Assembly: GCA_035457825.1 (NCBI GenBank)
Contig: DATIAY010000122.1
Span: forward strand, 9,147-73,146
Direction: 5' to 3'
Length of the DNA stretch: 64,000 bases
Source: Candidatus Methylomirabilota bacterium
Lineage (GTDB): Bacteria; Methylomirabilota; Methylomirabilia; Rokubacteriales; CSP1-6
The notes under the pieces were generated by a model, which made no database searches, was not told where the DNA came from, and saw only the letters and a list, made by a program, of their open reading frames with translations. Shown one piece after another: positions 1-64,000 of the stretch; within the stretch, counting starts at the first letter, position 1, and each line of letters starts with the position of its first letter. The position numbers and the translations under genes are program-made.

Positions 1-359
1 AGGTTCGAGAGCGTGGTGGGACCTCCTTGTGCCCAGTGCCGGATGTGATGCCCCTGGCCGAAGCGGATCCCGCAGCCCGGGAAGCAGCAGCCGCGGTCTC
101 GGTGGTGCAGGGCCCGCCGTAACGCAGGAGGGATCGTGCCGGTCCGGGCCGCGACCTCCACGACACGGCCGTCGCGGCCGTGCTGCATCACCACGCGACT
201 GGCGTCGCAGGCCAGGCGCCGGGACGTTTCCGCCCGGTAGCGCTCGGCCGGGGCGCCGGGGTCGATGCCCCGGTGCAGGGCCGTCTCGGCGATCAGGACG
301 AGCGCGTCCGCCTGCTGCTGGGCCACTCGAGCACCCGCACTGCCGGATTCTCGAGATGC
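1..359 (-). pseudogene. HNH endonuclease (DUF222/13E12-repeat type) C-terminal fragment; runs off the window start, usual N-terminal domain absent
   Basis: The minus frame is open from 359 to 1 and reads ..AQQQADALVLIAETALHRG..LRRALHHRDRGCCFPGCGIRFGQGHHIRHWAQGGPTTLSNL, an HNH core (C-x-FPGC ... HH-x-x-HW-x-x-GG-x-T). The frame is closed upstream by TGA at 360-362. Confidence 0.6.
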
Positions 360-409
360 TCAGCGAGCCAGTCGCTCTCGCCGAGATACGCGGGCCGTTT
401 GAATGGCAT
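293..409 (-). pseudogene. 5' remnant of a rhodanese-like sulfurtransferase gene (about 28 meaningful codons)
   Basis: ATG at 409 lies 13 nt after the SDR stop. MPFKRPAYLGESDWLAEHLENPAVRVLE looks like a rhodanese N-terminus. The resemblance ends where the HNH-frame similarity begins, and a stop follows after 38 codons. Confidence 0.35.
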
Positions 410-421
410 GGTTGCCTGATC

Positions 422-1189
422 CTACGCCATGAAACGGCCGCCGTTGATGGAGATGGTCTGGCCCGTGAGATAGCCGGCCTCGGGAGTGGCCAGGAACAGG
501 ATCCAGCCCACCATATCCGACACCTCGGCGATGCGGCCGACGAGCGTGCCCTTGCCGATCATGTCGCGCTGCTCCTTGCTGCGGACAGCGACGACGCGCT
601 CGGTGGCCGTGGTGCCGGGGGCCAGGGCGTTGGCGGTGACGCCGTGCTTGCCCAGCTCGAAGGCCAGCACGCGGGTGAGGGAGTGCACGCCGGCCTTGGC
701 GGCCGAATAGGGCGGCGAGGAGGGCTGCAGCGCGCTGACGCCGGCCATGGAGCCGATGCTGATGATGCGCCCGCTACCCTGGCGCTTGAACGCGGGGATG
801 GCGGCCTGCGCGGCCAAGAAGATGCTCTTGAGGTTGAGGTCGACCACCTTGTCCCATTCCTCTTCCGGCGTTTCCTCGACCGAGAGCTGCTTCCAGAACC
901 CGCCCGCGCTGTTGACCAGGATGTCGAGCCGGCCTGCCTCCGTGATGATCCGCTGGAATGTCGTCTTGACCTGAACGGCGTCCGTCATATCACACGCGAG
1001 AAAGGAAGCCTGGCCCCCACGACTGCGGATGCCTTTGGTTACGGCCTCGCCCTCCTTCTCGTCGATGTCCACCACCCACACCCGCGCTCCGGCCTGCGCG
1101 AAGGCTTCGGCCGAACCCTTGCCGATGCCGCGCGCGCCGCCGGTGATCACCGCCACCTGTCCCGCGAAATCGAACGTGGTCTTTCCCAT
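422..1189 (-). CDS. Short-chain dehydrogenase/reductase (SDR), 255 aa
   Basis: Contains VITGGARGIGKG (Rossmann TGxxxGxG) and YSAAKAG (catalytic Y-x3-K). ATG 1189, internal to track ORF 422..1741, was chosen as the start; AGGAGG lies upstream. Confidence 0.85.
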   Translation of the reverse strand: MGKTTFDFAGQVAVITGGARGIGKGSAEAFAQAGARVWVVDIDEKEGEAVTKGIRSRGGQASFLACDMTDAVQVKTTFQRIITEAGRLDILVNSAGGFWKQLSVEETPEEEWDKVVDLNLKSIFLAAQAAIPAFKRQGSGRIISIGSMAGVSALQPSSPPYSAAKAGVHSLTRVLAFELGKHGVTANALAPGTTATERVVAVRSKEQRDMIGKGTLVGRIAEVSDMVGWILFLATPEAGYLTGQTISINGGRFMA

Positions 1190-1206
1190 GTCGGAAGGCT
1201 CCTCCT

Positions 1207-1692
1207 CTATCGCGTGCGCAGCGAGGTCTCGAGCAGATCCAGCGCCGCCCGTGCGAATGCCCACATGTTGCGCTCGCGATCGCCGTGGCCGGTCTCCAGC
1301 GTGATCGCCTGCTCGCGCGGACCGGTCACGGCGATGCAGGTGTGGCCGGCCGCGTCGCCGTACCGATTGCCGGTCGGCCCACTCGCGCCCGTCTCCGCCA
1401 GGCCCCACGTGGCGCCCAGGAGCTGACGGATGGCCCGAGCCTTCAGGAGCGCGTACGCCTCGGTGCTGGACCGCATCCCGGTCAGCGCCGCATCCGGCAC
1501 CTGCAACAGCGAACGCCGCGCCACCTGGGTGTAAACAACTCCGCCACCCAGGAAATAGGCCGAGGCGCCGGGCACCGCGAGGAGCGCCGCCGAGATCAGG
1601 CCTCCCGTCGAGGATTCCGCGACACCGATCGTCTCCTTCCGCTCCTTGAGCAACGTGCCGAGGGCTTCCGCCATGGTCGCCAGTTCGGTCAT
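1207..1692 (-). CDS. CinA C-terminal domain / PncC-type nicotinamide-nucleotide amidohydrolase family protein
   Basis: 161 aa. TIGVAESSTGGLISAALLAVPGASAYFLGGGVVY is typical of the CinA/PncC domain. Confidence 0.75.
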   Translation of the reverse strand: MTELATMAEALGTLLKERKETIGVAESSTGGLISAALLAVPGASAYFLGGGVVYTQVARRSLLQVPDAALTGMRSSTEAYALLKARAIRQLLGATWGLAETGASGPTGNRYGDAAGHTCIAVTGPREQAITLETGHGDRERNMWAFARAALDLLETSLRTR

Positions 1693-1759
1693 GGGTTGTC
1701 TCCTTGGGCCAGCTATAATCGCACACGGGCCCGAGGGTCATCGGCCCTGGAGGTGATGT

Positions 1760-2740
1760 GTGAAGATCACCGGCCCACTCCTTGCGCTCCTGATACTACT
1801 GCCGTCCGGGGCGCCACCCGTCCCGGCGTCGAGCATGTCCGTTACCTTCACCCCCGCCCAGGTTCCCGGGGGCAGCACCGCGACGGGGCGACTGGCGATC
1901 GCCGAAGAGGCGCCCGACGGTGGGCTGGCGGTGTCGCTCTCGAGCAACACGGCCGCCGCGGTCGTGCCGCAGCGGGTCGTGATCCCGGCCGGGAGCACGG
2001 AAGCTACGTTCCCCGTGAAGGCGGCCTGGATCGCGGCTCCCACACGGGTTCAGATCGTGGCCACCGCGGTGGGTCGGATCTATCTCTCGGGGATGGGTAC
2101 GCTGACCCTGCTGCCCTCGGGCGTGACCTCCGTGATCTTCGATCCGACGAGCGTGGTTGGCGGCGCGCCCGCCGTCGGCACCGTCATACTGAGCGCGCCG
2201 GCTCCCCCAGGCGGGATCGTGGCTCAGCTCGCGGTGGTGGACCCGCCGTCGCCGTCCTCGCCCTGCTCGCCGCCCCCCAAGGTGCCAGCGACGGTCCGGG
2301 TCGCCGGCGGCGCCCACCGGGCGACCTTCCCGATCACGACCTCGCCGAGCTGGGAGGAGACCTTCGACATTCGTGCGTCCTTCTCCGAGATGGGCGCGTC
2401 CGGTTCTCTCCGCGTGACGAAACCGTGGCTGAAGGAGCTGAAGGTGCCTCCGCGGGTGCAGGGAGGCACGACAGTGCAGGTGGTGGTCCAGCTGGCGGGC
2501 CCGTCGCTTCCTCCCAATTGCGGCATCAAGTACCGCCTGGCCAGCAGCGACCCGAAGGTAGCCCAGGTCCCTTCGGACCTCGTGTTCCCGGCCGGGGCGA
2601 CCGAGGTGGCGTTCGAGATGAAGACGGCCAAGGTGCCGACGCCCTACGGGGTGAGCCTCACCGTGACCGCCTTCTATTTCCTCACCGCGGATGCCTATGC
2701 CGAAAGTAAAGAGACGCGGATCGCCCTGACCCCCTGGTGA
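1760..2740 (+). CDS. Secreted hypothetical protein with three ~100-aa internal repeats (Ig-like?)
   Basis: GTG start with GGAGG 7 nt upstream and a signal-like N-terminus (LLALLILLPSGAPP). Three repeats share V-x-F-x-P..V.GG....G.v.l..P.GG..v.L.S......VP..v..PAG...atF. Confidence 0.6.
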   Translation: MKITGPLLALLILLPSGAPPVPASSMSVTFTPAQVPGGSTATGRLAIAEEAPDGGLAVSLSSNTAAAVVPQRVVIPAGSTEATFPVKAAWIAAPTRVQIVATAVGRIYLSGMGTLTLLPSGVTSVIFDPTSVVGGAPAVGTVILSAPAPPGGIVAQLAVVDPPSPSSPCSPPPKVPATVRVAGGAHRATFPITTSPSWEETFDIRASFSEMGASGSLRVTKPWLKELKVPPRVQGGTTVQVVVQLAGPSLPPNCGIKYRLASSDPKVAQVPSDLVFPAGATEVAFEMKTAKVPTPYGVSLTVTAFYFLTADAYAESKETRIALTPW

Positions 2741-2772
2741 CGCTGGTACCCCGGCTCCGTCCGAAGTGGAAA

Positions 2773-3639
2773 TCAGAAGTGGAAGTGGAGGCCGAGGCCC
2801 AGGTAGTCCACCGTGTTCCGGTAGAACTGGCCGTTGGGCGAGTGTCCGGCGAAGTACTCGATCAGGACCTGGAGGGTGCGTGGGGCCAGGACGCCTGAGA
2901 ACTCCACACCGGCGCGTACCGAGATGTCGGTAGCCCACCGATTCTCCTCGCGGTTCTGCACATCCACGGCGGCGACCGGGCGCCAGCCGGCCTGCGGCCC
3001 TGGCCAGGGGCTCCGCACCTCGATGCCGGCCTGGGTGGACCAGGGATCGAGGTCATCGGGCGTACGGTTGAACAGGTAGCCGGCCCCGGCGTACAGCCGC
3101 AGCGCCTCGTTCAGGAACTCGTAGGAGAGCCTCATGTCCACGCCCTCGTAGGAGAGATTGACGCGCTCGAGATTCGTCTGGCGGAGCAGGAACTCGTCGC
3201 CGAGATGGCTCGACTGGTGGAACAGCCGGGCCAGGGCCGAGAATCCCCGATAGCGGTACGCCACCGTCGCGGCCACGAAGTAATCGCTGTTGATGAGGTC
3301 GAAGGACGGCGTATCGAGATCGAACACCGCGAAAACGCCGGCCTGCAAACCGAGCTCCCACCAGCTCTGGCCGACCCGGTCCCGGTAGATTGCGAAGGTC
3401 TCGCCGAAGGAGACGGCGGCGATGTTCTTGAAGTCGGGATCGTCCAGGTAGTAGTGGTAGGCGGCAGAGAAATGGGGCCAGCGCGGATCGGCGATCAGCG
3501 CGGTGAAGAGCTCGCCCCGCGGCATGAACCCCAGCTCCAGCTCGCGCGGTGTGGGGGGCGTGCCGGGCGGCTCACGGAGCTCTTCCAGCATCGGGTCCGC
3601 CGCGGTGGCGACGGCTGGGCCCACCGCGAGGGCCAGCAC
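2773..3639 (-). CDS. DUF1207-like outer-membrane beta-barrel protein
   Basis: Contains LFTALIADPRWPHFSAAYHYY and a C-terminal ..GLGLHFHF aromatic terminus. The GTG start is uncertain: the hydrophobic signal-like residues continue upstream without an ATG. Confidence 0.55.
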   Translation of the reverse strand: MLALAVGPAVATAADPMLEELREPPGTPPTPRELELGFMPRGELFTALIADPRWPHFSAAYHYYLDDPDFKNIAAVSFGETFAIYRDRVGQSWWELGLQAGVFAVFDLDTPSFDLINSDYFVAATVAYRYRGFSALARLFHQSSHLGDEFLLRQTNLERVNLSYEGVDMRLSYEFLNEALRLYAGAGYLFNRTPDDLDPWSTQAGIEVRSPWPGPQAGWRPVAAVDVQNREENRWATDISVRAGVEFSGVLAPRTLQVLIEYFAGHSPNGQFYRNTVDYLGLGLHFHF

Positions 3640-3659
3640 CAGGACGAGCAGGGTGTGTA

Positions 3660-5270
3660 TCAGCGTCGCTTCCCTTCTCTCAGATCGAGCGCGCCGGGCC
3701 GTTGCCGCGGGTCCTCATTCTTGGGAAAGATCTGCGTCTTCTGGACCTTTTGCGTCCCTGTCGTGGGCAGCCGGTCCACGAAGAGCACCCAGCCTGGCGC
3801 CTTGAAGTACGCGAGGCGTCCGAGACACCACCTCTGGAGTTGTTCGCCCAGCTCGCGGCCGGGCGCGACGCCGGCCATGGGGACGACGCAGGCCATCACC
3901 TCTTCCTCGCGGACGTCGTCCGGCACGGCCAGCACCGCCACCTGGGCCACCGCCTCGTGGGCCTGCAGGCACGCCTCGACTTCGGCGGCGGCGATGTTCT
4001 CCCCCGAGCGCCGGATGATGTTCTTCTTGCGGTCGACGAAGAAGAGCATGCCGTCGGCCGCCTGCCTGACGACGTCTCCGGTGTGAAACCAGCCGCCGTG
4101 CCACGCCTCCTCGGTGGCGTCGGTGTTCTTGAGATAGCCGGCAAAGAACCCATGCCGGGGCCCCGCGGGCCCGCCCCACCGCACGAGCAGCTCGCCCGGG
4201 GCCCCGCGCTCCACCTCCTCATTCCCCTCATCCACGACCCTGGCCTCAAGCCCGCCGAACGGCCGGCCGAAGGCGCGGGTGGTGACCTGGCGCGGCTCCG
4301 CGCAGTCGGCGTAGATGCGGCCGGTCTCGGTCATGCCCCAGACCTCGATCAGGGGGAAGCCGAAGCGCTGCTCGAATCGGGGGTGCAGCTCCGGCTCCAC
4401 GCCGGCACCGATGCCGAACTTCACGCGGTGGGCGCGCTCCTCCGGTGCCGGGGGCTGGTTCAGCAGGAGCGGGGGCATGACGCCCAGGTAATGGATGATC
4501 GTGGCCTCGGCGTTGACGACGTCCTTCCACCAGCGGCTGGGGCTGAAGCGCTCGGACTGGGCCAGGCAGTTGGCGGTGAGGATCGCGCAGGTGGCGGTCA
4601 CCGCCTGGGCGTTCATGTGGAAGAGCGGCAGCGGATTCAGGATGCGCTCCCGGCCGTATTCCAGCCGGAAGATGCCGCCCAGATCGCGGTACCAGGCGCC
4701 GGCGGTCAGGTAGTAGAGGTTCGTGAGGACGCAGCCCTTGGGCCGCCCGGTCGTGCCCGAGGTGTAGAGCAAGCTCGTCTCCGAGTCGAGCCCGGGCCCA
4801 CCCGGGCGTGGCGCCGGTCCCGGTTTGGGAAGCGCGGACGGCATCTCTTCGGCGTTCACGACGGGCAGGGGTTTGGGGCGCGCGCGGGCGACGGCTTGCA
4901 GATCATCTACCCGGCCCGGCAGCACGACGGCCAGCTCCGCCTCGGAGTGCTCCATCTGGTAGAGCATCTCGTCGTGGCGGTAGTCGGGGTTGATGGGCAC
5001 GATCGACACGCCCAGCCCGTTGAGCGCCAGGTAGTGGAAGAAGAACTCGGGCCGATTATCGAGAAGCAGGGCGACCCGGTGGCCGTGGCCGTACCCGGCG
5101 CTGGCGTACGCGTCACGCAGCGCGAGGACGGCCTGCCGCGTCTGGCCAAAGGTGAGCTCGACGCCGCCGGGATGGTAAGCCCGCCCCGGCGCCGGCGGCG
5201 CGCACAGGAACACGTTACCCGGCGCCGTCTGGGCGGTCTCCGCGAACGCCTCGAACACGGTCCGGGCCAT
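3660..5270 (-). CDS. AMP-dependent acyl-CoA synthetase/ligase, 536 aa
   Basis: Carries the AMP-binding motif LLYTSGTTGRPKG, plus ..GWFHTGD.. and a C-terminal ..TGTQKVQK. ATG 5270 was chosen inside track ORF 3660..5369. Confidence 0.85.
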   Translation of the reverse strand: MARTVFEAFAETAQTAPGNVFLCAPPAPGRAYHPGGVELTFGQTRQAVLALRDAYASAGYGHGHRVALLLDNRPEFFFHYLALNGLGVSIVPINPDYRHDEMLYQMEHSEAELAVVLPGRVDDLQAVARARPKPLPVVNAEEMPSALPKPGPAPRPGGPGLDSETSLLYTSGTTGRPKGCVLTNLYYLTAGAWYRDLGGIFRLEYGRERILNPLPLFHMNAQAVTATCAILTANCLAQSERFSPSRWWKDVVNAEATIIHYLGVMPPLLLNQPPAPEERAHRVKFGIGAGVEPELHPRFEQRFGFPLIEVWGMTETGRIYADCAEPRQVTTRAFGRPFGGLEARVVDEGNEEVERGAPGELLVRWGGPAGPRHGFFAGYLKNTDATEEAWHGGWFHTGDVVRQAADGMLFFVDRKKNIIRRSGENIAAAEVEACLQAHEAVAQVAVLAVPDDVREEEVMACVVPMAGVAPGRELGEQLQRWCLGRLAYFKAPGWVLFVDRLPTTGTQKVQKTQIFPKNEDPRQRPGALDLREGKRR

Positions 5271-5369
5271 GTCAGGGATTACACCACGAGACGTTCGTGG
5301 CCAGAGGTCGCCCGGCGACGCCTGAGGCGCTTGACGTCGAAGCCGTGTTCGTGGTCTGATCGACCGCAC

Positions 5370-5391
5370 TGGATTCTGGATCCAGAATCCA
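5370..5391. promoter_or_regulatory. Perfect 22-bp palindrome, candidate GntR operator in a divergent promoter region
   Basis: TGGATTCTGGA|TCCAGAATCCA lies between the divergent acyl-CoA ligase (start 5270) and GntR (start 5403) genes, 12 nt before the GntR ATG. Confidence 0.6.
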
Positions 5392-5402
5392 CCGAGGTGA
5401 TC

Positions 5403-6101
5403 ATGGACCGCACCCAGGTCGTCGAGCCCCTCAAGCGCCAGCGCCTCGTGGACGAGGCGACGAAGGCCCTGCGAGAGGCTATTCTGAGCGGGCGATTCCC
5501 TGAGGGCACGCGACTGCGTCAGACGGATCTCGCGGACCGGCTGCGGATCAGCCGCACGCCGATCCGCCAGGCGCTGGTACGGCTACAGCACGAGGGGCTC
5601 GTCCAGCTCCTGCCCGCGAGCGGCGTGCGGGTGACGGTGCTCGACCTGCACGAGGGCGCCGAGCTCTATGACTTGCGGGAGGTCCTGGATGGGTTGGCCG
5701 CCCGCCTGGCGGCTACCCGCGCGACGGCAGCCGCTCTGGCCCGGATCGAGCGGGCGCTGGCCCGGATGCGCCAGTGCCTCGAGCGGAACGATGCGAATCG
5801 GTGGTTCGCAGCCCACGTGGCGTTCCACGACGAGATCTTTCAGGCCGGCGGCAACGCGCGACTGCAATCGCTCTCGGCCGTGGTGAGGCTGAGCATCCAG
5901 CGGTTTCACCCGCTCTTGCTCACGACGCCACATCGGTTAGAGGACGCGTATCGCGAGCACCAGGGCATCGGGGAGGCCATCGCGGCCCACGACGCGGCGG
6001 GCGCGGAGCGGCTGGCCCGCCTGCACATCACCAACGCCAGGGCCATCGTGCTGGCCACCATGGCCGGCCAGAAAGCCTCCGATGGCGCTGTTCAAGGCTG
6101 A
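5403..6101 (+). CDS. GntR/FadR-family transcriptional regulator, 232 aa
   Basis: N-terminal winged HTH (LRQTDLADRLRISRTPIRQALVRLQHEGLV) and a C-terminal FCD-like all-helical domain. Only the last 232 codons of track ORF 3549..6101 are credible. Confidence 0.85.
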   Translation: MDRTQVVEPLKRQRLVDEATKALREAILSGRFPEGTRLRQTDLADRLRISRTPIRQALVRLQHEGLVQLLPASGVRVTVLDLHEGAELYDLREVLDGLAARLAATRATAAALARIERALARMRQCLERNDANRWFAAHVAFHDEIFQAGGNARLQSLSAVVRLSIQRFHPLLLTTPHRLEDAYREHQGIGEAIAAHDAAGAERLARLHITNARAIVLATMAGQKASDGAVQG

Positions 6102-6363
6102 GAAGAAGGCCCCCAAGGGGCCAGCGGGACGGTGGGACGTCCTGGTCGCCGAGGACATGTGCAAGGCCTGCGGCTTCTGTCTTCAAGTGTGCCCCGTCGA
6201 TGTCTTCGCCTGGCGGTCGACCGCGAACAAGCTCGGCTGGCTCCCCATGATCGTGGCTCACGAAGAGAATTGCGTGGGGTGCATGCTCTGCTATCAGATC
6301 TGTCCCGACTTCTGCATCGCCGTCACCGTCAAGGCCGGCCTGGAGGAGGGCGCCGCCCGATGA
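6082..6363 (+). CDS. 2x[4Fe-4S] ferredoxin, delta subunit of 2-oxoacid:ferredoxin oxidoreductase
   Basis: Two CxxCxxCxxxCP motifs (CKACGFCLQVCP, CVGCMLCYQICP). The stop overlaps the next start (ATGA). Confidence 0.8.
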   Translation: MALFKAEKKAPKGPAGRWDVLVAEDMCKACGFCLQVCPVDVFAWRSTANKLGWLPMIVAHEENCVGCMLCYQICPDFCIAVTVKAGLEEGAAR

Positions 6364-7586
6364 GCGAACCAGCGGCCCGGCTGATCGCTCCCTGGACCGA
6401 GTGGGAGCGTCGTCACACCAAGGGACGCCGACTGCTGGAGGCGGGCACCTTCGCGCTCACGGAAGGCGCCATCGCCGCGGGCTGCCGCGTCTTTGCCGGC
6501 TATCCGATCACCCCGGCCACCGACATCGCCGAGTACATGTCCAAGCGGCTCCCCCAGGTGGGCGGCTACTACATGCAGGCCGAAGACGAGCTGGCCGGTA
6601 TGCACATGTGCGCGGGGGCCAGCCTGGGCGGGCTCAAAGCCATGACCGCAACCTCGGGACCCGGCTACACGCTCATGCACGACGCCTACGGCTGGGCCAT
6701 CACCAACGAGATTCCGCTGGTGGTCGTGGACGCCATGCGAGTGGGGCCGATCAGCGGCATCACCGGCGCGCCCGGGCAGGGCGAGTTCTACATCGCCCGT
6801 TACGCCTCGCACGGGGGCAACTTCGAGACCATCGTGCTCTCCCCGTCGTCCGTGCAGGAGGCGTTCTGGCTGACCATCGACGCCTTCAACTTGGCCGAGC
6901 GCTTCGGCACGCCGGTGACGATCCTCACCGACCAGGTGGTCTCCGACATGTGGGAGGATCTGTTCATCCCCGACGACTACACCGAGCTCGACTTCGTGGT
7001 GCCCCGCAAGGCGAATCTCACGATGCCCTTCTTTCCGGTCGGTAGCGATGCCATCGACGTGCCGCCCAACATCATCGGCCGCGGCACTGGGGTCTGCGTG
7101 TCCGCCTACACCCATACGGAGGAAGGCTACGACATCGAGGAGATGGAGGCCCAGTGGGCCCAGACGCACCGCCTGATCAACAAGATCCGCCACCACCGCA
7201 GCGAGCTCACGCGCTACGAGACCGTGGGGACCGACGATGCCGACGTGGTGGCGGTGGCCTACGGGGCCGACGCCCGCACCGTGAAGACGGCGGTACTGGA
7301 GGCGCGGGCCCGCGGGCTCCGGGCTGGCTTCGTGCGCCCGATCACGCTGTGGCCGTTCCTCGACGAGCTCTTCGCCGCCGACCGTCATTACGTGGTCTGC
7401 GAGCTCAACTACGACGGCCAGCTCGTCCGCGAGGTCATGCGGGCGGCGCCGGATTCGCGCAAGGTGCACTTCATGGGCAAGAGCGCCGAGCTCCACACGG
7501 TGAGCGAGGTGGTGGCGGCCCTGGAGGGTGTCGCCCAGACCGGGCGCATCCCCGAGCTTCCCTACATCTGGACGGAGGTCCGCTGA
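6360..7586 (+). CDS. 2-oxoacid:ferredoxin oxidoreductase alpha subunit
   Basis: Contains FAGYPITPATDIAEYM..MQAEDELAGMHMCAGASLGGLKAMTATSGPGY. The start is internal to track ORF 6132..7586. Confidence 0.85.
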   Translation: MSEPAARLIAPWTEWERRHTKGRRLLEAGTFALTEGAIAAGCRVFAGYPITPATDIAEYMSKRLPQVGGYYMQAEDELAGMHMCAGASLGGLKAMTATSGPGYTLMHDAYGWAITNEIPLVVVDAMRVGPISGITGAPGQGEFYIARYASHGGNFETIVLSPSSVQEAFWLTIDAFNLAERFGTPVTILTDQVVSDMWEDLFIPDDYTELDFVVPRKANLTMPFFPVGSDAIDVPPNIIGRGTGVCVSAYTHTEEGYDIEEMEAQWAQTHRLINKIRHHRSELTRYETVGTDDADVVAVAYGADARTVKTAVLEARARGLRAGFVRPITLWPFLDELFAADRHYVVCELNYDGQLVREVMRAAPDSRKVHFMGKSAELHTVSEVVAALEGVAQTGRIPELPYIWTEVR

Positions 7587-8428
7587 TGAATCCCCTGGCC
7601 AAGAAATACCTGAGACCGAGCCAGATCCCCACCAAGGCCTGCCACGGTTGCGGGATCGGCATGATCGAGAACTGGCTCCTGCAGGCCATCGACGAGCTGG
7701 GGCTCAAGCAGGAGGACGTCGTCTTCGGCACCGGCATCGGCTGCGTGGGCCGGCAGACGTTCGCCACCTGGGGCGGCGACAACTTCGGCGCCACCCACGG
7801 GCGAGCCCTGGCTGTGGCTACCGGTGTCAAGCTCGCGCAACCCGAGCGCCGAATCCTGGTGGTGGTGGGCGACGGCGACGCCGCGTCGATTGGCACCTCG
7901 CATCTCATCCACGCGGCTCGCCGCAACCTCGGCGTGACCGTGATCTGCGAGGACAACATGGGCTACGAGTCCACCGGCGGGCAGTTCTCCCCGACCACGC
8001 CGGCAGGATACGTCACCAACTCCAGCCCCTACGGGATGGTCGAGCCCTCCTTCGATCCCTGCGACGTGGTGAAGGCGGCCGGGGCTACCTTCGTGGCCGA
8101 GACCACCGCCACCCAGTGGCACCAGACCGTCAAGGTGGTCAAGAAGGCGCTGCAGAACGAGGGATTCTCCTTCGTCCACGTGCGCTTTCCGTGCAACGAG
8201 AACTTCGGCGCCTACGCCCTGGGCACCCGGGACACGCTCAAGAACCTCGAGTGGATCTACGAGCACACCCAGGGACGCAAGGCCGACGGCAGCGCCACGG
8301 ATTTCACGTGGGAGACCGGCATCAAGCACGATGCTTCCAACAGCCGGCCGGAGTTCACCCGGCTGCTACGCGACATGAACGCTCGGGTCCAGGCTGACCT
8401 CGCCAAGAAGACGGCGGCCAAGGCCTGA
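7586..8428 (+). CDS. 2-oxoacid:ferredoxin oxidoreductase beta (TPP-binding) subunit
   Basis: Contains CHGCGIG.., GIGCVGR and the GDGDAASIG TPP motif. TGATG overlap with the alpha subunit. Confidence 0.85.
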   Translation: MNPLAKKYLRPSQIPTKACHGCGIGMIENWLLQAIDELGLKQEDVVFGTGIGCVGRQTFATWGGDNFGATHGRALAVATGVKLAQPERRILVVVGDGDAASIGTSHLIHAARRNLGVTVICEDNMGYESTGGQFSPTTPAGYVTNSSPYGMVEPSFDPCDVVKAAGATFVAETTATQWHQTVKVVKKALQNEGFSFVHVRFPCNENFGAYALGTRDTLKNLEWIYEHTQGRKADGSATDFTWETGIKHDASNSRPEFTRLLRDMNARVQADLAKKTAAKA

Positions 8429-8976
8429 TGGCCGCCCGCGGCCGGACCCGCACCGAGATCCTCATCTCCGGCTTCGGCGGCCAGGGCGTGATCCGCATGG
8501 GCCAGATCATCGGGCTGTGCGCGATCAAGCAGGGCCACCGGGTGACGATGCTCAAGAGCCACGGCACCGAGACCCGGGGCGGCTACGTGCGGGCCCAGCT
8601 CGTGATCGCCCCGCAGTACGTCGACAGCCCCGTGGTGGAGAATGCCGACGTATTCGTGGCCTTCTCGGCGCCGGCCTACCGGAAGTTCTACGATCTGTGC
8701 CGTGGCAAGATCCTCTATGACCCCGAGATGGTGAGCGAGGTCCGGACCGAAGCGCCCGAGCGCCACGTGGCCGTGCCGGCCACCCAGCTCTCCAAGGAGC
8801 GATTCGGCAAAGAGCTCTTTGCCAACATGATCATGCTCGGGGCGCTCACGCGGCTGAGCGGTATGGATTACGCGGCGATGAAGCAGGCCATGCTGGAGAT
8901 CATTCCGCGCTTCCACGAGCAGAACCTGGCCGCGCTCGAGGCCGGCCACACGCTTGCCACCCTCGCCCCCGCCTGA
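8428..8976 (+). CDS. 2-oxoacid:ferredoxin oxidoreductase gamma subunit
   Basis: ILISGFGGQGVIRMGQIIG..SHGTETRGG is typical of the gamma subunit. 1-nt overlap with the beta subunit. Confidence 0.85.
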   Translation: MAARGRTRTEILISGFGGQGVIRMGQIIGLCAIKQGHRVTMLKSHGTETRGGYVRAQLVIAPQYVDSPVVENADVFVAFSAPAYRKFYDLCRGKILYDPEMVSEVRTEAPERHVAVPATQLSKERFGKELFANMIMLGALTRLSGMDYAAMKQAMLEIIPRFHEQNLAALEAGHTLATLAPA

Positions 8977-10573
8977 CGTGCCCCTGCGCGCGCCCCGCCG
9001 CTGGCACGGCGTCTGGCCGGCGCATCTGCCGTTGACGCTGGACTATCCGCGCGTGCCCGCCTGGTGGCTGCTCGAGCGCAACCTGGCGCGCTTTGCCGAC
9101 CGGGTGGCGCTCCGCGAGCTCGATCCCGAGACCCTGGCCGAAGGACGGACGCTGACCTACCAGGCGCTCTGGCGGGCCGCGCGCGGGGCGGCCACCGGAC
9201 TGCGGGGCGCCGGCGTCGAGCCGGGTATCCGGGTGGCCTACTGTCTGCCCAACGGGGCCGACCTCGTGATTGGCTACTACGCGACGTGGATCGCCGGCGG
9301 CGTGGTGGTGCCGGCCAACCCGGGCGCGCGCGAAGCCGAGCTCGTCCAGCAGCTCGGTGACGCCGACGTCGCGCTCGTGGTCGGAGCGTCGGGCAGCGTG
9401 GCCCAGGCGGCGGCGAGCCGGCTCGGGGTCCGGTTCATGGACGTTGCGAGCTTTCGCCGCCTGGCCGAGCTGTCCCCCGCAGAGCCGGTGTCCGGCACCC
9501 CCGAGGACGACGTGGCCGTGCTCCTCTATACCGGCGGGACGACGGGGACGCCGAAGGGCGCGATGCTCAGCCACCGCAACCTGGTGGTCAACACGATCCA
9601 GTTCGCCGAGTGGTACACCTTCGCTCCCGGCGCGGAAACCGCGGTGTGCGCGCTGCCGCTCTACCACTCGGGCGGGATGTCGGGGGCGATGAATGTCCCG
9701 CTCTACGCGGGAGCCACCTGTCTCGTGCTGGCCCGCTTCAGCGCGGCGGCGGTGGCCCGCGCCATCACCCGCTACCGGGCCACCCGCCTCTTCGGGGTGC
9801 CCACGATGTTCATCGCGCTGCTCAACGACGAGGACGGCCGGCGGGCCGACTACTCGGCGCTGCGCGCCTGCCGCACCAACGCCGCGCCGCTGCCGCCGGC
9901 GGTGAAGGCGGCGTTCGACGCGCTGGTGGGGCGCGAGGTCCTGATCGAGGGGTACGGGCTGACCGAGACGAGCCCGCTGACGCACGCCAATCCCATCGGC
10001 CGCGCCAAGGCGGGCTCGATCGGCGTGCCCTTGCCCGACACCGACGCGCGGATCGTCGACGTGGATCGGGGCGTGGATGTGGCGGCCGGGGAGGCCGGCG
10101 AGCTGCTGGTCTCTGGGCCCCAGGTGATGCTCGGGTACTGGAGACGGCCGGCGGAAACGGCTCAGGCGCTGCAGGACGGCTGGCTCCACACCGGCGACAT
10201 TGCCCGCATGGATGACGAGGGGTATTTTGTCATCGTCGATCGCAGCAAGGACCTGATCAACACCGCCGGCTTCAAGGTCTGGCCCCGCGAAGTGGAAGAG
10301 ACGCTCTACCTGCACCCGGCGGTGAAAATGGCGGCCGTGGTCGGGGTGCCTGACGATTACCGGGGCGAGGCCGTCAAGGCCTACGTCGTACTCCGGGACG
10401 GAGCCGGGACGGCCCCGAGTGCCGAGGCGATCATCGAGTTCTGCCGGCAACGCCTCACCCCCTACAAGGCGCCGCGACTGGTCGAGTTCCGGACGGAGTT
10501 GCCCATGACGACCACCGGCAAGCTGCTCCGCCGTGAGCTGCGCCGCGAGGTCTCGCTGAGAGGAGAGCCATGA
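8954..10573 (+). CDS. AMP-dependent acyl-CoA synthetase/ligase (long-chain-fatty-acid-CoA ligase-like)
   Basis: Contains LLYTGGTTGTPKGA, GYGLTETSP, GWLHTGDIARMDDEGYF and a C-terminal TGKLLRRELR. TTG start at 8954; GTG at 8978 is an alternative. Confidence 0.85.
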   Translation: MPPSPPPDVPLRAPRRWHGVWPAHLPLTLDYPRVPAWWLLERNLARFADRVALRELDPETLAEGRTLTYQALWRAARGAATGLRGAGVEPGIRVAYCLPNGADLVIGYYATWIAGGVVVPANPGAREAELVQQLGDADVALVVGASGSVAQAAASRLGVRFMDVASFRRLAELSPAEPVSGTPEDDVAVLLYTGGTTGTPKGAMLSHRNLVVNTIQFAEWYTFAPGAETAVCALPLYHSGGMSGAMNVPLYAGATCLVLARFSAAAVARAITRYRATRLFGVPTMFIALLNDEDGRRADYSALRACRTNAAPLPPAVKAAFDALVGREVLIEGYGLTETSPLTHANPIGRAKAGSIGVPLPDTDARIVDVDRGVDVAAGEAGELLVSGPQVMLGYWRRPAETAQALQDGWLHTGDIARMDDEGYFVIVDRSKDLINTAGFKVWPREVEETLYLHPAVKMAAVVGVPDDYRGEAVKAYVVLRDGAGTAPSAEAIIEFCRQRLTPYKAPRLVEFRTELPMTTTGKLLRRELRREVSLRGEP

Positions 10574-11544
10574 CGACACGCCTGCGTGCTCCCATCATCC
10601 TCGTGGCCACAGCGTTGCTGCTGGCCGGCCTGATGCGGGTTGAGGCTGGCGCCCAGGAGCGCTTCCCCAGCCGGCCCATCGACTTCATCGTCCCCTGGGG
10701 CACCGGTGGCGGGGCCGACGCGATGGCTCGTCAGCTGGGCGCGCTCGCCCAGCCCCTGCTCGGCACGGCCTTGCCCGTCTCCAATGTCCCCGGCGCCTCC
10801 GGCAACACGGGGCTGGCCCAGCTTTTCACGGGCAAGCCCGATGGCTACACGGTCGCCGTGTACATCCAGGACACGCTGATGACCATCCCCATGGGGCTCG
10901 CCCGCCACAAGGTCGAGGACCTGGACTGGATCACGCGGACCCAGGTCGCCGACTCCTTCCTCTTCGTCAAGGCCGACGGGCCGTTCAAGACGATCCAGGA
11001 GCTGCTCAAGCACGCGCAGGCCAACCCCGGCAAGCTGCGAGTGGCGGCCACCGGCTTCGGCAGCGTGGACGACGTCACCGTGCGGTATCTCGAGAAGAAG
11101 GGCTACAAGCTGACGACGGTGCCGTACCCCAAGCCGGGCGAGCGCTACGCGGCCACGCTGGGCGGCCACGCCGAGGTGCTCTATGAGCAGGCTGGTGACG
11201 TGCTGCAGTACCTCAAGGCCGGGCAGCTGAAGCCGCTGGTGATCTTCGCCGAGAAGCGCCACCCCGCGTTCGCGGAGGTGCCGACGTCCAAAGAGCTGGG
11301 CCTGGACATCACGCTGCCGCAGTTCCGTGGCGTGGTGGCCCGGAAAGGGACGCCCGCCGATCGCGTGACGGCGCTGGCCGCGGCCTTCCGCACGGTCATG
11401 GACACGCCCCAGTGGAAGAAGTTCGCCGACGAGTGGTACATGAGCCCGGAGAGCTATCAGGGACCCGAGCAGTTCACCCGCTGGGTGAGCGGTGAGGTGG
11501 CGACTCTGGAGCAGCTCGTGAAGGAGTTCGGTCTCCGCAAGTAG
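10570..11544 (+). CDS. tctC: Tripartite tricarboxylate transporter substrate-binding protein (Bug/TctC family)
   Basis: Signal peptide plus FPSRPIDFIVPWGTGGGADAMAR.., characteristic of Bug/TctC. Confidence 0.85.
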   Translation: MTTRLRAPIILVATALLLAGLMRVEAGAQERFPSRPIDFIVPWGTGGGADAMARQLGALAQPLLGTALPVSNVPGASGNTGLAQLFTGKPDGYTVAVYIQDTLMTIPMGLARHKVEDLDWITRTQVADSFLFVKADGPFKTIQELLKHAQANPGKLRVAATGFGSVDDVTVRYLEKKGYKLTTVPYPKPGERYAATLGGHAEVLYEQAGDVLQYLKAGQLKPLVIFAEKRHPAFAEVPTSKELGLDITLPQFRGVVARKGTPADRVTALAAAFRTVMDTPQWKKFADEWYMSPESYQGPEQFTRWVSGEVATLEQLVKEFGLRK

Positions 11545-11546
11545 TC

Positions 11547-12053
11547 ATGACCCGCCTGGCGCCGGCCCTGGCGCCCCTCGCCGGCCTCGTGCTCGCGCTC
11601 GGGCTGCTGGCCGCCACGCGCGGGCTCGACGATCTCGCGCGCGAGGGCCAGCTCGGCCCCGGCTTCTGGCCGCGGCTGGTGCTGGTGGGACTCGCGACCG
11701 TGTGCGCGCTGCGCGTCGTCGTGGCGTGGCGTGGCGCGTGGGCCCACCGGGTTGCCGACCCCGATGCGGCGCCGCTGGCCCGAGGGCGACTGGCGATCGC
11801 CGTGGGCCTGATCCTGCTCTATGTGATCGCGGTTCCGGTCCTGGGCTTCCCTCTCGCGACTGCCGGCTTCATCGCCGCGTTCATGATCGTGGCCGGCGCC
11901 CGGCAGGCGAGGGGCGTGGCCGCGGCGGCGGTGGGCGGCACCATCGGCTTGCTCTACCTGTTCGTCAGGGTCGTGTACCTGCCGCTGCCCAAGGGCGCCG
12001 GCCCGCTCGAGGCGGTGACGCTGTCACTCTATCGCCTGCTCGGGATCTTTTGA
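11547..12053 (+). CDS. tctB: Tripartite tricarboxylate transporter small membrane subunit TctB
   Basis: 168 aa with four hydrophobic helices (GPGFWPRLV..), positioned between tctC and tctA. Confidence 0.75.
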   Translation: MTRLAPALAPLAGLVLALGLLAATRGLDDLAREGQLGPGFWPRLVLVGLATVCALRVVVAWRGAWAHRVADPDAAPLARGRLAIAVGLILLYVIAVPVLGFPLATAGFIAAFMIVAGARQARGVAAAAVGGTIGLLYLFVRVVYLPLPKGAGPLEAVTLSLYRLLGIF

Positions 12054-12054
12054 G

Positions 12055-13599
12055 GTGGCCGAGAGCCTAGCCTATCTCGGCGTCGGCTTCCAGAACGCCT
12101 TCGCGCCCGTGAACTTCCTCATGGTGGTGCTGGGCCTGGCCATCGGGATCCTCGCCGGCGTGCTGCCAGGCATCACCATGCTGAACTCCATCGTGCTGGT
12201 GCTGCCTTTCACCTATCTCATGGGCATCGTCCCGGCGCTGCTGCTGATGATCGGCATCTACTGCGGCGGGGTGTTCGGGGGCTCCATCACCGCGATCCTC
12301 TTCAACATCCCGGGCGACCCCATGAACGTGCCCACGGCGTGGGAGGGCCACCCGCTCAATCGCCAGGGCCGGGCCCGCTACGCGCTCGGCCTGGCCATCA
12401 TGGCCTCGGCCATCGGGGGGCTCGCCAGCGCGCTCTGCCTGGCGTTCTTCGCTCCGCCCTTCGCCCGGTTCGCGCTCAGCTTCTCGACAGTGGAGTTCTT
12501 CTCCGTGGTCGTGTTCGGGTTGGCCAGTGTCTCGGTGCTCGGGCACGCCTCGGCCACCGGAGCGCTCATCTCGCTGCTGGCCGGGATGTTCCTGGGCACG
12601 GTGGGGACCGAGGCCCAGTACGGCGTCGAGCGCTTCACCTTCGGCGTGCCATTCTTGAGGACGGGCGTGGACTTCGTCACGGTCCTCATCGGGCTCTTCG
12701 CCATCGGCGAGATCCTCGACCAGCTCGCCGGGCCCTCGACCCAGACGGCAGCGGTCACGAAGACCCGGTCGGTGCCTCGGCTGCCGCTGCTCGACCTGTG
12801 GCCGCTCCGGGGGTCGCTGATCCGAGGGACAGCCGTGGGGATCGCGGTGGGAGGACTGGCTGGCGCCGGGGCGACGGTGTCGTCTTTCGTCGCCTACGGC
12901 CTGGAGAAGCAGGTCTCACGCGACCCCGAACGCTTCGGGAAGGGCCACGCCGGCGGGCTGGTGGCCGCCGAGAGCGCCAACAACGGCTCCACGGGCGGGG
13001 CCATGATCCACCTGCTGACGCTCGGCATCCCCGGCAGCGCGGCCACCGCCGTGATGATGGGCGTGTTCCTCATCCACGGTATCCAGCCGGGCCCCTTGCT
13101 CTTCACGCGGCAGCCGGAGCAGGTCTACACGCTGTTCGCCGGCATGATCCTGGCCAACGTGCTCATGATCGGGCTGGGGTTTCTCGCCGCGGTGGTCTTC
13201 GCCGCGCTGATGCGGGTGCCGGCCTCCATCCTCAACACCCTCATCGTAGTCTTCTGCTTCATCGGCGCCTTCGCGCTGCGCAACGACATGGCCGACGTCT
13301 GGCTCACGATGCTCTTCGGCGTGCTGGGCTTCGTCATGCGCCGCTGGGATCTGCCGGTGCCCCCGATGGTCATGGGCATCATCCTGGGCCCGATGGCCGA
13401 GCAGTACTTCCTTACCTCGATGGTGTCCCACGGCAACGATCTGTCGGTGTTCGTCACGCGCCCGGTGAGCGCGGTAGCCCTGGGGTTGGCGGCGGCGGCG
13501 GTCGCGTGGGCGGTGTGGCGGAGCCAACGACAGCCGGTTGGCGAAACTGCCGAAGTGCCGAATCCGACGAAGGGGTCGCCAACCCCAGGTGCGCGTTAA
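12055..13599 (+). CDS. tctA: Tripartite tricarboxylate transporter large permease TctA
   Basis: 514-aa polytopic protein with GVLPGITMLNSIV.. and GIPGSAATAVMMG, typical TctA motifs. Confidence 0.85.
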   Translation: MAESLAYLGVGFQNAFAPVNFLMVVLGLAIGILAGVLPGITMLNSIVLVLPFTYLMGIVPALLLMIGIYCGGVFGGSITAILFNIPGDPMNVPTAWEGHPLNRQGRARYALGLAIMASAIGGLASALCLAFFAPPFARFALSFSTVEFFSVVVFGLASVSVLGHASATGALISLLAGMFLGTVGTEAQYGVERFTFGVPFLRTGVDFVTVLIGLFAIGEILDQLAGPSTQTAAVTKTRSVPRLPLLDLWPLRGSLIRGTAVGIAVGGLAGAGATVSSFVAYGLEKQVSRDPERFGKGHAGGLVAAESANNGSTGGAMIHLLTLGIPGSAATAVMMGVFLIHGIQPGPLLFTRQPEQVYTLFAGMILANVLMIGLGFLAAVVFAALMRVPASILNTLIVVFCFIGAFALRNDMADVWLTMLFGVLGFVMRRWDLPVPPMVMGIILGPMAEQYFLTSMVSHGNDLSVFVTRPVSAVALGLAAAAVAWAVWRSQRQPVGETAEVPNPTKGSPTPGAR

Positions 13600-13626
13600 C
13601 CGCGCGACACTGTTGACGGCGGTCCT

Positions 13627-13641
13627 GGGCATGCATGTTGC
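13627..13641 (+). promoter_or_regulatory. Candidate sigma-54 (-24/-12) promoter
   Basis: GGGCAT-gcatg-TTGC, with GG (13628-29) and GC (13640-41) separated by 10 nt as in TGGCAC-N5-TTGC. Lies 70 nt upstream of the small ORF at 13712. Confidence 0.4.
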
Positions 13642-13711
13642 GTAGAGAGTCGCGCGAGATCACGACAGGCCGCGCCGTTGACAGCGGGCGCGGTGGAAAG
13701 GGAGGTCCTAG

Positions 13712-13891
13712 ATGCGCGCGACTCACACCAACATCAGCCGGACGTGGACTGACGTCGTGGACCGGGTGCTCGGCTACACGGGACTGTTCATCATCGGGGC
13801 GATGGCCTGGGCCTGCGACCGTGCTGGATATGGTCCCGTCTCCGCCTCGCGGCCGTCCGTGCACGCGATACCGCAGCGGGTCGCGCGATAA
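13712..13891 (+). CDS. Small (59 aa) hypothetical membrane protein, below the ORF-track cutoff
   Basis: ATG preceded by GGGAGG at a 6-nt spacing. GC3-rich codons and one hydrophobic helix (VLGYTGLFIIGAMAWAC). Confidence 0.4.
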   Translation: MRATHTNISRTWTDVVDRVLGYTGLFIIGAMAWACDRAGYGPVSASRPSVHAIPQRVAR

Positions 13892-13910
13892 CCGGCGTCC
13901 GGCCGGCGGG

Positions 13911-16900
13911 TCAGGCGCTCCCTCGTGCGGTGTCGGGGCCGGCGAGGGCGCGCACCTGCCGGACCACCGGCGACCCTTCCAGGCTCGCGCGGAGCGCGGG
14001 ATCGCTCAGGCCGGCCAGGACCCTGTCGATCACGCTCCGCGCGGCGATGGCGGCAGAGCGGGCCGCATCGGGCCGCCCGCGCTCGAGCTCCAGCCGGGCC
14101 AGGGCCGCGTGGGTCCTCCAGAGCTGCGGCGGGTTGCCGATCTGCTCGGCGATGGCGAGGGCCTGGCGCAGCGCCTGCTCGGCATCGTCCCACCGCCTGC
14201 GGCTCCGCGCGATCTCGCCGCTCAGGCGCCAGCCCTTGACGAGATTCTTGCGGGCGCCGGTGCGGGCCGCCCGCTCGAGGCAATGCTCGGCCTGCTGGCG
14301 GGCTCGATCCAGATCGCCCCGGGCGAGCCACAGCTCGCCCTGGCTCGCCGCCAGGCGACTCAGGTAGCGGAAGCGCATCCACTCGCTGGTGGCCGGGTCG
14401 TTCGCGTAGCGCTCGATTCCCTCGAAGAGCTCGGCGGCCAGCGCGAGATCGCCCTTGGCCAGGAACACGTCTCCCAGGTTGATCTCGGCGTTGGGGATGG
14501 TGCCGTCGTCCTTGCGGCGGCGTCCGACCTCGGCGCTGCGCTGGTTGAGATCCTCGGCCGTGTCGAGGTCGCCGAGCTCCAGGTGGAGCCAGCCCAGGCA
14601 GTTGAGCAGGCGATGATGGATGGCCTCGTCGCCCAGCTTCTCGGCCAGCGCCAACCCCTCCCGGTACCCGACCTGCGCGGCGTCGTAGTCGCCCTTGCCG
14701 ATCTGCGCCAGGCCCCTCACGAACAGGCCGAACAGCAGTGGATAGAGGAGCCCGTGGCCGCGGGCGATGGCGACTCCCTCGGCGTGCAGGCGGTCCGCGG
14801 TGGAGAATTCGCCCTCCCAGTTCCAGGTGAGGCCTGCCGCGGAGAGCGCCAGCGAGTGATTCACGTGATCGCCGGCGCTGCGGCCGGTCACGATGGCGCG
14901 CTCGAGCTGGGCGCGGCCTTCCTGCCACGATCCGGTGACGGCCTGGATGAAACCCATCGTGAAGTGGCTGCGCGCCAGAGCCGACTCGGCTCGCACCGGC
15001 TCGCCCACCTCGATAGCTTGCCGGGCGTGGGCGACGGCGCCCTTGAGATCATGGCCCCACATGGCGGCCCAGGCGAGCGCCGCGAGCGCCGCGCTCTCCC
15101 GGACACGATCTCCCGCCTCGCGAGCCAGCGTCCGCAGACGCTCGGCCTCGGCCCGCGACCGCTCGAAGTCGCTGACCACGAAGTGCAGGTTGGACCTGGC
15201 GTCATGGATGGCCATGACGGCCGTGAGATCGACGCCGGCCGGCTGGCGCTGGGCAGCCTCCAGCGCTTCGTCGTAGAGGGTCAGCGCCTCGCGGGTGGCG
15301 AAGCTCTCGGCCGCCTGGCCCGCCGTGGCCAGCAGATATTCGAGGGCCTTGGGCCAGTCTTCGGCCCGCGAGAAGTGGTGGGCGAGCAGGCCGTAGTGCT
15401 CGGACAGGCGATCGGCGTTCAGGTCCTCGATCGTCGCGCCGATCCGCCGATGCAGGTCGCGACGCTCGGCTGCCGGCAGCGTGTCGTAGGCAACCTGATG
15501 AGTCAGGGCATGCTTGAACGCGTACATGGGCTCGGGGAAGAGCGTCTTCTCGTACACGAGCTCACCCGCCGTCAGCTCCCCTAGCGCCCGCTCAACGTGC
15601 TCGGGCGGCCCGCCCACGAGGTCGAGCAGGCGCCGGCCGAAGTCGCGACCGATGACCGAGGCCGCCTGCAGCGTGCTGCGGGCCGCCGGGTCGAGGCGGC
15701 CGATGCGGGCCAGGATCACGTCCTGGACGGTTTCGGGCACCACGACCTGGTCGAGCGCGCGGGCCAGCGTCACCCGGCCGCGCTCGCGGCGGAGGGAGCC
15801 GCCTTCGAGCAACGACCGCACCAGCTCCTCGACGAAGAACGGATTGCCCTCGGCCCGGCCGGCGATGAGCGACTCGAGTTCGGGCGGCAGCTCCTCGGCG
15901 CCGAGCACGTCGCGAGCGATCCGCGCGCTGTCGGCCGTGGAGAGCGCGGTGAGGGCCAGGCGCGTGGTGACCGTCCGATCGCCGAGCGGCAGCGTGTACC
16001 CAGGACGGCAGGTGAGGATCAGGAGCAGGCGCTTGCCGGCGGTCCGGTCGGCCAGCGCGGCGATCCACCGGGCCGTGGCCGGGTCCATCCAGTGGGCGTC
16101 CTCCAGGACGAGCACCTGGGGACGGCGCTCGGCCGCGCGCTCCAGCACGCGGTGGCAGGCGGTGACGACCTCGGCGTGACGGAGCTTGGCGTCCATGGCC
16201 GCCACACTGGGATCACCGGGATCTACCGAGAGGAGATAGCGCAGGAACGGCAGCGTGGGGCGCAGGTCCTCGCCCAGGCGCAAGATCCGGGGCTCGAGCT
16301 TCTCGATGACGACGGCCTCGGGGTCCGTCTCTTCGATCCGGTACGTCCGGCGCGTCATCTCGATCACGGGGTGGAAGGGGCGCGCACCCCCGAAAGGCAG
16401 GGCATGCCCGTCCGCCCACGTGCAGACGCCGGCCAGCCGCCGCCGGAGCTCGCTCAGCAGGCGGGACTTGCCGATGCCGGCCTCGCCGACGATCGTGATC
16501 ACCTGGCCCTGGCCGGCCCGGACCTGCTCGAATCGTTCGATGAGCAGCGCCAGCTCGCGGTCGCGCCCGACGAAGCCGGCGAGAGCGGGGTCAGCCTGGC
16601 CCGTGAGCCGGAACATGCTGTCGCTGGCCGGTAGCGGTATCAGGTCGAACGCGCGCGCCAGGAAACCCGCGGCTGCCCGGCTCACCACGATGCCACCAGC
16701 TTCGGCCCGCTCCAGCAGCGCCGCCAGCGCGGTCCAGCCCGAGGCGCGCCCGGCGGCGTCGATGGTGAGGGTGTCGACCGTCTGGACGACTGTGACCGGC
16801 TGGGTGTGGATGGCGATCTTCACGTCCGGGCGGTTCTCGTCTTCGCTCCTGGCCCGGCTGGCCAGAGCCCGGAGGGCCAGGGCGGCGTTGGCCGCGCGCC

Positions 16901-18164
16901 GAGGGGCATCCTCGGTCGGCTCCAGGCCGAAGGCGGCGACCATCTCGGTGATCGTGAGCTCCTGAGGACTCCCACCGAATGCCCGGACCTTTTCCACCAC
17001 CGCGTCGAGCGCCCGTGAGGCCTCGGACGTCGCCGCGTCGGCTCGAACCAGGACGAGGCGGACCTGCAACAGCGTGACCCGTGCCTCCCACTGCCGGGAG
17101 GTCGGGGCGGCGGCCGATGGAGCCGGCGCAAACGGGCGTGGCGTACGAGGGGGCCGGCCGCCCCGGCGGCGGGCCGGTGGTCCCTCGGCGTCCAGACCAT
17201 GACGTTCCAGACGGTAGCGCAGCGTGTTGCGAGGAAGCCCGAGCCGCTCGGCCGCCCGGGAGATGTTCCAGCCGGTGGCCGAGAGAGCGTCCAGGAGCTG
17301 GGCCCGCTCGTTCGCCTCGTCGAGCCCGCCAGCATCGGCCCGCGAGGCCGGGACCGCGGAACCGGCGGCGGGGGTCGAAGGCAGGCCCAGGTGGCCGGCC
17401 TCGAGCGTGCGCGCGTCGGCCAGGAGCGCGGCTCGCTCCATGACGTTCGCCAGCTCGCGGACATTGCCTGGCCACGCGTACTCCTGCAACGCGGTCCGCG
17501 CGCTCGGGGATAGCGTCTTCGGGGCCAGGCCGTAATCCTGGCAGGCCCGGGCCAGGAAGTGCTCGGCCAATTTCTCGACGTCGCCGCCGCGCTCGCGCAG
17601 CGGGGGCAGCTTCAGGGTGACGACGGCCAGGCGGTGGTAGAGATCCTCGCGGAAGCGGCGGGCTCGCACCGCGGCGGTCAGGTCCTCGCTGGTCGCTGCC
17701 ACCACCCAGACGTCGATCGGCTCGCTGCGCGTGCTTCCCAGCCGCCGCACGGAGCGCTCCTCGATCGCGCGCAGCAACTTGGATTGCAGGCCCACCGGCA
17801 ACAGCCCGACCTCGTCGAGGAAAAGGATGCCGCCGCTGGCCGTCTGGAAAAGCCCGGGCTTGGCCTGGCGCGCGTCGGTGAAGGCTCCCCGTTCGAAGCC
17901 GAACAGCTCGGCCTCGAGCAGGGTCTCGGGAATCGCCGCGCAGTTGACGTCGACGAACGGCCCGGCGGCACGGATACCGGTGCGGTGGATGGCCGCCGCG
18001 AGCAGGCCCTTGCCGGTGCCCGTTTCCCCGAGGATCAGGATCGGAGGTGGCCGCCGCATCGGGCCGCTGGGCGGGCGCAGCACCCGGACGACCTGATCAC
18101 GTAAGGTCGCCATGGCGGAGCTGTCACCGAGCAATTCGGCCAGCGCGGTCATGACGGGCGTCAT
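13911..18164 (-). CDS. Giant regulator: sigma-54 interaction AAA+ domain + Fis-type HTH + degenerate cyclase-homology domain + AAA_16/STAND P-loop NTPase + TPR array
   Basis: Walker A GETGTGKG, GAFTDA loop (17871-17888), Walker B ILFLDEVG and WPGNVRELANV. HTH is NISRAAERLGLPRNTLRYRLERHGL. Second P-loop is GEAGIGKS, followed by about 500 aa of TPR-like helices. ATG 18164 is preferred because the codons from 18266 to 18165 are AT3-rich and look non-coding; the track start is 18266. Confidence 0.8.
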   Translation of the reverse strand: MTPVMTALAELLGDSSAMATLRDQVVRVLRPPSGPMRRPPPILILGETGTGKGLLAAAIHRTGIRAAGPFVDVNCAAIPETLLEAELFGFERGAFTDARQAKPGLFQTASGGILFLDEVGLLPVGLQSKLLRAIEERSVRRLGSTRSEPIDVWVVAATSEDLTAAVRARRFREDLYHRLAVVTLKLPPLRERGGDVEKLAEHFLARACQDYGLAPKTLSPSARTALQEYAWPGNVRELANVMERAALLADARTLEAGHLGLPSTPAAGSAVPASRADAGGLDEANERAQLLDALSATGWNISRAAERLGLPRNTLRYRLERHGLDAEGPPARRRGGRPPRTPRPFAPAPSAAAPTSRQWEARVTLLQVRLVLVRADAATSEASRALDAVVEKVRAFGGSPQELTITEMVAAFGLEPTEDAPRRAANAALALRALASRARSEDENRPDVKIAIHTQPVTVVQTVDTLTIDAAGRASGWTALAALLERAEAGGIVVSRAAAGFLARAFDLIPLPASDSMFRLTGQADPALAGFVGRDRELALLIERFEQVRAGQGQVITIVGEAGIGKSRLLSELRRRLAGVCTWADGHALPFGGARPFHPVIEMTRRTYRIEETDPEAVVIEKLEPRILRLGEDLRPTLPFLRYLLSVDPGDPSVAAMDAKLRHAEVVTACHRVLERAAERRPQVLVLEDAHWMDPATARWIAALADRTAGKRLLLILTCRPGYTLPLGDRTVTTRLALTALSTADSARIARDVLGAEELPPELESLIAGRAEGNPFFVEELVRSLLEGGSLRRERGRVTLARALDQVVVPETVQDVILARIGRLDPAARSTLQAASVIGRDFGRRLLDLVGGPPEHVERALGELTAGELVYEKTLFPEPMYAFKHALTHQVAYDTLPAAERRDLHRRIGATIEDLNADRLSEHYGLLAHHFSRAEDWPKALEYLLATAGQAAESFATREALTLYDEALEAAQRQPAGVDLTAVMAIHDARSNLHFVVSDFERSRAEAERLRTLAREAGDRVRESAALAALAWAAMWGHDLKGAVAHARQAIEVGEPVRAESALARSHFTMGFIQAVTGSWQEGRAQLERAIVTGRSAGDHVNHSLALSAAGLTWNWEGEFSTADRLHAEGVAIARGHGLLYPLLFGLFVRGLAQIGKGDYDAAQVGYREGLALAEKLGDEAIHHRLLNCLGWLHLELGDLDTAEDLNQRSAEVGRRRKDDGTIPNAEINLGDVFLAKGDLALAAELFEGIERYANDPATSEWMRFRYLSRLAASQGELWLARGDLDRARQQAEHCLERAARTGARKNLVKGWRLSGEIARSRRRWDDAEQALRQALAIAEQIGNPPQLWRTHAALARLELERGRPDAARSAAIAARSVIDRVLAGLSDPALRASLEGSPVVRQVRALAGPDTARGSA

Positions 18165-18285
18165 CCTATCGCGAAGTCGCGGGCCACGCCGGGAAACTGA
18201 CGAAACCGCCGAATCGGCAGTTTGCTCGGGTTGCATGCCCGAGGCTGAACAGCTATAAATGCTCATCGTCTAAGGCAATCGGGTC

Positions 18286-18301
18286 TGGCACCAAAGCTGC
18301 A
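18286..18301 (+). promoter_or_regulatory. Sigma-54 (-24/-12) promoter upstream of the SBP56/mtoX operon
   Basis: TGGCAC-caaag-CTGCA against the consensus TGGCAC-N5-TTGCA. Lies 86 nt upstream of ATG 18387, which is preceded by AAAGGAGGGA. Confidence 0.6.
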
Positions 18302-18386
18302 CTACAGCACGTCATCTCGCGGCGTCGGCGAGTGGGCCGCCGCATGCGACAACCAAACGAACCGATCGAGCAAAGGAGGGACGCCA

Positions 18387-19694
18387 ATGAAACGAGTCAG
18401 GATCGCGATGTGGATCACACTGGCCGGGCTGTTCGCCGCGCTGGCCCCAACTGGGGCCCGCGCCGACGAGCCGTGCCAGTCGCCCTACGTGCAGAAGATC
18501 ACGGGCGAGGAGGAGTTCGTCTACGTCTGGACGCTCGGGGTAGAGGGCATGGGAGACGGCTCCGACAAGCTCGTCACCGTGGATGTCCGCCGCAAGTCGC
18601 CCACCTACGGAAAGGTCATCCACAGTGTCTCCGTCGGCGGGCGCCATGAGGCCCATCACGGCGGGTTCACCGACGACCGGCGCTACTTCTGGACGGGTGG
18701 GCTCGACACCAGCAAGATCTTCATCTTCGACGTCGCCACCGATCCGGCCAAGCCCCGCCTGCACAAGACCATCGACGACTTCGTCAAGGCCTCCGGCGGC
18801 GTGGTGGGACCGCACACCTTCTATGCGCTGCCCGGGCGGATGTTGATTGCCGCCCTGTCCAACGACCGCGATCACGGTGGGCGGACGGGGATGGTCGAGT
18901 ACTCGAACGACGGCAAGTACCTGACGACGCACTGGATGCCGACGGCAACCACCAACGGCGCCAAGGTCGAGAAGGTGGCCGACGGCTACGGCTACGACGT
19001 CCGCGTCCTGCCCCGCAAGAACGTGATGCTGACCTCGTCCTTCACCGGATGGTCCAACTACATGATGGACTTCGGGCAGATGCTCAAGGACCCGGAGGCC
19101 ATGAAGCGGTTCGGCCAGACGGTGGTGGTGTGGGACTTCCATGCCCGCAAGCCCAAGAAGGTGCTGCACGTGCCGGGCTCGCCGCTGGAGATCCGTTTCG
19201 CCACCCAGCCCAACCACAACTACGCCTTCGTCACCACCGCGCTGACGTCGAAGATCTGGCTGGTCTATGAAGACGACAAGGGCGAGTGGCAGGCCAAGCC
19301 CGTCGCCGACATCGGCGACCCCGCCAAGGTCCCGCTGCCCGTGGCCATCACGTTCAGCGTCGACGACAAGACGCTATGGGTCGACTCCTTCATGGACGGC
19401 ACCGTGCGCACCTACGATGTGACGGATCCCCACAAGCCGCGGGAGATCTATTCCAAGCGGATCGGCTCGCAGGTCAACATGGTGTCACAGAGCTGGGACG
19501 GCAAGCGGCTGTACTTCACCAGCTCCGTGCTGGCGCGCTGGGACAAGAAAGGCGCCGACAACGAGCAGTTCTTCAAGGCTTACACCTGGGACGGCAAGGC
19601 CCTGGAGGAGCGCTTCGCCCTCGACTTCACGAAGCTCGGGTTGGGCCGGGCCCACATCATGCGCTTCGGCAGCGCCAGCCTCTACACGAAGTGA
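18387..19694 (+). CDS. mtoX: SBP56-family protein (selenium-binding protein 56 / methanethiol oxidase MtoX-like), periplasmic
   Basis: Signal peptide. TVDVRRKSPTYGKVIH, PLEIRF and WDGKRLYFTSSVLARWDK parallel human SELENBP1 (TVDVDPKSPQYCQVIH, PLEIRF, DGKRLYITTSLYSAWDK). Confidence 0.8.
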   Translation: MKRVRIAMWITLAGLFAALAPTGARADEPCQSPYVQKITGEEEFVYVWTLGVEGMGDGSDKLVTVDVRRKSPTYGKVIHSVSVGGRHEAHHGGFTDDRRYFWTGGLDTSKIFIFDVATDPAKPRLHKTIDDFVKASGGVVGPHTFYALPGRMLIAALSNDRDHGGRTGMVEYSNDGKYLTTHWMPTATTNGAKVEKVADGYGYDVRVLPRKNVMLTSSFTGWSNYMMDFGQMLKDPEAMKRFGQTVVVWDFHARKPKKVLHVPGSPLEIRFATQPNHNYAFVTTALTSKIWLVYEDDKGEWQAKPVADIGDPAKVPLPVAITFSVDDKTLWVDSFMDGTVRTYDVTDPHKPREIYSKRIGSQVNMVSQSWDGKRLYFTSSVLARWDKKGADNEQFFKAYTWDGKALEERFALDFTKLGLGRAHIMRFGSASLYTK

Positions 19695-19704
19695 TGGGGA
19701 AAGA

Positions 19705-20403
19705 ATGATGCGGATTGCCACGCGCGCGGCCCTGGCGCTCCTCGTGGCCGGCCTGCTGGCGCCGGCTGCGTCGGCGCACGGGCCGCGCGGCTCGTCCAAC
19801 TCCACCGGCGCCGATCTGGGATATCCGCGCTTCGACTACCAGCCTCCGGCGCCCGGGACCTACGCGCTGCCGGCCGTCAAGGCGGCCGCCGACGGGCAGG
19901 TGGTGGACGCCACCAGCACCCGGCGCCGCCTGCACGACTTGATGGGCGACCGCATCGTCGTGCTGAGCTTCATCTCGACCCGCTGCAGCGACGCCCAGGG
20001 TTGTCCGCTGGCCACCGCCGTCCTGCACCAGCTCCGGGCCGCCGCGGCCAGCGACCCGGCGCTGGCGCGCCGGCTCCGCCTCGTGACGCTGAGTTTCGAT
20101 CTCGCTCACGACACGCCCACCGTCCTGGCCCGCTTCGTCCCGCCGGCTCGTAACGGGCGGGCGAGTCCCTGGACGGCCGTGGTGCCGACGTCGGAGGGGG
20201 AGCTCTCGTCGATCCTGGCCGCCTATGGCCAGCCGGTCGGGCCTCGGGTCGTGGAGGCGCCGCCCACCCATCTGCTCCGCGTCTACCTGATCGACCGCCA
20301 GCGCGAGATTCGCAACGTGTACGGCCTCGACTTCCTGGACCCCCGCCTGCTGCTCAACGACGTGCGCACGCTGATCCTCGAGGAGCAGGGCCGGCGGCCA
20401 TGA
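19705..20403 (+). CDS. SCO1/SenC-family copper chaperone-like thioredoxin-fold protein
   Basis: Signal peptide, with VVLSFISTRCSDAQGCPLATAVL (a cysteine pair in the SCO position) in a thioredoxin-fold context. Confidence 0.7.
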   Translation: MMRIATRAALALLVAGLLAPAASAHGPRGSSNSTGADLGYPRFDYQPPAPGTYALPAVKAAADGQVVDATSTRRRLHDLMGDRIVVLSFISTRCSDAQGCPLATAVLHQLRAAAASDPALARRLRLVTLSFDLAHDTPTVLARFVPPARNGRASPWTAVVPTSEGELSSILAAYGQPVGPRVVEAPPTHLLRVYLIDRQREIRNVYGLDFLDPRLLLNDVRTLILEEQGRRP

Positions 20404-21605
20404 CCACCGGGCGGCGGGTGATGACAGGGGTGCTGGGGGCGCTGGCTCTGGCCGTGGTGGCTCTGGCCACCGACGCCAGCGAGCAGGCGGGCGACAGCGG
20501 GGCTGACCGGCGGGTGGCCGCGGCCCTCGCCCGCATCGCCACGCCGCCCCTGGGACTGCCACCGGTTCCCGTGCCCGCCGACAACCCGCCGACACCGGCC
20601 AAGGTGGCGCTCGGCCGCAAGCTCTTCTTCGACCGTCGCCTGTCCCACAACGGCACGATGTCGTGCGCGATGTGCCACATCCCCGAGCAGGGCTTCACGA
20701 ACAACGAGCTGGCCCGTCCGGTCGGCATCGAGGGCCGCAGCCTGCGCCGCAACGCGCCGACCCTGCTCAACGTGGCCTACGTCGAGCGGCTCTTCCACGA
20801 CGGGCGGGAGATCGCGCTGGAGACCCAGGTCATCGGTCCCCTGGTCGAGCGCAGCGAGATGGGCAATCCCTCGATCGGCCACGTCATCGCCCGCATCCGC
20901 TCGCTGCCCGACTACGCCGGCCTCTTCGAGCGCGCGTTCGGCGCCAGCCCGAGCCCCGACCGCATCGGCCAGGCCATCGCCAGCTACGAGCGCACGCTGC
21001 TCTCGGGCCGCTCGTCCTTCGACCACTGGTACTACGGCGGTGAGCCCTCCGCGGTCGGGCCCCGGGCGGTGGAGGGGTTCCGCCTGTTCACCGGCAAGGC
21101 CGGCTGCGTGTCCTGTCACACGATCGGGGCCCGTCACGCGCTTTTCAGCGACGGCGCCTTCCACGACACGGGCATCGGCTACTACAACGCCGTCGTCCGC
21201 CCGCGCCAGCGCACGCCGGTGCCGGTGGAGCTGGCCCCCGGGGTCATCGCCCAGCTCCCGCCGGAGGCCGTGGAGAGCGTGGGCGACCCGGAGGCCGCCG
21301 ATCTCGGACGGCACGAGGTGACTCTGGTTCCCGCCGACCTGTGGAAATTTCGGACGCCGACCCTGCGCAACGTGGCCCTGACCGCGCCGTACATGCACGA
21401 CGGCTCGCTGCGCACGCTCCCGGACGTGGTGCGGTTTTACAATCGGGGCGGACAGCCTCACCCGGGCCTCGATCCCCGGCTCCGTCCGCTCGGGCTCACC
21501 GAGACCGAGATGGCCGCGCTGGTGGAGTTTCTCGAAGCCCTCACCGGGACGGATGTGGCGCGCCTCATCGAAGAGGCCTGGACACCGGGGCCGCCGGGAA
21601 ACTGA
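20400..21605 (+). CDS. Di-haem cytochrome c peroxidase / MauG family protein
   Basis: Two CxxCH motifs (CAMCHIPEQGF, CVSCHTIG) and PTLRNVALTAPYMHDGSL. 4-nt overlap with the SCO1-like gene. Confidence 0.85.
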   Translation: MTTGRRVMTGVLGALALAVVALATDASEQAGDSGADRRVAAALARIATPPLGLPPVPVPADNPPTPAKVALGRKLFFDRRLSHNGTMSCAMCHIPEQGFTNNELARPVGIEGRSLRRNAPTLLNVAYVERLFHDGREIALETQVIGPLVERSEMGNPSIGHVIARIRSLPDYAGLFERAFGASPSPDRIGQAIASYERTLLSGRSSFDHWYYGGEPSAVGPRAVEGFRLFTGKAGCVSCHTIGARHALFSDGAFHDTGIGYYNAVVRPRQRTPVPVELAPGVIAQLPPEAVESVGDPEAADLGRHEVTLVPADLWKFRTPTLRNVALTAPYMHDGSLRTLPDVVRFYNRGGQPHPGLDPRLRPLGLTETEMAALVEFLEALTGTDVARLIEEAWTPGPPGN

Positions 21606-21609
21606 ATCC

Positions 21610-22560
21610 CTACTCTTTGAGCGTCTCCATCGCCTGGCGGGCGTACGCGTTGTCCACCAGGTCCTCGTAGCGGTGGCGGCGCTTGATGAACCCGCCGGCG
21701 AGCAGGATCTCTTGCAGATACTCGAATCCCGGCCGCTTGAGGACAGGATGGGTGGCCCACGTGTCCTGAGCGAGGTAGCGCTCGACGGCCCGGCGTCGCA
21801 GGTGGGCCGGGATGTCGGCAAAGTCCGGCCCGATCAGCTCGGCGATCTCGGCGGCGCCGTGCCCGGCGATCCAGCGCTGGGCCCGGTACACGCCGCGGGT
21901 GAAGCGCAGGAGCAGCTCGGGCTGGCGGGCGAGCCGGTCGGGCGTGGCCAGGTACGACGAGAACGGTACCGGGCCCGTGGCCTCTCCCATCGAGGTCACC
22001 AGGTGGGCGGCGCCGCCGGCCACCAGCTGCTCCGTCGTCGGCTGCCCGGCCTCTAGGAATTCGCCGCGGCCACCCTGGAATGCGGCGACGGCGTCGGCGC
22101 CGTGGAGATCGCGGATGAACGTGACCCGGTGGGGGTCGACGCCGTGGCGCCGCAAGACGGTAAGCATGCACTGCCAGGGCGTAGGCGCTCCGGCGAACGA
22201 GATCACGGTGCGGCCCACGAGATCGCGCCAGGTGAAGTCCGGCCGCGGCGTGCGGCTGAGCAGGAAGAAGCCGTTGCGGCTGTTGACCTCGGCGAAGTGG
22301 GGGATCAGCCGACCGCCGCGGTCGGCCACGTCGAGGCTGCGCATGAGCCCGCCCAGGCCGAGCTCGGCCGCGCCCTCGATGACGGCGCGCAGGACATTGG
22401 TGCGGCCGTCGGCGATCACCGGCTCCACGTCCAGCCCCTCGGCGGCGAAGTGCCCGCCGCGGATGGCCACGCTGTGCGGCGCGTAGAAGAGCGACCGGAA
22501 CGGTTGGGCGACCCTCACCTGCATCGGGGCGCCAGTATAAACCACCTCAGGGCTAGTCAC
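21610..22560 (-). CDS. NMT1/THI5-like (nitrate/sulfonate/bicarbonate-type) substrate-binding protein, no signal peptide
   Basis: 316 aa. The GTG start overlaps the upstream stop (GTGA). Periplasmic-binding-protein type 2 pattern (..GLDVEPV..G..N..A...G..D.G.). Confidence 0.6.
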   Translation of the reverse strand: MTSPEVVYTGAPMQVRVAQPFRSLFYAPHSVAIRGGHFAAEGLDVEPVIADGRTNVLRAVIEGAAELGLGGLMRSLDVADRGGRLIPHFAEVNSRNGFFLLSRTPRPDFTWRDLVGRTVISFAGAPTPWQCMLTVLRRHGVDPHRVTFIRDLHGADAVAAFQGGRGEFLEAGQPTTEQLVAGGAAHLVTSMGEATGPVPFSSYLATPDRLARQPELLLRFTRGVYRAQRWIAGHGAAEIAELIGPDFADIPAHLRRRAVERYLAQDTWATHPVLKRPGFEYLQEILLAGGFIKRRHRYEDLVDNAYARQAMETLKE

Positions 22561-23552
22561 TCGATGAGGCGATCCGCGCGCAGCAGGATGCTCGGCGGGA
22601 TCACGAGACCGAGCATCTTGGCGGTCTTCATGTTGATGACCAGCTCGAAGCGCGTGACCTGCTCGACCGGGATGTCGGCGGGCCGGGCGCCCTTGATGAT
22701 CCGGTCCACCAGGCGGGCCGCATGGCGTCCCAGCGCGTGCAGGTTTGCCGCGTAGCTGACGAGGCCGCCCTGCTCGACGTGAAACGAGGCGTGGAGCATC
22801 GTCGGGACAGCCTGTCGCCGCCCAGCCTCGATGATGAAGCCGGGAATGTTCAGCGACAGAAAACGGGGCGAGAGGATGCCATCCACCTCGCTCTTGCGCA
22901 CCCTGCCGAGCGCCACCCGGGCCTCGTCTTGCGTGTGCACGGGCCGCTCGATCAAGCTCAGGCCCAGTCGCCGGGCTGCTTCCCGATACCGCTCCAGCTG
23001 GGAGACGGCGTAGGGGTCGCCGGCGTCGTAGGCAAACAGGACGCGCTTCAGCCCCGAGACAACCTCGCGGAAGATCTCCAGGCGCTTGGGCGCCAGCTCG
23101 ATGTCGAGGTCGGCCACCCCCGTCACGTTGCCGCCCGGCCGGGCAATGCTCTGGACCAGTCCGGTGCCCACCGGATCGCTCCCGCTGATGAACACGATGG
23201 GAACGCGGTCGGTCGCTCGCTGGAGCGCCTTCGCCTCGTTCGCACCCCCGCCCCCGGTGACCAGGATGTCGGCGCCCCGCTCGACGAGCTGGCGCGCCGC
23301 GCGCGGTAGCTCGTCGGCGTCACCCTCGGTGAAGCGCACGCCGATCACGAAGTGCTCGTTCTCGCGATGGCCGAGCTCGACCAGGCCGTCCCGCAGGCCC
23401 ACGATTCCCGGGGTGGGGCCCCAGGATTCCGACAGGGCTCCGATGAGGACCGGCTTCACCCGTTGCTGGGCAGGCGATTCCTGCACCAGTCCCCACGCGA
23501 TCACGATGAGAGCGACTCCGAGTGCCCGACAGGCGTGCAGGTTCCCCTTCAT
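22557..23552 (-). CDS. ABC-transporter substrate-binding protein (ABC_sub_bind/PF04392-like), 331 aa
   Basis: Signal peptide. Contains VKPVLIGALSE.., PIVFISGSDPVGTGLVQSIARPGGNVTGV and FELVINMKTAKMLGLVIPPSILLRADRLIE. ATG 23552 overlaps the upstream stop (ATGA). Confidence 0.75.
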   Translation of the reverse strand: MKGNLHACRALGVALIVIAWGLVQESPAQQRVKPVLIGALSESWGPTPGIVGLRDGLVELGHRENEHFVIGVRFTEGDADELPRAARQLVERGADILVTGGGGANEAKALQRATDRVPIVFISGSDPVGTGLVQSIARPGGNVTGVADLDIELAPKRLEIFREVVSGLKRVLFAYDAGDPYAVSQLERYREAARRLGLSLIERPVHTQDEARVALGRVRKSEVDGILSPRFLSLNIPGFIIEAGRRQAVPTMLHASFHVEQGGLVSYAANLHALGRHAARLVDRIIKGARPADIPVEQVTRFELVINMKTAKMLGLVIPPSILLRADRLIE

Positions 23553-23942
23553 TGCCGCGGCGACCCGGATTGCGGGCCCCGCGCCCGGGACGGGACGGGT
23601 TCGCCGGGTGTAGCGGCCAGCAGGGTCTCGACGATCGTCAGGGCGGTGGGGCTCGCCCATTCGCGGACGCCCACCGCCAGCGCCTCTGCTTGTCCGTCGC
23701 GCCCGATGAGGAACGTGGTGGGCAAGCCGATCACGCCGTATCGGCCCGTGACCGCGCCGTCGGCGTCGAGGACCAACGGGAAGCTCAGGCCCAGGTCACG
23801 GGCGTAACGCCGCCCACCGCCGGGCCCTCGCGCGTGTTGATGCCGACGACCGCCAGCCCACGGGTGCCGAACCGACGATGCAAGGCCTCGAGGGCTGGCA
23901 TCTCCTGGCGGCAATCGACGCACCAGGTCGCCCACGCGGCCA
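23549..23942 (-). pseudogene. TlpA/ResA-like thiol:disulfide oxidoreductase remnant: N-terminally short and frameshifted
   Basis: The frame from ATG 23942 reads MAAWATWCVDCRQEMPALEALHRRFGTRGLAVVGINTREGP.. and stops at 23785. The homologous continuation RRYARDLGLSFPLVLDADGAVTGRYGVIGLPTTFLIGRDGQ is in the other frame (track ORF 23549..24025). The shift lies in the G/C run at about 23800-23830. Confidence 0.6.
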
Positions 23943-24509
23943 TCACTCCTTCCCGATCGCGCGCGCGGCCTCCAGAATGGGCTCGGTCGGGAACACGTCG
24001 GCGACCGTGCCGAGCCAACGGCCACGGATGATGCCGGCCTTGTCGACGAGGAAGAAGGCGCGCTGAGCGGTCGTGCTCGACCACTGCGTGTAGAGGCCGG
24101 CGTAGCTCTTGATCGTCTTGAGATGCGGAAAGTCGCTCAGCAGGGGATAGGGCAGCTTGAGCGAATCGCTGAACGTCTTCTGCGAGAACGGATTATTGGA
24201 GCTGATGCCCAGGATCTGGATGTTCAGCGCCTCGAACTTTCCGTAGTCGGCCTTCCTGGCCGACAGGTTCGCCGCTCACACGGGGGAGAAGTCGGCGCCG
24301 TAGAACTCCAGGAGGACGATCTGCTTGCCGCGGAACTGGCTCAGGCTGATGTTGCCTCCCGTCGTCGCCGGCAGCGTGAAGTCGGGCGCCCGGTCGCCGA
24401 CCTTGGGCTCTGCGGCCGCCGGCCGGAGCCCGATCACGCCCCCCACGGCGAGGAGGACGGCGCTCACCATCACGATGATCGTCCCCATCCGGGTCAGCCC
24501 TGCACTCAT
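23943..24509 (-). CDS. Exported peroxiredoxin (AhpC/TSA-BCP type), 188 aa, with in-frame TGA (24276-24278) at the peroxidatic Cys position; candidate selenoprotein (U78)
   Basis: Read-through of track ORF 24276..24509 gives ..GDRAPDFTLPATTGGNISLSQFRGKQIVLLEFYGADFSPV-U-AANLSARKADYGKFEALNIQILGISSNNPFSQKTFSDSLKLPYPLLSDFP..RAFFLVDKAGIIRGRW..GKE*. The frame has no further stop until 23943. GGAGGA RBS and an N-terminal signal/anchor are present. Confidence 0.8.
24246..24264 (-). promoter_or_regulatory. Candidate bacterial SECIS hairpin for the peroxiredoxin UGA
   Basis: mRNA GUCGGCC-AGGAA-GGCCGAC forms a perfect 7-bp stem starting 11 nt after the UGA. The apical loop begins 18 nt after the UGA and contains GG. 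Confidence 0.55.
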
Positions 24510-24605
24510 GGATCGATCCTCCCCTCATTGTGCCGGACCATCCCTAGGTGGCTTTGACGCGAAGCAGCCAGAGTATACAACCGGTGGGGCGGTCGCACGG
24601 TTCCC

Positions 24606-26096
24606 TCACCGCGTGGACTGCGTCGGTGCTCGGCGCAGGATCGGCCAGACGAGCGCGGCGAAGGTGAGCAGGAGAAAGCCGGCGGCGATCGGCTGGCGCA
24701 GGAAGACCGTGGGGTCGCCACCGCTCAGGGTGAGGGCCAGGCGGAACTGCTCTTCCAGATCGCCCCCCAGGACGAGGCCGATGATCATGGGCACCACCGG
24801 GAAGCCATACCGGTTCAGCAGGTAGCCGACGGCGCCGAAGCCGAGCATGACGGCGCTGTCGAAGAGGGTGTTGCGGAGACCGTACGCGCCGACGACGCAG
24901 AGGACGGCAATGGCCGGCAGGAGCGCGCTCGTGGGCAGCCGGAGCACCTGGACGATGAAGCGTACCGACAGCAGCGCCACCACCAGGGTCATGACGTTGG
25001 CCAGGAGCAGCGCCCAGAAGACCCCGTAGACGAAATCCGGATGCTCCTTGAAGAGCAGCGGCCCGGGAGCCAGCCCCTGGACGATCAGGACCCCGAGCAG
25101 GATCGCGGAGATGGGGTCGCCGGGGATCCCCAGCGTGAGCATGGGGATGAGCGCGCCGCCGGTGACGCCATTGTTGGCGGCCTCGGGAGCGGCGACGCCC
25201 TCGGCGCTGCCCCGGCCGAAGGCCTGGGGCGCGCGGGACACGCGGCGAGCGAGGTCGTAGGCCAGGAACACGGCGATGGGACCGCCGGTGCCGGGGATAG
25301 CGCCGACGCCGGTGCCCACGGCGGAGCCGATCACCATGCTTCGGTTCAGCGCCCCGAGCTCACGCCACGAGGGCAGCAGGCTCGTGAGACCGACGGTGAA
25401 CCTGGGAATGACAGCACCAGCGCCCCCTCGCAGGCCCTCGATGACCTGGGGGATGGCAAAGAGCCCGATGAGCGCAGGAATGAAATGCAGGCCCGCCTGC
25501 AGCTCGACTCGCCCGAACGTGAAGCGAGGCGTGCCCACCATGGGGTCCTGGCCGACGGTGGTGAGGAGCAGGCCGAGGACCCCGGCGATCAGCCCCTTGA
25601 CGAGCGAGCTTCCGGCGAAGGCGGCGATCAGCGTGAGTCCCAGCGTCAGCAGCGCGAACTGCTCGGCCGCCCCGAACTGCAGCGCCACGCGCGCGATCAG
25701 CGGGGCCGAGAGCACGAGGCAGACCAGGCTGAAGATGCCGCCATAGACGGAGGAGATGACCGACACGCCGAGCGCCTTGCCGGCCTCGCCACGGCGGGCC
25801 ATACGGTAGCCGTCGATGGCCGTGGCCGACGCCGAAGGCGTGCCCGGGATGTTGATGAGGATCGCCGAGTAGGAGCCGCCGGTCATGCCGGCGGCGAAGA
25901 GCCCGAGCATGAGGGACATCGCGACGACCGGGGGCAGCCCGAAGGTCAACGGTAGGACCAGCACCATCCCCAGCGAGATCGTGAGGCCGGGGAGCGCGCC
26001 CACGACGAGCCCGAGCAGGACTCCGACGAAGCTCGCCAGCAGGCTCGGCCAGGAGAGCGCCTGGCCCAGGGCCTGCCAGATTGCGGCGTCCGTCAT
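24606..26096 (-). CDS. tctA: Tripartite tricarboxylate transporter large permease TctA (second copy)
   Basis: 496-aa polytopic protein with GALPGLTISLGMV.. and GIPGDPISAILLG. Confidence 0.85.
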   Translation of the reverse strand: MTDAAIWQALGQALSWPSLLASFVGVLLGLVVGALPGLTISLGMVLVLPLTFGLPPVVAMSLMLGLFAAGMTGGSYSAILINIPGTPSASATAIDGYRMARRGEAGKALGVSVISSVYGGIFSLVCLVLSAPLIARVALQFGAAEQFALLTLGLTLIAAFAGSSLVKGLIAGVLGLLLTTVGQDPMVGTPRFTFGRVELQAGLHFIPALIGLFAIPQVIEGLRGGAGAVIPRFTVGLTSLLPSWRELGALNRSMVIGSAVGTGVGAIPGTGGPIAVFLAYDLARRVSRAPQAFGRGSAEGVAAPEAANNGVTGGALIPMLTLGIPGDPISAILLGVLIVQGLAPGPLLFKEHPDFVYGVFWALLLANVMTLVVALLSVRFIVQVLRLPTSALLPAIAVLCVVGAYGLRNTLFDSAVMLGFGAVGYLLNRYGFPVVPMIIGLVLGGDLEEQFRLALTLSGGDPTVFLRQPIAAGFLLLTFAALVWPILRRAPTQSTR

Positions 26097-26109
26097 CGGC
26101 GATGGCGCG

Positions 26110-26550
26110 TCAGAGCCAGGGGCTCCGCGGCAGCGGAACCGCGAACAGCACGGTCAGCACGAGCCAGACCCCGAACGTGAGACCGACGGCGGCGCCGAGA
26201 ATGAACAGCGGCGATCGCGCCCCGCACAGCCACGTCGTGATGCCGACGAAGGGAAGGGTCGCCAGGAAGTAGCCCAGATGGGCCAGGGCCGCGACGTAGA
26301 GGCTGAGCAGCGCCAGCACTCCAGCCGCCTGGGCCCAGCCGGGCGACTGGGCGTGCGCGAAGTCGTCACCGGCGGGCTTGCTCTGGATCAAGAGGGCCAG
26401 GGCCAGCAGTGCGAGGAGCCCGCAAAGCAGGAGGGGCACGAACGCCGACCCCGGCCCCTCGGGAGCGAGCACCGGCAGCCCGCGCGCCAGCCAGGCCCAC
26501 GTCCCGGCCACGGCCAGCACGGCGAGCGCGGCACCGACGCGGGCCGACAC
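26110..26550 (-). CDS. tctB: TctB small membrane subunit (second copy)
   Basis: 146 aa with four helices, positioned between tctC and tctA. Confidence 0.7.
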   Translation of the reverse strand: MSARVGAALAVLAVAGTWAWLARGLPVLAPEGPGSAFVPLLLCGLLALLALALLIQSKPAGDDFAHAQSPGWAQAAGVLALLSLYVAALAHLGYFLATLPFVGITTWLCGARSPLFILGAAVGLTFGVWLVLTVLFAVPLPRSPWL

Positions 26551-26557
26551 GCGGGAC

Positions 26558-27517
26558 CTACTTCTTGAGCCCGGCCTTCTTCACGAGGTCAGCGATGAGC
26601 GCGTTCTGCTCCTCGAGGTACTTCCGGAACGCCGCCGGGCCCTGGACCGCTACGATGTAGCCGCCGTTGGCGCCGGCCTGCTTGAAGGCCTCGTCCTGAG
26701 CGGCTTTCTGGAAGGCCTCGGCGAGCTTGTCGACGACCGCGGCGGGAGTGCCCTTGGGCACGCTGAAGCCGCGGAACAGCTCCATGGCCACCGGCACGCC
26801 GGCCTGGCGGAGCGTGGGCACGCCCGGGAACGCCGGGTCCGCGGCCTCGCTGGGCACGGCGAGGATGCGTACCTCCCCCGCGCGCACGTGGGCGGCGATC
26901 TCCGGCGTGGGCACGCTGATCATCTCCACTTCTCCGCGCAACAAGCTCGGGATGCGCTTGCCGGAGCCGAGCGGCGCGTGGATCACCTTTATGCCGGTCG
27001 CCTCTGTCAGCGCCAGCGCGGCGAAGTGCGTGCCGCTGCCGTGGCCGGCGTTGCCGATGCGGACCTTGCCCGGGTTGGCGCGGGCGTGGGCCAGGAAGTC
27101 CGGGAACGTCTTCCAGGCGGCATCCGCGCGGACCGCCAGCGGCATGGCCTGCGTCGATACACGCGCGACGTGGTCGAGCGCATCCCAGGGGAAATCGAGG
27201 GTGCCGAGGTTCGCGGTGGTGAGCAGCGAGGTGGAGTTCCAGGCCACGGTGTAGCCGTCGGGCGGCGCCGTCTTCACGTGCGTGTAGGCCAGGGCGCCGC
27301 CGGCGCCGGGCTTGTTGATGGGGACGACGGGCACCCCGAGGAGCTTTTCGGCGGCCTTGGCGATGATGCGTCCCTCGATGTCGGCGGAGCCGCCGGCGCC
27401 GAACGGGATGATCAGCTCGATCGGCTTGGCCGGGAAGGTCTGGCCCCAGCCGGCGGGCGCCGAGGCCAGGAGCACGGCGAGCGCGACGGTCGGTCGTATC
27501 ATCGCTGTCCCTCTCAC
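26558..27517 (-). CDS. tctC: Bug/TctC substrate-binding protein (second copy)
   Basis: Signal peptide plus FPAKPIELIIPFGAGGSADIEGR. 4-nt overlap with the upstream ADH gene. Confidence 0.85.
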   Translation of the reverse strand: MRGTAMIRPTVALAVLLASAPAGWGQTFPAKPIELIIPFGAGGSADIEGRIIAKAAEKLLGVPVVPINKPGAGGALAYTHVKTAPPDGYTVAWNSTSLLTTANLGTLDFPWDALDHVARVSTQAMPLAVRADAAWKTFPDFLAHARANPGKVRIGNAGHGSGTHFAALALTEATGIKVIHAPLGSGKRIPSLLRGEVEMISVPTPEIAAHVRAGEVRILAVPSEAADPAFPGVPTLRQAGVPVAMELFRGFSVPKGTPAAVVDKLAEAFQKAAQDEAFKQAGANGGYIVAVQGPAAFRKYLEEQNALIADLVKKAGLKK

Positions 27518-28581
27518 GGGTGGAAGATGACCTTGATGGGATCGCCGATTCGCTTCTCGACGACCTCGAAGCCCCGGTGCACTTCGGTCAGCGGGAAGGT
27601 CTGGCTCACCAGCGGCTTGGCCCGCACGCGACCAGCCGCCAGCAGGGCCAGGGCCCGGCCCACGCTCGTCCCGCCCTCGCCTCGCTCGGTGTAGATCGTC
27701 AGGTTGCGACGCACGGCGTCGGCCACGTCGGCGGTGACGGGGCCGTGGTAGAACCCCACCAGGATGACGCGGCCGCCCGGCTTGGTCATCTTGATCGACT
27801 GGTCGAAGGTGTCGTCACCGCCGGCGCAGTCGATCGTCACGTCGGCGCCGCGGCCCCCGGTGGCCTCCCGCACTGCAGTCACCGGATCCTGCTCGCGGCT
27901 GTTCACGATGACGTCGGCGCCCAGCTCTTTGCCCAGGGCCAGGCGCCCCGGTCGCGTGCCGGTGAGGATCACGCGCACGGCGCCGAGCGCCTTGACGAGC
28001 TGCAGGGCCATCAGCCCGATCGGCCCCGGTCCCAGCACCGCCACCGTCTCGCCGGCGAAGTAGCCGCCGGCCCGCTCCAGCCCGTACAGGGGGCTGCCCG
28101 CGGTCATGACCACGACGGCCTCCTCGAAGGAGACGCTGTCGGGGACGCGGAACAGCGTGTTGACGTGGTTCAACGCATACTCGGCCAGCCCGCCGTTGGT
28201 GGTAAACCCGTTGGCCCGGTGCCCACGCTTCATGTTGCCGAAGTTCAGGCAGGCCGTGTACAGCCCGCGGATGCAGTTCTCGCACCGCCGGCAGCCCATA
28301 TGCGCCTCGACGACCACCCGGTCGCCGACCCGAAACTCGTCCACCGTGCTGCCCACCGCCACCACGTCGCCCGCGTACTCGTGGCCGAAGATGAACTGGC
28401 CGTACGGGGGCATGTGAGGCAGCCCCTGGTGGACGATTTTCAGGTCCGTCCCTCAGACGCCGCAGGCGCGCACGCGAACCAGCACGTCCTCCGGCCCCGG
28501 CTGGGGAACCGGCCGCTCCTGCAGTTCGAAGCGGTGGGGCGCCATCAACACGGTCGCCCGCATGGTCGTGGGAGCGCTCAT
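27514..28581 (-). CDS. Zn-dependent alcohol dehydrogenase (MDR superfamily), 355 aa, with in-frame TGA (28453-28455) at the catalytic-zinc Cys ligand; candidate selenoprotein (U43)
   Basis: Track ORFs 28453..28725 and 27514..28413 are in the same frame, separated by one TGA plus 13 sense codons. The joined sequence reads MSAPTTMRATVL..EDVLVRVRACGV-U-GTDLKIVHQGLPHMPPYGQFIFGHEYAGDVV... It has the structural-Zn motif GCRRCENCIRGLYTAC and the NAD motif VLGPGPIG. A GGAGGA RBS precedes ATG 28581. Confidence 0.8.
28407..28426 (-). promoter_or_regulatory. Candidate SECIS hairpin for the ADH UGA (alternative hairpin at 28431-28451)
   Basis: mRNA GGGGC-UGCCUCACAU-GCCCC has its loop starting 31 nt after the UGA. 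The alternative GGACGG-ACCUGAAAA-UCGUCC starts 2 nt after the UGA. Neither could be scored here. Confidence 0.35.
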
Positions 28582-28660
28582 TCCTTCCTCCATTCCACTG
28601 CGCGCCGTTGGCGGCAGCGGGCCAAGCGTAGCACGAGCCCCTCGTGGTATAACACCCGCC

Positions 28661-29752
28661 ATGCCATCAAACCTCGAAGACCGATTTCTCACGCTGCATG
28701 AAATCGTGCGGGCCGCCCGGGTCAACCTCGCCCCCGGGCCCTGGGACTACCTCGCGGGGGGCGCGGAGACGGAGACCACGCTGCGCCGCAACCGCCAGGC
28801 CCTGGATGCGGTCGCCTTCCGGCCGCGCGTCCTGCGCGACGTCTCCAAGATCGATTGCACCTCGTCGCTGCTGGGCCGGGCCATCCGCCTGCCGGTCATG
28901 CTGGCGCCGGTGGGGTCGATCGAGACCTTCGCTCCTGGCGGGGGAGCCACCGCGGCCCAGGCCGCCGCCGAGTTCGGGATCCCCCAGATGCTCTCCTCGG
29001 TGTGCAACCCGGGCCTGGAGGCCACGGCGAAGGCCGCCCCCGACGCTTTCCGCATCTTCCAGCTCTACGTCCGCGGTGACGACGCCTGGGTGGACGACTT
29101 CGTCAAGCGCGCCCGCGACCATGGTTACGTGGCCTTCTGCCTCACCGTGGATACCGCCGTCTACAGCCGGCGCGAGCGGGACCTGGCCCGGCGGTTCGTC
29201 AAGCCGTGGCGCGTGCGGGCCGGCGGCTTCGAATACCAGGCCGGGCTCAACTGGGATCACGTCAAGCGCTTCAAGGACGTCCACCCCGACATTCCGCTGG
29301 CCCTCAAGGGCATCGCCACCGCTGAGGACGCCACGCTGGCCGTCGAGCACGGGGTCGAGATCGTCTACGTCTCCAATCACGGCGGCCGCCAGCTCGACCA
29401 CGGTCGCGGCACGCTCGACGTGCTCCCCGAGGTGCTAACCGCCGTCGACGGCCGCGCCACCGTCATCATGGACGGCGGCATCATGCGCGGCACCGACGTG
29501 GTCAAGGCCATCGCCACGGGCGCGCACGCCGTGGCCATCGGCCGTCTGGAATGCTGTGGTCTCGCCGCCGCCGGCCAGGCCGGGCTCGTGCGCGTGCTCG
29601 AGTTGCTGGAGGAAGAGGTGCGGGTCGCCCTGGGGCTCATGGGCGTGAGCCGCCTGTCCCAGCTCGATCGCTCCTACCTGCGCCCGGCGACGCCGGTAGG
29701 CCCGCCGCACGTGACGAGCGCCTTCCCGCTCCTGGACGAGGAAGGCTACTGA
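28661..29752 (+). CDS. FMN-dependent alpha-hydroxy-acid dehydrogenase/oxidase (L-lactate dehydrogenase / glycolate oxidase family), 363 aa
   Basis: Contains ..GAETETTLRRNRQALD..FRPRVL.., VSNHGGRQLD and the TIM-barrel FMN family pattern. ATG 28661 is internal to track ORF 28562..29752. Confidence 0.85.
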   Translation: MPSNLEDRFLTLHEIVRAARVNLAPGPWDYLAGGAETETTLRRNRQALDAVAFRPRVLRDVSKIDCTSSLLGRAIRLPVMLAPVGSIETFAPGGGATAAQAAAEFGIPQMLSSVCNPGLEATAKAAPDAFRIFQLYVRGDDAWVDDFVKRARDHGYVAFCLTVDTAVYSRRERDLARRFVKPWRVRAGGFEYQAGLNWDHVKRFKDVHPDIPLALKGIATAEDATLAVEHGVEIVYVSNHGGRQLDHGRGTLDVLPEVLTAVDGRATVIMDGGIMRGTDVVKAIATGAHAVAIGRLECCGLAAAGQAGLVRVLELLEEEVRVALGLMGVSRLSQLDRSYLRPATPVGPPHVTSAFPLLDEEGY

Positions 29753-29753
29753 T

Positions 29754-31154
29754 CTAGTAGCGGATCCGGACTCGGTAGGTGAGCTTGGCCGCGCCCTCCT
29801 TGGCGATCGGCACGTCGAAGCGCAGGGTGTGGGCCTCCACCTTGTCGGCCTTGTGGGTGGCGTGGAGCACCTGCCAGTCGCCGGGGACGGGCTCGATCAC
29901 CTGCACGGTCACCGGCTCCTTCTTGTGGTTGCGCAGGCTCACCTCCCACTCGACCTCCCACAGGTGGGAGGCGATCTTCTTCCAGTCGGTCTGCTTGCGA
30001 TCGCCGACCACGTCGAAGGCGTCGCCCATCTTGAGCTTTACGCGCTCGTCCTTGGGGGTGTGCTCGATCCAGTCCTCGCCGATGAGCTGCTGGCTGCCGG
30101 CGGTGTCGGCCTTGTAGACGCGAACTTTGCCCTTGGGCAGCGGCACGCCGAGCCGGTGCTCCTTGCCGTTCTTGATCTCCAGATAGACCCCCACCTTCTG
30201 GTTGGAGATGGGCATGCCGTACTGGTTGCGGTAGTAGTCCTGGGCGCCCCAGTAGATGAAGTGCTTCTGCACGGGGATCTCGGTGGCCGCCATCAGGGTG
30301 AGCTGCTTGGTCTGGTTGTCCTTGATGGTGGTCCGGCCGTCGAGGGTGTACAGGTGGTACTCGAAAAAGCCCTCGGCGTTGAAGTCGCGGCTGGCGCCGG
30401 CCGGGGACGAGGCCTTGGCCGCCATCTCCATCATGCGGCCGTCCCGCCGCGGATCGCGGGCCCGGTTGAGATCACCGGCCACCAGCTTGAGCGCGGCGTT
30501 GGTGTAGGTCGCACCGCTTTTGTTGTCGATCGTGACCCAGCCGGTGAGGTCGGTCCGCGTGTCGCCCGGGTTCAGGACGAGCACGTAGTCGGCCTTCCAG
30601 GTGATCCCACTCGTGAGATAGGACGCCTCGATCCGCTGGGGCGCCACGGCCTGGTTGCGCAGGAGCCAGACCAGCGTGGGCTTGGAGACGAGGTTCTCGG
30701 GCAGGGCCGGGAGCACCATCTGGCCGTGGTGGCCGAGGTGAATCTGCCCGTTGATCTCGAACACGGGGCCGTTGGTCGAGAGCAGCGTGGCCTCGATCCA
30801 GGAGCTGCCCTGGTAGAGCCGCACCTTGCGGCCCACGTACTTCTCGATGAGCTTCTGGCTGGTCAAGAGGTCGTACTCGTAGTTCTGCTCGAGGATGCGC
30901 AGCCCCGCGGCGTCGGTGAGCGATTTGAGATGCAGCGTGGTGGGATCGATGAGCGCGGCCACGTCCATGAAGCGGAGCTCGTGGATGCCGGCCGGCAGGC
31001 GGACCTCGCGAGTGTCCTTCACGAGGCCGAGGTTGCCGTTGTAGATCGTCACCATGACATCTTTCTGGCCGTCGCGGGTGACGGCGAGCGGGGTCGTCGC
31101 CGCCTCGGCCGTGCCGACGGCCAGAAGCAGCGCAAAGGCAATGAGCTGTCGCAT
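29754..31154 (-). CDS. DUF4139 (MuiA-like) domain protein, secreted
   Basis: Signal peptide. VTIYNGNLGLVKDTREVRLPAGIHELRFMDVAALIDPTTLHLKSL is typical of the DUF4139 N-terminus. GAGGAGGA RBS. Confidence 0.65.
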   Translation of the reverse strand: MRQLIAFALLLAVGTAEAATTPLAVTRDGQKDVMVTIYNGNLGLVKDTREVRLPAGIHELRFMDVAALIDPTTLHLKSLTDAAGLRILEQNYEYDLLTSQKLIEKYVGRKVRLYQGSSWIEATLLSTNGPVFEINGQIHLGHHGQMVLPALPENLVSKPTLVWLLRNQAVAPQRIEASYLTSGITWKADYVLVLNPGDTRTDLTGWVTIDNKSGATYTNAALKLVAGDLNRARDPRRDGRMMEMAAKASSPAGASRDFNAEGFFEYHLYTLDGRTTIKDNQTKQLTLMAATEIPVQKHFIYWGAQDYYRNQYGMPISNQKVGVYLEIKNGKEHRLGVPLPKGKVRVYKADTAGSQQLIGEDWIEHTPKDERVKLKMGDAFDVVGDRKQTDWKKIASHLWEVEWEVSLRNHKKEPVTVQVIEPVPGDWQVLHATHKADKVEAHTLRFDVPIAKEGAAKLTYRVRIRY

Positions 31155-31196
31155 GATCCGGTCCTCCTCGGGCCCCCAGTGGGGCCATATGTCCAG

Positions 31197-31224
31197 TTAG
31201 ACCGGTGCGGGCACGCGGAGTTCC
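31197..31224 (-). promoter_or_regulatory. ECF (RpoE/AlgU-type) promoter upstream of the DUF4139 gene
   Basis: The minus strand reads GGAACTC-N16-TCTAA, about 43 nt upstream of ATG 31154. Confidence 0.6.
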
Positions 31225-31255
31225 CGGGTGGCTGGACGCTCGGGGAGACGCGGAG

Positions 31256-32188
31256 TTAGCGGACGAGCTGGATGCGAACCCGCAGCGGGTCGGCAGCCGA
31301 CTCGGCGGTCCGCGCTGCCTGCCAGCGGCCGATGCGCGCCAGCTCGCGCGTGAACTCGTCGGCCCGGGCGCGGGGGATTTCCACTTCGACCTCGAGACCG
31401 TCCTGGATCGGACGGCGGCTCGTCTGCCGGCCACCCGAGCGGGCAATCAGCGAGCCGAGCTCGCTCTCGGCGCCAGTGAGATCGCCGACGGTGAGGCGGC
31501 CGTCGAGATCCGGCGCGCCCGCCTCCTTCTTGTCGGCAGCGATGCCGGCCGTGGCCTCACGCTCGGGGGCCGGCTCGGCGCGGCCCCCGGCTTCGCGATT
31601 GTCTTTCATGGGCGCGGCGGGCTCTGGCGCGCTTCGCCTGGACTGGAGCGCGTCCTGCCTTGGCGCAGCGCCCTCCTGAGGGGACGGTGTGGCGGGCGTC
31701 TGGACACTGCCGGGCGGCGCTGTCGCCTTGCCAACGGCCGGAGCCTCGCGGGCCGGCGGCGCCGGCGCCGGGGCCTGGCTCACGGCCGGGCCCTCGACGG
31801 CGGCTGGCGGCGCCGGGAGGGGATCATGCCGGGCGGCCTGCTGAAGCTCGGGCGACTGACGATAGAGCAGGCTCACCAGCACGCCGACGAGCACCATGGC
31901 TGCCGCGCCGAGTGGCAGCTTCACCGGGAGCGGGAAGATCAGCACCCGGGCCAGGCGCCGATACCAGGGCGTGGAGTCCGCCCGGGCGAGCACGCGGTCC
32001 ACGAAGCCGACGGGCGCTCGCTCGGGCTCGACCGCACGGACGAGCGAGACGACGTTGCCGAACCGTGAGAGCTCGGCGCGGCACTCGGCGCAGCCAGCCA
32101 AATGGCGATCGAGGGCGACGCGCTCATCGGGAGTGAGCGCCTCGTCCACCAGCGCCGAGAAGAGCTCCCGGGCTTCACCGCACGTCAT
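31256..32188 (-). CDS. Anti-sigma factor (zf-HC2) with one TM helix and a Pro/Ala-rich extracytoplasmic region
   Basis: N-terminal ..LDRHLAGCAECRAEL (H-x3-C-x2-C). TM segment AAAMVLVGVLVSLL. 4-nt overlap with the sigma gene. Confidence 0.75.
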   Translation of the reverse strand: MTCGEARELFSALVDEALTPDERVALDRHLAGCAECRAELSRFGNVVSLVRAVEPERAPVGFVDRVLARADSTPWYRRLARVLIFPLPVKLPLGAAAMVLVGVLVSLLYRQSPELQQAARHDPLPAPPAAVEGPAVSQAPAPAPPAREAPAVGKATAPPGSVQTPATPSPQEGAAPRQDALQSRRSAPEPAAPMKDNREAGGRAEPAPEREATAGIAADKKEAGAPDLDGRLTVGDLTGAESELGSLIARSGGRQTSRRPIQDGLEVEVEIPRARADEFTRELARIGRWQAARTAESAADPLRVRIQLVR

Positions 32189-32739
32189 TGAAGAAATCGC
32201 TCCATCTTGTCCTTCAGGTCGATCCGGGCCCGGTGCAGGCGGGAGCGCACGGTGCCTAGCTCGAGCCCCAGGGCCTGGGCGATCTCCTCGTAGCTCAGCC
32301 CTTCCAGGTCCCGCAAGACCACGACGATCCGCCGCTCCTCGGGCAGCGCCTCGATCGCCCGGTGCAGGGCCGCCTCCACCTCCCGGCGCTCCACTCCGGC
32401 CGCCGGATCGGCGTCCGCGGGCAGACGCAGGAGTGTTTCCTCGCCCTCGCGCCGGAGCCGCCGGTCGCTCGCGGCGAGCCGGTTCAGGCAGAGCCGCGAA
32501 GCGATCGCGTAGAGCCAGGTCGAGAGCTTTGCATCGCCCCGGAACTCCGCGAGCGAGCGGTGGGCCCGCACGAACACCTCCTGGGCGATCTCCTCCGCCT
32601 CGGCGCGGCTGCCGAGCATCCGGAGGGCCACCCCGAAGACTCGGTGCTGGTGGGCAATGACCAGCTCCTCGAAGGCCCGGGCCTCCCCCGCGCGGAGGCG
32701 CGCGAGCAGATCGGGGTCATCACCAGGCGCCGCCCTCAT
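32185..32739 (-). CDS. ECF (sigma-70 group 4) RNA polymerase sigma factor
   Basis: Region 2 (FEELVIAHQHRVFGVALRMLGSRAEAEEIAQEVFVRAH) and region 4 (LSYEEIAQALGLELGTVRSRLHRAR). Confidence 0.85.
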   Translation of the reverse strand: MRAAPGDDPDLLARLRAGEARAFEELVIAHQHRVFGVALRMLGSRAEAEEIAQEVFVRAHRSLAEFRGDAKLSTWLYAIASRLCLNRLAASDRRLRREGEETLLRLPADADPAAGVERREVEAALHRAIEALPEERRIVVVLRDLEGLSYEEIAQALGLELGTVRSRLHRARIDLKDKMERFLQ

Positions 32740-32743
32740 CAGG

Positions 32744-32772
32744 TGAGACCATACCGCCGCCCGAGAAGTTCC
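32744..32772 (-). promoter_or_regulatory. ECF-type autoregulatory promoter upstream of the sigma gene
   Basis: The minus strand reads GGAACTT-N17-TCTCA, ending 4 nt before ATG 32739. This implies a very short leader or a leaderless transcript. Confidence 0.55.
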
Positions 32773-32802
32773 CCGACGAAGATTCGTGGAGTCGAGCCGA
32801 GC

Positions 32803-34806
32803 CTACTTCAGCAGGCCCCGGATGAAGCCTTTGACCGGCTCCGATTTGTCAGGCTTGGAGGCGCCCGGCGATGCCGGGGTGCCGGCCGCCAGCGCGCTCT
32901 GACAGGGGTGAGGATCGATGGCTCCCCTCAGCGCCGCCTCGCCCAGGAGGGAGAGGCCACCCGTGGCCACCGCGGCGCCGACCGACACGGCCTGGCGCGC
33001 CGCCCCCATCGTGTCGAGCCCGATGCGAGGCTCCATCAGGGGGCCGGTCACGCGCACCAGTTCGGCGAGGTTGGCCACGCCGATTCGCAATCCCTGCGTA
33101 ACCGACGGACGGATGGCCAGGTCGAGCGTCTCCTCGCGGAGATCGACGAGGCCCGCCATCACCACGTTGATCTTGCTCGTCTCGTAGGCGACGGACCGCT
33201 CGATCTTGACGAGGCCGTCGCGCAGGGGCAGCCGCACGACCGCGCATCGCAGCTCGGTGGTCGTGTCCGACTTGCGGAAGGGGTTGACGATGTCGAGCAG
33301 CTTCGTGAGCGTATCGCCGCCGACATCGAGCGCGTTCGCGGCGAGGTGGGCGGGACCGACGACGATGCGCACGGTGCCGCTCGCGGTCGCGGCGAGGCGC
33401 CGCAGCGAGCCACCGGTGCCGGTGAGATCGACGGCCACGCTCGTCTCCCCGCCGGAGATCTGCCCGGTTCGTCCGGTCGCCGCCGCCAGCTCCTCGAGGC
33501 GGATTCCGGCTCCGTCGATCTTGGCCTTCAGGCCGGGAGCGCCGCTGCCGGTCGGATCGAGAGCGACCATCCCGGTGACCTCCCCGCGGGCCAGGGTGAA
33601 CGCGAGGGGCGCCACCTCGAGCTTTCGATTCCTGGCGACCAGCACGAGATGCACTGCCTGCAGCGGCAGCGCGTTCGGCAGCACGAGGCGCCCGATGCGC
33701 GCCTCCAGCCTGGCGTCGATCATGCCAAGCCCGTCTACGGGAAGAGGGTCCTCGCCGAAGAGCCATCGCCGCGATGACGGCGGCGGAGCGGGTTGTTGCT
33801 TGGCGTCGGCCCGCGGCACCAAACGGGTGAGGTCCAGCGATGGTGACGCCATCGAGACGTCGAAGGCCGGACGGGCGGCGGCCAGCTTGATCGCTACCCG
33901 ACCCCCGATGGCCTGGCCGGCAACCGTCAGGTCGAGGGGATCGAGCACATAGGCGTCGCCGCCGCCGCGCACCCTGGCCGAGGCCTTGAGGGGCAGGGGC
34001 ACGTTCAGGTTCGTGTCGGCCAGGCGTGACAGGCTGGTGGTGGTCGTTACATCTCCGGTGACCATCACGTCGAGCTGGCCCGCCCGGCTCACCGTGCCCT
34101 TCACCGTGGCGGTGGCGCCGTCCACGGTGACGACAAGATCGATCGGCACCTCCGCGGCGCCTGCCGCCAGCGCCTCGAGGCGGCTGGTGGTCGCCTCCAC
34201 GCGGAGGCGCTGGCCGCTCACGCTGAGCGCGCCCGCGATGCGCGTGGCGTCGCCCGCGCCGTCGAGGGAGAGCTGCTGGACATCGACGCGCGTCTCACGA
34301 CCGGTCTTCCCGTCACGGTAGGCGATCCGGGCATCCTCGACCCGAAGCTGGTCCAGTCCGATCGCGGGTGCGCCGCCCGAGGAATCGTCCGCCGGCTTCT
34401 CACCCGGCGGCTGCAGGATCCAGTTGCCGGTGCCGGCTTGATCGGTCTCCAGCAAGAGGTCGGGCCCCACCAGGATGAACCGGCGAATCTCGATCCGACC
34501 GCGGAGCAGTGGCCAGAACGCAATCTCAGCCTCGGCCCGGCGCAGGCGTAGCATGTCGGGCCGGGACCCCCAGGGGGCATTGCCGATGTGGACGTCGCCG
34601 GCCGCGATGGCCAGGCTGGGAAACAGCCTGACCCCGAGCGGGCCCTTGATCGCAAACTCGCGTCCAGAGGCGGCCTTCACCCGTTCGCCGACGAGTTCGG
34701 CCACGCGGCGCAGATCGAGCGAGCGCAATGCGATCGCCGCGACCGCGACGGCGATCACGACGACGAGCGCCAGGCCGAGCAGAAGGAACTTCATCCGGCG
34801 GGACAT
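32803..34806 (-). CDS. AsmA-family outer-membrane biogenesis protein, 667 aa
   Basis: N-terminal TM anchor (MSRRMKFLLLGLALVVVIAVAVAAIAL), AsmA N-terminal pattern and a long beta-rich body. ATG 34806 is internal to track ORF 32803..35052. Confidence 0.75.
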   Translation of the reverse strand: MSRRMKFLLLGLALVVVIAVAVAAIALRSLDLRRVAELVGERVKAASGREFAIKGPLGVRLFPSLAIAAGDVHIGNAPWGSRPDMLRLRRAEAEIAFWPLLRGRIEIRRFILVGPDLLLETDQAGTGNWILQPPGEKPADDSSGGAPAIGLDQLRVEDARIAYRDGKTGRETRVDVQQLSLDGAGDATRIAGALSVSGQRLRVEATTSRLEALAAGAAEVPIDLVVTVDGATATVKGTVSRAGQLDVMVTGDVTTTTSLSRLADTNLNVPLPLKASARVRGGGDAYVLDPLDLTVAGQAIGGRVAIKLAAARPAFDVSMASPSLDLTRLVPRADAKQQPAPPPSSRRWLFGEDPLPVDGLGMIDARLEARIGRLVLPNALPLQAVHLVLVARNRKLEVAPLAFTLARGEVTGMVALDPTGSGAPGLKAKIDGAGIRLEELAAATGRTGQISGGETSVAVDLTGTGGSLRRLAATASGTVRIVVGPAHLAANALDVGGDTLTKLLDIVNPFRKSDTTTELRCAVVRLPLRDGLVKIERSVAYETSKINVVMAGLVDLREETLDLAIRPSVTQGLRIGVANLAELVRVTGPLMEPRIGLDTMGAARQAVSVGAAVATGGLSLLGEAALRGAIDPHPCQSALAAGTPASPGASKPDKSEPVKGFIRGLLK

Positions 34807-34821
34807 TTCGCGGGAACGGTA

Positions 34822-34842
34822 GACGATGCCCCCAGCATCGTC
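34822..34842 (-). terminator. Hairpin between the GGDEF and AsmA genes (terminator-like, no U tract)
   Basis: GACGATGC-ccccA-GCATCGTC forms a perfect 8-bp stem, 11 nt after the GGDEF stop. Confidence 0.3.
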
Positions 34843-34852
34843 AACGGACGTC

Positions 34853-36034
34853 TCAGACGGCGAGCTGATTGCGGCCGCCGCGCTTGGCGCGATACAGCGC
34901 CTCGTCGGCCGCGCGCACGACGTCGGCCGGTGCCGGGCCCGCCGACAGTGAGTCGGCCACTCCGATGCTGACGGTGACGCGCTGGCTCCGTCCGTTGCTG
35001 GGCCGGGGCTGTTTGGGTCGGCGCCGGGGCCGCCGGGAGCCGCGGATGCCAAAGGACGATTTGGCGATTACCTCCCGCAGGTTCTCGAGGTGGGGCGTGG
35101 CCTCCTCGGCCGACAGGCCGGTGAAGACGACGGCGAACTCCTCCCCGCCATAGCGGAAAGGCCGACCACCTCCGGATACCTCCGAGAGCGTGGTGGCCAC
35201 TTTTCTCAGAAGTTGATCGCCCGCCGGATGGCCATACGTGTCGTTGAACTTCTTGAAGTGGTCGATGTCGACCATGGCGACCGCGTAGCGCTCACCCAGC
35301 TCGGCCAGCCGATCGTTCAAGGCGCGCCGGGACGGCAGCCCGGTGAGCTCGTCGCTGAACGCCATCGCGTGCGACGCCTCCAGCAGCGCGATGAACAGGA
35401 TGAGGCCGCCGGTCACGAGGTAGAGGCTGGCGTCGAGGCCGTCGCCCCCCAGCCCGAGACCCAGGAAGGCCGCCACCACCGCCCACACGAAGCCGCCTTC
35501 CGTCGCGCGCGGGCGGCTCAGGAAGCGGATGATGACCAGGGCCAGGGCGATCCCGAAGGCGACGACGACCGACCATTGCAGCGGTGCAGTGGCGGCAATC
35601 GCGCGCCAGAAGGCCCGGGCCGCCGAGGCGACCTCCGGGATGAAGAGCGCCGCCACGACGGCCGCCTGGGCCGCGATGAGCACCGCCCAGAGCCGCACCC
35701 GACGCCAGGGTGAGCCCCGATCGGGCATCCAGGCCAGGGCGGCCAGGTTCAGCGGCACGAGAAGAATGATGACGGTTCGCGCGATCCCGGCCCCCGTGGC
35801 GTTGGCCGGGGCCCAGCGCGCAGTCACCTGATCGGCCAGGAGCAACACGATCAGGGCCAGCACGATGCGGGTATTCCGGAAGCGGAGGCCGAGCACGATA
35901 CCAGTGAGCGTGACGGCGTAGCCTACGCTGGGGACGACCGGGTAAGCCCAGTCTCTCAGATCGGGCACCGTGAGAACGACGGCGGCGGCTCCGAGGAGCA
36001 GAAAGCCCGGGAGCAGCCGGAGGAGGGCCTTCAC
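34853..36034 (-). CDS. Membrane-anchored diguanylate cyclase (GGDEF domain, GGEEF active site)
   Basis: Multi-TM N-terminus. Contains LTGLPSRRALNDRL, DIDHFKKFNDTYGHPAGD, RYGGEEFAVVF and ADEALYRAKRGGRN. The GTG start overlaps the upstream stop (GTGA). Confidence 0.85.
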   Translation of the reverse strand: MKALLRLLPGFLLLGAAAVVLTVPDLRDWAYPVVPSVGYAVTLTGIVLGLRFRNTRIVLALIVLLLADQVTARWAPANATGAGIARTVIILLVPLNLAALAWMPDRGSPWRRVRLWAVLIAAQAAVVAALFIPEVASAARAFWRAIAATAPLQWSVVVAFGIALALVIIRFLSRPRATEGGFVWAVVAAFLGLGLGGDGLDASLYLVTGGLILFIALLEASHAMAFSDELTGLPSRRALNDRLAELGERYAVAMVDIDHFKKFNDTYGHPAGDQLLRKVATTLSEVSGGGRPFRYGGEEFAVVFTGLSAEEATPHLENLREVIAKSSFGIRGSRRPRRRPKQPRPSNGRSQRVTVSIGVADSLSAGPAPADVVRAADEALYRAKRGGRNQLAV

Positions 36035-36960
36035 CCCAGAACGAGGCAGCGAATCTCGGGGAGCCCCTTCGCGGCCAGCTCCCAGGAGGTGCCGGCGTCG
36101 AGCGAGCGGAAGACGCGGCCGTCCTCGGTACCGAAGGCGACGACGGGGCCGGCCGCAGCCAGGCACGCCGTGTCGATGTTGCGGCTGAACCACTCGGGCA
36201 GGCCGTGGCGGCACCGCTCGAGGTCGCCCCCTTCGTCGAGGCGCCGGCGGTAGACCGCCGAGCGCCTGCCGCCCGGGCCCGTGGAGGCGGTCAGCAATAC
36301 CCAGTCCCCGGCGATTGCGACCGCTCGCGAGTAGTGCGCCGACAGGCCCGCGGTGGTGAGCTCCCAGGATTCTCCGCCGTCGCGGCTCACCCCGAGCCCG
36401 TCGGCCGCGGCCACGAGCACCGTCCCCGGGCGCGTCGGATGTGCGATGACCTGATGAACATCGATCTCGATGTCGAGCATCGCGTGCCAGTCGCGCTCTC
36501 CGTCCGCCGAGCGAAGAACGCCTCCCACGTGGACGTTGACGTAGATCGGCGCGCTGGCCCCGGCGCCCACCGCGATCGACCGTACGTCAGCGGGATCGCC
36601 CCAGGGCGTGTACCAGGTTGCCCGGCCCTCGGCCTGCTCGAATGGCTCGACGGGTGTCAGCCGGTCGCCGGCCAGCCGAAACAGGTGAGCCTGCTCGGTG
36701 CCGACGAGGAGCCCGGCGGGCGTCGGAGCAAGACACGTGGCCGGCAGCCCGGGCACCGACGCCGCCGCAGCCCAGGTACCATCATCCGTCGTCGCCCAGA
36801 TCGTGTCGCCGTCCAGGATGGCCCACGCCCTTGTCCCTTCGCGGGCCAGGGCCGTGACCGTGTGGCCGGCGAAGACCTCCGGCGTCTGGGCACCGGTCGC
36901 GTCGACCTGGCGCAGCCCACCCACCGTGCCCACGAAAATGCGGGACTCCATCGCCCGCAT
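36031..36960 (-). CDS. BNR/Asp-box repeat beta-propeller protein (sialidase/Ycf48-like fold)
   Basis: Asp-box motifs SRDGGESW, SLDAGTSW and SADGERDW. The start is ATG 36960 or 36951. Confidence 0.6.
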   Translation of the reverse strand: MRAMESRIFVGTVGGLRQVDATGAQTPEVFAGHTVTALAREGTRAWAILDGDTIWATTDDGTWAAAASVPGLPATCLAPTPAGLLVGTEQAHLFRLAGDRLTPVEPFEQAEGRATWYTPWGDPADVRSIAVGAGASAPIYVNVHVGGVLRSADGERDWHAMLDIEIDVHQVIAHPTRPGTVLVAAADGLGVSRDGGESWELTTAGLSAHYSRAVAIAGDWVLLTASTGPGGRRSAVYRRRLDEGGDLERCRHGLPEWFSRNIDTACLAAAGPVVAFGTEDGRVFRSLDAGTSWELAAKGLPEIRCLVLG

Positions 36961-36983
36961 AGTACAACCTCGCCCCGGGATTG

Positions 36984-37012
36984 TTGACAACCCCACCACG
37001 CTGGCCTAGAGT
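36984..37012 (+). promoter_or_regulatory. Sigma-70-type promoter for coxMSL
   Basis: TTGACA-N17-TAGAGT, 56 nt upstream of the coxM ATG. Confidence 0.6.
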
Positions 37013-37067
37013 CCGGCCGCTGGTCGTGGTGGTTAACCCGTCGTGTTCTCCCGGAAGGGGACCCCCA

Positions 37068-37943
37068 ATGATCCCTGCTGCCTTCGAGTACCACACGCCG
37101 CGCTCGGTCCCAGAGGCTACCGAACTGCTCGGCAGGCTCGGCGAGGAGGCCAAGGTGCTCTCGGGCGGCCAGAGCCTGATCCCGCTCATGAAGCTTCGTC
37201 TCGCGCGCCCGCGACACGTGGTCGACATCAACGGGATTCCCGGCCTGGCCTACGTCCGGGAAAGCGAGGGACATCTCCGGATCGGCGCGCTCACGCGCGA
37301 GTCGGATCTCGAGGCCTCGGAGCTCGTCAGGACCCGGTACCCCCTGCTCCATGACACCTGCGCGGTCATCGCCGATCCGCTCGTCCGCAACCTCGCCACC
37401 ATCGGGGGCAACCTTGCCCACGCCGACCCTGCCAACGACCATCCCGCCGCCATGCTCGCGTATGGAGCGGAGGTCACGGCGGTGGGCCGGCGCGGGGAGC
37501 GCCGGATCCCCGTGAGCTCGTTCTTCACCGGGCCCTTTGCCACCGCGCTGGCCGCCGACGAGCTCCTCACCGAGATCCGGATCCCCGTGTCGTCCCCGCG
37601 AAGCGGCGGGGCCTATCTGAAGCTGGAGCGCAAGGTGGGGGATTTCGCCACGGCGGCCGTCGCGGTCCAGCTCACCCTGGACGCCAGCGGCGCGTGTGAG
37701 CGGGTGGGTATCGGGCTCACCAGCGTGGGCCTGACCGCCCTCAAGGCCGAGCGGGCCGAGCAGCTCCTCCGGGGCAAGCGTCTCGAGGAGGCGTCCATCA
37801 CGCAGGCGGCGCAGCTCGCGGCCGAGCAGTCCCAGCCCAGCGCCGACCTGCGCGGCTCCGTCGAGTACAAGCGTGACCTGGTCAGAGTCCTGACGACCCG
37901 CGCGCTCCGCAAGGCCGCCGAGCGGGCTCATTCAAGGAGGTGA
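37068..37943 (+). CDS. coxM: Aerobic CO dehydrogenase medium (FAD-binding) subunit
   Basis: [37 protein letters not shown] shows the CoxM/FAD_binding_5 pattern. ATG 37068 is internal to track ORF 36981..37943. Confidence 0.85.
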
Positions 37944-37948
37944 GTGGG

Positions 37949-38425
37949 ATGCTGGTGCGGCTCGTCATCAACGGGGAAAAGCACGAGGCCGACGTCGAGC
38001 CCCGACTCCTGCTCGTCCACCTGATCCGAGAGGTCTTCCGGCTCACCGGCACCCACATCGGGTGCGACACGACCCACTGCGGTGCCTGCACCGTGCTGCT
38101 CGACGGGCGCCCGGTGAAATCGTGCACCCTCTTCGGCGTGCAGGCTCACGGCCGGGAGATCATGACCGTGGAGGGCCTGGAGCAGGACGGCAAGCTCCAT
38201 CCGCTCCAGGAAGGCTTCGTGGAGAAGCACGGGTTGCAATGCGGCTACTGCACGCCGGGCATGCTCATGACGTCCTACGCCTTCCTGCGCGAGCGGCCCC
38301 GGCCGGGCGAGGACGAGATCCGCCGGGCCATCTCGGGCAACCTCTGCCGGTGCACCGGCTACGTGAACATCGTCAAGGCCATCCAGCACGCGGCGGAACG
38401 AATCAAAGGCGCACCAGCAGCGTGA
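37949..38425 (+). CDS. coxS: Aerobic CO dehydrogenase small ([2Fe-2S]) subunit
   Basis: Contains [12 protein letters not shown] and [23 protein letters not shown] lies 8 nt before ATG 37949; the track start is GTG 37940. Confidence 0.85.
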
Positions 38426-38454
38426 TCGGGCCCGTGCCCTGAAGGAGATACGTG

Positions 38455-40818
<2,364 letters not shown>

Positions 40819-40820
40819 GG

Positions 40821-41729
40821 ATGGAGCCGGATCTCCTCGCCCTCGCCGCCGAGCTGGGGCGGCGCGGCGAACCGTTCGCGCTGGCCACGGTGGTCCGTTG
40901 CGAGCGGCCAACCGCGGTGAAGCCGGGGGCCAAGGCCGTCGTCCACGCGGACGGCACCCTGTCGGGCTGGATCGGCGGGGCCTGCGCCGAGCCCACCGTG
41001 GTGCGGGAGGCGCTGGCGGCGCTCCGCGACGGCCAGCCGCGTCTCATTAGCCTGGTGGGCGAGGGGAGCCGGAGCCCGGGCCGGACGGAAGGTGTGGTGC
41101 AGTACCCGATGACGTGCCACAGCGGTGGCACGCTGGAGATCTACGTGGAGCCGTTCCTGCCCAGGCCCGCCCTGCTGCTGCTCGGCCACGGCCCGGTGCT
41201 GGACACGCTGGCCGCGCTCGGGCGAGCGACACGATTCGATGTCACGGTCGTGGATGTCGCGGCGCTGGGCCAGTCAGCATCGCTCGCGTTGACGGCGAAC
41301 ACCTTCGTGGTGGTGGCGACTCACGGCACGGCCGACGAAGAGGCCCTGGCCCAGGCGCTCGCCAGCGACGCGGTCTACGTCAGCCTCGTGGCCAGCCGCC
41401 GGCGCGCCGCCGCGGTGCTCGAGCGGCTGAAGCACCGCGGCCTCGCCCCGGAGCGGCTGGGCGCGCTGAAGGCCCCGGCCGGACTGGACATCGGCGCCCT
41501 CGGCCCCGAGGAGATCGCCATCAGCATCATGGCGGAGATCGTGCAGGTTCAGCGCAGCGCCAAGGTGGTGGCTGCCACCGAACCGGCCACGCCGCGCGAG
41601 GCGATCGACCCCATCTGCGGAATGTCGGTCGACGTCGCCAGCGCGCGCTACCGCTCGGTGACGCCGATAGGCGTCGTCTACTTCTGCTGTGCGTCCTGCC
41701 AGGCGCAGTACGACCGTAAGAACGCTTGA
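40821..41729 (+). CDS. XdhC/CoxI-family maturation factor fused to a C-terminal YHS/TRASH metal-binding domain
   Basis: XdhC N-terminal and Rossmann parts (..FALATVV...G.KAVV..DG...G.IGG.C.E). The C-terminal DPICGMSVDVASARY...VVYFCCASCQAQYD matches the YHS pattern DPVCGM-V...YYFCS--C. Confidence 0.75.
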   Translation: MEPDLLALAAELGRRGEPFALATVVRCERPTAVKPGAKAVVHADGTLSGWIGGACAEPTVVREALAALRDGQPRLISLVGEGSRSPGRTEGVVQYPMTCHSGGTLEIYVEPFLPRPALLLLGHGPVLDTLAALGRATRFDVTVVDVAALGQSASLALTANTFVVVATHGTADEEALAQALASDAVYVSLVASRRRAAAVLERLKHRGLAPERLGALKAPAGLDIGALGPEEIAISIMAEIVQVQRSAKVVAATEPATPREAIDPICGMSVDVASARYRSVTPIGVVYFCCASCQAQYDRKNA

Positions 41730-41760
41730 AGCCTCTGGAATGCCCGGGCGCTGGACCGGG

Positions 41761-42192
41761 TCACATCTCGGCCTTCAAATACCGTCCGACACTCGCGAGG
41801 TAGCGTTCCAGGTCACCCAGGCTCTCGCGGATGACCCGGTGCACCTCACGATCATCGACCCGGGCGTAGAGGTGGACGAGGAGGTTCCGAAAGAGCGCCA
41901 TCCGCATCATCCGCGCCTTGAGGTCGTCGTCGATCACGCCGATCTCGGCCATGATGGCCATGCAGTCCGCATAGTCTTCCGGGCTCCGGGCACCGCGGCG
42001 GGCGGCGAGATGGTTGCAGATGTCCAGGGCGGCCTCGGTCGCCACGATGAGGAGATATTTCGCGCTGTTGCGAGCGTGCGCCTCGGCGAGGAAGACTTCC
42101 GGCGGTACCTGACCCAGCTCGCGCAGCTGGCGGACGGAATCTCGCACATAGCCGGCCAGCTCGCGCAACCGGTCCAGGTTGACCTCACTCAC
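41761..42192 (-). CDS. hepT: HepT (DUF86/HEPN) RNase toxin of a type VII toxin-antitoxin pair
   Basis: 143 aa with the HEPN R-x4-H motif in ALFRNLLVHLY. 8-nt overlap with the upstream nucleotidyltransferase gene. Confidence 0.75.
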   Translation of the reverse strand: MSEVNLDRLRELAGYVRDSVRQLRELGQVPPEVFLAEAHARNSAKYLLIVATEAALDICNHLAARRGARSPEDYADCMAIMAEIGVIDDDLKARMMRMALFRNLLVHLYARVDDREVHRVIRESLGDLERYLASVGRYLKAEM

Positions 42193-42595
42193 TCAGGGCC
42201 TCACGCAGATACCGCCGGGCGAAAGGCTGGAAGTCGAGATACTCATCCCAGGTCCGCGCGCGAAGGTCAGCGAGGAACCCTTCGTCGCGTACCACCAGGG
42301 GCGAACCCGCGAGGGCATGATAGCGAAAGCCCAGCGGAGCGTCGTTGAGAACCCGAACGTCGACGGGATATCCCAGCGTGAGACGAAGCTGCACGGACAG
42401 GTCCAACGCGAAGCGGAACCGCTCGGCCTTCGAGAGTCGCGCCGGTTCGAGCCAGACGACGACGTCGATGTCACGGAACGTGTCACCGCGCAGAAACGAG
42501 CCGTGCACCAGGGCGAGGAGAATCTCTGGACGGGTGTTCAGGTCCCGCCCAAGGCGCGAGCGAAGCTGCTCGCGGTCAGGCTTGGTGAAGGCCAT
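42185..42595 (-). CDS. mntA: MntA-type minimal nucleotidyltransferase antitoxin
   Basis: 136 aa. HGSFLRGDTFRDIDVVV carries the G-S-x9-10-D-x-D motif. Confidence 0.75.
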   Translation of the reverse strand: MAFTKPDREQLRSRLGRDLNTRPEILLALVHGSFLRGDTFRDIDVVVWLEPARLSKAERFRFALDLSVQLRLTLGYPVDVRVLNDAPLGFRYHALAGSPLVVRDEGFLADLRARTWDEYLDFQPFARRYLREALSE

Positions 42596-42653
42596 CTGGA
42601 TTGTTCAGGGACGGCCACGATGCGGCGGGGGCGGACCCGGCGCCGCCGTGACC

Positions 42654-43103
42654 TCAGCCCGTCTCGCCGTTCAGCCGCGCGGCCTGGATCCCCTCCAGCG
42701 CACAGGCCTCGTCCTTGTCGGAGGTGTCGCCCGAGATGCCGACGGCGCCCACGACTTCGCCGGCGCCGTCGCGGATGAGCACGCCGCCGGCCGCCGGGAC
42801 GATGCGGCCCTCGGAGGCCGCGAACAGCGCGCCGAAGAATGCCGGGTTGTCGGCGGCCCGCTTGGCCAGCGCCCGGGAGCCAAAGCCCATGCCCAGCGCG
42901 CCCCAGGCTTTGCCCGTGGCGATCTGCTGGCGCAGGATGCCGGCGCCGTCCTCGCGCGCGAACGCTTTGAGATTGCCGCCGTCGTCCAGGACGGCAACGG
43001 CCAGGGGGGCGCAAGCGAGCTGCCGTGCCTTGCCCAGGGCCTTCTCGATAATGGTGGTCGCCTGCGTCAGCGTGAGTCGAGCCATCCTGGTCTCCTTTGT
43101 CAT
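42654..43103 (-). CDS. GlcG/HbpS-like (DUF336) haem-binding protein
   Basis: Contains ..AVAVLDDGGNLKAF.REDGAG....IA.GKA... and VGAVGISGDTSDKDEACA. The alternative start is ATG 43085. Confidence 0.7.
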   Translation of the reverse strand: MTKETRMARLTLTQATTIIEKALGKARQLACAPLAVAVLDDGGNLKAFAREDGAGILRQQIATGKAWGALGMGFGSRALAKRAADNPAFFGALFAASEGRIVPAAGGVLIRDGAGEVVGAVGISGDTSDKDEACALEGIQAARLNGETG

Positions 43104-43153
43104 GCGCGGATGAGGTAGAGTAACTCCGCAGCGCCGTTCCAGGGAGGACAGCT

Positions 43154-44461
43154 ATGGCTCGCAAGCCCGCGTCGGCCGGACCCAAGTCGCCCAGCCCCGA
43201 GAACGTCGACCCCCGCCATCGCTGGGACCGGCCGCTGCAGGCCCCCGGACACATGCAGGTGGACTTCGAGGAGCGCGTGGACTTCCGGCGGCTGCACACC
43301 TACCGTCTGGCGCGCGTGCGTCAGGCCCTGGCCCATTCGGGATTGGGTGCTCTGCTCGTCTTCGACCAGCACAACATCCGCTACATCTCCAGCACCGTCA
43401 TCGGCGAGTGGGCGCGCGACAAGATGACGCGCTGGTGTTTGCTCACCGGTACCGGCGAGCCGTGGGTGTGGGACTTCGGCTCCGCGGCGCGCCATCACCG
43501 CCTCTACGCGCCGTGGATTCCCGCGCGGCAGTCGCTGGCCGGCATGGTGGGGATGCGCGGCGCGGTGTCGCCCAAGGCCGGTCTCTTCAAAGAAGCGGCC
43601 CAGGAGATCAAGGAGATCCTCAAGGCCGAGGGCGTGGGCGGGATGCCGCTGGGCATCGATATCGTCGAGCCCCCTTTCCTCTTCGCCCTTCAGGAAGTCG
43701 GCCTGGAGGTGCGCGACGGCCAGCAGGCCATGCTGGAGGCGCGCATGATCAAGAGCCAGGATGAGCTGACGCTGCTGAACATGGCGGCGGCGATGGTGGA
43801 CGGCGTCTACCAGGATATCTTCGAGGCTCTCAAGCCCGGGGTGCGCGTGAACGAGATCTTGGCCCTGGCCACCAAGCGGCTCTACGAGATGGGGGCCGAC
43901 TGCGTGGAGGCCATCAACTCGATCTCCGGCGAGCGCTGCAGCCCCCATCCCCACAACTTCACCGACCGGCTCATCCGCCCCGGCGACCAGGCCTTCTTCG
44001 ACATCATCATGTCCTTCGTGGGCTACCGAACCTGCTACTACCGCACCTTCAACGTGGGCCGGGCCACGCGGGCCCAGATCGCGGCCTACAAGAAGGCGCG
44101 CGAGTGGATGGACGAATCCATCGCTCTCATCAAGCCCGGCGTCACCACCGACAAGATCGCGCGGGCCTTCCCCAAGGCCCAGGAGATCGGCTTCGAGAGC
44201 GAGATGGCGGCCTTCGGCCTGAACTTCTGCCACGGCATCGGGCTCGGGCTGCATGAGCGGCCCATCATCAGTCGCCTGAACTCGTTCGAGGACCCCATGG
44301 AGATCGAGGCCGGCATGCTGTTCGCGGTGGAGACCTACTGCCCGGCCACCGACGGCATGTCTGCCGCCCGCATCGAGGAGGAGATCATCGTGACGCCGAG
44401 CGGGGCCCAGATCATCACGCTGTTCCCGGCCGAGGAGCTGCCCATCGCCAACCGTTACTAG
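43154..44461 (+). CDS. M24-family metallopeptidase-fold enzyme (creatinase/prolidase-like)
   Basis: 435 aa with a creatinase-like N-domain and a pita-bread C-domain (..MIKSQDELTLL.., HGIGLGLHERP, FAVETY). GGGAGGA RBS. Confidence 0.7.
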   Translation: MARKPASAGPKSPSPENVDPRHRWDRPLQAPGHMQVDFEERVDFRRLHTYRLARVRQALAHSGLGALLVFDQHNIRYISSTVIGEWARDKMTRWCLLTGTGEPWVWDFGSAARHHRLYAPWIPARQSLAGMVGMRGAVSPKAGLFKEAAQEIKEILKAEGVGGMPLGIDIVEPPFLFALQEVGLEVRDGQQAMLEARMIKSQDELTLLNMAAAMVDGVYQDIFEALKPGVRVNEILALATKRLYEMGADCVEAINSISGERCSPHPHNFTDRLIRPGDQAFFDIIMSFVGYRTCYYRTFNVGRATRAQIAAYKKAREWMDESIALIKPGVTTDKIARAFPKAQEIGFESEMAAFGLNFCHGIGLGLHERPIISRLNSFEDPMEIEAGMLFAVETYCPATDGMSAARIEEEIIVTPSGAQIITLFPAEELPIANRY

Positions 44462-44477
44462 TGGCACGGACATTGCC
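44462..44477 (+). promoter_or_regulatory. Sigma-54 (-24/-12) promoter
   Basis: TGGCAC-ggaca-TTGCC lies immediately after the M24 stop, 84 nt upstream of ATG 44560. Confidence 0.65.
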
Positions 44478-44559
44478 CCACAGCCTTTCCAGTCGCCAGG
44501 GCGAGCCCGAGACGGCCCGCGCTGTTACAAATTGACACAGGCGATGACAGGGAGGGCAT

Positions 44560-45123
44560 ATGGAGACCAAGACCGACCGAGAGAACGCCGGGCCGAGTCC
44601 GTTCAGCCGTCCTCCTCAGCCGAAGCCGACTGCTGCGTTCGGGGGCGGCCCTGCCGCCATCGACACTGCGCGGCAGTCGACTCCGGCTGGTGCGGCGGGT
44701 GCGAGCCCGTCAGCCGACGAGCGCAGGACGCTGGAAGCCCAGCGCCGCGGTGGCGGCCAGTGGTTCTACTGGATAGCCGGGCTCTCCTTGATCAATGCGG
44801 TCCTTGCCCTCACCGGCCAGGACTGGCACTTCATTCTCGGCCTCGGGGTCACCCAGCTCGTCCAGGGGTTGTCTCAGCAGGCCGGGGCGGCCGGGATCAA
44901 GGCGGGCCTCGTGGGCCTGGCCGTGATCGGACTCTTCGCCGTCCTCGGGCAGCGCGCGATCCTGGGACACCGCTGGGCGTTCGTCCTGGGCATGGCGCTC
45001 TTCGGGCTCGACGGCGTCATCTTCCTGGTGGTCCAGGACTGGGTGGGCGTGGGGTTCCATGCGTTCGCGCTGGTGATGATCCTGCGCGGGTACCTGGCGG
45101 CCCGACGGCTTCCGGCGCCCTGA
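44560..45123 (+). CDS. Hypothetical membrane protein (disordered N-terminus plus about 4 TM helices)
   Basis: GGGAGGG RBS and GC3-rich codons. Hydrophobic helices include WFYWIAGLSLINAVLAL and GLVGLAVIGLFAVL. No family recognised. Confidence 0.55.
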   Translation: METKTDRENAGPSPFSRPPQPKPTAAFGGGPAAIDTARQSTPAGAAGASPSADERRTLEAQRRGGGQWFYWIAGLSLINAVLALTGQDWHFILGLGVTQLVQGLSQQAGAAGIKAGLVGLAVIGLFAVLGQRAILGHRWAFVLGMALFGLDGVIFLVVQDWVGVGFHAFALVMILRGYLAARRLPAP

Positions 45124-45133
45124 CGCGCCCCAT

Positions 45134-45718
45134 TCAGGCGATCCCGAGCGCGTGCCGGAGCTTCCGGATCCGACCCGCGTGATCGGAGTGGTTGACGGCG
45201 GGTAGCGGCTCGCGGGTCGTCACGGGCAGCACCACGAGGTGCGGCCCGTCCTCCTCGAGGAGGCGGGGCAGGGCGTCTTCGAACTGGGCCAGCGTTTCGA
45301 TCCGCTCGACCTTCCCCGTTCCGGTGGCCCCGCCCCCGGCCAGGCCCGCGGCCCGCGCGAGGGCCGCGAAATCCACGCGTGGCGGCAGGGGCTGGCCACC
45401 GGTCAGCTCGTAGCTCCGGTTCTCCAGCACCAGGACGAGCAGATTACGGGGCGCGCAGGCTGCCCAGGTAACCAGCGAGCCCAGGCTCATGAGCAGCCCG
45501 CCATCGCCCTTGAGCACGATGGTCTTGCGCTCGGGCCGGGCCAGGGCCAGACCCAGGCCGAAGTCCCCGGCGTGGCCCATGCCGAAGGCGAGGAAGTCGA
45601 AGTCTAGCTCGTGGTGGGAGACGAGCGGCCATTGCAGCGTGGCCGTCATCGTCATGACGACGATCTCGTCGGTCCGCCGGGCGGCCAGAGACCGGAAGAG
45701 ATCCATGCGCTCGATCAT
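45134..45718 (-). CDS. TPP-dependent decarboxylase beta subunit (sulfopyruvate/phosphonopyruvate decarboxylase-like)
   Basis: Carries the TPP-binding motif LKGDGGLLMSLGSLVT...NLLVLVLEN. ATG 45718 overlaps the alpha subunit stop (ATGA). Confidence 0.65.
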   Translation of the reverse strand: MIERMDLFRSLAARRTDEIVVMTMTATLQWPLVSHHELDFDFLAFGMGHAGDFGLGLALARPERKTIVLKGDGGLLMSLGSLVTWAACAPRNLLVLVLENRSYELTGGQPLPPRVDFAALARAAGLAGGGATGTGKVERIETLAQFEDALPRLLEEDGPHLVVLPVTTREPLPAVNHSDHAGRIRKLRHALGIA

Positions 45719-46254
45719 GTCCGGAACGCGAATCCCGTGACGACGGCGGCGGGAAGGGATGTCTCCTCGGCCTTGCGGTCCATCATGGCCAGGGTCGGGA
45801 GATCCTCGTCGCTCATCAGGTGCCAGCAGGGAATCCCCCAGGCGGCCAGGAGCGGCTCGGTGTACGTGTAGGCCGAGTCGATCGGCGCGCGTCCGGCCAT
45901 CGCGGCTCCGTAGCCTCGCCAGCCCACCATCAGCCGGAGGGGAACCCGCGGCCCGAGGCCGCAGCCCCGGAGAGCGTCGCCCGCCTCCATCAGTCCGGTG
46001 TTCTGCAGCACGACCAGGGGCTTGCGGCCTCCGGTCCAGAGCCCCGCGGCAATCGCGATGGATTCGCCCTCCCGGCACGGGGTGATGAGCGACAGGGACG
46101 AGCCCCGCACGGCGTCGTAGAGCAGGCGGCTCTCGCTGTCCGGGATCAGGAGAACGTGGGTGAAGCCCAGGGCCTCGATCCGAGCCAGGGTAAGACCGGC
46201 ACTGGCTCCACGCTCACTCACGCTGGCGCCCGCCGCCGAGCATGCCGGGAGCAT
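45715..46254 (-). CDS. TPP-dependent decarboxylase alpha subunit (sulfopyruvate/phosphonopyruvate decarboxylase-like)
   Basis: N-terminal PYR domain: ..GFTHVLLIPDSESRLLYDAV......ITPCREGESIAIAAGLWTGGRKPLVVLQNTGL. The start is uncertain. Confidence 0.6.
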   Translation of the reverse strand: MLPACSAAGASVSERGASAGLTLARIEALGFTHVLLIPDSESRLLYDAVRGSSLSLITPCREGESIAIAAGLWTGGRKPLVVLQNTGLMEAGDALRGCGLGPRVPLRLMVGWRGYGAAMAGRAPIDSAYTYTEPLLAAWGIPCWHLMSDEDLPTLAMMDRKAEETSLPAAVVTGFAFRT

Positions 46255-46322
46255 ACAGGTCCCCGCGGTGATGTGGTAGCGTGTTGGCTCATCCCGCGCC
46301 CGGGCGCATCGTGGAGGCGAGG

Positions 46323-47393
46323 ATGGTTGAGCCGCCAGTCGGCTTCGACAAGGACAAGGCGAAGGCGTTCACCCAGCTCATGGTCCGGCATCTGGAAGGC
46401 TCGGCGATCGCCGTGATGATGGAGATCGGCGGGCGCGTCGGCCTGTTCGAGACCATGGCCCGCATGAGCGCCGCCACCAGCGCCGAGATCGCCACCCGCG
46501 CCGGGCTCAGCGAGCGTTACGTCCGCGAGTGGCTGGCCGCGATGGTGTGCGGCGGCATCGTCGAGTACGACGCCACGGCCTCCTCCTATCGCTTGCCGCC
46601 GGAGCACGCCGCCATGCTGACCGGCACGACCACGAAGAACCTCGTCCCGGTGACCGAGATGATCTCGCTGATGACCCGGGTGATTCCCGAGGTCACCGAG
46701 GCCTTCCGGACCGGTGCGGGGGTCCCCTACAGCGCCTACCAGCCCCATTTCACCGGGGTCATGGACCGGCGGAGCCGTCCCCGCTACGAGGAGCTGTTGC
46801 TCACCAAATACCTGGCCCTGCCCGAGGGCCTGCTGTCACGGCTCGAGACGGGCATCCGTGTCGCCGACATCGGATGTGGCACCGGCTTCTGCATCGGCCT
46901 GATGGCCGCGCGCTTCCCCAGGAGCACGTTCGTCGGGTACGACCTCTCCGAGGTGGCCATCACCCAGGCCCGGGCCGAGACCGGGGCGCGGTCCATCAGG
47001 AACGCCTCGTTCATCGTGGCCGATGTGGCCCGATTCGAGACACCGATTCCCTTCGACCTGATCACGGCCTTCGATGCGATCCACGATCAGGCCGAGCCCG
47101 CCGGCGTGCTCCGCCGCATCCGCTCGGCCCTGACTCCGGGTGGGATCTTCCTCATGGTCGACGTCTGCGCCTCCAGCCGCCTCGAAGACAACGTGGGCGT
47201 CCCCATGGCGCCCTACCTCTACACCGTGAGCGCCATGCACTGCATGAGCGTGTCGCTCGCGGGCGGCGGCCCGGGGCTCGGCGCGGCCTGGGGCCATCAG
47301 GTGGCCACCCGCATGCTGAAGGACGCCGGGTTCACCGACGTCAAGCTCTTCGAGCGCGTCGATCCCACGAACTCGCTCTACATCGCCCGCTGA
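46323..47393 (+). CDS. Class I SAM-dependent methyltransferase with an N-terminal winged-helix-like domain
   Basis: SAM motif I VADIGCGTGF and post-I/II motifs. GGAGG lies 5 nt before ATG 46323, which is internal to the track ORF. Confidence 0.75.
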   Translation: MVEPPVGFDKDKAKAFTQLMVRHLEGSAIAVMMEIGGRVGLFETMARMSAATSAEIATRAGLSERYVREWLAAMVCGGIVEYDATASSYRLPPEHAAMLTGTTTKNLVPVTEMISLMTRVIPEVTEAFRTGAGVPYSAYQPHFTGVMDRRSRPRYEELLLTKYLALPEGLLSRLETGIRVADIGCGTGFCIGLMAARFPRSTFVGYDLSEVAITQARAETGARSIRNASFIVADVARFETPIPFDLITAFDAIHDQAEPAGVLRRIRSALTPGGIFLMVDVCASSRLEDNVGVPMAPYLYTVSAMHCMSVSLAGGGPGLGAAWGHQVATRMLKDAGFTDVKLFERVDPTNSLYIAR

Positions 47394-47406
47394 CATCGTG
47401 GCCCCG

Positions 47407-47444
47407 GTGTCCGGCCTGGTCGGCGAGGCCCCCAGGCCGGACAC
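47407..47444. terminator. Strong hairpin between convergent genes (bidirectional terminator candidate)
   Basis: GTGTCCGGCCTGG-N12-CCAGGCCGGACAC forms a perfect 13-bp stem between the methyltransferase stop (47393) and the OmpA-like stop (47473). Confidence 0.5.
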
Positions 47445-47472
47445 GGCGACGAACGAACGCGCGCCCTGGTGT

Positions 47473-48045
47473 CTATCGATCGGTGACCGGCACTGCCTCG
47501 GCCGTACGCGAGAGTTTCCGCATCTCGAGATGGACGCGACGGTTGAGCTGCTGGCACTCCGCGCCCGGGTCGTCGCAGAGAGAGCCGTCCTGTCCGATGG
47601 TCACGATCTTGATCCACGGCTCCGAGACTCCCAGCTCGACCAGAAACCGCTTGACCTCGTCCGCACGCCGCTGCGCTAGCTTCCGGTTGTATTCGCTGGG
47701 TCCGTGCCGGTCGGCGTAGCCCTGGACCAGGATCGCCCAGGTCCCACCCCTGGTCAGAGCCCCCGCCTGTTCCTGGAGCACGCCGACGCTGTCGGCGCGC
47801 AGCCGGGAGCTCTTGAAGTCGAAGTAGACGTCGGCGTGGACCACGTCACGCTCCGCCACGACGCTGGTCTCGACGCTGGCCGGGGCCGGCGCCGGAGCCG
47901 TCACGACCATCGCCGCCGGCGTTTCCGACGCCTTCGCGGACGCCTCCATCATCTCCGTGTACATCCAGGAGCCGGCGAGGGCGACTCCCACCAGCGTAAC
48001 CAGACCCCCCATGACCATCGCGAGGTGCTTCTTGATCTCGGCCAT
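47473..48045 (-). CDS. OmpA-family (peptidoglycan-associated, OmpA_C-like) protein with an N-terminal TM anchor
   Basis: Contains ..VYFDFKSSRLR......L......L......I.VQGYADRHGPSEYNRKLAQRRADEV..FL...GV. GGAGGAG lies 5 nt before ATG 48045. Confidence 0.8.
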   Translation of the reverse strand: MAEIKKHLAMVMGGLVTLVGVALAGSWMYTEMMEASAKASETPAAMVVTAPAPAPASVETSVVAERDVVHADVYFDFKSSRLRADSVGVLQEQAGALTRGGTWAILVQGYADRHGPSEYNRKLAQRRADEVKRFLVELGVSEPWIKIVTIGQDGSLCDDPGAECQQLNRRVHLEMRKLSRTAEAVPVTDR

Positions 48046-48128
48046 GAACACTCCTCCTCTTCATTCGTTTTCGCTGCTCGGGCCCCGGGTAGCCGCCCCT
48101 GCGGCTGCGCGCCCGATCCAGGGCAGTG

Positions 48129-48144
48129 AGCAACGTCGAGGCCA
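48129..48144 (-). promoter_or_regulatory. Sigma-54 (-24/-12) promoter upstream of the OmpA-like gene
   Basis: The minus strand reads TGGCCT-cgacg-TTGCT with GG-N10-GC spacing. Lies about 85 nt upstream of ATG 48045. Confidence 0.55.
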
Positions 48145-48230
48145 GGCCTGATGCGACCAGCGGTCGAGGCCCGGGCGCGAGGAATTTCGGTGTGTTGGCC
48201 GGCGCTATGACGGAGCCGGCCTTGCCGCTG

Positions 48231-48258
48231 ATGCGGGGATCGCCACGCATCCCCGCAT
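48231..48258. promoter_or_regulatory. 10-bp perfect inverted repeat (candidate activator UAS, or terminator of the upstream operon)
   Basis: ATGCGGGGAT-N8-ATCCCCGCAT is centred roughly 100-125 bp upstream of the 48144 promoter and 46 nt after the EBP stop. A second inverted repeat, GGCCGGC-N11-GCCGGCC, lies at 48197-48221. Confidence 0.4.
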
Positions 48259-48303
48259 GAACGCCGGGCCATCCCCGCGTCCGAAGCCCGTCTGGCGCCG
48301 GCT

Positions 48304-51057
48304 CTAGACGACGGCGGTCGGGGGGCGGAGCGCGAAGTGCTGGCGGACCAGGGATTCGAGCGAGCGGAAGTGGCGCTCGGGCAGGTTCTTGAAGCGTCGG
48401 CGGCAGGCGCTCAGGGCGGCGTCGGCGGAGTCGAAGGCCTGAATGACCCGGAGCAGGTGCTCGTGGTACTCGCGCAGCTTCACCTCCACGATGCGCGCGG
48501 AGGCAGGATCACCGGCCAGGTCCAGGGCCGCCCGCGCGTGATCGCCTCCGGACTGGACCAGCGCGCGGAAGCCGAGGCCCTTGAGCCGCTGGGTGACCGT
48601 GCTCCGGTCCCAGCCCAGCGCCCCGGCCGTCGCCTGCATGTCGAACCCGTGGCGGCGCAGGCAAGCCAGCACCGCCGCGTCAGAATGGGTCTCCCGATCG
48701 GGGGCGACGCCCGGGGGGACCGTTGGCGTCGCGGGGGGAAGCCGCAGGTCCTTCCGCCCGATCAGGCCCGACTCGGCGAGCGTGACCGCCCGGCGGAGAC
48801 AGTGCTGCAGCTCGCGGATGTTGCCGGGCCAGTTGTGAGCCTGCAGAGCAATCACGGCATCCTCCGACAGCGCGACGCCGTCGCGATGCGCTTCGGCGGC
48901 GGCCTCGGTCAGGAGCCGGGGTGCGAGCATGGCGATGTCCCCCGGGCGCTCGCGTAGCGGCGGCAGCTCCAGGACCAGACCCTTCAGCCGGAAGTAGAGG
49001 TCCTCGCGGAACCAGCCCTCGGCGACGCCCCGCTCGAGGTCCCGGTTGCTGGCGGCGACCACGCGCACGTCCACCGTGCTCGGTCGGCTCGCTCCCACGC
49101 GATGGAACGTCTTGTCTTGTAATACCCGGAGCAGCTTGCCCTGGTGCTCGGGGCGAAGCTCGCCGACCTCGTCGAGAAAGATCGTGCCGTGATCGGCCTG
49201 CTCGAAGTAGCCCTTGCGATCGGCCACGGCGCCGGTGAAGCTGCCCTTGACGTGGCCGAAGAGCTCGCTCTCGAAGAGCTCGGGAGCGATGGCGGCCATG
49301 TTCACCGCCACGAACGGCCGATCGGCCCGCGGGCTCAGGCGGTGCGTGGCGCGGGCGAACAGCTCCTTGCCGGTTCCCGGCTCGCCGAGCAGGAGAATGG
49401 GCAAGGCGGACCCGGCCGCTTTGCTGAGGTCGCGGAAGGCGGCCAGCACGCCAGGATCGGCGGTGACGATCCCCATCCGCTCGCACTCGCGTCGCAGGCG
49501 CTCGTGCTCGGGCGCGCCGGGCGCGGCGGCCGGGCTCGCGGCGGCGCGCAGACCGCGGAGCTCCCGCTCCAGCGCGTCGAGCCGGCGGCGCGTCTGCTCT
49601 TCCTGGGTCCGGGCCTCGGCCACCTGGCTCCGCAGCGTCTCCACCGCGCGCCCCAGCTCCCGCTCGGCACTGCTGGACCTGGCCGCCGCGGTACGGGCGG
49701 ACTCCAGATCTTCCTCGAGCGCGTCGGCGGCCGCCTCCTGGCGGGCCAGGATTTCGCGCACCCGCGCGTTCTCGTCCCTGAGCTGGCGCACGCGGCCGGC
49801 GGCGGTGAACTGGTTCCATGCCAGCGCGCCGGCCGAGGCGAGGATCAGAGCCGTCACCGGCGGCCCGGCCGGCAGCACGACGCCAGCCGCTGACAGCACG
49901 AGCGGCAAGCTCGCCACGTAGGCCAGCGCCAGCACGCCGGTACCGATCGAGGCGACCCACCACACCCGGGCCAGCCAGAGCCACGCGCCCAACACGGCGA
50001 GCGCCAGCGTAGCCGGCCCCGTCAGGGCCGGCGGCGCTTCGCGGAGGACGTGGCCGTTCAGCAAGGTGTCGAGCAGGTGCGCCTGGATCACGACGTCCGG
50101 CATGGCGCCCAGCGGCGTTCGCCCCGACGCCCGGATCGGATCGGCGAGCACCAGCACCAGCTTGTTCTCGGCGAGGCCCCGAAGCACGTCGGCATTCCCC
50201 GCCTCGACGGCAGCCCACAGCTCGTGGAACGGCACTCTCGCGACACCCCGAGGCAGGCCGGCGCCCCTGAAGGCGACCAGCGTCTGCCCATGATTGTTCA
50301 TCGGGATCCGGCGCAGTGGCACGGGATCCCGTTCCGGGCGCAGGACGAGGGCCCCGCGCTCCACCGTGAGTTCCCCGAGCTCCGCGTCGAGGAACGCGGC
50401 CGCCAGCGCGAGGCCGAGCGCCGGCACGGCCCGATCGCCCAGCCTGACGAAGAGGGGGACCTGCCGGGTCACGCCGTCCGCGTCGGCGGGCGCGAGCGTG
50501 TGCCCGATGGCCCAGGCATGCCGGGCGAGCCCGGCCAGCGGTCCACCTGGCGGCCGGGCTTCCGGCAGATCGAGCGGAACCCGGGACACCTCCACCCAGG
50601 ATGCGTGCCGCGGGGCCTGGGCGCGGGTTTCGCCGCCAGAGACGAAAGGACGCTCGCTCGTCGGCTCGAGCGTGATCGGGTAGACGACCGCATCGGTCAG
50701 CGCCGTGGCCTCAGCGAGCAGCGCGTCGCCGGCCGCCCCACCACGCGTGGCGCCCGGGAGGCCGAGCGCAACATCCACGGCGATCGTGGCGGCGCCGGCG
50801 CGCCCCAGGCTCGTGATCACGCTGGCCAGGACGGCGCGGTCCCAGGGGCCCGTGCCGAAGCGTGTCTCGCTGGCGGCATCACGCTCGACCACGACCAGCG
50901 CGCGATTCGCCGGACCGGGATCGCGGACGCGCAGCCAGTAGTCGTAGACGGCCCAGTCGAGCGCCGGCAGATTCGTCAGGCCCAGGGTCCAGGCCGCGGC
51001 GGTGATCAGGGTGGCCGCCAGGCCCAGGATGGCGGCAGGACGTAAGAGGCGCATCAT
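48304..51057 (-). CDS. CHASE2 sensor domain - 3 TM - coiled coil - sigma-54 interaction AAA+ domain - HTH regulator, 917 aa
   Basis: CHASE2-like N-terminus (ALVVVERDAASETRFGTGPWDRAVLASVITSLGRAGAATIAVDV). AAA+ domain: GEPGTGKE, GSFTGA, IFLDEVGEL, NWPGNIRELQH. C-terminal HTH plus about 90 further aa. Confidence 0.8.
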   Translation of the reverse strand: MMRLLRPAAILGLAATLITAAAWTLGLTNLPALDWAVYDYWLRVRDPGPANRALVVVERDAASETRFGTGPWDRAVLASVITSLGRAGAATIAVDVALGLPGATRGGAAGDALLAEATALTDAVVYPITLEPTSERPFVSGGETRAQAPRHASWVEVSRVPLDLPEARPPGGPLAGLARHAWAIGHTLAPADADGVTRQVPLFVRLGDRAVPALGLALAAAFLDAELGELTVERGALVLRPERDPVPLRRIPMNNHGQTLVAFRGAGLPRGVARVPFHELWAAVEAGNADVLRGLAENKLVLVLADPIRASGRTPLGAMPDVVIQAHLLDTLLNGHVLREAPPALTGPATLALAVLGAWLWLARVWWVASIGTGVLALAYVASLPLVLSAAGVVLPAGPPVTALILASAGALAWNQFTAAGRVRQLRDENARVREILARQEAAADALEEDLESARTAAARSSSAERELGRAVETLRSQVAEARTQEEQTRRRLDALERELRGLRAAASPAAAPGAPEHERLRRECERMGIVTADPGVLAAFRDLSKAAGSALPILLLGEPGTGKELFARATHRLSPRADRPFVAVNMAAIAPELFESELFGHVKGSFTGAVADRKGYFEQADHGTIFLDEVGELRPEHQGKLLRVLQDKTFHRVGASRPSTVDVRVVAASNRDLERGVAEGWFREDLYFRLKGLVLELPPLRERPGDIAMLAPRLLTEAAAEAHRDGVALSEDAVIALQAHNWPGNIRELQHCLRRAVTLAESGLIGRKDLRLPPATPTVPPGVAPDRETHSDAAVLACLRRHGFDMQATAGALGWDRSTVTQRLKGLGFRALVQSGGDHARAALDLAGDPASARIVEVKLREYHEHLLRVIQAFDSADAALSACRRRFKNLPERHFRSLESLVRQHFALRPPTAVV

Positions 51058-51072
51058 CAGGCGCCTGGGGGC

Positions 51073-52386
51073 CTAGGGGCGGATGGACGCAGGGCCGAGC
51101 CCGGGCGACAGCTCGCGAAGCAGGCTCTGCGCGTCTTCGTGCGGGGTGGTTCTTAGCAGCGTGAGGGCGCGCTCGAGATCAGGCGTCACGCCGAGCCCAC
51201 CCGCGTAGATCCGCGCCAGCTCGATCCGAGCCCTGGGCTCGCCTTCGGCCGCCGCGGCCGTGAAGTAGGCGAGGATGCGTGGGTCATGCGCGGGTAGCCG
51301 CCCGTCGACCCCCTGTTCGTAGAGAGCCGCCAGCTGTCGCTGGGCGGGCTCGCTCAGGGCCCAGGCTTCGCGAATGAGCACGCCCACCGCCTCGTCGGTG
51401 CGGCCGCGTCGCAGCAAGGCGGCACCCACCGTGTCCTCGCCACTGCGGTTGATGTCGGTAGAGGGGTCGTTGAGGGTGGGGTACTGCTTCCAGAGGTCGG
51501 CGCGAAAGTCACGGAAGGCCTGCTCGGCCGCGGCCCGCTCGATTGGCCCGCGCTTGCCTCGTCCCGTCGCCGCCTGCCGGACCTGGCTCAAGGCTTCCTC
51601 GGCCTGAATCACGCCCTGGTCAGCGGCCCGAAACCACCAGGTGATCGCCTTCGCCAGATCCCGCGGGGCGCCCACGCCGGCGGCGTAAGCGGCCCCCACG
51701 AAATACTGGGCCGTGGCGACGCCGGCCTCGGCGGCGACGAGGAACTCGCGCGTGGCCTCGGCGTCGCGGCGCGCGAGCTTCAACATGAGCGCCAGGTTGT
51801 AGCGCGCGTCGGGCTGCTCGGGAGCCTGGGCCAGCAGGCGGTGATAGGCGTCGATGGCGCCATCGAGATCGCCCAGGCGATAGCGGACGATGCCCGCCGC
51901 GTAGTTGGCCTCGATCAGATCGGGACGCTCGCTCAGGACCAGCTCGAGCTCCGCGCGCGCTCCGGCCCAGTCGTGCCGGGCCATGAGCGCCCGGGCCAGG
52001 GTGAGCCGCGCGTCCCCCGCGGCCGGCTGCGCTCTCAGGAACATGCGCAGCTCGTCGATGGCCCCGTCGAAATCGCCCAGGCCGTAGAGGGCCAGGCCCA
52101 GGGGCGTCCTCGCCTGGTGCAGGTCGGGCTGCAGCCGGAGAGCTTCCCGCAGGGCGACCGTCGCCTGAGAGAGCTCGCCGCGCGCCATCAAGGCCCGGCC
52201 GCGCTCGAGCGCAGCGTGCGCCGCCGTCGGGGTCGTGGCGCCGGGGGCGGGTTCGGGCATCCGGGACGTCGCACATCCGGCCAGGAGCAGCACGAAGAGC
52301 GAGCGGGCAACCCTGGACGTCAGTCCCCGGGCTCGCGTGCGTCGGGATGGGCCGGCCCACGTCTTGATCTCCGGATCATAACGCAC
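51073..52386 (-). CDS. TPR + Sel1-repeat lipoprotein
   Basis: Lipobox LLLAGC. TPR repeats in the N-terminal half and Sel1-like repeats (AQYFVGAAYAAGVGAPRDLAKAITWWFRAADQG) in the C-terminal half. GTG start. Confidence 0.7.
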   Translation of the reverse strand: MRYDPEIKTWAGPSRRTRARGLTSRVARSLFVLLLAGCATSRMPEPAPGATTPTAAHAALERGRALMARGELSQATVALREALRLQPDLHQARTPLGLALYGLGDFDGAIDELRMFLRAQPAAGDARLTLARALMARHDWAGARAELELVLSERPDLIEANYAAGIVRYRLGDLDGAIDAYHRLLAQAPEQPDARYNLALMLKLARRDAEATREFLVAAEAGVATAQYFVGAAYAAGVGAPRDLAKAITWWFRAADQGVIQAEEALSQVRQAATGRGKRGPIERAAAEQAFRDFRADLWKQYPTLNDPSTDINRSGEDTVGAALLRRGRTDEAVGVLIREAWALSEPAQRQLAALYEQGVDGRLPAHDPRILAYFTAAAAEGEPRARIELARIYAGGLGVTPDLERALTLLRTTPHEDAQSLLRELSPGLGPASIRP

Positions 52387-52419
52387 CGGGCGCCAGTGCC
52401 CGGCGTTCGCGGTCGAACG

Positions 52420-53019
52420 CTAGAAGCGCACCCCGAAATACAATCCGGGCATGACGTTGGTGTGCAGGTCCACTTCGCGTCCCCCCACGCGGACCTCTTC
52501 CCCGAGCGAGGTGAAGTTGAGGAGGAAGTCGGCCGTGACGGCGACCTGCTTGCTGACGGCGTAATCGAGTCCGACGCCGACGGGGATCAGGAACGAGGTG
52601 TAGGTATCTGCGACCCCGCTGTCCCGGTCCTTGATCCCCGCCCGAACGAATCCGATGCCGCCCTGGACCACGAGCTTGAACACGTTGCTGGCACCCGGGA
52701 TGTCCCACCAGTACCGGGCCTGAGCGGACAGGCCGAAGAGGAAGTCGTCGCCGGCGCCCCCGTACTGGGCGAGCGGGCCCACCGAGAGGCGTGGCATCAC
52801 GAAATACTCGGCGTGCCCTTTGAGCGCGAACTCGACGTCGCCATCCGGCGTGTCGGCCAGGAAGCCCACGCCGGCCCCGCCCGTCCATCGCCCCGGTTTC
52901 AGGTCGGTGACGTCGGCGTGGGCGAGGCCGCAGAGGACCAGGCCCGCCAGCCACGACACCGCGAGCGTGCGCAGACCGCGCGCCACCGCCGATCGGCGTT
53001 GCCCGGAGCTCTTACACAC
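52420..53019 (-). CDS. Small outer-membrane beta-barrel protein (OmpW/OmpA-barrel-like)
   Basis: Signal peptide ..LVLCGLAHA, alternating beta-strand pattern and a C-terminal ..GLYFGVRF. The start is uncertain (GTG 53019 or 52986). Confidence 0.6.
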   Translation of the reverse strand: MCKSSGQRRSAVARGLRTLAVSWLAGLVLCGLAHADVTDLKPGRWTGGAGVGFLADTPDGDVEFALKGHAEYFVMPRLSVGPLAQYGGAGDDFLFGLSAQARYWWDIPGASNVFKLVVQGGIGFVRAGIKDRDSGVADTYTSFLIPVGVGLDYAVSKQVAVTADFLLNFTSLGEEVRVGGREVDLHTNVMPGLYFGVRF

Positions 53020-53512
53020 GCTCGTAGCTGAGCCGTTTGACCTTGTCCATGTTCGTGCCTTCGATGCGGATCAGCCGGGTCGGTCCGTCGCGGCGCGGGG
53101 AATGCAAGTCGCCCTCGTTGTAGACGTGGGCCATGCCCGGCTCCAGGTGGTAGCTCCGCACGTGGCGGACTTTACCGGGTCGACCCTCGGCGGCGGGCTC
53201 GACCAGCGCCCAGTCGTTCATCACGGTGGTGCCCCGGGCCTGGCCGTAGATCGCCCAGGACGGACCGTGGTCGTGGGGGGCGCTCTCCTTGGCACCCTTG
53301 TAGACGTGGGCCAGGATGCAGAAGCCCAGCGTGGGATCCTCGAAGAGGATCTTGCGTTCCGGCCCGTCGTCGGTGAGGTGCGTGGTGATGAACGCCTGAT
53401 CCTTCAGGATGTCTTGCAGGAGCGCACACACTTTGCGCCGGCCCTCGGGCCCGGGCATCTCGGCGAGCAGCCGGTGAAACTCCGTGGCAACCTGCTCCAG
53501 GGTGTAGCCCAT
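53012..53512 (-). CDS. Cupin-fold hypothetical protein, 166 aa
   Basis: His-rich cupin-like core (..ILAHVYKGAKESAPHDHGPSWAIYG...HVYNEGDLHS). ATG 53512 is internal to track ORF 53012..54031. Confidence 0.5.
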   Translation of the reverse strand: MGYTLEQVATEFHRLLAEMPGPEGRRKVCALLQDILKDQAFITTHLTDDGPERKILFEDPTLGFCILAHVYKGAKESAPHDHGPSWAIYGQARGTTVMNDWALVEPAAEGRPGKVRHVRSYHLEPGMAHVYNEGDLHSPRRDGPTRLIRIEGTNMDKVKRLSYERV

Positions 53513-53544
53513 TGAACGACCTCCTCCTGTGATTTCGCTCGGGA

Positions 53545-55632
53545 TCAGCCTCCCAGAAATCCCTTCCCCTGGTCGGCCAGGCGACTGAGCAATGCGGCAG
53601 GCCGCCAGCGCTCGTCGCCGGAGCGGCGCTCGAGCTCGAGCAGCCGATCGCGGACGACCTTGAGCCCCGTCTGGTCGGCCCAGTGCATGGGGCCGCCGCG
53701 GTACACGGGCCAGCCGTAGCCGTAGACCCAGATGACGTCGATGTCGCTGGCCCGGATGGCGATGCCTTCCTCGAGGATCTTCGCCCCTTCGTTGATCATG
53801 GGGTAGAGCAGCCGCTCGAGGATCTCCGCATCCGGGATCGGGCGCCGGGTCACGCCCTCCTGCTTGGCGACCTCGGTGATGAGGCGCTCGACCTCGGGAT
53901 CGGGCCGCGGCGTGCGATCGCTGCCCTCGTACCGGTAGAATCCCGAGCCCGTCTTCTGGCCGAAGCGTCCCATCTCGCAGAGCCGGTCGGCCACCGGCGC
54001 GCGCGTACCCCGGGCCTTGCGCCCGCGCCAACCCACGTCCAGGCCGGCCAGGTCGCCCATGGCGAACGGGCCCATGGGAAAGCCAAAGTCGTAGAGCACT
54101 TTGTCGACCTGCTGGGGTAGCGCGCCCTCCAGGAGCAGGCGCTCGGCCTCGCGTCCGCGCTGGTGGAGCATCCGGTTGCCGACGAAGGCGTGGCAGACGC
54201 CGACCAGCACCGGCACCTTGCCGATGCGCCGGCCCACCGCCATCGCGGTGGCGATCGTGGTCTTGGACGTCTTGGCCCCGCGCACGACCTCCAGCAGCCG
54301 CATGACGTTGGCCGGGCTGAAGAAGTGCGTGCCGATCACGCTCTCCGGGCGCCGGGTCGCGCCCCCGATCTCGTTGACATCGAGCGTGGAGGTGTTGGTG
54401 GCCAGCACCGCGTCGGACTTGGCGACCTTGTCCAGGCGGCCGAAGACGTCCTTCTTGAGGGGCATCTCCTCGAAGACGGCCTCGATCACCATGTCGGCGT
54501 CGGCGACATCGCCGAAATCGACGCTCCCCCGGATCAAGCCCATGCGGCGCTCGACATCCGCGCTGGTGAGCCGGCCCCGGGCCGCCGTGGCCTCGTAGTT
54601 CTTGCGCACGACGCCCAGGCCGCGGTCCAGCGCGTCCTTCGCGACCTCCACCACCGTCACCGGGATGCCGATGTTGGCGAAGTTCATGGCGATGCCGCCA
54701 CCCATGGTGCCGGCGCCGATCACGGCGACCTTGCTGATCGCTCGGGTCGGCGTGTCGGCCGGGACGTCAGGGATCTTGGCGCTCTCGCGCTCGGCGAAGA
54801 AGAAGTAGCGCTGGGCCCGGGACTCCGGTGAGTTGAGCAGCTCGACGAACAGCTCGCGCTCCCGGGCCAGACCCTGGGCGAAGGGGAGGCTGACCGCACC
54901 CTCCACCGCTTTGATGCACGCCTCGGGCGCCCGGAAGCCGCGGGTCTGTCGGGCCATGGACTTCCGGAACTCTGCGAAGATCTCCGGCTTCCCCCGCGCC
55001 GCCGCGATCTTGTCGTCGAGGTCGCGGACCCGACGTAGCGGCCGCCCCTCGGCGAGCACGCGCTCGGCGAAGGCTACGGCGCCGGCCGTGAGGTCGCCCT
55101 CGATGAGCTGGTCGAGGAGCCCCAGGCGGTGCGCCTCCTCACCTCCGATCGGGTCGCCGCTCACGATCATCGAGAGCGCCTTCTCGACGCCGACCAGGCG
55201 GGGCAGGCGCTGGGTCCCGCCTGCTCCCGGCAGCAGCCCGAGCTTCACCTCGGGCTGGCCCAGGCGCGCCGTGGACACACCGACCCGCCAGTGACAGGTC
55301 ATGGCGACCTCCAGCCCGCCCCCCAGCGCGGTGCCGTGAATGGCGGCGACGACGGGCCTGGCGCTTTGCTCGATGGTCTCCAGCACCTCTCCCAGCATCG
55401 GTTCTTGTGGAGGCTTGCCGAACTCCGTGATGTCGGCGCCGGCGATGAAGGTGCGCCCGGCGCAGGCCAGCACGATGGCGGCCACGCTGGGATCGCCGCC
55501 GGCCTGGCGCAGGCCGTCGCGCAGACCCACGCGCACGTGATGGCTCAGCGCGTTCACGGGCGGATTGTCGACGGTGAGCACGGCCACACGGCCGTGCCGG
55601 TCCAGGCTCACGGACTTGCTGATGGCTGTCAT
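53545..55632 (-). CDS. Bifunctional enoyl-CoA hydratase / 3-hydroxyacyl-CoA dehydrogenase (FadB/FadJ-like)
   Basis: N-terminal crotonase fold (..[10 protein letters not shown]..) and central NAD-binding [14 protein letters not shown]. 695 aa. Confidence 0.85.
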
Positions 55633-55662
55633 GGCATTCCTCGTGTCGAGGGCAAGGTGGAC

Positions 55663-56952
55663 CTATGATACGCGAGCCAGCTCCTCGCAGGTTACCCCGT
55701 CGGCCAGCAAGGCGCTGACCTCCGTAGCGGAGAAACCGAGCTCGCCCAGGAGCGTCCGCGTCTCGGAGCCGAACGTCGCCGTGGCCGGGCCGGGCTGGAA
55801 GCCTCCGCCATCGAGCCTGAGGGGACTGGCCAGTACCCGGACCGGTCCCAGGACGGGATGGGGCAGGTCACGCACGAAGCCGTTGGCCCGCACCTGCTCA
55901 TCGTCGAGCAGCTCGACGGGCAGCATGACGCCCGAGGCCGGGATGCCGTGCGCGTCGAAGAACGCCTTCCACTCGGCGGTGCTGCGCGTGGCCATGAGCG
56001 TTTCCATCCGAGCGCCCAGCGCCCGGTAATGGCGCAGCTGCGCCTCGCGGTCGGCGATCGGCCGGGCCTGGGCAGTATCCTCCAAGCCTACGGCCTTCAT
56101 GAGCGTGCGCTGGATGCCCGGGCTCACGCAGGCGATGGCCAGGGCGGCATCCTTCGTGGCGTAGGTGCGGTAGTAGACGTTGATCATCCCCGGTGTGCGG
56201 ATCGTGGGAGCGATGGCGAGCTGCTCGGCGAAGGGCCGTCCGGCCGCCCGCAGCTCGGCCAGGCTCGCGCGCACGGCCGCGTGCCGGGGGCCGTCGACGG
56301 CCTCCACCCGCACCATGGAATTGTTCTGCACCACCAGCGCCGCCATCAGGAGCGCCACGTCCACCTCGCCGCCCCGTCCGGTGCGCTCGCGCCGGTACAG
56401 CGCGGAGGCGATGCCGAACGCCAGGGTCATGGCGCACATGTAGTCGGCCACCGGGGGCGCGTCGCCGCCGCCCGGCCCCTGGGCGAGCTGCCCACTGACC
56501 GCCATCAACCCGCTGCGGGCCTGGACCACCAGGTCCATCCCGGCCAGCCCGGCATCCGGTCCGCGCTGACCGAAGGCGCTCACGTTGCCCACGATCAGCC
56601 GCGGGTGACGCGGCCCCAGGCTGGCCCAGTCCAGCCCCAGCTCGGCGGCCAGGCCGGGGCGGAAGTTGGTCAGCACCACGTCCGCGCTCTCGACCAGCCG
56701 CGCGATGACACGCGGGGCCGAAGGGTGCTTGATCGCGAGCGGCAAGCTGTGCTTGCCCCGGTTGCGGGACAGGAAATGGCGGGTCTCCCCGGGCGCGAGC
56801 GGGGCCAGGTGGCGGACGGGATCGCCTTCGAGCGATTCCACCTTGATCACGTGGGCGCCGCCCTCGGCGAGCACCTGCGTGCAGAAGGGGACCGCGATGA
56901 ACTGGCCGAACTCGATGACCCGAACGCCGGCGAAGGGACGGGCGTCGTCCAT
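55663..56952 (-). CDS. Family III CoA-transferase (CaiB/BaiF family)
   Basis: Contains PFAGVRVIEFGQFIAVPFCTQVLAEGGAHVIKVE..GDP.R. 429 aa. Confidence 0.85.
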   Translation of the reverse strand: MDDARPFAGVRVIEFGQFIAVPFCTQVLAEGGAHVIKVESLEGDPVRHLAPLAPGETRHFLSRNRGKHSLPLAIKHPSAPRVIARLVESADVVLTNFRPGLAAELGLDWASLGPRHPRLIVGNVSAFGQRGPDAGLAGMDLVVQARSGLMAVSGQLAQGPGGGDAPPVADYMCAMTLAFGIASALYRRERTGRGGEVDVALLMAALVVQNNSMVRVEAVDGPRHAAVRASLAELRAAGRPFAEQLAIAPTIRTPGMINVYYRTYATKDAALAIACVSPGIQRTLMKAVGLEDTAQARPIADREAQLRHYRALGARMETLMATRSTAEWKAFFDAHGIPASGVMLPVELLDDEQVRANGFVRDLPHPVLGPVRVLASPLRLDGGGFQPGPATATFGSETRTLLGELGFSATEVSALLADGVTCEELARVS

Positions 56953-56976
56953 GGCGCGCTAGACTACCACGCGGTG

Positions 56977-58011
56977 ATGACCGGGGAGCAGGAGGAGCCG
57001 ACCGTGGACAGGCGTATCGCTTTGACCGTGCCGGTCGACGGATTCTCGCTGGCCGAGCACGCCGAGCTCGCGCGCGAGGCCGAGGGCCTGGGCTACCGGG
57101 ACGCGTGGTCGTGGGAAGCCGACGGTCTCGACGCCTTCAGTCCGCTGGTGGTGGCCGGCCTGGCCACCCGATTGCGGCTGGGCACGGCCATCGTCAACGT
57201 CTTCACCCGCGGCCCCGCCACGCTGGCCCAGAGCGCGGCGGGTATCGCCGAGATCGCGCCCGGGCGCTTCTGCCTGGGGATCGGGGCGGGCTCCAACGTG
57301 ATCGTGGAGGCCTGGAACGGCGGGGTCTTCCGGCGACCGGCCATGCGCGTGCGGGAGATGGCGAGTTTCCTGCGCCGGGCGCTGAGCGGTGAGCGGGTGG
57401 TCTTCCACGGCGAGACGTTCTCGGTCGATGGCTTCCGCCTCTCCCGGCCACCGGCCCAACCCGTTCCCATCTACGTCGCCGCGCTCCGCGCGGGCATGCT
57501 CGCCGTGGCCGGCGAGGTCGGTGACGGCGTGATCCTCAACTGGCTCGCGCCCGAAGACGTGCCCCGCTGCGTCGCCGTGGTGCGGGAGGCGGCCCGGCGG
57601 GCGGGGCGGGATCCCGAGGCGATCGAGGTGACCTGCCGGATCTTCGCCCACGTGGATGCGCCGTCGCCGGAGGCCGACACGGCGTCGCGCCGTCACGTCG
57701 CCGCTTACCTCAACGTCCCCGTTTACCGGGCCTTCCATGAGTGGCTAGGGCGAACCCCGGAGCTCGGGACGATGTGGGACGCGTGGGGGAAGGGCGACCG
57801 CCGCGCCGCCGTGACGGCCATCCCCGATGCCGTTCTCGATCGGCTGCTCGTCCGCGGCTCGCCCCCCGCCATGCGCGCCCGCGTTCGTGAGTATCTCGAC
57901 GCCGGCGTCGACACGGTCTTCGTGGCGCTCCAGAGCAGCGAGTCCGAGGCCGATCGCAGACGCGGGGTGCTGCGCGCGGCCATGCGCGCGCTGGCCCCGG
58001 CGGCCGGGTGA
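56977..58011 (+). CDS. LLM-class (luciferase-like) flavin/F420-dependent oxidoreductase
   Basis: Contains ..AEGLGYRDAWSWE......F......A..T.RLRLGTAIVNVF.R.PA.LA and ..GDGVILNW. ATG 56977 is internal to track ORF 55858..58011. Confidence 0.75.
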   Translation: MTGEQEEPTVDRRIALTVPVDGFSLAEHAELAREAEGLGYRDAWSWEADGLDAFSPLVVAGLATRLRLGTAIVNVFTRGPATLAQSAAGIAEIAPGRFCLGIGAGSNVIVEAWNGGVFRRPAMRVREMASFLRRALSGERVVFHGETFSVDGFRLSRPPAQPVPIYVAALRAGMLAVAGEVGDGVILNWLAPEDVPRCVAVVREAARRAGRDPEAIEVTCRIFAHVDAPSPEADTASRRHVAAYLNVPVYRAFHEWLGRTPELGTMWDAWGKGDRRAAVTAIPDAVLDRLLVRGSPPAMRARVREYLDAGVDTVFVALQSSESEADRRRGVLRAAMRALAPAAG

Positions 58012-58041
58012 GCCGGAGACACCGGGCGGGGCGATCCCCTC

Positions 58042-58371
58042 ATGGGCGACACGGAGTCACGGATCAAGCTCGACGGCTGCCAGCTCTGCCGGGCCGAGCG
58101 GATCACGCCCTGGTACCACGAGGACGACGTGTGCTGGATCGCCGAGTGCGAGATCTGCGCCGTCCCGATGGTGGTCTGGCGCTGGCACGGCACGGCGCCG
58201 CCGGCCGGTGAGGTCGAGCATATGCGGCGGGTCCTTCACGAGGTCGCGGTCCGGGAGATCGGCGAGTTCTGGATCGATGATCACATGCGGAACATCCCCG
58301 ATCACTGGCATGCTCACGCCCGCCCGAACGGCGGGTTCTTTGGCCGGCGGCGGCCATCGAGTCAAACCTAG
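58042..58371 (+). CDS. Small Cys-rich protein with a HIT-like H-x-H-x-H motif
   Basis: 109 aa with CQLC...YHEDDVCWIAECEIC...DHWHAHARP, reminiscent of the HIT layout (C-x-x-C ... yEDd ... H-x-H-x-H-x-x). Confidence 0.45.
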   Translation: MGDTESRIKLDGCQLCRAERITPWYHEDDVCWIAECEICAVPMVVWRWHGTAPPAGEVEHMRRVLHEVAVREIGEFWIDDHMRNIPDHWHAHARPNGGFFGRRRPSSQT

Positions 58372-58486
58372 CTGCGCGACTTCGCTACAATACCGGTGGG
58401 AGAGCGCCGCCAGCGTTATCCTTGTCTCCTATCATGACCGAGGACGCGAAGGTTGGCCGGCTGATGTCTCGGCAGAGCCTGGCCCG

Positions 58487-59092
58487 ATGAAGGAGTGCTG
58501 CGAGGTCAGGGCTGACATCCCCGAGCGCCAGCGGCGAGTCCTTCACATCGTCCTCTGGATCAACCTCGCCATGTTCCTGGGCGAGCTCGTGGCCGGGCTT
58601 CTCGCCCATTCGACCGCCCTCATCGCCGACTCGGTGGACATGCTCGGTGACGCCATTGTCTACGGGTTCAGTCTTTACGTCGTTGCCCGGGGAACGGTCT
58701 GGAAGGCCCGCGCGGCGCTCCTGAAGGGGGTCATCATGGCGGTGTTCGGGGGCGGCGTCATGCTGGAGGTCGCGCTCAAGGTCGTCCGCGGCCTCGTCCC
58801 TGGCGCCGAGGTGATGGGCGGCGTCGGTCTCGTCGCGCTGGCGGCCAACGTCGTCTGCCTGACGCTGCTGTGGCGTCGGTGTGAGGACGACGTCAACATG
58901 CGCTCAGCCTGGCTGTGCTCGCGCAACGACGTGATGGGCAACCTGGGCGTCCTGCTCGCCGCAGCGGGCGTGGCCGTGACCGCCTCCGCGTGGCCGGACA
59001 TCCTCATCGGTCTTGCCATCGCGGCGATGTTCGGCCACTCGGCTGTCGGCGTGATCCGAGCGGCCGGCAGAGAGCTTCGAGCCGCTAATTGA
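58487..59092 (+). CDS. Cation diffusion facilitator (CDF) transporter, membrane domain only (201 aa)
   Basis: Contains LAHSTALIADSVDMLGD (TM2 metal site) and ..WLCSRNDVMGNLGVL. (TM5). It ends right after TM6 with no cytoplasmic C-terminal domain. Confidence 0.7.
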   Translation: MKECCEVRADIPERQRRVLHIVLWINLAMFLGELVAGLLAHSTALIADSVDMLGDAIVYGFSLYVVARGTVWKARAALLKGVIMAVFGGGVMLEVALKVVRGLVPGAEVMGGVGLVALAANVVCLTLLWRRCEDDVNMRSAWLCSRNDVMGNLGVLLAAAGVAVTASAWPDILIGLAIAAMFGHSAVGVIRAAGRELRAAN

Positions 59093-60470
59093 CCGCGAGG
59101 ACGGGGGCGTGCTGCAGGGACTCGAGCACCGCCCGGGCCAGGCGCGGCAGCTCGGGATCGCGCGCTCCCAGAATCAGCACGGTGTCGCCGGGGCGGGCCT
59201 CACCGTGGACCCATTCGACCACCGCGTGATGATCGGTGGCGTAGGCGCAGCGTAGCGGGGCGGGGAGGTCGGCGGCCAGCATGCGACTCGAGACGTCCTT
59301 CCGGGTGGTCCCGCCCGCGTAGAAGATCTCCGCGTAGCAGAACCTGTCTTGCGGGCGGAGGAGCCGCGGCAGGAGCTGGCGCAGCTCGGGACGCAGGAAC
59401 CGGGCCGGGCCGAAGCCGTGGGGCTGGAACACCGCCAGCACGCGCTCGGCGCCGGCCTGCGCGGTGGTCAGCGCCGCCCGGAGCTTCTCGCCGTTGTGGG
59501 CGTAGTCGTCGACCACCCGGATCCCGCTCGGCGTGGTGCCCACGACCTCGAAGCGGCGGGCTACGCCGGGGAAGTGCCTGAGCAGCGCCGCGATCGTGGG
59601 CGGCGCGATGCCGAGCTCCATCGCCACCAGCGCGGCGGCCGCGGCGTTTTCAAGATTGTGAAGGCCGGGCTGGGGGACATCGAGAGCGAGGGGGCCGCCC
59701 GGCAGCGCGAGCAGGCCGATGGCGCGGTCCGGTCCCGTGGTCTCCACCGCGAGCCGGACGTCGGCGGTCGGGCCCACACCGTAGGTCACGACGTCGGCCC
59801 CGCGTCGCAGCGAGGCCGCCTCCGGGCAGCCGGCGTTGAGCAGTAATCGGCGGCAGCCAGCGGCGAAGGTCGCGAACTGCTCGCGGATCACCGACACCTC
59901 GCCGTGGTCCCGGCTGATGTTGTGCACCACGCCGACGCGCGGGCGGTATCCGGTGAGGGTGCCATCCGACTCGCACGCCTCGGCGACGACCGGACCGGCC
60001 TCCGGCCCGGCGCGGAAGCAGCCGGCCAGGCCCTCGCCGATGAGGGCGGCGCCGCCGAGAACGGTCGCCGGCACACCGGCCTCGCGGGCCAGCCACGCCA
60101 CCATTCCGGTGATGGTGCTCTTGCCACTAGTACCGGCGATGGCGACGCCGGGCCGGCCGGCGTTGACGACCTCCGCCAGCAGCGCGGGTCGGCTCACGAG
60201 CTCGATGCCGAGCTGGTGGGCGGCTCGCATCTCGGGCGTGTCAGCCTCGACGGCGGTCGAGTAGACGAAGCGGTCGAGGCCGCGCGTCACCGCGGCGCCG
60301 TCGTGGGGCCGCAGCACGATTCCCAGGCGGCGCAGCCGGGCCGCCAGCTCGGGATTCCTGCCCTGGTCGAAGGAGCGGTCCGAGCCCTGGACCTGGTCGC
60401 CCCTGGCGCGGACCAGTTGGGCCAGGGGATTCATGCCGGCACCCGCGATTCCCGAGAAGTGGTAGCGCAT
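59085..60470 (-). CDS. Mur-ligase family protein (MurC/Mpl-like)
   Basis: Contains HFSGIAGAGMNPLAQLV..RG..V.GSD and the P-loop AIAGTSGKSTIT, plus the Mur ligase middle and C domains. ATG 60470 is internal to track ORF 59085..61199. Confidence 0.8.
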   Translation of the reverse strand: MRYHFSGIAGAGMNPLAQLVRARGDQVQGSDRSFDQGRNPELAARLRRLGIVLRPHDGAAVTRGLDRFVYSTAVEADTPEMRAAHQLGIELVSRPALLAEVVNAGRPGVAIAGTSGKSTITGMVAWLAREAGVPATVLGGAALIGEGLAGCFRAGPEAGPVVAEACESDGTLTGYRPRVGVVHNISRDHGEVSVIREQFATFAAGCRRLLLNAGCPEAASLRRGADVVTYGVGPTADVRLAVETTGPDRAIGLLALPGGPLALDVPQPGLHNLENAAAAALVAMELGIAPPTIAALLRHFPGVARRFEVVGTTPSGIRVVDDYAHNGEKLRAALTTAQAGAERVLAVFQPHGFGPARFLRPELRQLLPRLLRPQDRFCYAEIFYAGGTTRKDVSSRMLAADLPAPLRCAYATDHHAVVEWVHGEARPGDTVLILGARDPELPRLARAVLESLQHAPVLAVN

Positions 60471-60653
60471 CAGACGCGATCCCGTGCACCCAGGATGCCA
60501 GGCTCCGCGAAGGCGGCCTCCATGTTTTCTGCCGAGTTGGCGCTCGGGGTTCTCGGGCTCCGGCCGATCCTGGTCACGGTGTCCTGTCCATCGTCGACGG
60601 CCTGACACCCGGCACCGGTTTACTCTCGACCGGCTTGCTACAATGACCAGCGT

Positions 60654-63074
60654 ATGGACAGTTCCACGCCGGCCGTCCTCTCGCGCTCGTCCGACATCCA
60701 GTCGGCACTCCGCGCCGACCCCAGCTTCCGGTTCCGTTGTGAGCTCAGTCTGGCGCCGTTGATCGCCTTCTGGGCCCAGGCCGCCGGGGACCCGTCGGCC
60801 AGGGGAGCGCTGGCCCGGATCGTGGGCGAGGAGGTCGGGCGGGCCCCGGAGCTGCTGGCGACGATCGAGGATGCCGGCGTGATCGAGCGCCACCGGGAGC
60901 TGGTCGACACGTTGATGACCGCGGTCTTTCCCCCGGCGGCGTGGGAGCAGGAGTACATCGCGGCGCTCGTGCCCTTCCAGCTCCGCGCCTTCTACGCGAC
61001 GCCCCTCATGCGCCGTCTCCTCATCGCCAGGGACGGCACGCTGCAGGGCCGGGTGAATCTCAGCGAGCCCATGGTCGCGGCCATGCGGCTGGCCTACGCC
61101 CACGCGCTGATCGTGCGCCAGCTCTACGGCATCGCCGTGGACGTCGATTACCCGATCATCTGCACGGTGACCGACCCGGAGACGGGGCTCGCCCTCCACT
61201 ACCGGATGCTTTTCGACTGGCGGTTCGAAGAGGTGGTGCTGGATGGCACGCTGCCGCCCCTGAGCGAGGAGCTACGGCAGGGCCTGCACACGAACGTCCT
61301 CGACCCCGATCTGCTGCGCCAGGCCCTGCCCCCGGAGCGGATCGTGATCCGTGGATTCACCATCCTCCGGGCGGTCGAGGTCACCGATCAGGAAGTCCTG
61401 TCGAGACTCAAGCGTGACCTGATCGACCGGGAGTCCATCGTCTCCCTGACCCGCTTCCAGGGTCTCCAAGACAGGCTCAAGACGCTCTTTCGGCGGCCGG
61501 AGCTGCGGCTGGGCCTGGCCGCGCTGGAAGGGAACCGCGTCCTCGTCCTCAACTATGGGTCGCGCCACGAGCACGCCTGCATCTTCGCCGACTCCTCCCA
61601 CCTCACGACCACCGACTTTGCCGGCTCGGTCTTTGCGCGGGCAGTCAAAGGGGGCCAGCCCCTCATCATCGATGACCTGACGGCGCTCCCCGAGCGCTCC
61701 CCGATCGAGGAGGAGCTGATCCGGTACGGTGTCCGCACCATGGTGGTGGCGCCCCTGCACTACCAGGACCGGATCATCGGCACCCTCGATCTCACCTCGC
61801 CGCGGCCGGGGGACTTCACCGCGACGCACCTGCCCAAGCTCCACGAGGTCCTGCCGCTCTTCTCCATGGCCGTCCAGCGCAGCATGGAGGAGCTGAACGC
61901 GCGGATCCAGACCCAGATCAAGGAGCGGTTCACGGCCATTCACCCGGTGGTGGAGTGGCGGTTCCGCAAGGCCGTGCTCGATGCCCTGGAGCAGCAGGGG
62001 GCGAGCCCGGGGGCATCGGAGCTGGAGCCGATCGTCTTCGAGAACGTCTACCCCCTCTACGCGCTCTCGGACATCCGCGGCTCCTCGACGCAGCGGGCCC
62101 TGGCTACTCAGGGAGATCTCCTGGCCCAGCTCGGCCTGGCCCGCGACGTCGTGGAGGCGGCGTTGGCGGCCCGCCCGTTGCCCGCCCTCGACGAGCTGCG
62201 GTATCGGATCGACAAGCACATCGACCGCATCGGGCACGACGTGTCGTCGGGCGACGAGGCGGGCGTGGCGGCGTTCCTCCGCGCCGAGGTGGAGGCGCTC
62301 TTCGAGCGTTTGCTGGACTTCGGCCCGGCCGTGCCCGAGCGGGTCCAGGCCTACCGGTCGGCCCTCGACCCCCGCCGGCGCGCCGTGTACCGCCAGCGCC
62401 GGGTGTTCGAGGAGGGCGTCGCCCGGCTCACCGAGGCCATCGCCTCGTATCTGGATCTCGAGGAGCAGGCGGCCCAGGGCATGTTCCCGCACTATTTCGA
62501 GAAGCAGAAGACCGACGGCGTCGACCACCAGATCTACGTGGGCGCCTCCCTCATGGAGGATGGCCGCTTCGACCGGCTGTACCTCAAGAACCTCCGGCTC
62601 TGGCAGCTCATCGTGGTGTGCGGGATCGCCGCCCGGTCCGAGCAGCTCCTGCGCTCGCTGCCCGTGCCGCTGGAAACCACCCATCTGATCCTCGTCCAGC
62701 ACGCGCCCCTGGCCATCCACTTCCGGTTCGACGAGAAGCGCTTCGACGTGGACGGCGCCTACGACATCCGGTACGAGATCGTCAAGAAGCGCATCGACAA
62801 GGCCCTCATCAAGGGCACCGACCAGCGGCTGACCCAGCCGGGCCGGATCGCCATCGTCTACGCGCAGCCCGCCGAGGCTCTCGAGTATCGCGGCTACATC
62901 GAGTACCTCCAGCACCTCGGCTATCTGGGGCCCGAGGTCGAAGACTTCGAGCTCGAGGAGCTGCAGGGCGTGCACGGCTTGCGGGCGCTCCGGGTGACGG
63001 TGACGCTCCGCGAGGCGGGAGGTGAGCGGCCGGTCGCGCTGAGCGTCCTCGGGCTGCAGGGGGCAGCGTCCTAG
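60654..63074 (+). CDS. Large (806 aa) GAF-domain-containing protein of unknown function
   Basis: Central GAF-like segment (..FARAVKGGQPLIIDDL...RYGVRTMVVAPLHYQDRIIGTLDL). The long N- and C-terminal regions match no family I recognise. Confidence 0.65.
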   Translation: MDSSTPAVLSRSSDIQSALRADPSFRFRCELSLAPLIAFWAQAAGDPSARGALARIVGEEVGRAPELLATIEDAGVIERHRELVDTLMTAVFPPAAWEQEYIAALVPFQLRAFYATPLMRRLLIARDGTLQGRVNLSEPMVAAMRLAYAHALIVRQLYGIAVDVDYPIICTVTDPETGLALHYRMLFDWRFEEVVLDGTLPPLSEELRQGLHTNVLDPDLLRQALPPERIVIRGFTILRAVEVTDQEVLSRLKRDLIDRESIVSLTRFQGLQDRLKTLFRRPELRLGLAALEGNRVLVLNYGSRHEHACIFADSSHLTTTDFAGSVFARAVKGGQPLIIDDLTALPERSPIEEELIRYGVRTMVVAPLHYQDRIIGTLDLTSPRPGDFTATHLPKLHEVLPLFSMAVQRSMEELNARIQTQIKERFTAIHPVVEWRFRKAVLDALEQQGASPGASELEPIVFENVYPLYALSDIRGSSTQRALATQGDLLAQLGLARDVVEAALAARPLPALDELRYRIDKHIDRIGHDVSSGDEAGVAAFLRAEVEALFERLLDFGPAVPERVQAYRSALDPRRRAVYRQRRVFEEGVARLTEAIASYLDLEEQAAQGMFPHYFEKQKTDGVDHQIYVGASLMEDGRFDRLYLKNLRLWQLIVVCGIAARSEQLLRSLPVPLETTHLILVQHAPLAIHFRFDEKRFDVDGAYDIRYEIVKKRIDKALIKGTDQRLTQPGRIAIVYAQPAEALEYRGYIEYLQHLGYLGPEVEDFELEELQGVHGLRALRVTVTLREAGGERPVALSVLGLQGAAS

Positions 63075-63130
63075 GTCCAACGCGCGTCTCCCGCGGGATT
63101 CTGTTCGTCACGATCGCCACCCTGTGCTTC

Positions 63131-63955
63131 GTGACGATGAACGTCACCGTCAAGGTCCTGATCCCCTACCTGCCCACCCTCGAGCTGATCTGGGCCCGGG
63201 CCCTGGGACATCTGCTCGTGGTCTTCGCGCTCTTCGCCCCCGGCCACGGAGGCTGGCGCCTGCTCGTCACGCGCCGCCCGGCGATCCAGCTCGGACGCTC
63301 GGTACTGCTGCTCCTGTCCACCTCGTTCTTCTTCACGGCGCTGGGCCGGGTTCCCCTGGCCGACGCCACGGCGGTGTCGTTCACCTCTCCCCTCCTGGTG
63401 GCCGCGCTGGCGTTCCCCGTGCTCGGCGAGCGGGTGGGACTCGACCAGTGGGTCTCGATCGCCGTCGGCTTTGCCGGAGCGCTGATCGTCATCCGTCCGA
63501 CCGGCGAGGGGGCCAGTCCCTACGCGTTTCTGGTCCTGGGCAGCGCCATCTGCTATGCCCTCTACCAGCTGCTCACCCGGAGGGTCGCCGGGATCGACCC
63601 TCCGGAGACGAGCGTGACCTACAGCGCCCTCGTCGCCACCCTGGTTCTCTCGGCGCTGGTTCCCTTCTTCTGGCAGCCGCCGCAACGGCTCTCGCACTGG
63701 CTGATGCTGGCGACCCTGGGGCTCCTGGGCGCCGTGGGCCACTACTGCGTGGCCCGGGCGCTCCTCTGGGCGCCCGCCGCCATCGTCTCGCCCTTCCATT
63801 ACGTGCAGCTCGTGTGGGCCGCGGCCCTGGGCTACCTCGTGTTCGGTGACGTGCCGAGCGGGTGGACGTGGCTGGGCGCGGCCATCATCGTGGCCAGCGG
63901 GGTGTCCATCGTGGTGCGGGAAACGCGCGTGGTGCGGGAAACGCGGCGGTCCTGA
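63131..63955 (+). CDS. EamA/DMT-family transporter (start probably upstream of the annotated GTG)
   Basis: About 10 TM helices, with two EamA halves (..RRPAIQLGRSVLL.. and ..GLLGAVGHYCVARAL.). In-frame TM1-like residues RGILFVTIATLCF lie upstream of GTG 63131. Confidence 0.75.
   Translation: MTMNVTVKVLIPYLPTLELIWARALGHLLVVFALFAPGHGGWRLLVTRRPAIQLGRSVLLLLSTSFFFTALGRVPLADATAVSFTSPLLVAALAFPVLGERVGLDQWVSIAVGFAGALIVIRPTGEGASPYAFLVLGSAICYALYQLLTRRVAGIDPPETSVTYSALVATLVLSALVPFFWQPPQRLSHWLMLATLGLLGAVGHYCVARALLWAPAAIVSPFHYVQLVWAAALGYLVFGDVPSGWTWLGAAIIVASGVSIVVRETRVVRETRRS
63911..63946 (+). repeat. In-frame 18-bp tandem duplication at the EamA 3' end
   Basis: GTGGTGCGGGAAACGCGC followed by GTGGTGCGGGAAACGCGG (17/18 identical), encoding VVRETR-VVRETR. 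Confidence 0.8.
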
Positions 63956-64000
63956 GCGGCGCCGCCCGAAGGTGGGGAAGCTACCGGCGCCCGACGACTC

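Follow-up and report, generated by a model that had tools for sequence, protein, structure and literature searches.

The 64,000-nucleotide stretch of Candidatus Methylomirabilota DNA analysed here (the window) encodes a large regulator that joins an enhancer-binding protein (EBP) module of the sigma-54 type to a degenerate cyclase, a STAND NTPase and a TPR sensor. It is probably a one-component sigma-54-dependent activator built on a STAND chassis, with the assembly of its ring placed under a sensor-triggered nucleotide switch. Its most likely role is to switch on the neighbouring methanethiol-oxidase-type operon.

The regulator gene and its domains

Positions 13911 to 18266 of the reverse strand form one uninterrupted open reading frame of 1451 codons in the ORF list and translation, with a GC3 of 0.88 throughout. 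Residue numbers are counted from the ATG at 18266. The homologues favour a later start, Met35 at 18164 or Met39 at 18152, and thus a length of about 1413-1417 residues; they begin at query position 35 in 42 of 120 cases and at position 39 in 42 others. An earlier note on this DNA had given the start as 18164 and the length as roughly 1400 residues, which agrees with these counts, and every motif it quoted, from GETGTGKG to GEAGIGKS, is found in the translation. Its order of domains, namely EBP AAA+ core, Fis-type HTH, degenerate cyclase, AAA_16/STAND and TPR, was confirmed by Pfam, a profile search of the PDB and Foldseek (Table 1).

Table 1. Features of the regulator gene and the divergent operon in the window; residues are those of the regulator.
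Feature	Position	Strand	Evidence
Regulator gene	13911..18164	-	Longest ORF reaches ATG at 18266; ORF list, GC3, homologue starts
EBP AAA+ core: Sigma54_activat (49-218) and AAA_lid_14 (224-293)	17388..18122	-	Pfam 7.5e-60 and 3.9e-23
L1-loop GAFTDA, residues 127-132	17871..17888	-	Alignments of homologues
Fis-type HTH_8, residues 320-355	17202..17309	-	Pfam 5.6e-13; HTH alignment
Pro/Ala/Arg-rich linker, HTH to cyclase fold, residues 359-394	17085..17192	-	Alignment
Pseudo-cyclase, class III nucleotidyl-cyclase fold, residues 395-560	16587..17084	-	Profile against PDB, AF2, Foldseek, catalytic columns
STAND NTPase, residues 565 to about 930	15477..16574	-	Pfam AAA_16 2.4e-25 (565-750); AF2 pLDDT 90.3; Foldseek
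TPR/MalT-like superhelical sensor, residues about 931-1445	13932..15476	-	Pfam TPR_MalT 1.9e-19, TPR_12; AF2; PDB matches
Candidate enhancer (UAS), inverted repeat	18183..18234	.	Three AAAC(T/C)GNCG half-sites at 18194, 18203, 18215
Predicted sigma-54 type -24/-12 promoter TGGCACCAAAGCTGCA	18286..18301	+	Motif match, conserved hexamers, enrichment over background
Target gene 1, SBP56 family (methanethiol oxidase MtoX family), 435 aa	18387..19694	+	Pfam SBP56 3.4e-52
Target gene 2, SCO1-like, 232 aa	19705..20403	+	Weak SCO1/SenC Pfam match
Target gene 3, MauG-like di-haem cytochrome c peroxidase	20400..21605	+	Pfam CCP_MauG 1.8e-50

The AAA+ core starts within about 10 residues of the N-terminus, with no N-terminal regulatory domain ahead of it, and its sigma-54 signature is strong. 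It carries Walker A GETGTGKG (80-87), Walker B FLDEVG (within ILFLDEVG, 147-154), FREDLYHRL and WPGNVRELANV (265-275), all conserved in alignments of 121 and 151 sequences. In the STAND NTPase, Walker A reads GEAGIGKS (594-601) and Walker B LVLEDAHW, conserved in the family as GE(P/A)G(I/V)GKS and (V/I/L)ED(L/A)HW. Selection appears to act on both ATPase sites, since the Walker motifs of the two, along with FREDLYHRL and WPGNVREL, are conserved in the alignments. The L1 loop reads GAFTDA, as the earlier note had observed. Among 121 close homologues about 104 have this motif, as do 121 of 151 aligned sequences (the query and 150 representatives), or about 80%; the remainder have GAFTGA. GAFTDA is thus the family norm. 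It is not a mark of degeneracy, since it is known from working EBPs, and it is compatible with sigma-54 activation (PMC4641369). The recognition helix of the HTH, PRNTLRYRL, is nearly invariant across paralogue groups.

The linker behind the HTH was suspected to be a chimeric junction. Its length varies among homologues and it is among the least conserved segments, with 18-55% identity in all paralogue comparisons and 77% in the closest orthologue. The Pfam cyclase model gave no match in residues 360-580, but a profile of 26 family members retrieved only class III cyclases from the PDB (CyaB, 3r5g, at 4.7e-5). The AlphaFold model of residues 372-580, a check proposed earlier, takes a class III cyclase fold with a pLDDT of 91.3, and each of its 50 best Foldseek matches in the PDB is an adenylyl or guanylyl cyclase of class III, the lowest E value being 4.6e-12. 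Two relatives, P0263 and P0293, have a Pfam-significant, canonical Guanylate_cyc domain at exactly the same position. Profile, model and relatives thus show that the cyclase homology is real despite the Pfam miss. At the motif sites VTLLQVRL (397-404) and ITEMVAAFG (439-447) the domain is degenerate, as claimed, both metal Asp being replaced: metal Asp1 has become Q, metal Asp2 T, the transition-state Asn T and the transition-state Arg A. Across the family, these catalytic positions vary. With all four lost in the regulator, its pseudo-cyclase is predicted to be catalytically dead.

The STAND module is made up of a P-loop domain (AAA_16), a helical arm and a winged helix. Foldseek of its model returned the STAND-TPR protein PH0952 (6mfv) first, with an E value of 1.1e-15, and Apaf-1, CED-4, Avs3 and MalT (8bob) lower. 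The TPR domain, of about 500 residues, has roughly 26 helices in the AF2 secondary structure and TPR matches in the PDB.

Family and origin of the fusion

The regulator belongs to a large and uncharacterised family. More than 120 full-length homologues share 51-90% identity with it, and the best 150 cluster representatives at 50% identity, about 125 of them full length (1260-1460 aa) and about 24 truncated, are co-linear with it over the covered stretch, with the sole exception of P0182, a stand-alone cyclase-STAND protein; the E value is still 1e-167 at rank 150. The fusion had been thought undescribed, and full-text literature searches indeed found no paper describing an EBP fused to cyclase-STAND-TPR. 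It is, however, not rare, and pipelines already give the family automatic labels such as "sigma 54-interacting transcriptional regulator" or "NtrC family response regulator/TPR repeat protein". The same reader had called the domain order inverted. The sequence of domains is as described, but it is not truly an inversion, because an N-terminal effector followed by the NOD and then by a sensor at the C-terminus is the STAND norm. PH0952 is itself a predicted regulator of this kind, a STAND precedent for an N-terminal DNA-binding effector with sensor-mediated autoinhibition (PMC6468293).

The C-terminal module of the regulator shares 36% identity with a stand-alone protein of the same lineage that has the layout Guanylate_cyc-AAA_16-TPR. 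This identity, together with the recognisable cyclase in P0263 and P0293, suggests descent from a parental cyclase-STAND-TPR protein, of which the pseudo-cyclase would be a relic, probably surviving as a dimerising or spacer module.

Comparison with known systems

Like PspF and HrpR/HrpS, the regulator has its AAA+ domain near the N-terminus, followed by a Fis-type HTH, with intact catalytic motifs and a predicted -24/-12 type target promoter with an upstream site. PspF and HrpR/HrpS have nothing beyond the HTH, and their control is exerted in trans, by PspA or HrpV, whereas the regulator adds about 1,050 residues in cis. The LevR-type EBPs of Firmicutes, in which a DNA-binding domain and AAA+ are followed by PRD/EIIA/EIIB regulatory domains, also place regulation C-terminal to the sigma-54 AAA+; their DNA-binding domain is N-terminal, the PRDs are controlled by PTS phosphorylation, and a second ATPase, TPR and cyclase fold are lacking. 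The PRD is one of the sensory modules listed for EBPs (PMC12316311).

The STAND core with its TPR/SUPR sensor is shared with MalT, PH0952, AfsR/SARP-LAL and GutR. The effectors of these transcription factors are plain DNA-binding domains (LuxR, ArsR, SARP) working with the sigma-70 holoenzyme, while that of the regulator is itself a machine driven by ATP, which has to assemble into a ring and work on sigma-54. Over its C-terminal 1,080 residues the regulator is co-linear with Guanylate_cyc, AAA_16 and TPR proteins such as the mycobacterial Rv0386-type cyclases; this part matches positions 333-1058 of NCBIfam TIGR03903 (TOMM kinase/cyclase fusion) and is 28-31% identical to alphaproteobacterial proteins. 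Unlike the cyclase-ATPase-TPR proteins, the regulator carries EBP-HTH in place of a zinc-ribbon, kinase or empty N-terminus, has lost the catalytic residues of the cyclase and is without a C-terminal LuxR HTH.

The divergent operon, its predicted promoter and a candidate enhancer

By sequence, the divergent operon matches the described mtoX-SCO1/senC-mauG methanethiol oxidase cluster (Eyice et al., PMC5739008) in its genes and in their order. The SCO1-SenC match of its 232-aa protein (5.8e-4, 20.3 bits) is below the Pfam cut-off of 22.8, and the related loci L003 and L089 have a clear SCO1-SenC gene at the same place. A divergent SBP56 partner is also present in L001, L003, L005 and L089, with synteny kept down to 56% identity, and the neighbours of family members are metabolic operons, which show conserved synteny and have dedicated sigma-54 promoters. 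In Ruegeria, transcription of the mtoX cluster is methanethiol-inducible through a different regulator (PMC5739008), of the IclR type, whereas in the window and at no fewer than four related loci the operon is paired with an EBP-STAND regulator and a predicted sigma-54 promoter.

The predicted promoter, TGGCAC-N5-CTGCA, has its GG at 18287-88 and its GC at 18299-300 and faces the divergent operon, with a predicted start site near 18311, about 75 nt ahead of the ATG at 18387. Its hexamers are conserved in the orthologous loci while the N5 spacer differs (CAAAG in the window, TGCGG in L001, CCGGA in L005). Ten of 14 related loci have such an element with at most 2 mismatches facing the divergent gene, against a background elsewhere of 0.023 per kb per strand; two (L003, L086) have best matches with 3 mismatches, and in the other two (L002, L087) no -24/-12 element was found. 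The candidate enhancer consists of repeated AAACTGNCG palindromic sites, has its centre about 95 bp upstream of the predicted start site and overlaps the regulator gene's own 5' region. Its motif occurs in 6 of the 8 family loci first examined and then in further loci, with an enrichment of about 25-fold that is inflated, because the motif was defined post hoc, after the loci had been viewed, and several loci are orthologues. We infer with good support from these sequences that the HTH binds the AAAC(T/C)GNCG repeats and that the AAA+ ring activates the predicted promoter of the divergent operon. The recognition helix and half-site are almost identical in paralogues with different target operons and so would not account for target specificity, which counts against this explanation.

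Alternative explanations

The C-terminal cyclase-STAND-TPR block could instead be a pure intramolecular inhibitor that masks the AAA+ domain or its sigma-54 contact surface until a signal arrives, with the target unchanged and the STAND core not driving oligomerisation. This is a possible but rather unlikely explanation. EBPs without N-terminal domains (PspF, HrpR/S) are typically constitutively active and controlled by inhibition, comparable negative control is exerted by the NorR GAF domain, by the A-domain of XylR/DmpR and, in trans, by PspA on PspF, and the long flexible linker would let the block fold back on the AAA+ core. STAND sensors, moreover, are themselves autoinhibitory (PMC6468293). 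In at least 150 clusters, however, Walker A and Walker B of the STAND are conserved, which argues for a working nucleotide switch and not a passive lid. It is improbable that GAFTDA has cost the EBP-like module its sigma-54 activity and left a sigma-70-type activator or repressor, in the manner of TyrR, HupR and Rhodobacter capsulatus NtrC. The second Gly of GAFTGA is replaced, and VfmH, also with GAFTDA, gave no sigma-54 interaction in a pull-down (PMC10714721); yet GAFTDA is listed among the variants said to keep the activating ability of EBPs, and Desulfovibrio vulgaris DVU2106, which carries it, has an assigned regulon (PMC4641369). The retention of GAFTDA in the family, the ATPase motifs, all intact, and the -24/-12 promoters at the expected place also speak against such a loss.

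It is more improbable still that the STAND serves in anti-phage defence or conflict, in the manner of Avs/NLR, with a TPR that senses a phage protein and an effector that happens to be an EBP module. Avs proteins likewise have an N-terminal effector, then the NOD and TPR, and Avs3, Apaf-1 and CED-4 are among the Foldseek matches, but the top match is in the PH0952/MalT transcription-factor branch, the only models that PADLOC matches are generic EBP ones of the RtcR/PspF type, with none for Avs or NLR, and the neighbours are metabolic operons. Finally, the earlier note had raised the prospect that misassembly, a missed stop or a frameshift merged an EBP gene with a cyclase-STAND-TPR gene. Stand-alone Guanylate_cyc-AAA_16-TPR genes do exist in the lineage, sometimes adjoining family members (L002, L085), and at L008 the regulator is split by a frameshift. 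That break falls away from the suspected junction, within the conserved FEQ..AGQGQ helix ahead of the STAND P-loop, and has the appearance of a 1-nt error or a pseudogene. The idea is effectively refuted: the same co-linear protein recurs in hundreds of independent contigs, which come from many samples and assemblers, the GC3 is uniform and the junction is an in-frame linker of variable length; since this linker junction is kept in all those contigs, there is no chimeric join or missed frameshift. The regulator is a real gene and not a chimera.

Proposed mechanism

Ring assembly of EBPs is normally controlled by N-terminal receiver, GAF or PAS domains. In the activator proposed here, STAND-driven assembly would take their place, by analogy with MalT, PH0952, Apaf-1 and Avs. 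The TPR sensor would keep the ADP-bound STAND core closed; binding of a ligand or partner would lead to ADP/ATP exchange and multimerisation of the core, and this would gather the N-terminal EBP modules into an active hexameric ring. EBPs form hexameric rings, cyclase folds pair as dimers and STAND proteins assemble into anything from tetramers to open polymers, so that the stoichiometries within the regulator may be mismatched, a point against this model of ring assembly. With the HTH occupying the palindromic repeats at the regulator gene's 5' region, the AAA+ ring would remodel the sigma-54 holoenzyme at the promoter about 95 bp off, and the SBP56(mtoX-like)-SCO1-like-MauG operon would thereby be turned on.

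Gene and Domain Organization

The regulator is encoded by a single minus-strand open reading frame (ORF) of 1451 codons (13911..18266), and its residues are numbered here from the ATG at 18266. The ORF has a GC3 of 0.88 and a GC2 of 0.52, as found in real genes of this window, which is about 70% G+C. In an alignment with 120 homologues, 42 begin at query residue 35 and another 42 at residue 39. Because most homologues begin at one of these two residues, translation almost certainly starts at one of two ATGs, 18164 or 18152, predicting a product of about 1,415 aa. An earlier note on this DNA had placed the start at 18164, which matches residue 35 and is one of the two starts favoured by the homologues; every motif listed in it was found at its place in the ORF, and the sigma-54 AAA+ signature that it read there is strong in Pfam. 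The AAA+ domain begins about 10 residues past the start, and therefore there is no space for an N-terminal regulatory domain. No curated NCBIfam model spanning the whole protein was found, and the automatic database names of the family proteins are generic.

Features of the regulator, its divergent operon and the region between them (residues for protein domains, window coordinates for DNA)
Feature	Position	Context	Evidence
Sigma54_activat (PF00158)	residues 49-218	regulator	Pfam 7.5e-60
AAA_lid_14	residues 224-293	regulator	Pfam
HTH_8	residues 320-355	regulator	Pfam 5.6e-13
AAA_16	residues 565-750	regulator	Pfam 2.4e-25
TPR_MalT and TPR_12	last third of protein	regulator	Pfam
Inverted repeat (candidate UAS)	arms 18183-18203 / 18214-18234	abuts regulator start codon	
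-24/-12 element TGGCACCAAAGCTGCA	18286-18301	faces divergent gene	GG/GC spacing of sigma-54 promoters
SBP56	18387-19694	divergent operon	Pfam 3.4e-52
232-aa protein, SCO1/SenC match	19705-20403	divergent operon	5.8e-4 (sub-threshold)
MauG-like di-haem peroxidase	20400-21605	divergent operon	1.8e-50

The Enhancer-Binding Protein Core

The ATPase motifs of a bacterial enhancer-binding protein (EBP), GETGTGKG, FLDEVG, FREDLYHRL and WPGNVRELANV, are all intact and conserved family-wide in alignments of 121 and 151 sequences. The L1 loop, whose GAFTGA motif in EBPs makes contact with region I of sigma-54, reads GAFTDA here, as the earlier note had seen. This variant proves to be the family consensus, carried by about 104 of the 121 close relatives and, in the alignment of the query with 150 representatives, by 121 of 151 sequences, with GAFTGA in the remainder. 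As GAFTDA is common to about 80% of the aligned family and GAFTGA occupies the rest, it is a fixed trait of the family and not a sign of decay. A study of the D. vulgaris regulome counts GAFTDA among the variants that would keep the ability of an EBP to activate, and DVU2106, which carries it, was assigned target operons there (PMC4641369); its effect in VfmH was left undefined (PMC10714721). In an alignment of the HTH regions (residues 316-360), the recognition helix PRNTLRYR(L/M) is nearly invariant across paralogues. The window protein and its flanking DNA combine features expected of an EBP, namely an AAA+ sigma-54 domain, an HTH with a predicted upstream activator site (UAS), and a predicted -24 GG/-12 GC promoter.

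The window also holds a conventional EBP of 917 aa (48304-51057, minus strand), composed of a CHASE2 membrane sensor, a coiled region, Sigma54_activat (4.7e-62), AAA_lid_14 and HTH_8, and 40% identical to the EBP core of the window protein. Its presence speaks indirectly for an rpoN gene in this genome. A TPR/Sel1 protein (51073-52386) lies directly upstream of it on the same strand.

The Predicted Sigma-54 Promoter and Candidate Enhancer

The -24/-12 element sits in the 222-bp region separating the regulator from the divergent gene, and sigma-54-like sites with at most one mismatch number 2 in the whole window versus 0.73 expected. Its hexamers are identical in the window and in the orthologous loci L001 and L005, whereas the 5-nt spacer differs (CAAAG, TGCGG, CCGGA). 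Of 14 loci holding family members, 10 have an element within two mismatches between the regulator and the divergent gene, reading on the same strand as that gene. Only 21 hits of this quality turn up in 480 kb of strand sequence, these 10 included, and the rate outside the divergent intergenic regions is 0.023 per kb per strand. Two further loci, L003 and L086, present only a weak match (GGCAT-N5-TTGCC, three mismatches), and in L002 and L087 the element was not found in the divergent intergenic region.

A UAS, about 95 bp and then a -24/-12 promoter is the classic EBP arrangement. Here, the candidate UAS lies about 70 bp upstream of the -24 element and contains three AAAC(T/C)GNCG half-sites, at 18194, 18203 and 18215. 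Most loci carry this half-site at the equivalent position, in some cases as the perfect palindrome TGACGAATTCGTCA; as a motif defined post hoc, it gives 9 hits in 2.24 kb versus 0.16 per kb elsewhere. The recognition helix PRNTLRYR and the DNA half-site are near identical in paralogues beside SBP56, AurF-like/OsmC and Zn-alcohol dehydrogenase operons.

The candidate UAS and the -24 element have between them an A+T-rich patch, CAGCTATAAATGCTCATCGT (18250-18270), which is partly kept in L001 (CAGCTATAACTACATAT) and contains the ATG of the longest ORF (18266). This patch might serve for IHF-type bending or as the -10 region of the regulator itself. The other site with at most one mismatch, TGGCACGGACATTGCC (44462-44477, plus strand), begins one base past the stop codon of a 435-aa ORF (43154-44461) and about 85 nt upstream of an ORF without a Pfam match (44560-45123). 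The 435-aa ORF was considered as a second SBP56 and rejected, being unrelated despite its equal length. An RpoN box was not found within the 64-kb window, as is expected for a stretch of that size.

The Pseudo-Cyclase

Searched alone, residues 360-580 gave no detectable Pfam Guanylate_cyc match, and an NCBIfam model of TOMM kinase/cyclase fusions aligns from residue 431 on. A profile of 26 aligned family members (alignment A1) matches only class III cyclases among 177,635 PDB sequences, including CyaB (3r5g, 4.7e-5) and Cya2 (2w01, 7.6e-4). The AlphaFold model of residues 372-580 has a pLDDT of 91.3, and all 50 of its top-ranked Foldseek hits against the PDB are adenylyl/guanylyl cyclases of class III (E 4.6e-12 to 7e-9, TM up to 0.79). 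Additionally, two distant members of the same family, P0263 (1406 aa) and P0293 (1379 aa), contain a Guanylate_cyc domain that Pfam scores as significant (1e-18 and 2.9e-13, respectively), placed exactly between HTH_8 and AAA_16.

At the columns of the two metal Asp, the transition-state Asn and the transition-state Arg, the window protein bears Q, T, T and A. These four columns are variable over 150 representatives, with D, D, N and R found only in P0263, an EBP fusion with canonical metal Asp (LFGD, GDG) and NIAARL, and in P0182, a stand-alone protein; P0293 has both metal Asp but R in place of the Asn and E in place of the Arg. Of the folded parts of the protein, the cyclase domain is the least conserved, at 32-48% identity versus 68-78% for the EBP core. 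Because the catalytic positions are replaced and variable across the family, and the domain is the least conserved, the residues between the HTH and the second P-loop are best termed a pseudo-cyclase, with the predicted fold of class III and not an enzymatic member of it. The degenerate cyclase of the earlier note is borne out on both counts, the fold by profile, AlphaFold and Foldseek, and the metal Asp positions by their replacement. In P0263, which unites all canonical cyclase residues with a GAFTDA loop, an EBP and an active cyclase may be combined in one protein.

The STAND NTPase and TPR Sensor

A NACHT P-loop match accompanies AAA_16 in Pfam. The AlphaFold model of residues 560-1451 (pLDDT 90.3, pTM 0.83) consists of a P-loop domain, a helical arm and a winged helix, then about 26 paired helices. 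Its top Foldseek match in the PDB, by far, is PH0952 (6mfv; E 1.1e-15 over 737 aligned columns), described as a "STAND protein with a TPR sensor", with Apaf-1, CED-4, Avs3 and MalT at lower ranks. Searched with phmmer against PDB sequences, the STAND-TPR part returned TPR proteins only, and the STAND kinship came from the fold search. The Walker A GE(P/A)G(I/V)GKS and Walker B (V/I/L)ED(L/A)HW motifs are conserved family-wide, and the tripartite layout of STAND proteins is present, with EBP-HTH and pseudo-cyclase at the N-terminus, a NOD from 565 to about 930, and about 26 TPR-like helices to the C-terminus. By this modelled structure, a STAND NTPase and its TPR sensor make up the C-terminal 890 residues, and the second P-loop NTPase and TPR region of the earlier note find support in Pfam, AlphaFold and Foldseek.

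STAND proteins rest as a closed ADP-bound monomer, shut by the arm and sensor, until an inducer at the sensor leads to nucleotide exchange and multimerisation, which renders the effector domains active (PMC6468293). The domain order described in the earlier note stands, and what it called inverted is better seen as the ordinary order of STAND proteins, with the effector at the N-terminus.

Family Size, Spread and Origin

A word-indexed search retrieved more than 120 full-length homologues of about 1,390-1,470 aa, 51-90% identical, with the same Pfam set and from many samples and sources. An exhaustive search matched at least 150 relatives among 1.84 billion cluster representatives (50% identity clusters). 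Among the 150 best representatives, about 125 are full length (1260-1460 aa) and about 24 truncated, and all are co-linear with the query over the covered stretch except P0182, which is without the EBP part. Since E is still 1e-167 at rank 150, the family far exceeds 150 clusters at 50% identity. A GTDB genome scan with the single protein gave five close loci only, all in Rokuibacteriota or Methylomirabilota MAGs, and its other matches (25-36% identical, mostly 28-31%) aligned to the cyclase-STAND part of the query only. The relatives with names belong to Candidatus Methylomirabilota and Rokuibacteriota MAGs, and a Methylomirabilota MAG holds a copy 90-92% identical to the window protein (L005/L007). 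The family appears to be concentrated in one phylum, with no cultured representatives to our knowledge, and is probably a major regulatory device there.

The earlier note had raised the question of merged genes or a chimeric join. The fusion is not an artefact, as a co-linear protein is found in many independent sources and the HTH and cyclase are joined in frame by a Pro/Ala/Arg-rich linker whose length varies in alignment A1. A locus of a Methylomirabilia MAG (L008) was considered as a natural two-gene version and rejected. There, a 1-nt frame change (7480-7700) within the conserved FEQ..AGQGQ helix, just before the STAND P-loop, leaves a 544-aa EBP-HTH-pseudocyclase ORF and a separate STAND-TPR frame, and sequencing error or pseudogene formation probably explains this break.

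The C-terminal 1,080 residues share 36% identity over 570 residues with the stand-alone Guanylate_cyc-AAA_16-TPR protein of L002, and similar stand-alone proteins are common in other phyla, in line with the earlier note. The most economical history is that an EBP core and HTH joined the N-terminus of a cyclase-STAND-TPR protein, with the cyclase later decaying in most descendants; the intermediate stage is still visible in P0263. Stand-alone genes of this type also adjoin or lie near family members in L002 (2603-5719, minus strand) and L085 (1-1434, minus strand), the former with an N-terminal zinc-ribbon-like CxxC...CxxC. Such proximity suggests local duplication or a functional pairing of the two protein types.

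Neighbouring Operons

The divergent operon is identified by sequence as the mtoX-SCO1/senC-mauG cluster of the copper-dependent methanethiol oxidase described by Eyice et al. (PMC5739008), with the SCO1 match being sub-threshold. The Ruegeria mtoX cluster is methanethiol-induced via an IclR-type regulator (PMC5739008). The pairing of regulator and SBP56 is retained in L001 (84% identity), L005 (92%), L003 (56%) and L089 (57%). In L084, L085, L088, L091 and probably L006, paralogues face a divergent 304-aa AurF-like/metal-hydrolase-like protein and OsmC; in L086 and L090 they face a Zn-alcohol dehydrogenase, with or without an aldehyde dehydrogenase, and the family member of L002 faces the stand-alone cyclase-STAND gene. 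As each paralogue group stands beside its own divergent unit, the family members are dedicated local regulators.

In several loci, a short ORF (about 56 aa) is conserved downstream of the sigma-54 promoter and ahead of the SBP56 or Zn-alcohol dehydrogenase gene, always on the minus strand (L003, ~5700-5810; L086, ~4700-4810; L089, 3637-3807; L090, ~3700-3810). It encodes the hydrophobic segment LG(Y/L)xGLFLIGS(L/I)SW(I/V/L)ADH, is called as a gene only in L089, and is absent at the window's own locus. Converging on the 3' end of the regulator is a plus-strand gene run (8428-13599) that comprises a pyruvate-ferredoxin oxidoreductase gamma-like (POR) gene, an AMP-binding acyl-CoA ligase and a TctC-TctB-TctA tripartite tricarboxylate transporter; the other loci do not keep it beside the regulator.

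Proposed Mechanism and Alternatives

EBPs are regulated mainly at the ring-assembly step, and for this reason we propose that assembly is driven by the STAND part. Ligand-triggered multimerisation of STAND cores would gather and orient the N-terminal EBP modules on the UAS, and the gathered modules would form an active ring able to remodel the sigma-54 holoenzyme. The pseudo-cyclase would probably serve as a dimerising or spacing adaptor, since class III cyclase domains are obligate dimers. The signal may be speculated to be small molecules of thiol, aldehyde or oxidant chemistry, because the operons hold methanethiol oxidase, OsmC and alcohol/aldehyde dehydrogenases. Taken as a whole, these proteins would form a class of sigma-54 activators whose EBP ring is governed by a STAND switch and its TPR sensor in place of the N-terminal receiver, GAF, PAS or V4R domain, with two mechanistically different ATPases in series, a fossil cyclase as structural adaptor, and paralogues that have expanded in Methylomirabilota/Rokubacteria, each beside its own sigma-54 operon. 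We give this proposal about an even chance of being correct.

The main rival explanation retains the same domains and reads the C-terminal block as a cis-inhibitor only, in place of the STAND-driven ring assembly favoured here. A reading as an antiviral STAND (Avs) or bacterial NLR defence protein was rejected after PADLOC and a neighbourhood check: PADLOC returned generic EBP models (RtcR/PspF) and a weak TPR match but no Avs or NLR model, and the neighbours of family members are metabolic operons, not a defence island.

Relation to Known Systems and Significance

EBPs have the textbook modular order of sensor, ATPase and DNA-binding domain, and how the sensor controls ring assembly is the central question of the field. 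PspF and HrpR/S are without an N-terminal sensor, and LevR has C-terminal regulatory domains. STAND proteins such as MalT, Apaf-1, NLRs and Avs are the textbook case of sensor-triggered oligomerisation, with MalT, PH0952, AfsR and GutR as STAND transcription factors, and cyclase-ATPase-TPR proteins are represented by the Rv0386 type and TIGR03903. The EBP core, the Fis HTH, the class III cyclase fold and the MalT/PH0952-like STAND-TPR are each known separately. The earlier note did not recognise their fusion as a described architecture, and no description of a STAND-controlled sigma-54 activator was found in the open-access full-text literature, an absence that is no proof of novelty. The fusion is a new combination of known parts, not categorically new, and is abundant in databases under generic names.

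For specialists in sigma-54 or STAND proteins, this large family and its coupling of two ATPase machines are notable. A natural EBP-STAND fusion would link both fields: it would reveal that an AAA+ ring can be nucleated by STAND hubs, provide a compact model in which one ATPase cycle is coupled to another, and widen the known modes of sigma-54 transcription control. The pseudo-cyclase and its rare canonical relatives represent a clean case of an enzyme domain decaying into a structural module. The kept link to an mtoX-type operon makes the regulator experimentally tractable, and, if the proposal is true, it would be the first candidate regulator of SBP56/mtoX-type genes in this uncultured phylum. 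The conserved mtoX-like pairing is a testable handle on organosulfur (methanethiol) metabolism in soil Rokubacteria/Methylomirabilota.

Follow-up and report, generated by a model that had tools for sequence, protein, structure and literature searches.

The locus analyzed here raises the question of how transcription of a methanethiol oxidase gene (mtoX) is controlled in a Rokubacteria-type member of the Methylomirabilota. In the turnover of volatile sulfur (methanethiol, DMS, and the breakdown of DMSP), the oxidation of methanethiol acts as a control point. Soils and sediments harbor Rokubacteria/Methylomirabilota in abundance, and we know of no cultured model for methanethiol oxidation among them. 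Regulation of mtoX is known so far from one IclR-type regulator in a marine Roseobacter, SPOA0268 of Ruegeria, which is the sole mtoX regulator described (PMC5739008). In the 64-kb stretch of DNA examined (hereafter, the window), mtoX and two further genes lie divergent from a gene encoding a giant enhancer-binding protein (EBP), and a first-pass annotation had placed this gene set apparently under sigma-54 control. The coordinates reported there for the promoter, both inverted repeats, and the three open reading frames were all exact (Table 1).

Table 1. Features of the mtoX locus and of the second promoter region (window coordinates)
Feature	Position	Strand	Remarks
Second upstream activating sequence (UAS), four direct TGNCGAA units, TGGCGAA-AC-TGCCGAA-G-TGCCGAA-TC-CGACGAA	13539..13571	+	inside the tctA 3' end
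Sigma-54-type −24/−12 element GGGCATGCATGTTGCG	13627..13642	+	GG 13628-29, GC 13640-41; predicted start ~13653
Small ORF, 59 aa, one predicted membrane helix, motif DRxxGYxGLxxIG	13712..13891	+	converges on the activator gene 3' end
Giant enhancer-binding protein, 1417 aa	13911..18164	−	start may instead be 18152
UAS of the mtoX promoter, CTGACGAA-A-CCGCCGAA-TCGGCAG	18197..18220		invariant alignment columns
Inverted repeat CTCGGG-N7-CCCGAG	18225..18243		conserved only in L081, L082
A+T-rich patch GCTATAAATGC	18252..18262		between enhancer and −24; genome 70% G+C
Sigma-54-type promoter TGGCACCAAAGCTGCA	18286..18301	+	GG 18287-88, GC 18299-300
Ribosome-binding site AAGGAGGG	18373..18380	+	
mtoX, methanethiol oxidase (SBP56 family), N-terminal signal-peptide-like sequence	18387..19694	+	PF05694, NF052453
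SCO1/SenC-like thioredoxin-fold protein, C-x5-C motif TRCSDAQGCP	19705..20403	+	homologue of the post-mtoX gene in most loci
MauG-like di-haem cytochrome c peroxidase-family protein, CAMCH and CVSCH	20400..21605	+	PF03150

The predicted mtoX operon

MtoX enzymes are known for a Cu-dependent reaction in which methanethiol is oxidized, with formaldehyde, H2S, and H2O2 as products. The first gene product scores 755.6 bits with the NCBIfam equivalog NF052453 "methanethiol oxidase" (cut-off 650), matches Pfam PF05694 (178.2 bits, 3.4e-52), and is 66–94% identical to hundreds of homologues. By its equivalog match, it is classified as a methanethiol oxidase, in agreement with the first-pass annotation. 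For the second product, labeled SCO1 earlier, the score with PF02630 (20.3 bits) lies under the cut-off of 22.8, and the cysteines are arranged as C-x5-C rather than CxxxC, so that an assignment as SCO1/SenC copper chaperone is not made and the name "SCO1-like" is preferred. The C-x5-C arrangement is found in 135 of 136 mtoX-linked SCO1-like homologues; some SCO1-like homologues score above the PF02630 threshold. The third product belongs to the CCP_MauG family (PF03150, 171.9 bits, 1.8e-50) and has two CxxCH motifs, but it stays below the cut-off of the MauG equivalog (TIGR03791, 227.9 vs. 443.85 bits) and also below that of MbnH (TIGR04039, 233.5 vs. 362.85 bits). The gap between mtoX and the SCO1-like gene is 10 nt, and the SCO1-like and MauG-like genes overlap by 4 nt; the three genes would form a single operon. 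Homologues of both downstream genes follow mtoX in most of 167 loci, and the gene order is the one described by Eyice et al. (PMC5739008), as had been recognized before.

The predicted promoter and its upstream elements

The intergenic region between activator and mtoX (18165–18386) measures 222 bp if 18164 is taken as the activator start. It contains TGGCAC (18286–18291) and CTGCA (18297–18301), separated by the spacer CAAAG (18292–18296), which places GG and GC at canonical spacing, and the sequence displays the GG-N10-GC pattern of sigma-54 promoters (TGGCAC-N5-TTGCW). The mtoX ATG lies 101 nt downstream, and the transcription start predicted from the promoter is at ~18312. The element, whose GG/GC spacing the first-pass annotation had already noted, is the only exact match to TGGCACN5YTGCW on both strands of the window. 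When one mismatch was allowed, four matches were obtained vs. 3.8 expected, so that only the exact mtoX site stands out. The scoring with a sigma-54 weight matrix suggested there was carried out with a matrix derived from 53 promoters in the literature (25 of E. coli and 28 of Desulfomicrobium; S2 table, PMC12316311). The mtoX promoter reached 17.2 bits, the top score on either strand of the window, and none of 1.92 million positions of a first-order Markov null attained this value. The training promoters themselves score between 7.8 and 26.0 bits (median 19.4). An Rfam search matched no RNA element.

The UAS is composed of two direct TGNCGAA-type units and one inverted unit and covers roughly positions −116 to −92 relative to the predicted start. 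Its repeats, ~65–90 nt upstream of the promoter, are kept in all 12 activator-linked mtoX loci. Of the two inverted repeats listed in the first-pass annotation, both are present; GCCGA-A-TCGGC (18208–18218) proved to be part of this conserved UAS, whereas CTCGGG-N7-CCCGAG is retained only in the two closest relatives and was absent from L001, L084, and L085 in the intergenic comparison. A patch comparable to the A+T-rich stretch downstream of the UAS occurs in 12 of 12 intergenic regions; possible roles are a bend, an IHF-type site, or the −10 region of the promoter for the divergent activator gene.

Conservation across mtoX loci

All 12 activator-linked loci, and 2 of 149 loci lacking the activator, have the promoter together with at least two repeats (Fisher p = 2e-16, uncorrected for kinship). 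Because the loci are phylogenetically related, these counts are not independent events. The two exceptions (L002 and L009) belong to the same lineage and have the activator off-contig or elsewhere. In the 12 intergenic regions, the distance from the start codon of the activator gene to the best site is 113–134 nt; GGCA and TGC are retained around a drifting 5-nt spacer (CAAAG, CGTCG, CCGGA, TGCGG, and others). An alignment of seven sequences has most of its invariant columns, and the sole long runs of them, in the repeats and the −24/−12 element; about ten other invariant columns are scattered, mostly just 3' of the promoter. In the distant loci L003, L009, and L087, the −24 part starts with C or A, not T, and the core scores 7.5–9 bits. 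L001, L003, L014, L081, L082, and L084–L088 have the giant activator in divergent orientation to mtoX, and neither activator nor promoter was found in the Methylomirabilota mtoX locus L026. The sigma-54 control put forward at the outset gains support from this comparison: the −24/−12 element has the same position in every activator-bearing relative irrespective of its varying spacer, the UAS is conserved as well, and activator and mtoX remain paired in loci where identity has fallen to 56% for the activator and 71% for MtoX.

A gene for sigma-54 (rpoN) was found neither in the window nor in the fetched loci. "Ca. Methylomirabilis oxygeniifera" has RpoN (DAMO_1190; supplement of PMC12316311), and the window encodes a second EBP (CHASE2-AAA+-HTH_8, loop GSFTGA), accompanied by a sigma-54-like site of its own. 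Both count indirectly towards the use of sigma-54 in this genome and phylum. No paper linking mtoX and sigma-54 was found in the literature, and sigma-54/EBP regulation of volatile-sulfur oxidation, as deduced here from sequence, appears not to have been described before.

The giant activator

Most homologues of the activator begin at the methionine equivalent to 18152. The protein has no N-terminal sensor domain and starts directly with the sigma-54 AAA+ domain, followed by an AAA lid, HTH_8, an unmatched region of ~200 amino acids, an AAA_16 STAND NTPase, a MalT-type TPR, and TPR_12. Judged by its sequence, the AAA+ module is genuine: Sigma54_activat (PF00158) matches with 201.9 bits, Walker A (GETGTGKG) and Walker B (FLDEVG) are present, and the nearest solved relatives are NifA, ZraR, FlrC, NtrC1, and PspF (E 1e-55 to 1e-67). 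The Fis-type HTH_8 (PF02954, 48.8 bits) is internal, not C-terminal, and ~1050 residues comprising the STAND NTPase and the TPR follow it. In this part, AAA_16 (PF13191, 90.4 bits; Walker A GEAGIGKS, Walker B VLVLEDAHW) precedes the MalT-type TPR (PF17874, 70.6 bits), which is the arrangement of MalT-like STAND proteins (AAA_16/NACHT P-loop, then TPR). Among solved structures, only TPR proteins and none of the STAND proteins match by sequence. Full-length homologues of ~1400 amino acids are common in metagenomes. The loop reads GAFTDA instead of the canonical GAFTGA in this protein and in 102 of 118 family members, with F and T invariant. GAFTDA is among the variants listed as compatible with activation and is found in DVU2106, for which sigma-54 targets have been assigned (PMC4641369).

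A predicted second promoter and a small predicted membrane protein

The combination of repeats and promoter exists at just two sites in the window, upstream of mtoX and at 13539–13642. The 16-nt two-unit repeat pattern has three exact matches in the window, all inside the two enhancers. The second UAS is conserved in L084 and L168, and L084 carries CGGCATGGACGTTGCC at the position equivalent to the −24/−12 element; the set of enhancer and promoter as a whole is conserved in L084, L168, L171, L172, and L173. Downstream lies the 59-aa ORF, whose product is annotated with identical sequence in a Methylomirabilota MAG. Its family has 105 members, all annotated as hypothetical and matching no Pfam model, including those of PspB/PspC. 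In relatives, the mtoX operon begins with the homologue, which is located between sigma-54 promoter and mtoX (L003, L009, L014, L087, and L171).

Proposed regulation and alternative explanations

According to the scheme that we propose, sigma-54 RNA polymerase would transcribe the operon from the promoter upstream of mtoX, and the divergent EBP would activate it. The internal HTH_8 of the EBP is predicted to bind the TGNCGAA repeats ~100 nt upstream, upon which the N-terminal AAA+ domain would open the closed complex using ATP. The same protein would drive the like-designed second promoter for the small membrane protein across its own gene. By analogy with MalT, the C-terminal STAND NTPase and TPR may serve as a module for signal sensing and oligomerization, and the signal is likely methanethiol or its oxidation product. 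We regard this scheme as a whole, from the sigma-54-transcribed operon and activation via the repeats to the second promoter and STAND-TPR sensing, as probable.

A reading that accepts the sigma-54 promoter but assigns its activation to another EBP seems unlikely to us. The giant protein would then bind the repeats for autoregulation, repression, or sigma-70-type activation, of which Rhodobacter NtrC is an example. GAFTDA departs from the canonical loop, as this reading would have it, yet the invariant F and T and the presence of the same variant in an EBP to which sigma-54 targets have been assigned speak for an activator. The repeats lie 30–60 nt from the start codon of the giant gene and could act on its own promoter; however, the second promoter is preceded by the same repeats. 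While promoter and repeats are kept in L002, where no activator gene is adjacent, gene, repeats, and promoter co-occur in 12 of 12 loci. No recognizable sigma-54 promoter was found near the paralogue in L083, whereas the one in L173 again faces repeats and a GG-N10-GC element.

It is highly improbable that transcription starts from an unrecognized sigma-70- or ECF-type promoter, with GG-N10-GC conserved otherwise, for example, within a protein-binding site. In L007, where the activator is missing, an ECF sigma/anti-sigma pair immediately precedes the small ORF and mtoX, and an ECF sigma pair lies nearby in L082. Nevertheless, the conserved bases are those that sigma-54 reads, at exact spacing around a drifting spacer, and an adjacent gene always encodes a sigma-54 interaction domain. 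No sigma-70-type promoter was matched between 13400 and 22000 with an E. coli-type consensus, which may differ from that of this phylum. That the promoter is a chance match in G+C-rich DNA might be argued from the one-mismatch sites, which are about as frequent as expected from shuffled sequence, but the exact match is unique, top-scoring, and unequaled in the null positions. Its conserved position across 12 loci effectively refutes a chance origin.

Returning to the sigma-54 scheme, its components may extend beyond methanethiol oxidation. The giant-activator module would stand beside mtoX and the SCO1-like and mauG-like genes here, and beside genes for an alcohol and an aldehyde dehydrogenase in L173. 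We tentatively suggest, as a possibility that is still rather doubtful, an undescribed class of sigma-54 activators in which a C-terminal STAND/TPR region gates the AAA+ motor, and which would form a module with TGNCGAA enhancers, promoter, and small membrane protein serving varied cargoes in the Methylomirabilota. Within such a class, the small protein might act in feedback or as a membrane-tethering partner, in analogy to the Psp system. In the activator, a STAND module and a sigma-54 AAA+ motor, both of them ATPase switches, would be naturally fused into one transcription factor. The promoter/activator pair provides a handle on mtoX induction in metatranscriptomes and a candidate sensor, responsive to methanethiol or to sulfide/formaldehyde, for reporters.

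Comparison with known systems

The mtoX operon of Ruegeria pomeroyi DSS-3 (SPOA0268-0272), which is methanethiol-inducible at the level of transcription (Eyice et al., ISME J 2018; PMC5739008), shares with the present locus the order of mtoX, a SCO1/SenC-domain gene, and a mauG-like gene, as well as a dedicated regulator gene directly upstream. In Ruegeria, the IclR-type regulator is co-transcribed with mtoX and no sigma-54 was reported, whereas here a divergent EBP of 1417 amino acids and a −24/−12 promoter are found. In this respect, the locus resembles the classical divergent EBP/sigma-54 catabolic units NorR-norVW, PrpR-prpBCDE, XylR-Pu, and DmpR-Po, with repeats ~100 nt upstream of GG-N10-GC, an A+T-rich stretch in between, and binding sites overlapping the activator's own promoter region. 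The classical activators carry N-terminal sensors (GAF, V4R, and PrpR_N), unlike the giant activator, which begins with AAA+.

PspF likewise lacks an N-terminal regulatory domain; it consists of AAA+ and HTH, ends there, and is controlled in trans. The small single-pass membrane protein recalls PspB/PspC, but it is unlike the PspB/PspC models, no PspA-like gene is present, and a cis-encoded STAND/TPR region follows the HTH. With MalT, the LAL family, AfsR, and GutR, the giant activator has in common the AAA_16-type P-loop NTPase followed by a MalT-type TPR. In MalT, ligand and ATP drive oligomerization, and a LuxR-type HTH gives the output on sigma-70 polymerase, whereas the giant activator would act through a sigma-54 AAA+ motor at the opposite, N-terminal end.

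EBP genes directly upstream of mtoX were also encountered in L018 (Verrucomicrobiota; GAF-PAS-AAA+-HTH_8, 666 aa), with the sigma-54-like element TGGCACGATGCGTGTT and three palindromes TCACGAA..TTCGTGA, and in L157 (low-G+C metagenome contig; PAS-AAA+-HTH_8, 461 aa), with the element TGGCACAACATTAGCA. Both EBPs differ from the giant activator in being conventional, encoded on the same strand as mtoX, and devoid of a STAND/TPR region. The presence of sigma-54-type promoters with other activators next to mtoX in the Verrucomicrobiota and a low-G+C lineage suggests that the link between sigma-54 and mtoX is recurrent and not a one-off.

Organization of the mtoX operon

The SBP56 protein encoded at 18387-19694 scored 755.6 bits against the NCBIfam methanethiol oxidase equivalog (cut-off 650), in agreement with its designation as MtoX in the first-pass annotation; its N-terminus is signal-peptide-like. 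The second gene, taken there for SCO1, is homologous to the gene 3' of mtoX in most loci, but its product does not reach the Pfam SCO1-SenC threshold, and CxxxC is replaced in it by C-x5-C. This motif is found in 135 of 136 mtoX-linked SCO1-like homologues within the conserved context T(R)C-x5-CPLAT, and judging from these sequences the proteins may form a distinct subfamily. The MauG-type assignment of the third gene holds at the level of the CCP_MauG family (di-haem, two CxxCH motifs), but the protein stays under the MauG and MbnH equivalog cut-offs. A gap of 10 nt separates mtoX from the SCO1-like gene, which overlaps the MauG-like gene by 4 nt; the gene 3' of the latter is convergent on the operon. 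The proposed correspondence to the gene order mtoX, SCO1, MauG reported by Eyice et al. (PMC5739008) was confirmed. TctC/B/A tripartite tricarboxylate transporter sets and ABC-type substrate-binding genes flank the locus (10570-13599, 21610-23660, and 24606-27517), and the operon of a related locus, L085, is likewise flanked by TctA/TctB and an ABC_sub_bind gene.

Features of the mtoX region and further sigma-54-related elements in the window
Feature	Position	Strand	Description
Second sigma-54-type element	13627-13642	+	GGGCATGCATGTTGCG; about 60 nt 3' of the repeats at 13539-13571; predicted start near 13653
Small ORF	13712-13891	+	59 aa, one hydrophobic helix; converges on the 3' end of the activator gene
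Giant activator gene	13911-18164	-	1417 aa, divergent from mtoX
mtoX enhancer	18197-18220		TGNCGAA units CTGACGAA-A-CCGCCGAA-TCGGCAG; invariant columns in alignment
mtoX sigma-54-type promoter	18286-18301	+	TGGCAC (18286-18291), spacer CAAAG (18292-18296), CTGCA (18297-18301)
mtoX	18387-19694		SBP56 family
SCO1-like gene	19705-20403
MauG-like gene	20400-21605
Sigma-54-like site	44460-44478	+	AGTGGCACGGACATTGCCC; good site; at the stop codon of an M24 peptidase/creatinase-like gene
187-aa ORF	44560-45123		no Pfam match; begins 82 nt 3' of the AGTGGCACGGACATTGCCC site
OmpA-family gene	47473-48051	-	77 nt 3' of the CCTGGCCTCGACGTTGCTC site
Sigma-54-like site	48128-48146	-	CCTGGCCTCGACGTTGCTC; core 16.0 bits; follows the second EBP
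Second EBP	48304-51057	-	CHASE2-AAA+-HTH_8, loop GSFTGA

The predicted sigma-54-type promoter and enhancer of mtoX

The promoter was found exactly where the first-pass annotation had placed it, with GG (18287-88) and GC (18299-300) in canonical sigma-54 spacing and the ATG of mtoX (18387) 101 nt 3' of the -24/-12 element. No other exact match to TGGCACN5YTGCW exists in the 64-kb window. Tolerating one mismatch raised the count to four, versus 3.8 expected by chance, so that the exact site alone is exceptional. The promoter was also scored with a sigma-54 position weight matrix, as had been suggested. The matrix was derived from 53 published promoters (S2 table of PMC12316311). With 17.2 bits (training promoters 7.8-26.0, median 19.4), the mtoX promoter is the top-scoring site on both strands of the window, a score reached by none of 1.92 million null positions. 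Neither a sigma-70-type promoter nor an intrinsic terminator was detected in 13400-22000, using an E. coli-type sigma-70 consensus that may not fit this phylum, and Rfam gave no match in 13000-22500 (E up to 0.1). A conserved 5'-UTR stem-loop just 3' of the predicted start, which the alignment had made seem possible, was rejected, since RNAalifold returned a penalty (positive covariation term) and no more than one compensatory pair.

The comparison was based on 167 genomic and metagenomic mtoX loci (among the matches listed) and on further loci reached via activator homologues. The closest genomic relatives are MAGs of Candidatus Rokuibacteriota and Methylomirabilota; among the matches listed, no metagenome mtoX relative was closer than 78%, and these were used for the survey only. 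The giant activator is divergent from and adjoins mtoX in L001, L003, L014, L081, L082, and L084-L088, and the pairing persists down to 56% activator and 71% MtoX identity. In all 12 intergenic regions, the best sigma-54 site and the start codon of the activator are 113-134 nt apart, with GGCA and TGC constant and the spacer variable. An A+T-rich patch separates the repeats from the -24 box at every locus. An alignment of seven sequences has the majority of its invariant columns, including all long runs, in the repeats and the -24/-12 element; about ten further invariant columns are scattered, mainly just 3' of the promoter. Both small inverted repeats noted previously, GCCGA-A-TCGGC (18208-18218) and CTCGGG-N7-CCCGAG (18225-18243), are present, but only the former is part of the conserved enhancer, which is centred about 100 nt 5' of the predicted start (near 18312); the latter recurs in the two closest relatives alone. 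A promoter together with at least two repeat units occurs at 12 of 12 mtoX loci with the activator versus 2 of 149 without it (Fisher p = 2e-16, the relatedness of the loci being ignored), and the two exceptions belong to the same lineage.

The giant activator

The protein begins with a sigma-54 AAA+ domain (PF00158, 201.9 bits), followed by an AAA lid, HTH_8, approximately 200 residues without family match, an AAA_16 STAND NTPase (motifs GEAGIGKS and VLVLEDAHW), and MalT-type TPR repeats. Hence, one chain combines two ATPase modules with an HTH between them. A degenerate cyclase domain, suspected in the stretch that links the HTH to the STAND NTPase (aa ~330-530), was discarded for want of Pfam support at E up to 10. 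In sequence comparisons with solved structures, the N-terminal module matched NifA, ZraR, FlrC, NtrC1, and PspF (E 1e-55 to 1e-67), and the C-terminal part matched TPR proteins only. The sigma-54 contact loop reads GAFTDA instead of the usual GAFTGA. Among 118 full-length family members, 102 carry GAFTDA and 16 GAFTGA; GAFTDA is among the loop variants listed as activation-compatible and is present in DVU2106 of Desulfovibrio, a protein to which sigma-54 targets have been assigned (PMC4641369).

Metagenomes contain many full-length relatives of about 1400 aa. Not every member of this family shares the design, as at least one, the paralogue in L083, is encoded away from mtoX and has neither a recognisable sigma-54 site nor repeats nearby. 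A second SBP56 paralogue (L085, 9209-11252) and a copper-handling cluster encoding CusF, CopC, CopD, a PCuAC-like protein, and SCO1 (L081, 7923-12917) are situated 3' of the respective activator genes; lacking a promoter-plus-repeats site, neither stands out as part of the regulon.

A second predicted promoter with a small membrane ORF

Three stretches of the window match the two-unit repeat pattern exactly; a single one falls within the mtoX enhancer and the other two lie at 13539-13571. The window contains exactly two promoter-plus-repeats sites. The second precedes the small ORF, whose product is 100% identical to VLG10_09740, an annotated protein of a Methylomirabilota MAG; the family comprises 105 matches, all annotated as hypothetical and without Pfam assignment, and its members recur behind this enhancer-plus-promoter arrangement. 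The layout of repeats, promoter, and small ORF is kept in L084 and L168, whereas L172 has the small ORF by itself, preceded by repeats and a promoter of 16.8 bits. In other genomes, the mtoX operon opens with the small ORF; in L003, L009, L014, L087, and L171, its homologues are located 3' of the sigma-54 promoter and 5' of mtoX. In L173 (1545-9482), the gene for a 1422-aa paralogue of the giant activator diverges from repeats, a GG-N10-GC element, and the small ORF; next come a gene for a zinc alcohol dehydrogenase, a gene of unknown function, and one for an aldehyde dehydrogenase, which indicates the same regulatory module with different cargo. Taken together with the mtoX loci, these cases define a recurring unit of giant activator, TGNCGAA repeats, sigma-54 promoter, and small membrane ORF; by gene content, the enzyme genes behind it vary between loci.

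Evidence on sigma-54 in the source organism and in other lineages

A six-frame search for the RpoN box revealed no rpoN in the window or in any fetched locus. Indirect support for sigma-54 in the source organism comes from the second EBP and its site, the site at 44460, and the RpoN entry DAMO_1190 of Ca. Methylomirabilis oxygeniifera (PMC12316311 supplement).

Activators of conventional enhancer-binding protein (EBP) types are encoded directly 5' of mtoX in a Verrucomicrobiota MAG (L018, 3714-6000; GAF-PAS-AAA+-HTH_8, with sigma-54-like TGGCACGATGCGTGTT and three 16-nt TCACGAA..TTCGTGA palindromes) and a low-G+C metagenome contig (L157, 3245-5000; PAS-AAA+-HTH_8, with TGGCACAACATTAGCA). Strong sigma-54-like sites were also found in L161 and Sedimenticola L038, with no activator within the fetched stretch. 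These findings point to sigma-54 control of mtoX in multiple lineages, where it seems to have arisen, or to have been kept, with different sensors. In L007 (1-1040), genes for an ECF sigma factor and a zf-HC2-type anti-sigma factor precede the small ORF and mtoX and no EBP is found, which suggests that the operon is regulated in another way there.

Proposed regulation and comparison with known systems

In the best-supported reading of these sequences, sigma-54 holoenzyme would bind at 18286-18301, the giant activator would bind the TGNCGAA repeats via its internal HTH and open the complex through ATP hydrolysis, and the mtoX operon and the small ORF would be induced together. By analogy with MalT, the STAND/TPR region may serve as sensor and oligomerisation switch. 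The signal might be methanethiol or one of its oxidation products, as methanethiol induces transcription of the mtoX operon in Ruegeria (PMC5739008). The activator is possibly autoregulated via the repeats, 30-60 nt from its own start codon, and the small membrane protein could modulate the system.

The only mtoX regulator described so far is the IclR-type SPOA0268 (PMC5739008). In the openly accessible literature searched, neither a link of mtoX or methanethiol oxidation to sigma-54/RpoN nor a description of an EBP-STAND fusion was found. The predicted sigma-54/giant-activator unit of mtoX has good support from sequence and comparative data. In its predicted mode of working, it resembles the classical divergent EBP/sigma-54 catabolic operons; its target and its activator architecture set it apart from them.

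Follow-up and report, generated by a model that had tools for sequence, protein, structure and literature searches.

A candidate exported selenocysteine peroxiredoxin with a predicted SECIS hairpin in Methylomirabilota

Peroxiredoxins (Prx) with selenocysteine (Sec) in the active site form a described family (PF00578, motif T/SxxU), whose prototype is PrxU of Eubacterium acidaminophilum. They are AhpC/TSA proteins in which Sec replaces the peroxidatic Cys, they have abundant Cys homologues, and a bacterial SECIS element (bSECIS) directly follows the UGA codon. All these features recur at the locus described here, found in a 64-kb window, that is, the whole stretch of DNA analysed; the first-pass annotation had taken Sec-Prx families as already known, and the literature agrees. 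However, the window Prx falls outside the PrxU equivalog NF040737 (63.2 bits against a cut-off of 270), has a predicted signal or anchor sequence and no other Cys, and carries Gly in place of the Pro of PxxxTxxU. Its clade is mostly Sec, not mostly Cys, in the genomes sampled.

In Caulobacter crescentus, a periplasmic peroxide reduction pathway PprX-TlpA-ScsB was shown experimentally (PMC3322552). A similar pairing is predicted here, namely an exported Prx of the PrxQ/BCP type and an exported TlpA-like CxxC reductant. Genes of these two kinds are adjacent in relatives of the window gene; the TlpA-like gene of the window is a remnant. PprX is a selenium-free 2-Cys protein that has the canonical PxxxTxxC motif, whereas the window Prx would be a 1-Sec protein. 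The best structural matches are AhpE of M. tuberculosis and the archaeal Bcp4 and Bcp1. The single redox residue is as in AhpE, but these proteins are cytoplasmic and Cys-based and have the canonical Pro. The candidate SECIS hairpin resembles the minimal element of E. coli fdhF, with the same 11-nt gap, a stem starting from nucleotide 15, and G23 followed by G/U24 in the loop. It differs in three respects: a perfect stem that lacks a bulged U17, the loop sequence AGGAA, and the absence of a conserved extended lower stem.

The novelty is modest, because Sec-Prx are known and Methylomirabilota have been reported to be rich in selenoproteins: this phylum reportedly has the largest bacterial selenoproteomes, and one of its MAGs is credited with 63 predicted selenoprotein genes (PMC13188914). 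What is known about the mechanism of Sec decoding is unchanged by this Prx.

Translation of the minus strand from 24509 to 23943 yields 188 residues: 77 codons, the UGA (Sec78), and 110 codons (Table 1). The claims of the first-pass annotation about this frame were borne out. The upstream ORF 24509..24276 (-) encodes 77 amino acids with the C-terminal end ..LLEFYGADFSPV, followed by TGA 24278..24276; reading through this codon adds 110 in-frame codons with no other stop; similarity to Prx extends across the TGA (Pfam AhpC-TSA, 6.8e-31; PDB 2ywn, E 5.6e-21); and the number of Cys residues in the read-through protein is 0. The sole internal TGA of the frame is the one at 24278..24276, the true stop being TGA at 23945..23943. 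TGA is the commonest stop in the window, closing 28 of the 44 predicted genes, the Prx gene included, which counts against reassignment of UGA across the lineage. Public gene callers annotate the locus as fragments only. A consensus scan for promoters and terminators in the region 23300..24800 produced no match.

Table 1. Coordinates of the features predicted at the peroxiredoxin locus
Feature	Position	Strand	Basis
Sec-peroxiredoxin CDS, complete (predicted)	23943..24509	-	translation, Pfam, PDB matches, dN/dS
Predicted signal peptide or signal anchor, residues 1-33 MSAGLTRMGTIIVMVSAVLLAVGGVIGLRPAAA then EP	24411..24509	-	hydropathy, AxA-type motif
In-frame UGA, putative Sec, peroxidatic (CP) position of S-P-V-U	24276..24278	-	alignment to 2ywn Cys and homologue C78
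Candidate bacterial SECIS core, 7-bp stem GUCGGCC/GGCCGAC	24246..24264	-	bSECIS criteria, covariation, codon bias
Shine-Dalgarno GGAGG	24518..24522	-	read from sequence; 8 nt 5' of ATG 24509
TlpA/ResA-like WCxxC thioredoxin-fold gene remnant	23549..23943	-	three-frame translation, alignment to loci L004-L007

The UGA had been placed at the peroxidatic Cys, and in alignments to solved Prx structures it does fall on the catalytic Cys: FSPVU of the window Prx stands opposite FTQVC of 2ywn, and in the alignment with 13 Cys homologues the UGA78 column is an invariant C78. Of 120 protein matches, 92 have Cys at the site, 25 have a TGA that the gene caller translated as W, and 2 are downstream fragments. 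The codon itself was read from DNA in species-representative GTDB genomes, where TGA is found in 73 of the 80 family copies and TGC or TGT in the remaining 7, so that Sec/Cys pairs are abundant among the relatives. The hosts of these 80 copies belong to Methylomirabilota, Binatia, Deltaproteobacteria, Burkholderiales and other groups. Metagenome contigs, a set seeded with a profile of the Cys clade, contain TGA in 20 copies out of 33 and a Cys codon in 13. The contigs of three proteins annotated with W or as fragments have TGA in all three cases, and the W residues at the peroxidatic codon in the JGI translations should be read as Sec. The same TGA is seen in an independent assembly encoding the identical 77-aa product (L129) and in a 91%-identical MAG (L004). 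Overall, the combination of TGA and hairpin recurs in 79 downstream sequences, all distinct, that come from other genomes and from metagenomes.

The candidate SECIS hairpin, GUCGGCC-AGGAA-GGCCGAC, was found as described earlier, at 24264..24246. It starts 11 nt past the UGA and covers nucleotides 15-33 counted from the U of this codon. The apical loop AGGAA (24257..24253) has G at positions 2-3, corresponding to G23 and G24. The published bSECIS model has an apical loop of 3-9 nt with G in its first two positions, an upper stem of 4-16 bp, a UGA-to-loop distance of 16-37 nt, and a minimum free energy of at most -7.5 kcal/mol. The window hairpin lies within all these bounds, with a 5-nt loop, a 7-bp stem, a spacing of 18 nt, which agrees with the earlier statement on spacing, and an energy of -12.8 kcal/mol. 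The Rfam scan of the window at gathering thresholds found no family match and no match to a generic bacterial SECIS. RNAfold of a 61-nt stretch gave z = -0.87, which is unremarkable and uninformative for a sequence with 70% G+C. Evidence for an excess over chance is comparative and does not come from the window sequence alone. A role of the hairpin as an intrinsic terminator was rejected, as no U-tract follows the stem.

In the alignment of hairpins, 95.1% of cells are paired and double changes that preserve pairing occur in four of the seven pairs, values that none of 500 shuffles attains; G23 is invariant in 73 sequences. Codons within the hairpin are biased compared to the rest of the same genes: AGG is used for Arg in 70/73 cases (11% elsewhere), TCG for Ser in 54/57 (24% elsewhere), and GCC for Ala in 69/71 (37% elsewhere). 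The hairpin energy in the 79 distinct Sec sequences never exceeds -7.8 kcal/mol, and the loop has GG in 78 of them, whereas in 17 distinct Cys sequences the energy varies from -0.1 to -12.8 kcal/mol. By the Mann-Whitney test, Sec and Cys hairpins differ significantly in their pairs (p = 1.6e-6) and in energy (p = 4e-5), in samples that are not phylogenetically independent. Three of the 17 Cys sequences retain a perfect hairpin and 14 retain AGG, and thus a part of the conservation is due to inheritance or to constraint on the protein (L-S-A-R-K-A-D). We read the hairpin-keeping Cys forms as recent Sec-to-Cys conversions. These comparisons support selection at the RNA level that would act on the hairpin only where UGA is present, with decay of the hairpin in the relatives that use Cys.

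Purifying selection is observed on both sides of the UGA, with dN/dS 0.06-0.29 upstream and 0.02-0.22 downstream. Loss of the downstream frame in close relatives, earlier named as evidence against a selenoprotein, is not what these values reveal, and they indicate that the region 3' of the UGA is translated. Independent expression of the two parts as a split Prx was considered and rejected: the first ATG, GTG or TTG of the post-UGA ORF occurs only at codon 93 of 110, and the break falls exactly at the catalytic residue. That the Prx gene is a selenoprotein gene and not a pseudogene is well supported by comparative data, namely conservation of the TGA, purifying selection after it, and the use of TGA as a stop.

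The read-through protein matches Pfam AhpC-TSA (PF00578) with 107.2 bits against a gathering cut-off of 26, and Redoxin with 5.2e-18. Scores with the NCBIfam equivalog models for PrxU, BCP, Tpx and AhpC are all far under the cut-offs, those for BCP/PrxQ being 50.8 against 140 (PRK09437) and 51.2 against 260 (NF053650). By these scores the Prx is related to BCP/PrxQ and lies outside the equivalogs. Within the family, three positions of the Prx catalytic set never vary: Ser75, Sec78 (Sec or Cys) and Arg150. The canonical Pro of PxxxTxxC, described as 'absolutely' or highly conserved (PMC13188914, PMC3322552), is replaced by an invariant Gly (G71) family-wide, and Pro is found at -2 instead. Since this holds for the whole family, the fold is more secure than the predicted peroxidase activity. 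The fold was modelled on a Cys homologue with 66% identity (AF2), used in place of the window protein. The model has pLDDT 87.8, with the Cys in the first turn of helix 75-86, and it superposes on Bcp4 (3hjp) and AhpE (5c04) with TM 0.91-0.93 and rmsd about 1.5 A at 31-34% identity. Judging from this model, the window protein has a Prx fold.

The N-terminus is strongly hydrophobic: Kyte-Doolittle hydropathy, taken over 19 residues, peaks at 2.56 (residues 10-28), and RPAAA/EP comes next. All homologues have a hydrophobic N-terminus and then A-x-A-(L)E-V-G, and in the AF2 model of the Cys homologue the N-terminal helix is detached and has low confidence. From these features we infer that the Prx is exported.

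The start codon of the TlpA-like remnant overlaps the Prx stop (TGATG). The remnant has a 204-nt deletion between TGGGCG repeats, so that the signal peptide and N-terminal strands are gone, and a 1-nt deletion near 23813 that causes a frameshift. Pfam AhpC-TSA, Redoxin and Thioredoxin_8 match both the intact gene of locus L005 and the repaired window remnant. The gene is intact in L004-L007 and absent in L002 and L003. In 45 of the 77 Sec loci, against 1 of the 12 Cys loci, the gene immediately downstream is of the TlpA-like WCxxC kind (Fisher p = 0.0013, the loci not being phylogenetically independent). The TlpA-like protein is thus a likely redox partner of the Prx, its gene being apparently a pseudogene in the window. 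The scan of window genes recognised no ScsB, DsbD or CcdA. The most recurrent neighbours of the family are ABC_sub_bind genes (80 ORFs in 48 loci), often situated beside sensor kinases. Both the Pro-to-Gly change and the pseudogene state of the neighbouring partner gene had been passed over in the first-pass annotation.

No SelA, SelB or SelD was found by the Pfam scan of about 40 genes of the 64-kb window, ARAGORN, run on the window and 60 related loci, predicted no tRNA-Sec, and crude SelA/SelB/SelD motif regexes had no hits in about 865 kb comprising the window and the flanks of related loci. With no sel gene in this sequence, the Sec machinery of the host is assumed from its lineage, and decoding of UGA as Sec in the source organism is supported indirectly.

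Very probably, the locus encodes one 188-residue, exported, 1-Sec Prx from the BCP/PrxQ-AhpE neighbourhood, whose UGA is recoded by a SECIS element. The data show the reading frame, the Sec/Cys homology, selection downstream of the UGA, a Prx fold, synteny, and RNA-level selection for the hairpin that goes with the presence of the UGA; Sec insertion, export, peroxidase activity and the nature of the reductant are predicted. Translation would start at ATG 24509. The complex SelB.GTP.Sec-tRNA(Sec) would be bound to the hairpin 24264..24246 when the ribosome arrives at UGA78; SelB would deliver selenocysteine, and translation would proceed as far as the TGA 23945..23943. With its N-terminal signal or anchor, the Prx may then be carried across or into the cytoplasmic membrane, where the Sec78 selenolate, together with Ser75 and Arg150, would reduce peroxide and become selenenic acid. 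Recycling would require an external thiol partner, because the Prx has no resolving Cys. In most Sec-encoding relatives this could plausibly be the co-operonic TlpA-like CxxC protein. As the partner gene has decayed in the source genome, another envelope reductant would be needed there.

Were the TGA a nonsense mutation or a miscall in a gene for a Cys-Prx, the product would be a 77-residue stub or nothing at all, with the hairpin a coincidence. This DNA is not free of decay or assembly errors, as the deletion and frameshift of the neighbouring TlpA-like gene show, and public gene-caller annotation has fragments only. However, a TGA at the same codon in 73 GTDB and 20 metagenome copies, in the independent assembly and in the L004 MAG would require the mutation to strike exactly the catalytic codon each time, and the low dN/dS past the TGA argues against it as well. 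Conservation appears effectively to refute this explanation, whose chance is close to nil. The UGA could also be decoded as something other than Sec, by lineage-wide reassignment or by leaky near-cognate read-through that inserts Trp, Cys or Arg and for which the hairpin is just a generic stimulator. The W at this position in 25 database homologues and the absence of Sec machinery from the sequence examined would agree with that. On the other hand, TGA is a genuine stop in the window and ends the Prx gene itself; catalysis would be lost with Trp at the peroxidatic position; most homologues (92/120) carry Cys at this site, making a classic Sec/Cys pair; the hairpin fits the geometry of a SelB-type SECIS to the nucleotide, G23 included; and the phylum is reported to be Sec-rich (PMC13188914). 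Decoding other than as Sec is therefore highly improbable.

A different possibility accepts the selenoprotein with its Prx fold and assigns it a main role other than peroxide detoxification, that of an envelope selenol-thiol oxidoreductase or a redox sensor; as a sensor, it might act with TlpA-like proteins and with the recurrent ABC_sub_bind and histidine-kinase neighbours. The replacement of the 'absolutely conserved' active-site Pro by Gly throughout the family points in this direction, as do the equivalog scores far under the PrxU, BCP, Tpx and AhpC cut-offs and the frequency of ABC_sub_bind genes, often with sensor kinases, near the gene. Moreover, no peroxidase activity could be detected for PrxL of Caulobacter, another Prx-like protein that is exported (PMC3322552). 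However, Ser/Thr, Sec/Cys and Arg of the catalytic set are invariant, the model can be superposed on true peroxidases with an rmsd of 1.5 A, and PprX-TlpA, the precedent, does operate as a peroxidase pathway (PMC3322552). We consider such a role unlikely, and retain an envelope 1-Sec peroxidase as the preferred reading.

More tentatively, the family may constitute a distinct undescribed Prx clade: exported, both ancestrally and mainly Sec, with a GxxxSxxU site, and encoded in a module of two genes, the other being that of a dedicated TlpA-like reductase. This reading, about which we are rather doubtful, includes at least six later Sec-to-Cys conversions leaving fossil SECIS hairpins. If true, it would mean an envelope system, dependent on selenium, that deals with peroxide (or senses redox state) and is widespread in soil and groundwater Methylomirabilota, Binatia and Deltaproteobacteria, one that has been systematically missed because gene callers split the gene at the UGA.

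For annotation, this means that what is called as two or three 'fragment' ORFs, both at this locus and in dozens of MAGs, is a single enzyme. The clean, near-invariant SECIS, with its G23-G24 loop and 11-nt spacing, could help in annotating selenoproteins of Methylomirabilota and of their neighbours. To this selenoprotein-rich phylum the locus adds a putative envelope selenoenzyme with a probable recycling partner of the TlpA type. The Sec forms, the presumably recent Cys forms with a fossil SECIS, and the old Cys forms could serve as a natural series for Sec/Cys exchange and SECIS decay.

Finally, the window was screened for other in-frame TGA codons. A screen by GC3 only gave mostly off-frame noise, and the refined version left just the Prx and an ADH gene. 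The latter, 4 kb away, is a second candidate that favours the Sec reading: its in-frame TGA stands at a catalytic Cys, and this TGA is conserved in L004.

The first-pass annotation had read this locus as an exported peroxiredoxin (Prx) with UGA at its peroxidatic cysteine. The 77-codon ORF, the in-frame TGA at codon 78, the 110 codons that follow without a further stop and the hairpin after the UGA were all found where it had placed them. With Cys put at the TGA, the 188-residue product is matched by Pfam AhpC-TSA (residues 37-162, 6.8e-31), by Redoxin (5.2e-18) and by more than 100 solved peroxiredoxin structures. The top structure alignment (2ywn, 5.6e-21) sets 'YPAAFTQVC' over 'YGADFSPV[TGA]', and thus the TGA falls on the peroxidatic Cys, as proposed. 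The translated product has no Cys residues. Its residues 1-33 comprise a positively charged start, a 20-residue hydrophobic stretch and then RPAAA|EP, sequence features that agree with the predicted signal or anchor peptide.

Features of the Prx locus and its surroundings (window positions)
Feature	Position	Strand	Remark
Prx start codon ATG	24509	-	GGAGG 8 nt upstream
Prx first segment	24509 to TGA 24278..24276	-	77 codons, read from sequence
Prx second segment	to terminal TGA 23945..23943	-	110 codons after UGA, no other stop between
Candidate SECIS hairpin GUCGGCC-AGGAA-GGCCGAC	24264..24246	-	begins 11 nt past UGA
TlpA/ResA-like WCxxC thioredoxin-fold gene remnant	23549..23943	-	between Prx and binding-protein gene
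ABC_sub_bind (PF04392) periplasmic binding-protein gene	23660..22560	-	downstream of Prx
TctC-TctB-TctA transporter genes	27517..24609	-	upstream of Prx
TctC-TctB-TctA transporter genes, other set	10570..13596	+
Zinc-dependent MDR alcohol dehydrogenase, ADH (Pfam ADH_N + ADH_zinc_N)	27514..28581	-	in-frame TGA 28453..28455
Three-gene row	18387..21602	+	~3 kb from Prx
SBP56 '56-kDa selenium-binding protein'	18387-19691	+	first of row
232-aa protein with ..STRCSDAQGC.. motif	19705-20400	+	second of row; no Pfam match at 1e-4
Di-haem cytochrome c peroxidase/MauG	20400-21602	+	third of row

The window (G+C about 70%) is 91% identical across 6.6 kb to L004, a contig from a MAG of Candidatus Methylomirabilota. 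A protein search gave 661 homologues; in the best 120, the residue at codon 78 is Cys in 92 and 'W' in 25, and two entries are 107-residue C-terminal pieces (84-85% identity). The underlying DNA, checked for one 'W' protein and both pieces, has TGA at this codon in each. Thus the 'W' is a gene-caller artefact and the pieces are post-UGA halves. When one genome per GTDB species was scanned at the DNA level, 73 of the 80 family copies had TGA (Sec forms) and seven had TGC/TGT (Cys forms). These copies span Methylomirabilota/Rokubacteria, Binatia, Deltaproteobacteria/Thermodesulfobacteriota, Burkholderiales, Eisenbacteria and others. Even with a profile from the Cys clade as seed, a metagenome scan yielded 20 TGA copies against 13 Cys copies.

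This conservation bears on the readings in which the TGA is not translated. In L129, an independent assembly, the 77-aa ORF is identical and is followed by the TGA and the first part of the hairpin. The downstream frame, whose loss in close relatives would have spoken for decay, is kept: comparison of the window with ten relatives gives a dN/dS of 0.02-0.22 for 59 post-UGA codons and of 0.06-0.29 upstream of the UGA. A pseudogene or a sequencing error is rejected given the TGA in the GTDB copies and in L129 together with the post-UGA selection. The gene is not split either, since the first ATG, GTG or TTG of the post-UGA ORF in the window occurs only at its 93rd codon, and this half cannot be made separately. 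Reassignment of UGA is excluded, as TGA is the true stop of 28 of the 44 predicted window genes, Prx itself included. Public gene calls mishandle the family: JGI renders the Sec codon as Trp (P0003-P0008 among others), and other pipelines output the 77-aa and 107-aa fragments apart (P0069, P0074); L129 is also affected.

In the bacterial SECIS model, the apical loop has 3-9 nt with a G within its first two nucleotides, usually G[G/U], the upper stem has 4-16 bp, the UGA-to-loop distance is 16-37 nt and the MFE is at most -7.5 kcal/mol (PMC13188914). The Prx hairpin, earlier judged suitable in spacing and loop, agrees with all these values (5 nt, AGGAA; 7 bp; 18 nt; -12.8 kcal/mol). Numbered from the U of UGA, its stem occupies nt 15-33 with G23-G24 in the loop. 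This is the layout of the minimal element of E. coli fdhF (nt 15-31, loop G23 and U24; PMC8659212), with the same 11-nt spacing, start at nt 15 and G23 in the loop.

The encoded peptide L-S-A-R-K-A-D is conserved, and thus nucleotide conservation of the hairpin alone proves little. RNA-level constraint was parted from protein-level constraint by synonymous choice, covariation and association with UGA. In the 73 Sec genes, codon use inside the hairpin differs from the remainder of the same genes: Arg is AGG in 70/73 (11% elsewhere), Ser is TCG in 54/57 (24%), and the first and second Ala are GCC in 69/71 and 54/60 (37%). Of the cells in 67 distinct sequences, 95.1% are paired, and at four of the seven pairs both sides have changed. 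The loop-closing C-G is U-A in L001 via two synonymous changes, and a G-C pair is A-U in L021 and L037 via Ala-to-Thr and Ala-to-Val. These covariation measures were matched by none of 500 shuffles and by no slid register.

The weakest hairpin in 79 distinct Sec sequences has -7.8 kcal/mol, and the loop has GG in 78 of them. In contrast, the 17 distinct Cys sequences range from -12.8 to -0.1 kcal/mol; nine are weaker than -7.5, and three have AGA for AGG. Sec and Cys sequences differ significantly (Mann-Whitney p = 1.6e-6 for pairs, 4e-5 for energy), the samples being not phylogenetically independent. It is the Cys forms nested among Sec forms that retain the hairpin. By a rough NJ/Fitch reconstruction, the root state of the sampled clade is Sec, followed by at least six switches. 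The retained hairpins would fit SECIS fossils left by recent conversions from Sec to Cys.

A 66%-identical Cys homologue was modelled with AF2 (pLDDT 87.8); helix 75-86 of the model has the Cys in its first turn, and a helix at the N-terminus is set apart from the domain. The modelled fold is that of Bcp4 (3hjp) and AhpE (5c04, 1xxu), with TM 0.91-0.93 and rmsd ~1.5 A. Ser75, Sec78 and Arg150 of the catalytic set are invariant across the family. In place of the Pro of PxxxT/SxxC, which published work describes as 'absolutely' or 'highly' conserved (PMC13188914, PMC3322552), the family has an invariant Gly, and an invariant Pro lies two residues N-terminal to Sec. For every NCBIfam equivalog the score stays under the cut-off (PrxU, 63 bits, cut-off 270; BCP, 51, cut-off 140). 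Given the fold, the catalytic residues and these scores, Prx is assigned to the known selenoprotein family 'Prx, T/SxxU' (PMC1794560, PMC13188914) and not to PrxU; that such families were already known had been anticipated. The active-site variant makes peroxidase activity probable rather than certain.

Sec-containing peroxiredoxins have been known since 2001 and, to our knowledge, occur in every prokaryotic selenoproteome survey; that the window gene joins this group is very well supported. Features that may be undescribed are that Sec predominates in this clade, that Gly replaces Pro in the active site, that the protein has a predicted export signal, that a TlpA-like gene is tightly paired with Prx, and that the SECIS decays by degrees in Cys derivatives.

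The Prx stop and the ATG of the TlpA-like remnant overlap. L004-L007 have the gene intact; relative to them the remnant has lost 204 nt between two TGGGCG direct repeats, a deletion that takes the signal peptide and first N-terminal strands, and a further 1 nt near 23813. The gene is wholly missing from L002 and L003. The state of the remnant may reflect true decay or an error of assembly, and the window organism seems to have lost the dedicated partner. Where the flanking sequence was long enough, Prx is followed by a TlpA-like WCxxC gene in 45 of 77 Sec copies versus one of 12 Cys copies (Fisher p = 0.0013, copies not phylogenetically independent). Among experimentally defined systems, the nearest is the envelope pathway ScsB-TlpA-PprX of Caulobacter, in which TlpA stands between ScsB and PprX, an exported PrxQ-type peroxidase (PMC3322552).

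Beside the observed frame, homology, selection, SECIS signature, fold and synteny, we infer Sec insertion, export, catalysis and the reductant as follows. The hairpin would direct SelB-dependent Sec insertion at UGA78, and the N-terminal signal would export or anchor the protein. Its selenolate would reduce peroxide, giving a selenenic acid that a TlpA-like dithiol would recycle. As the dedicated partner is apparently lost here, another reductant would be needed, or the enzyme is being uncoupled.

No selA, selB, selD or tRNA-Sec was found in the 64-kb window or the flanks of related loci. Indirect indications of Sec decoding are the SECIS signature, a second gene with an in-frame TGA and the report of 63 predicted selenoprotein genes in a MAG of Methylomirabilota, a phylum already flagged as Sec-rich (PMC13188914). 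The second gene, ADH, lies 4 kb from Prx; its TGA, also present in L004, is within 'RACGV-TGA-GTD', where family members carry a catalytic-zinc ligand Cys. RNAfold at this TGA gave no hairpin clearly fitting the bSECIS model.

In the flanks of L004-L074, ABC_sub_bind genes are the most recurrent Sec-Prx neighbours (80 ORFs in 48 loci), often accompanied by genes of ~800-aa sensor histidine kinases and response regulators, which hints at a signalling context. L047 has 'FWATW-TGA-DIC' in a TlpA-like gene (+) about 2100 nt upstream of its Prx UGA; this may be a selenoprotein form, of UxxC type, of the partner family. Some single genomes hold two or three paralogous Sec-Prx genes 0.6-3.6 kb apart (L014, L021, L030, L032, L037), and thus the family expanded locally. 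The window has two complete tripartite tricarboxylate transporter sets; the minus-strand one sits directly upstream of Prx and downstream of ADH. The SBP56-MauG row is presumably similar to the methanethiol-oxidase cluster mtoX-SCO1/senC-mauG, which produces H2O2 in the periplasm.
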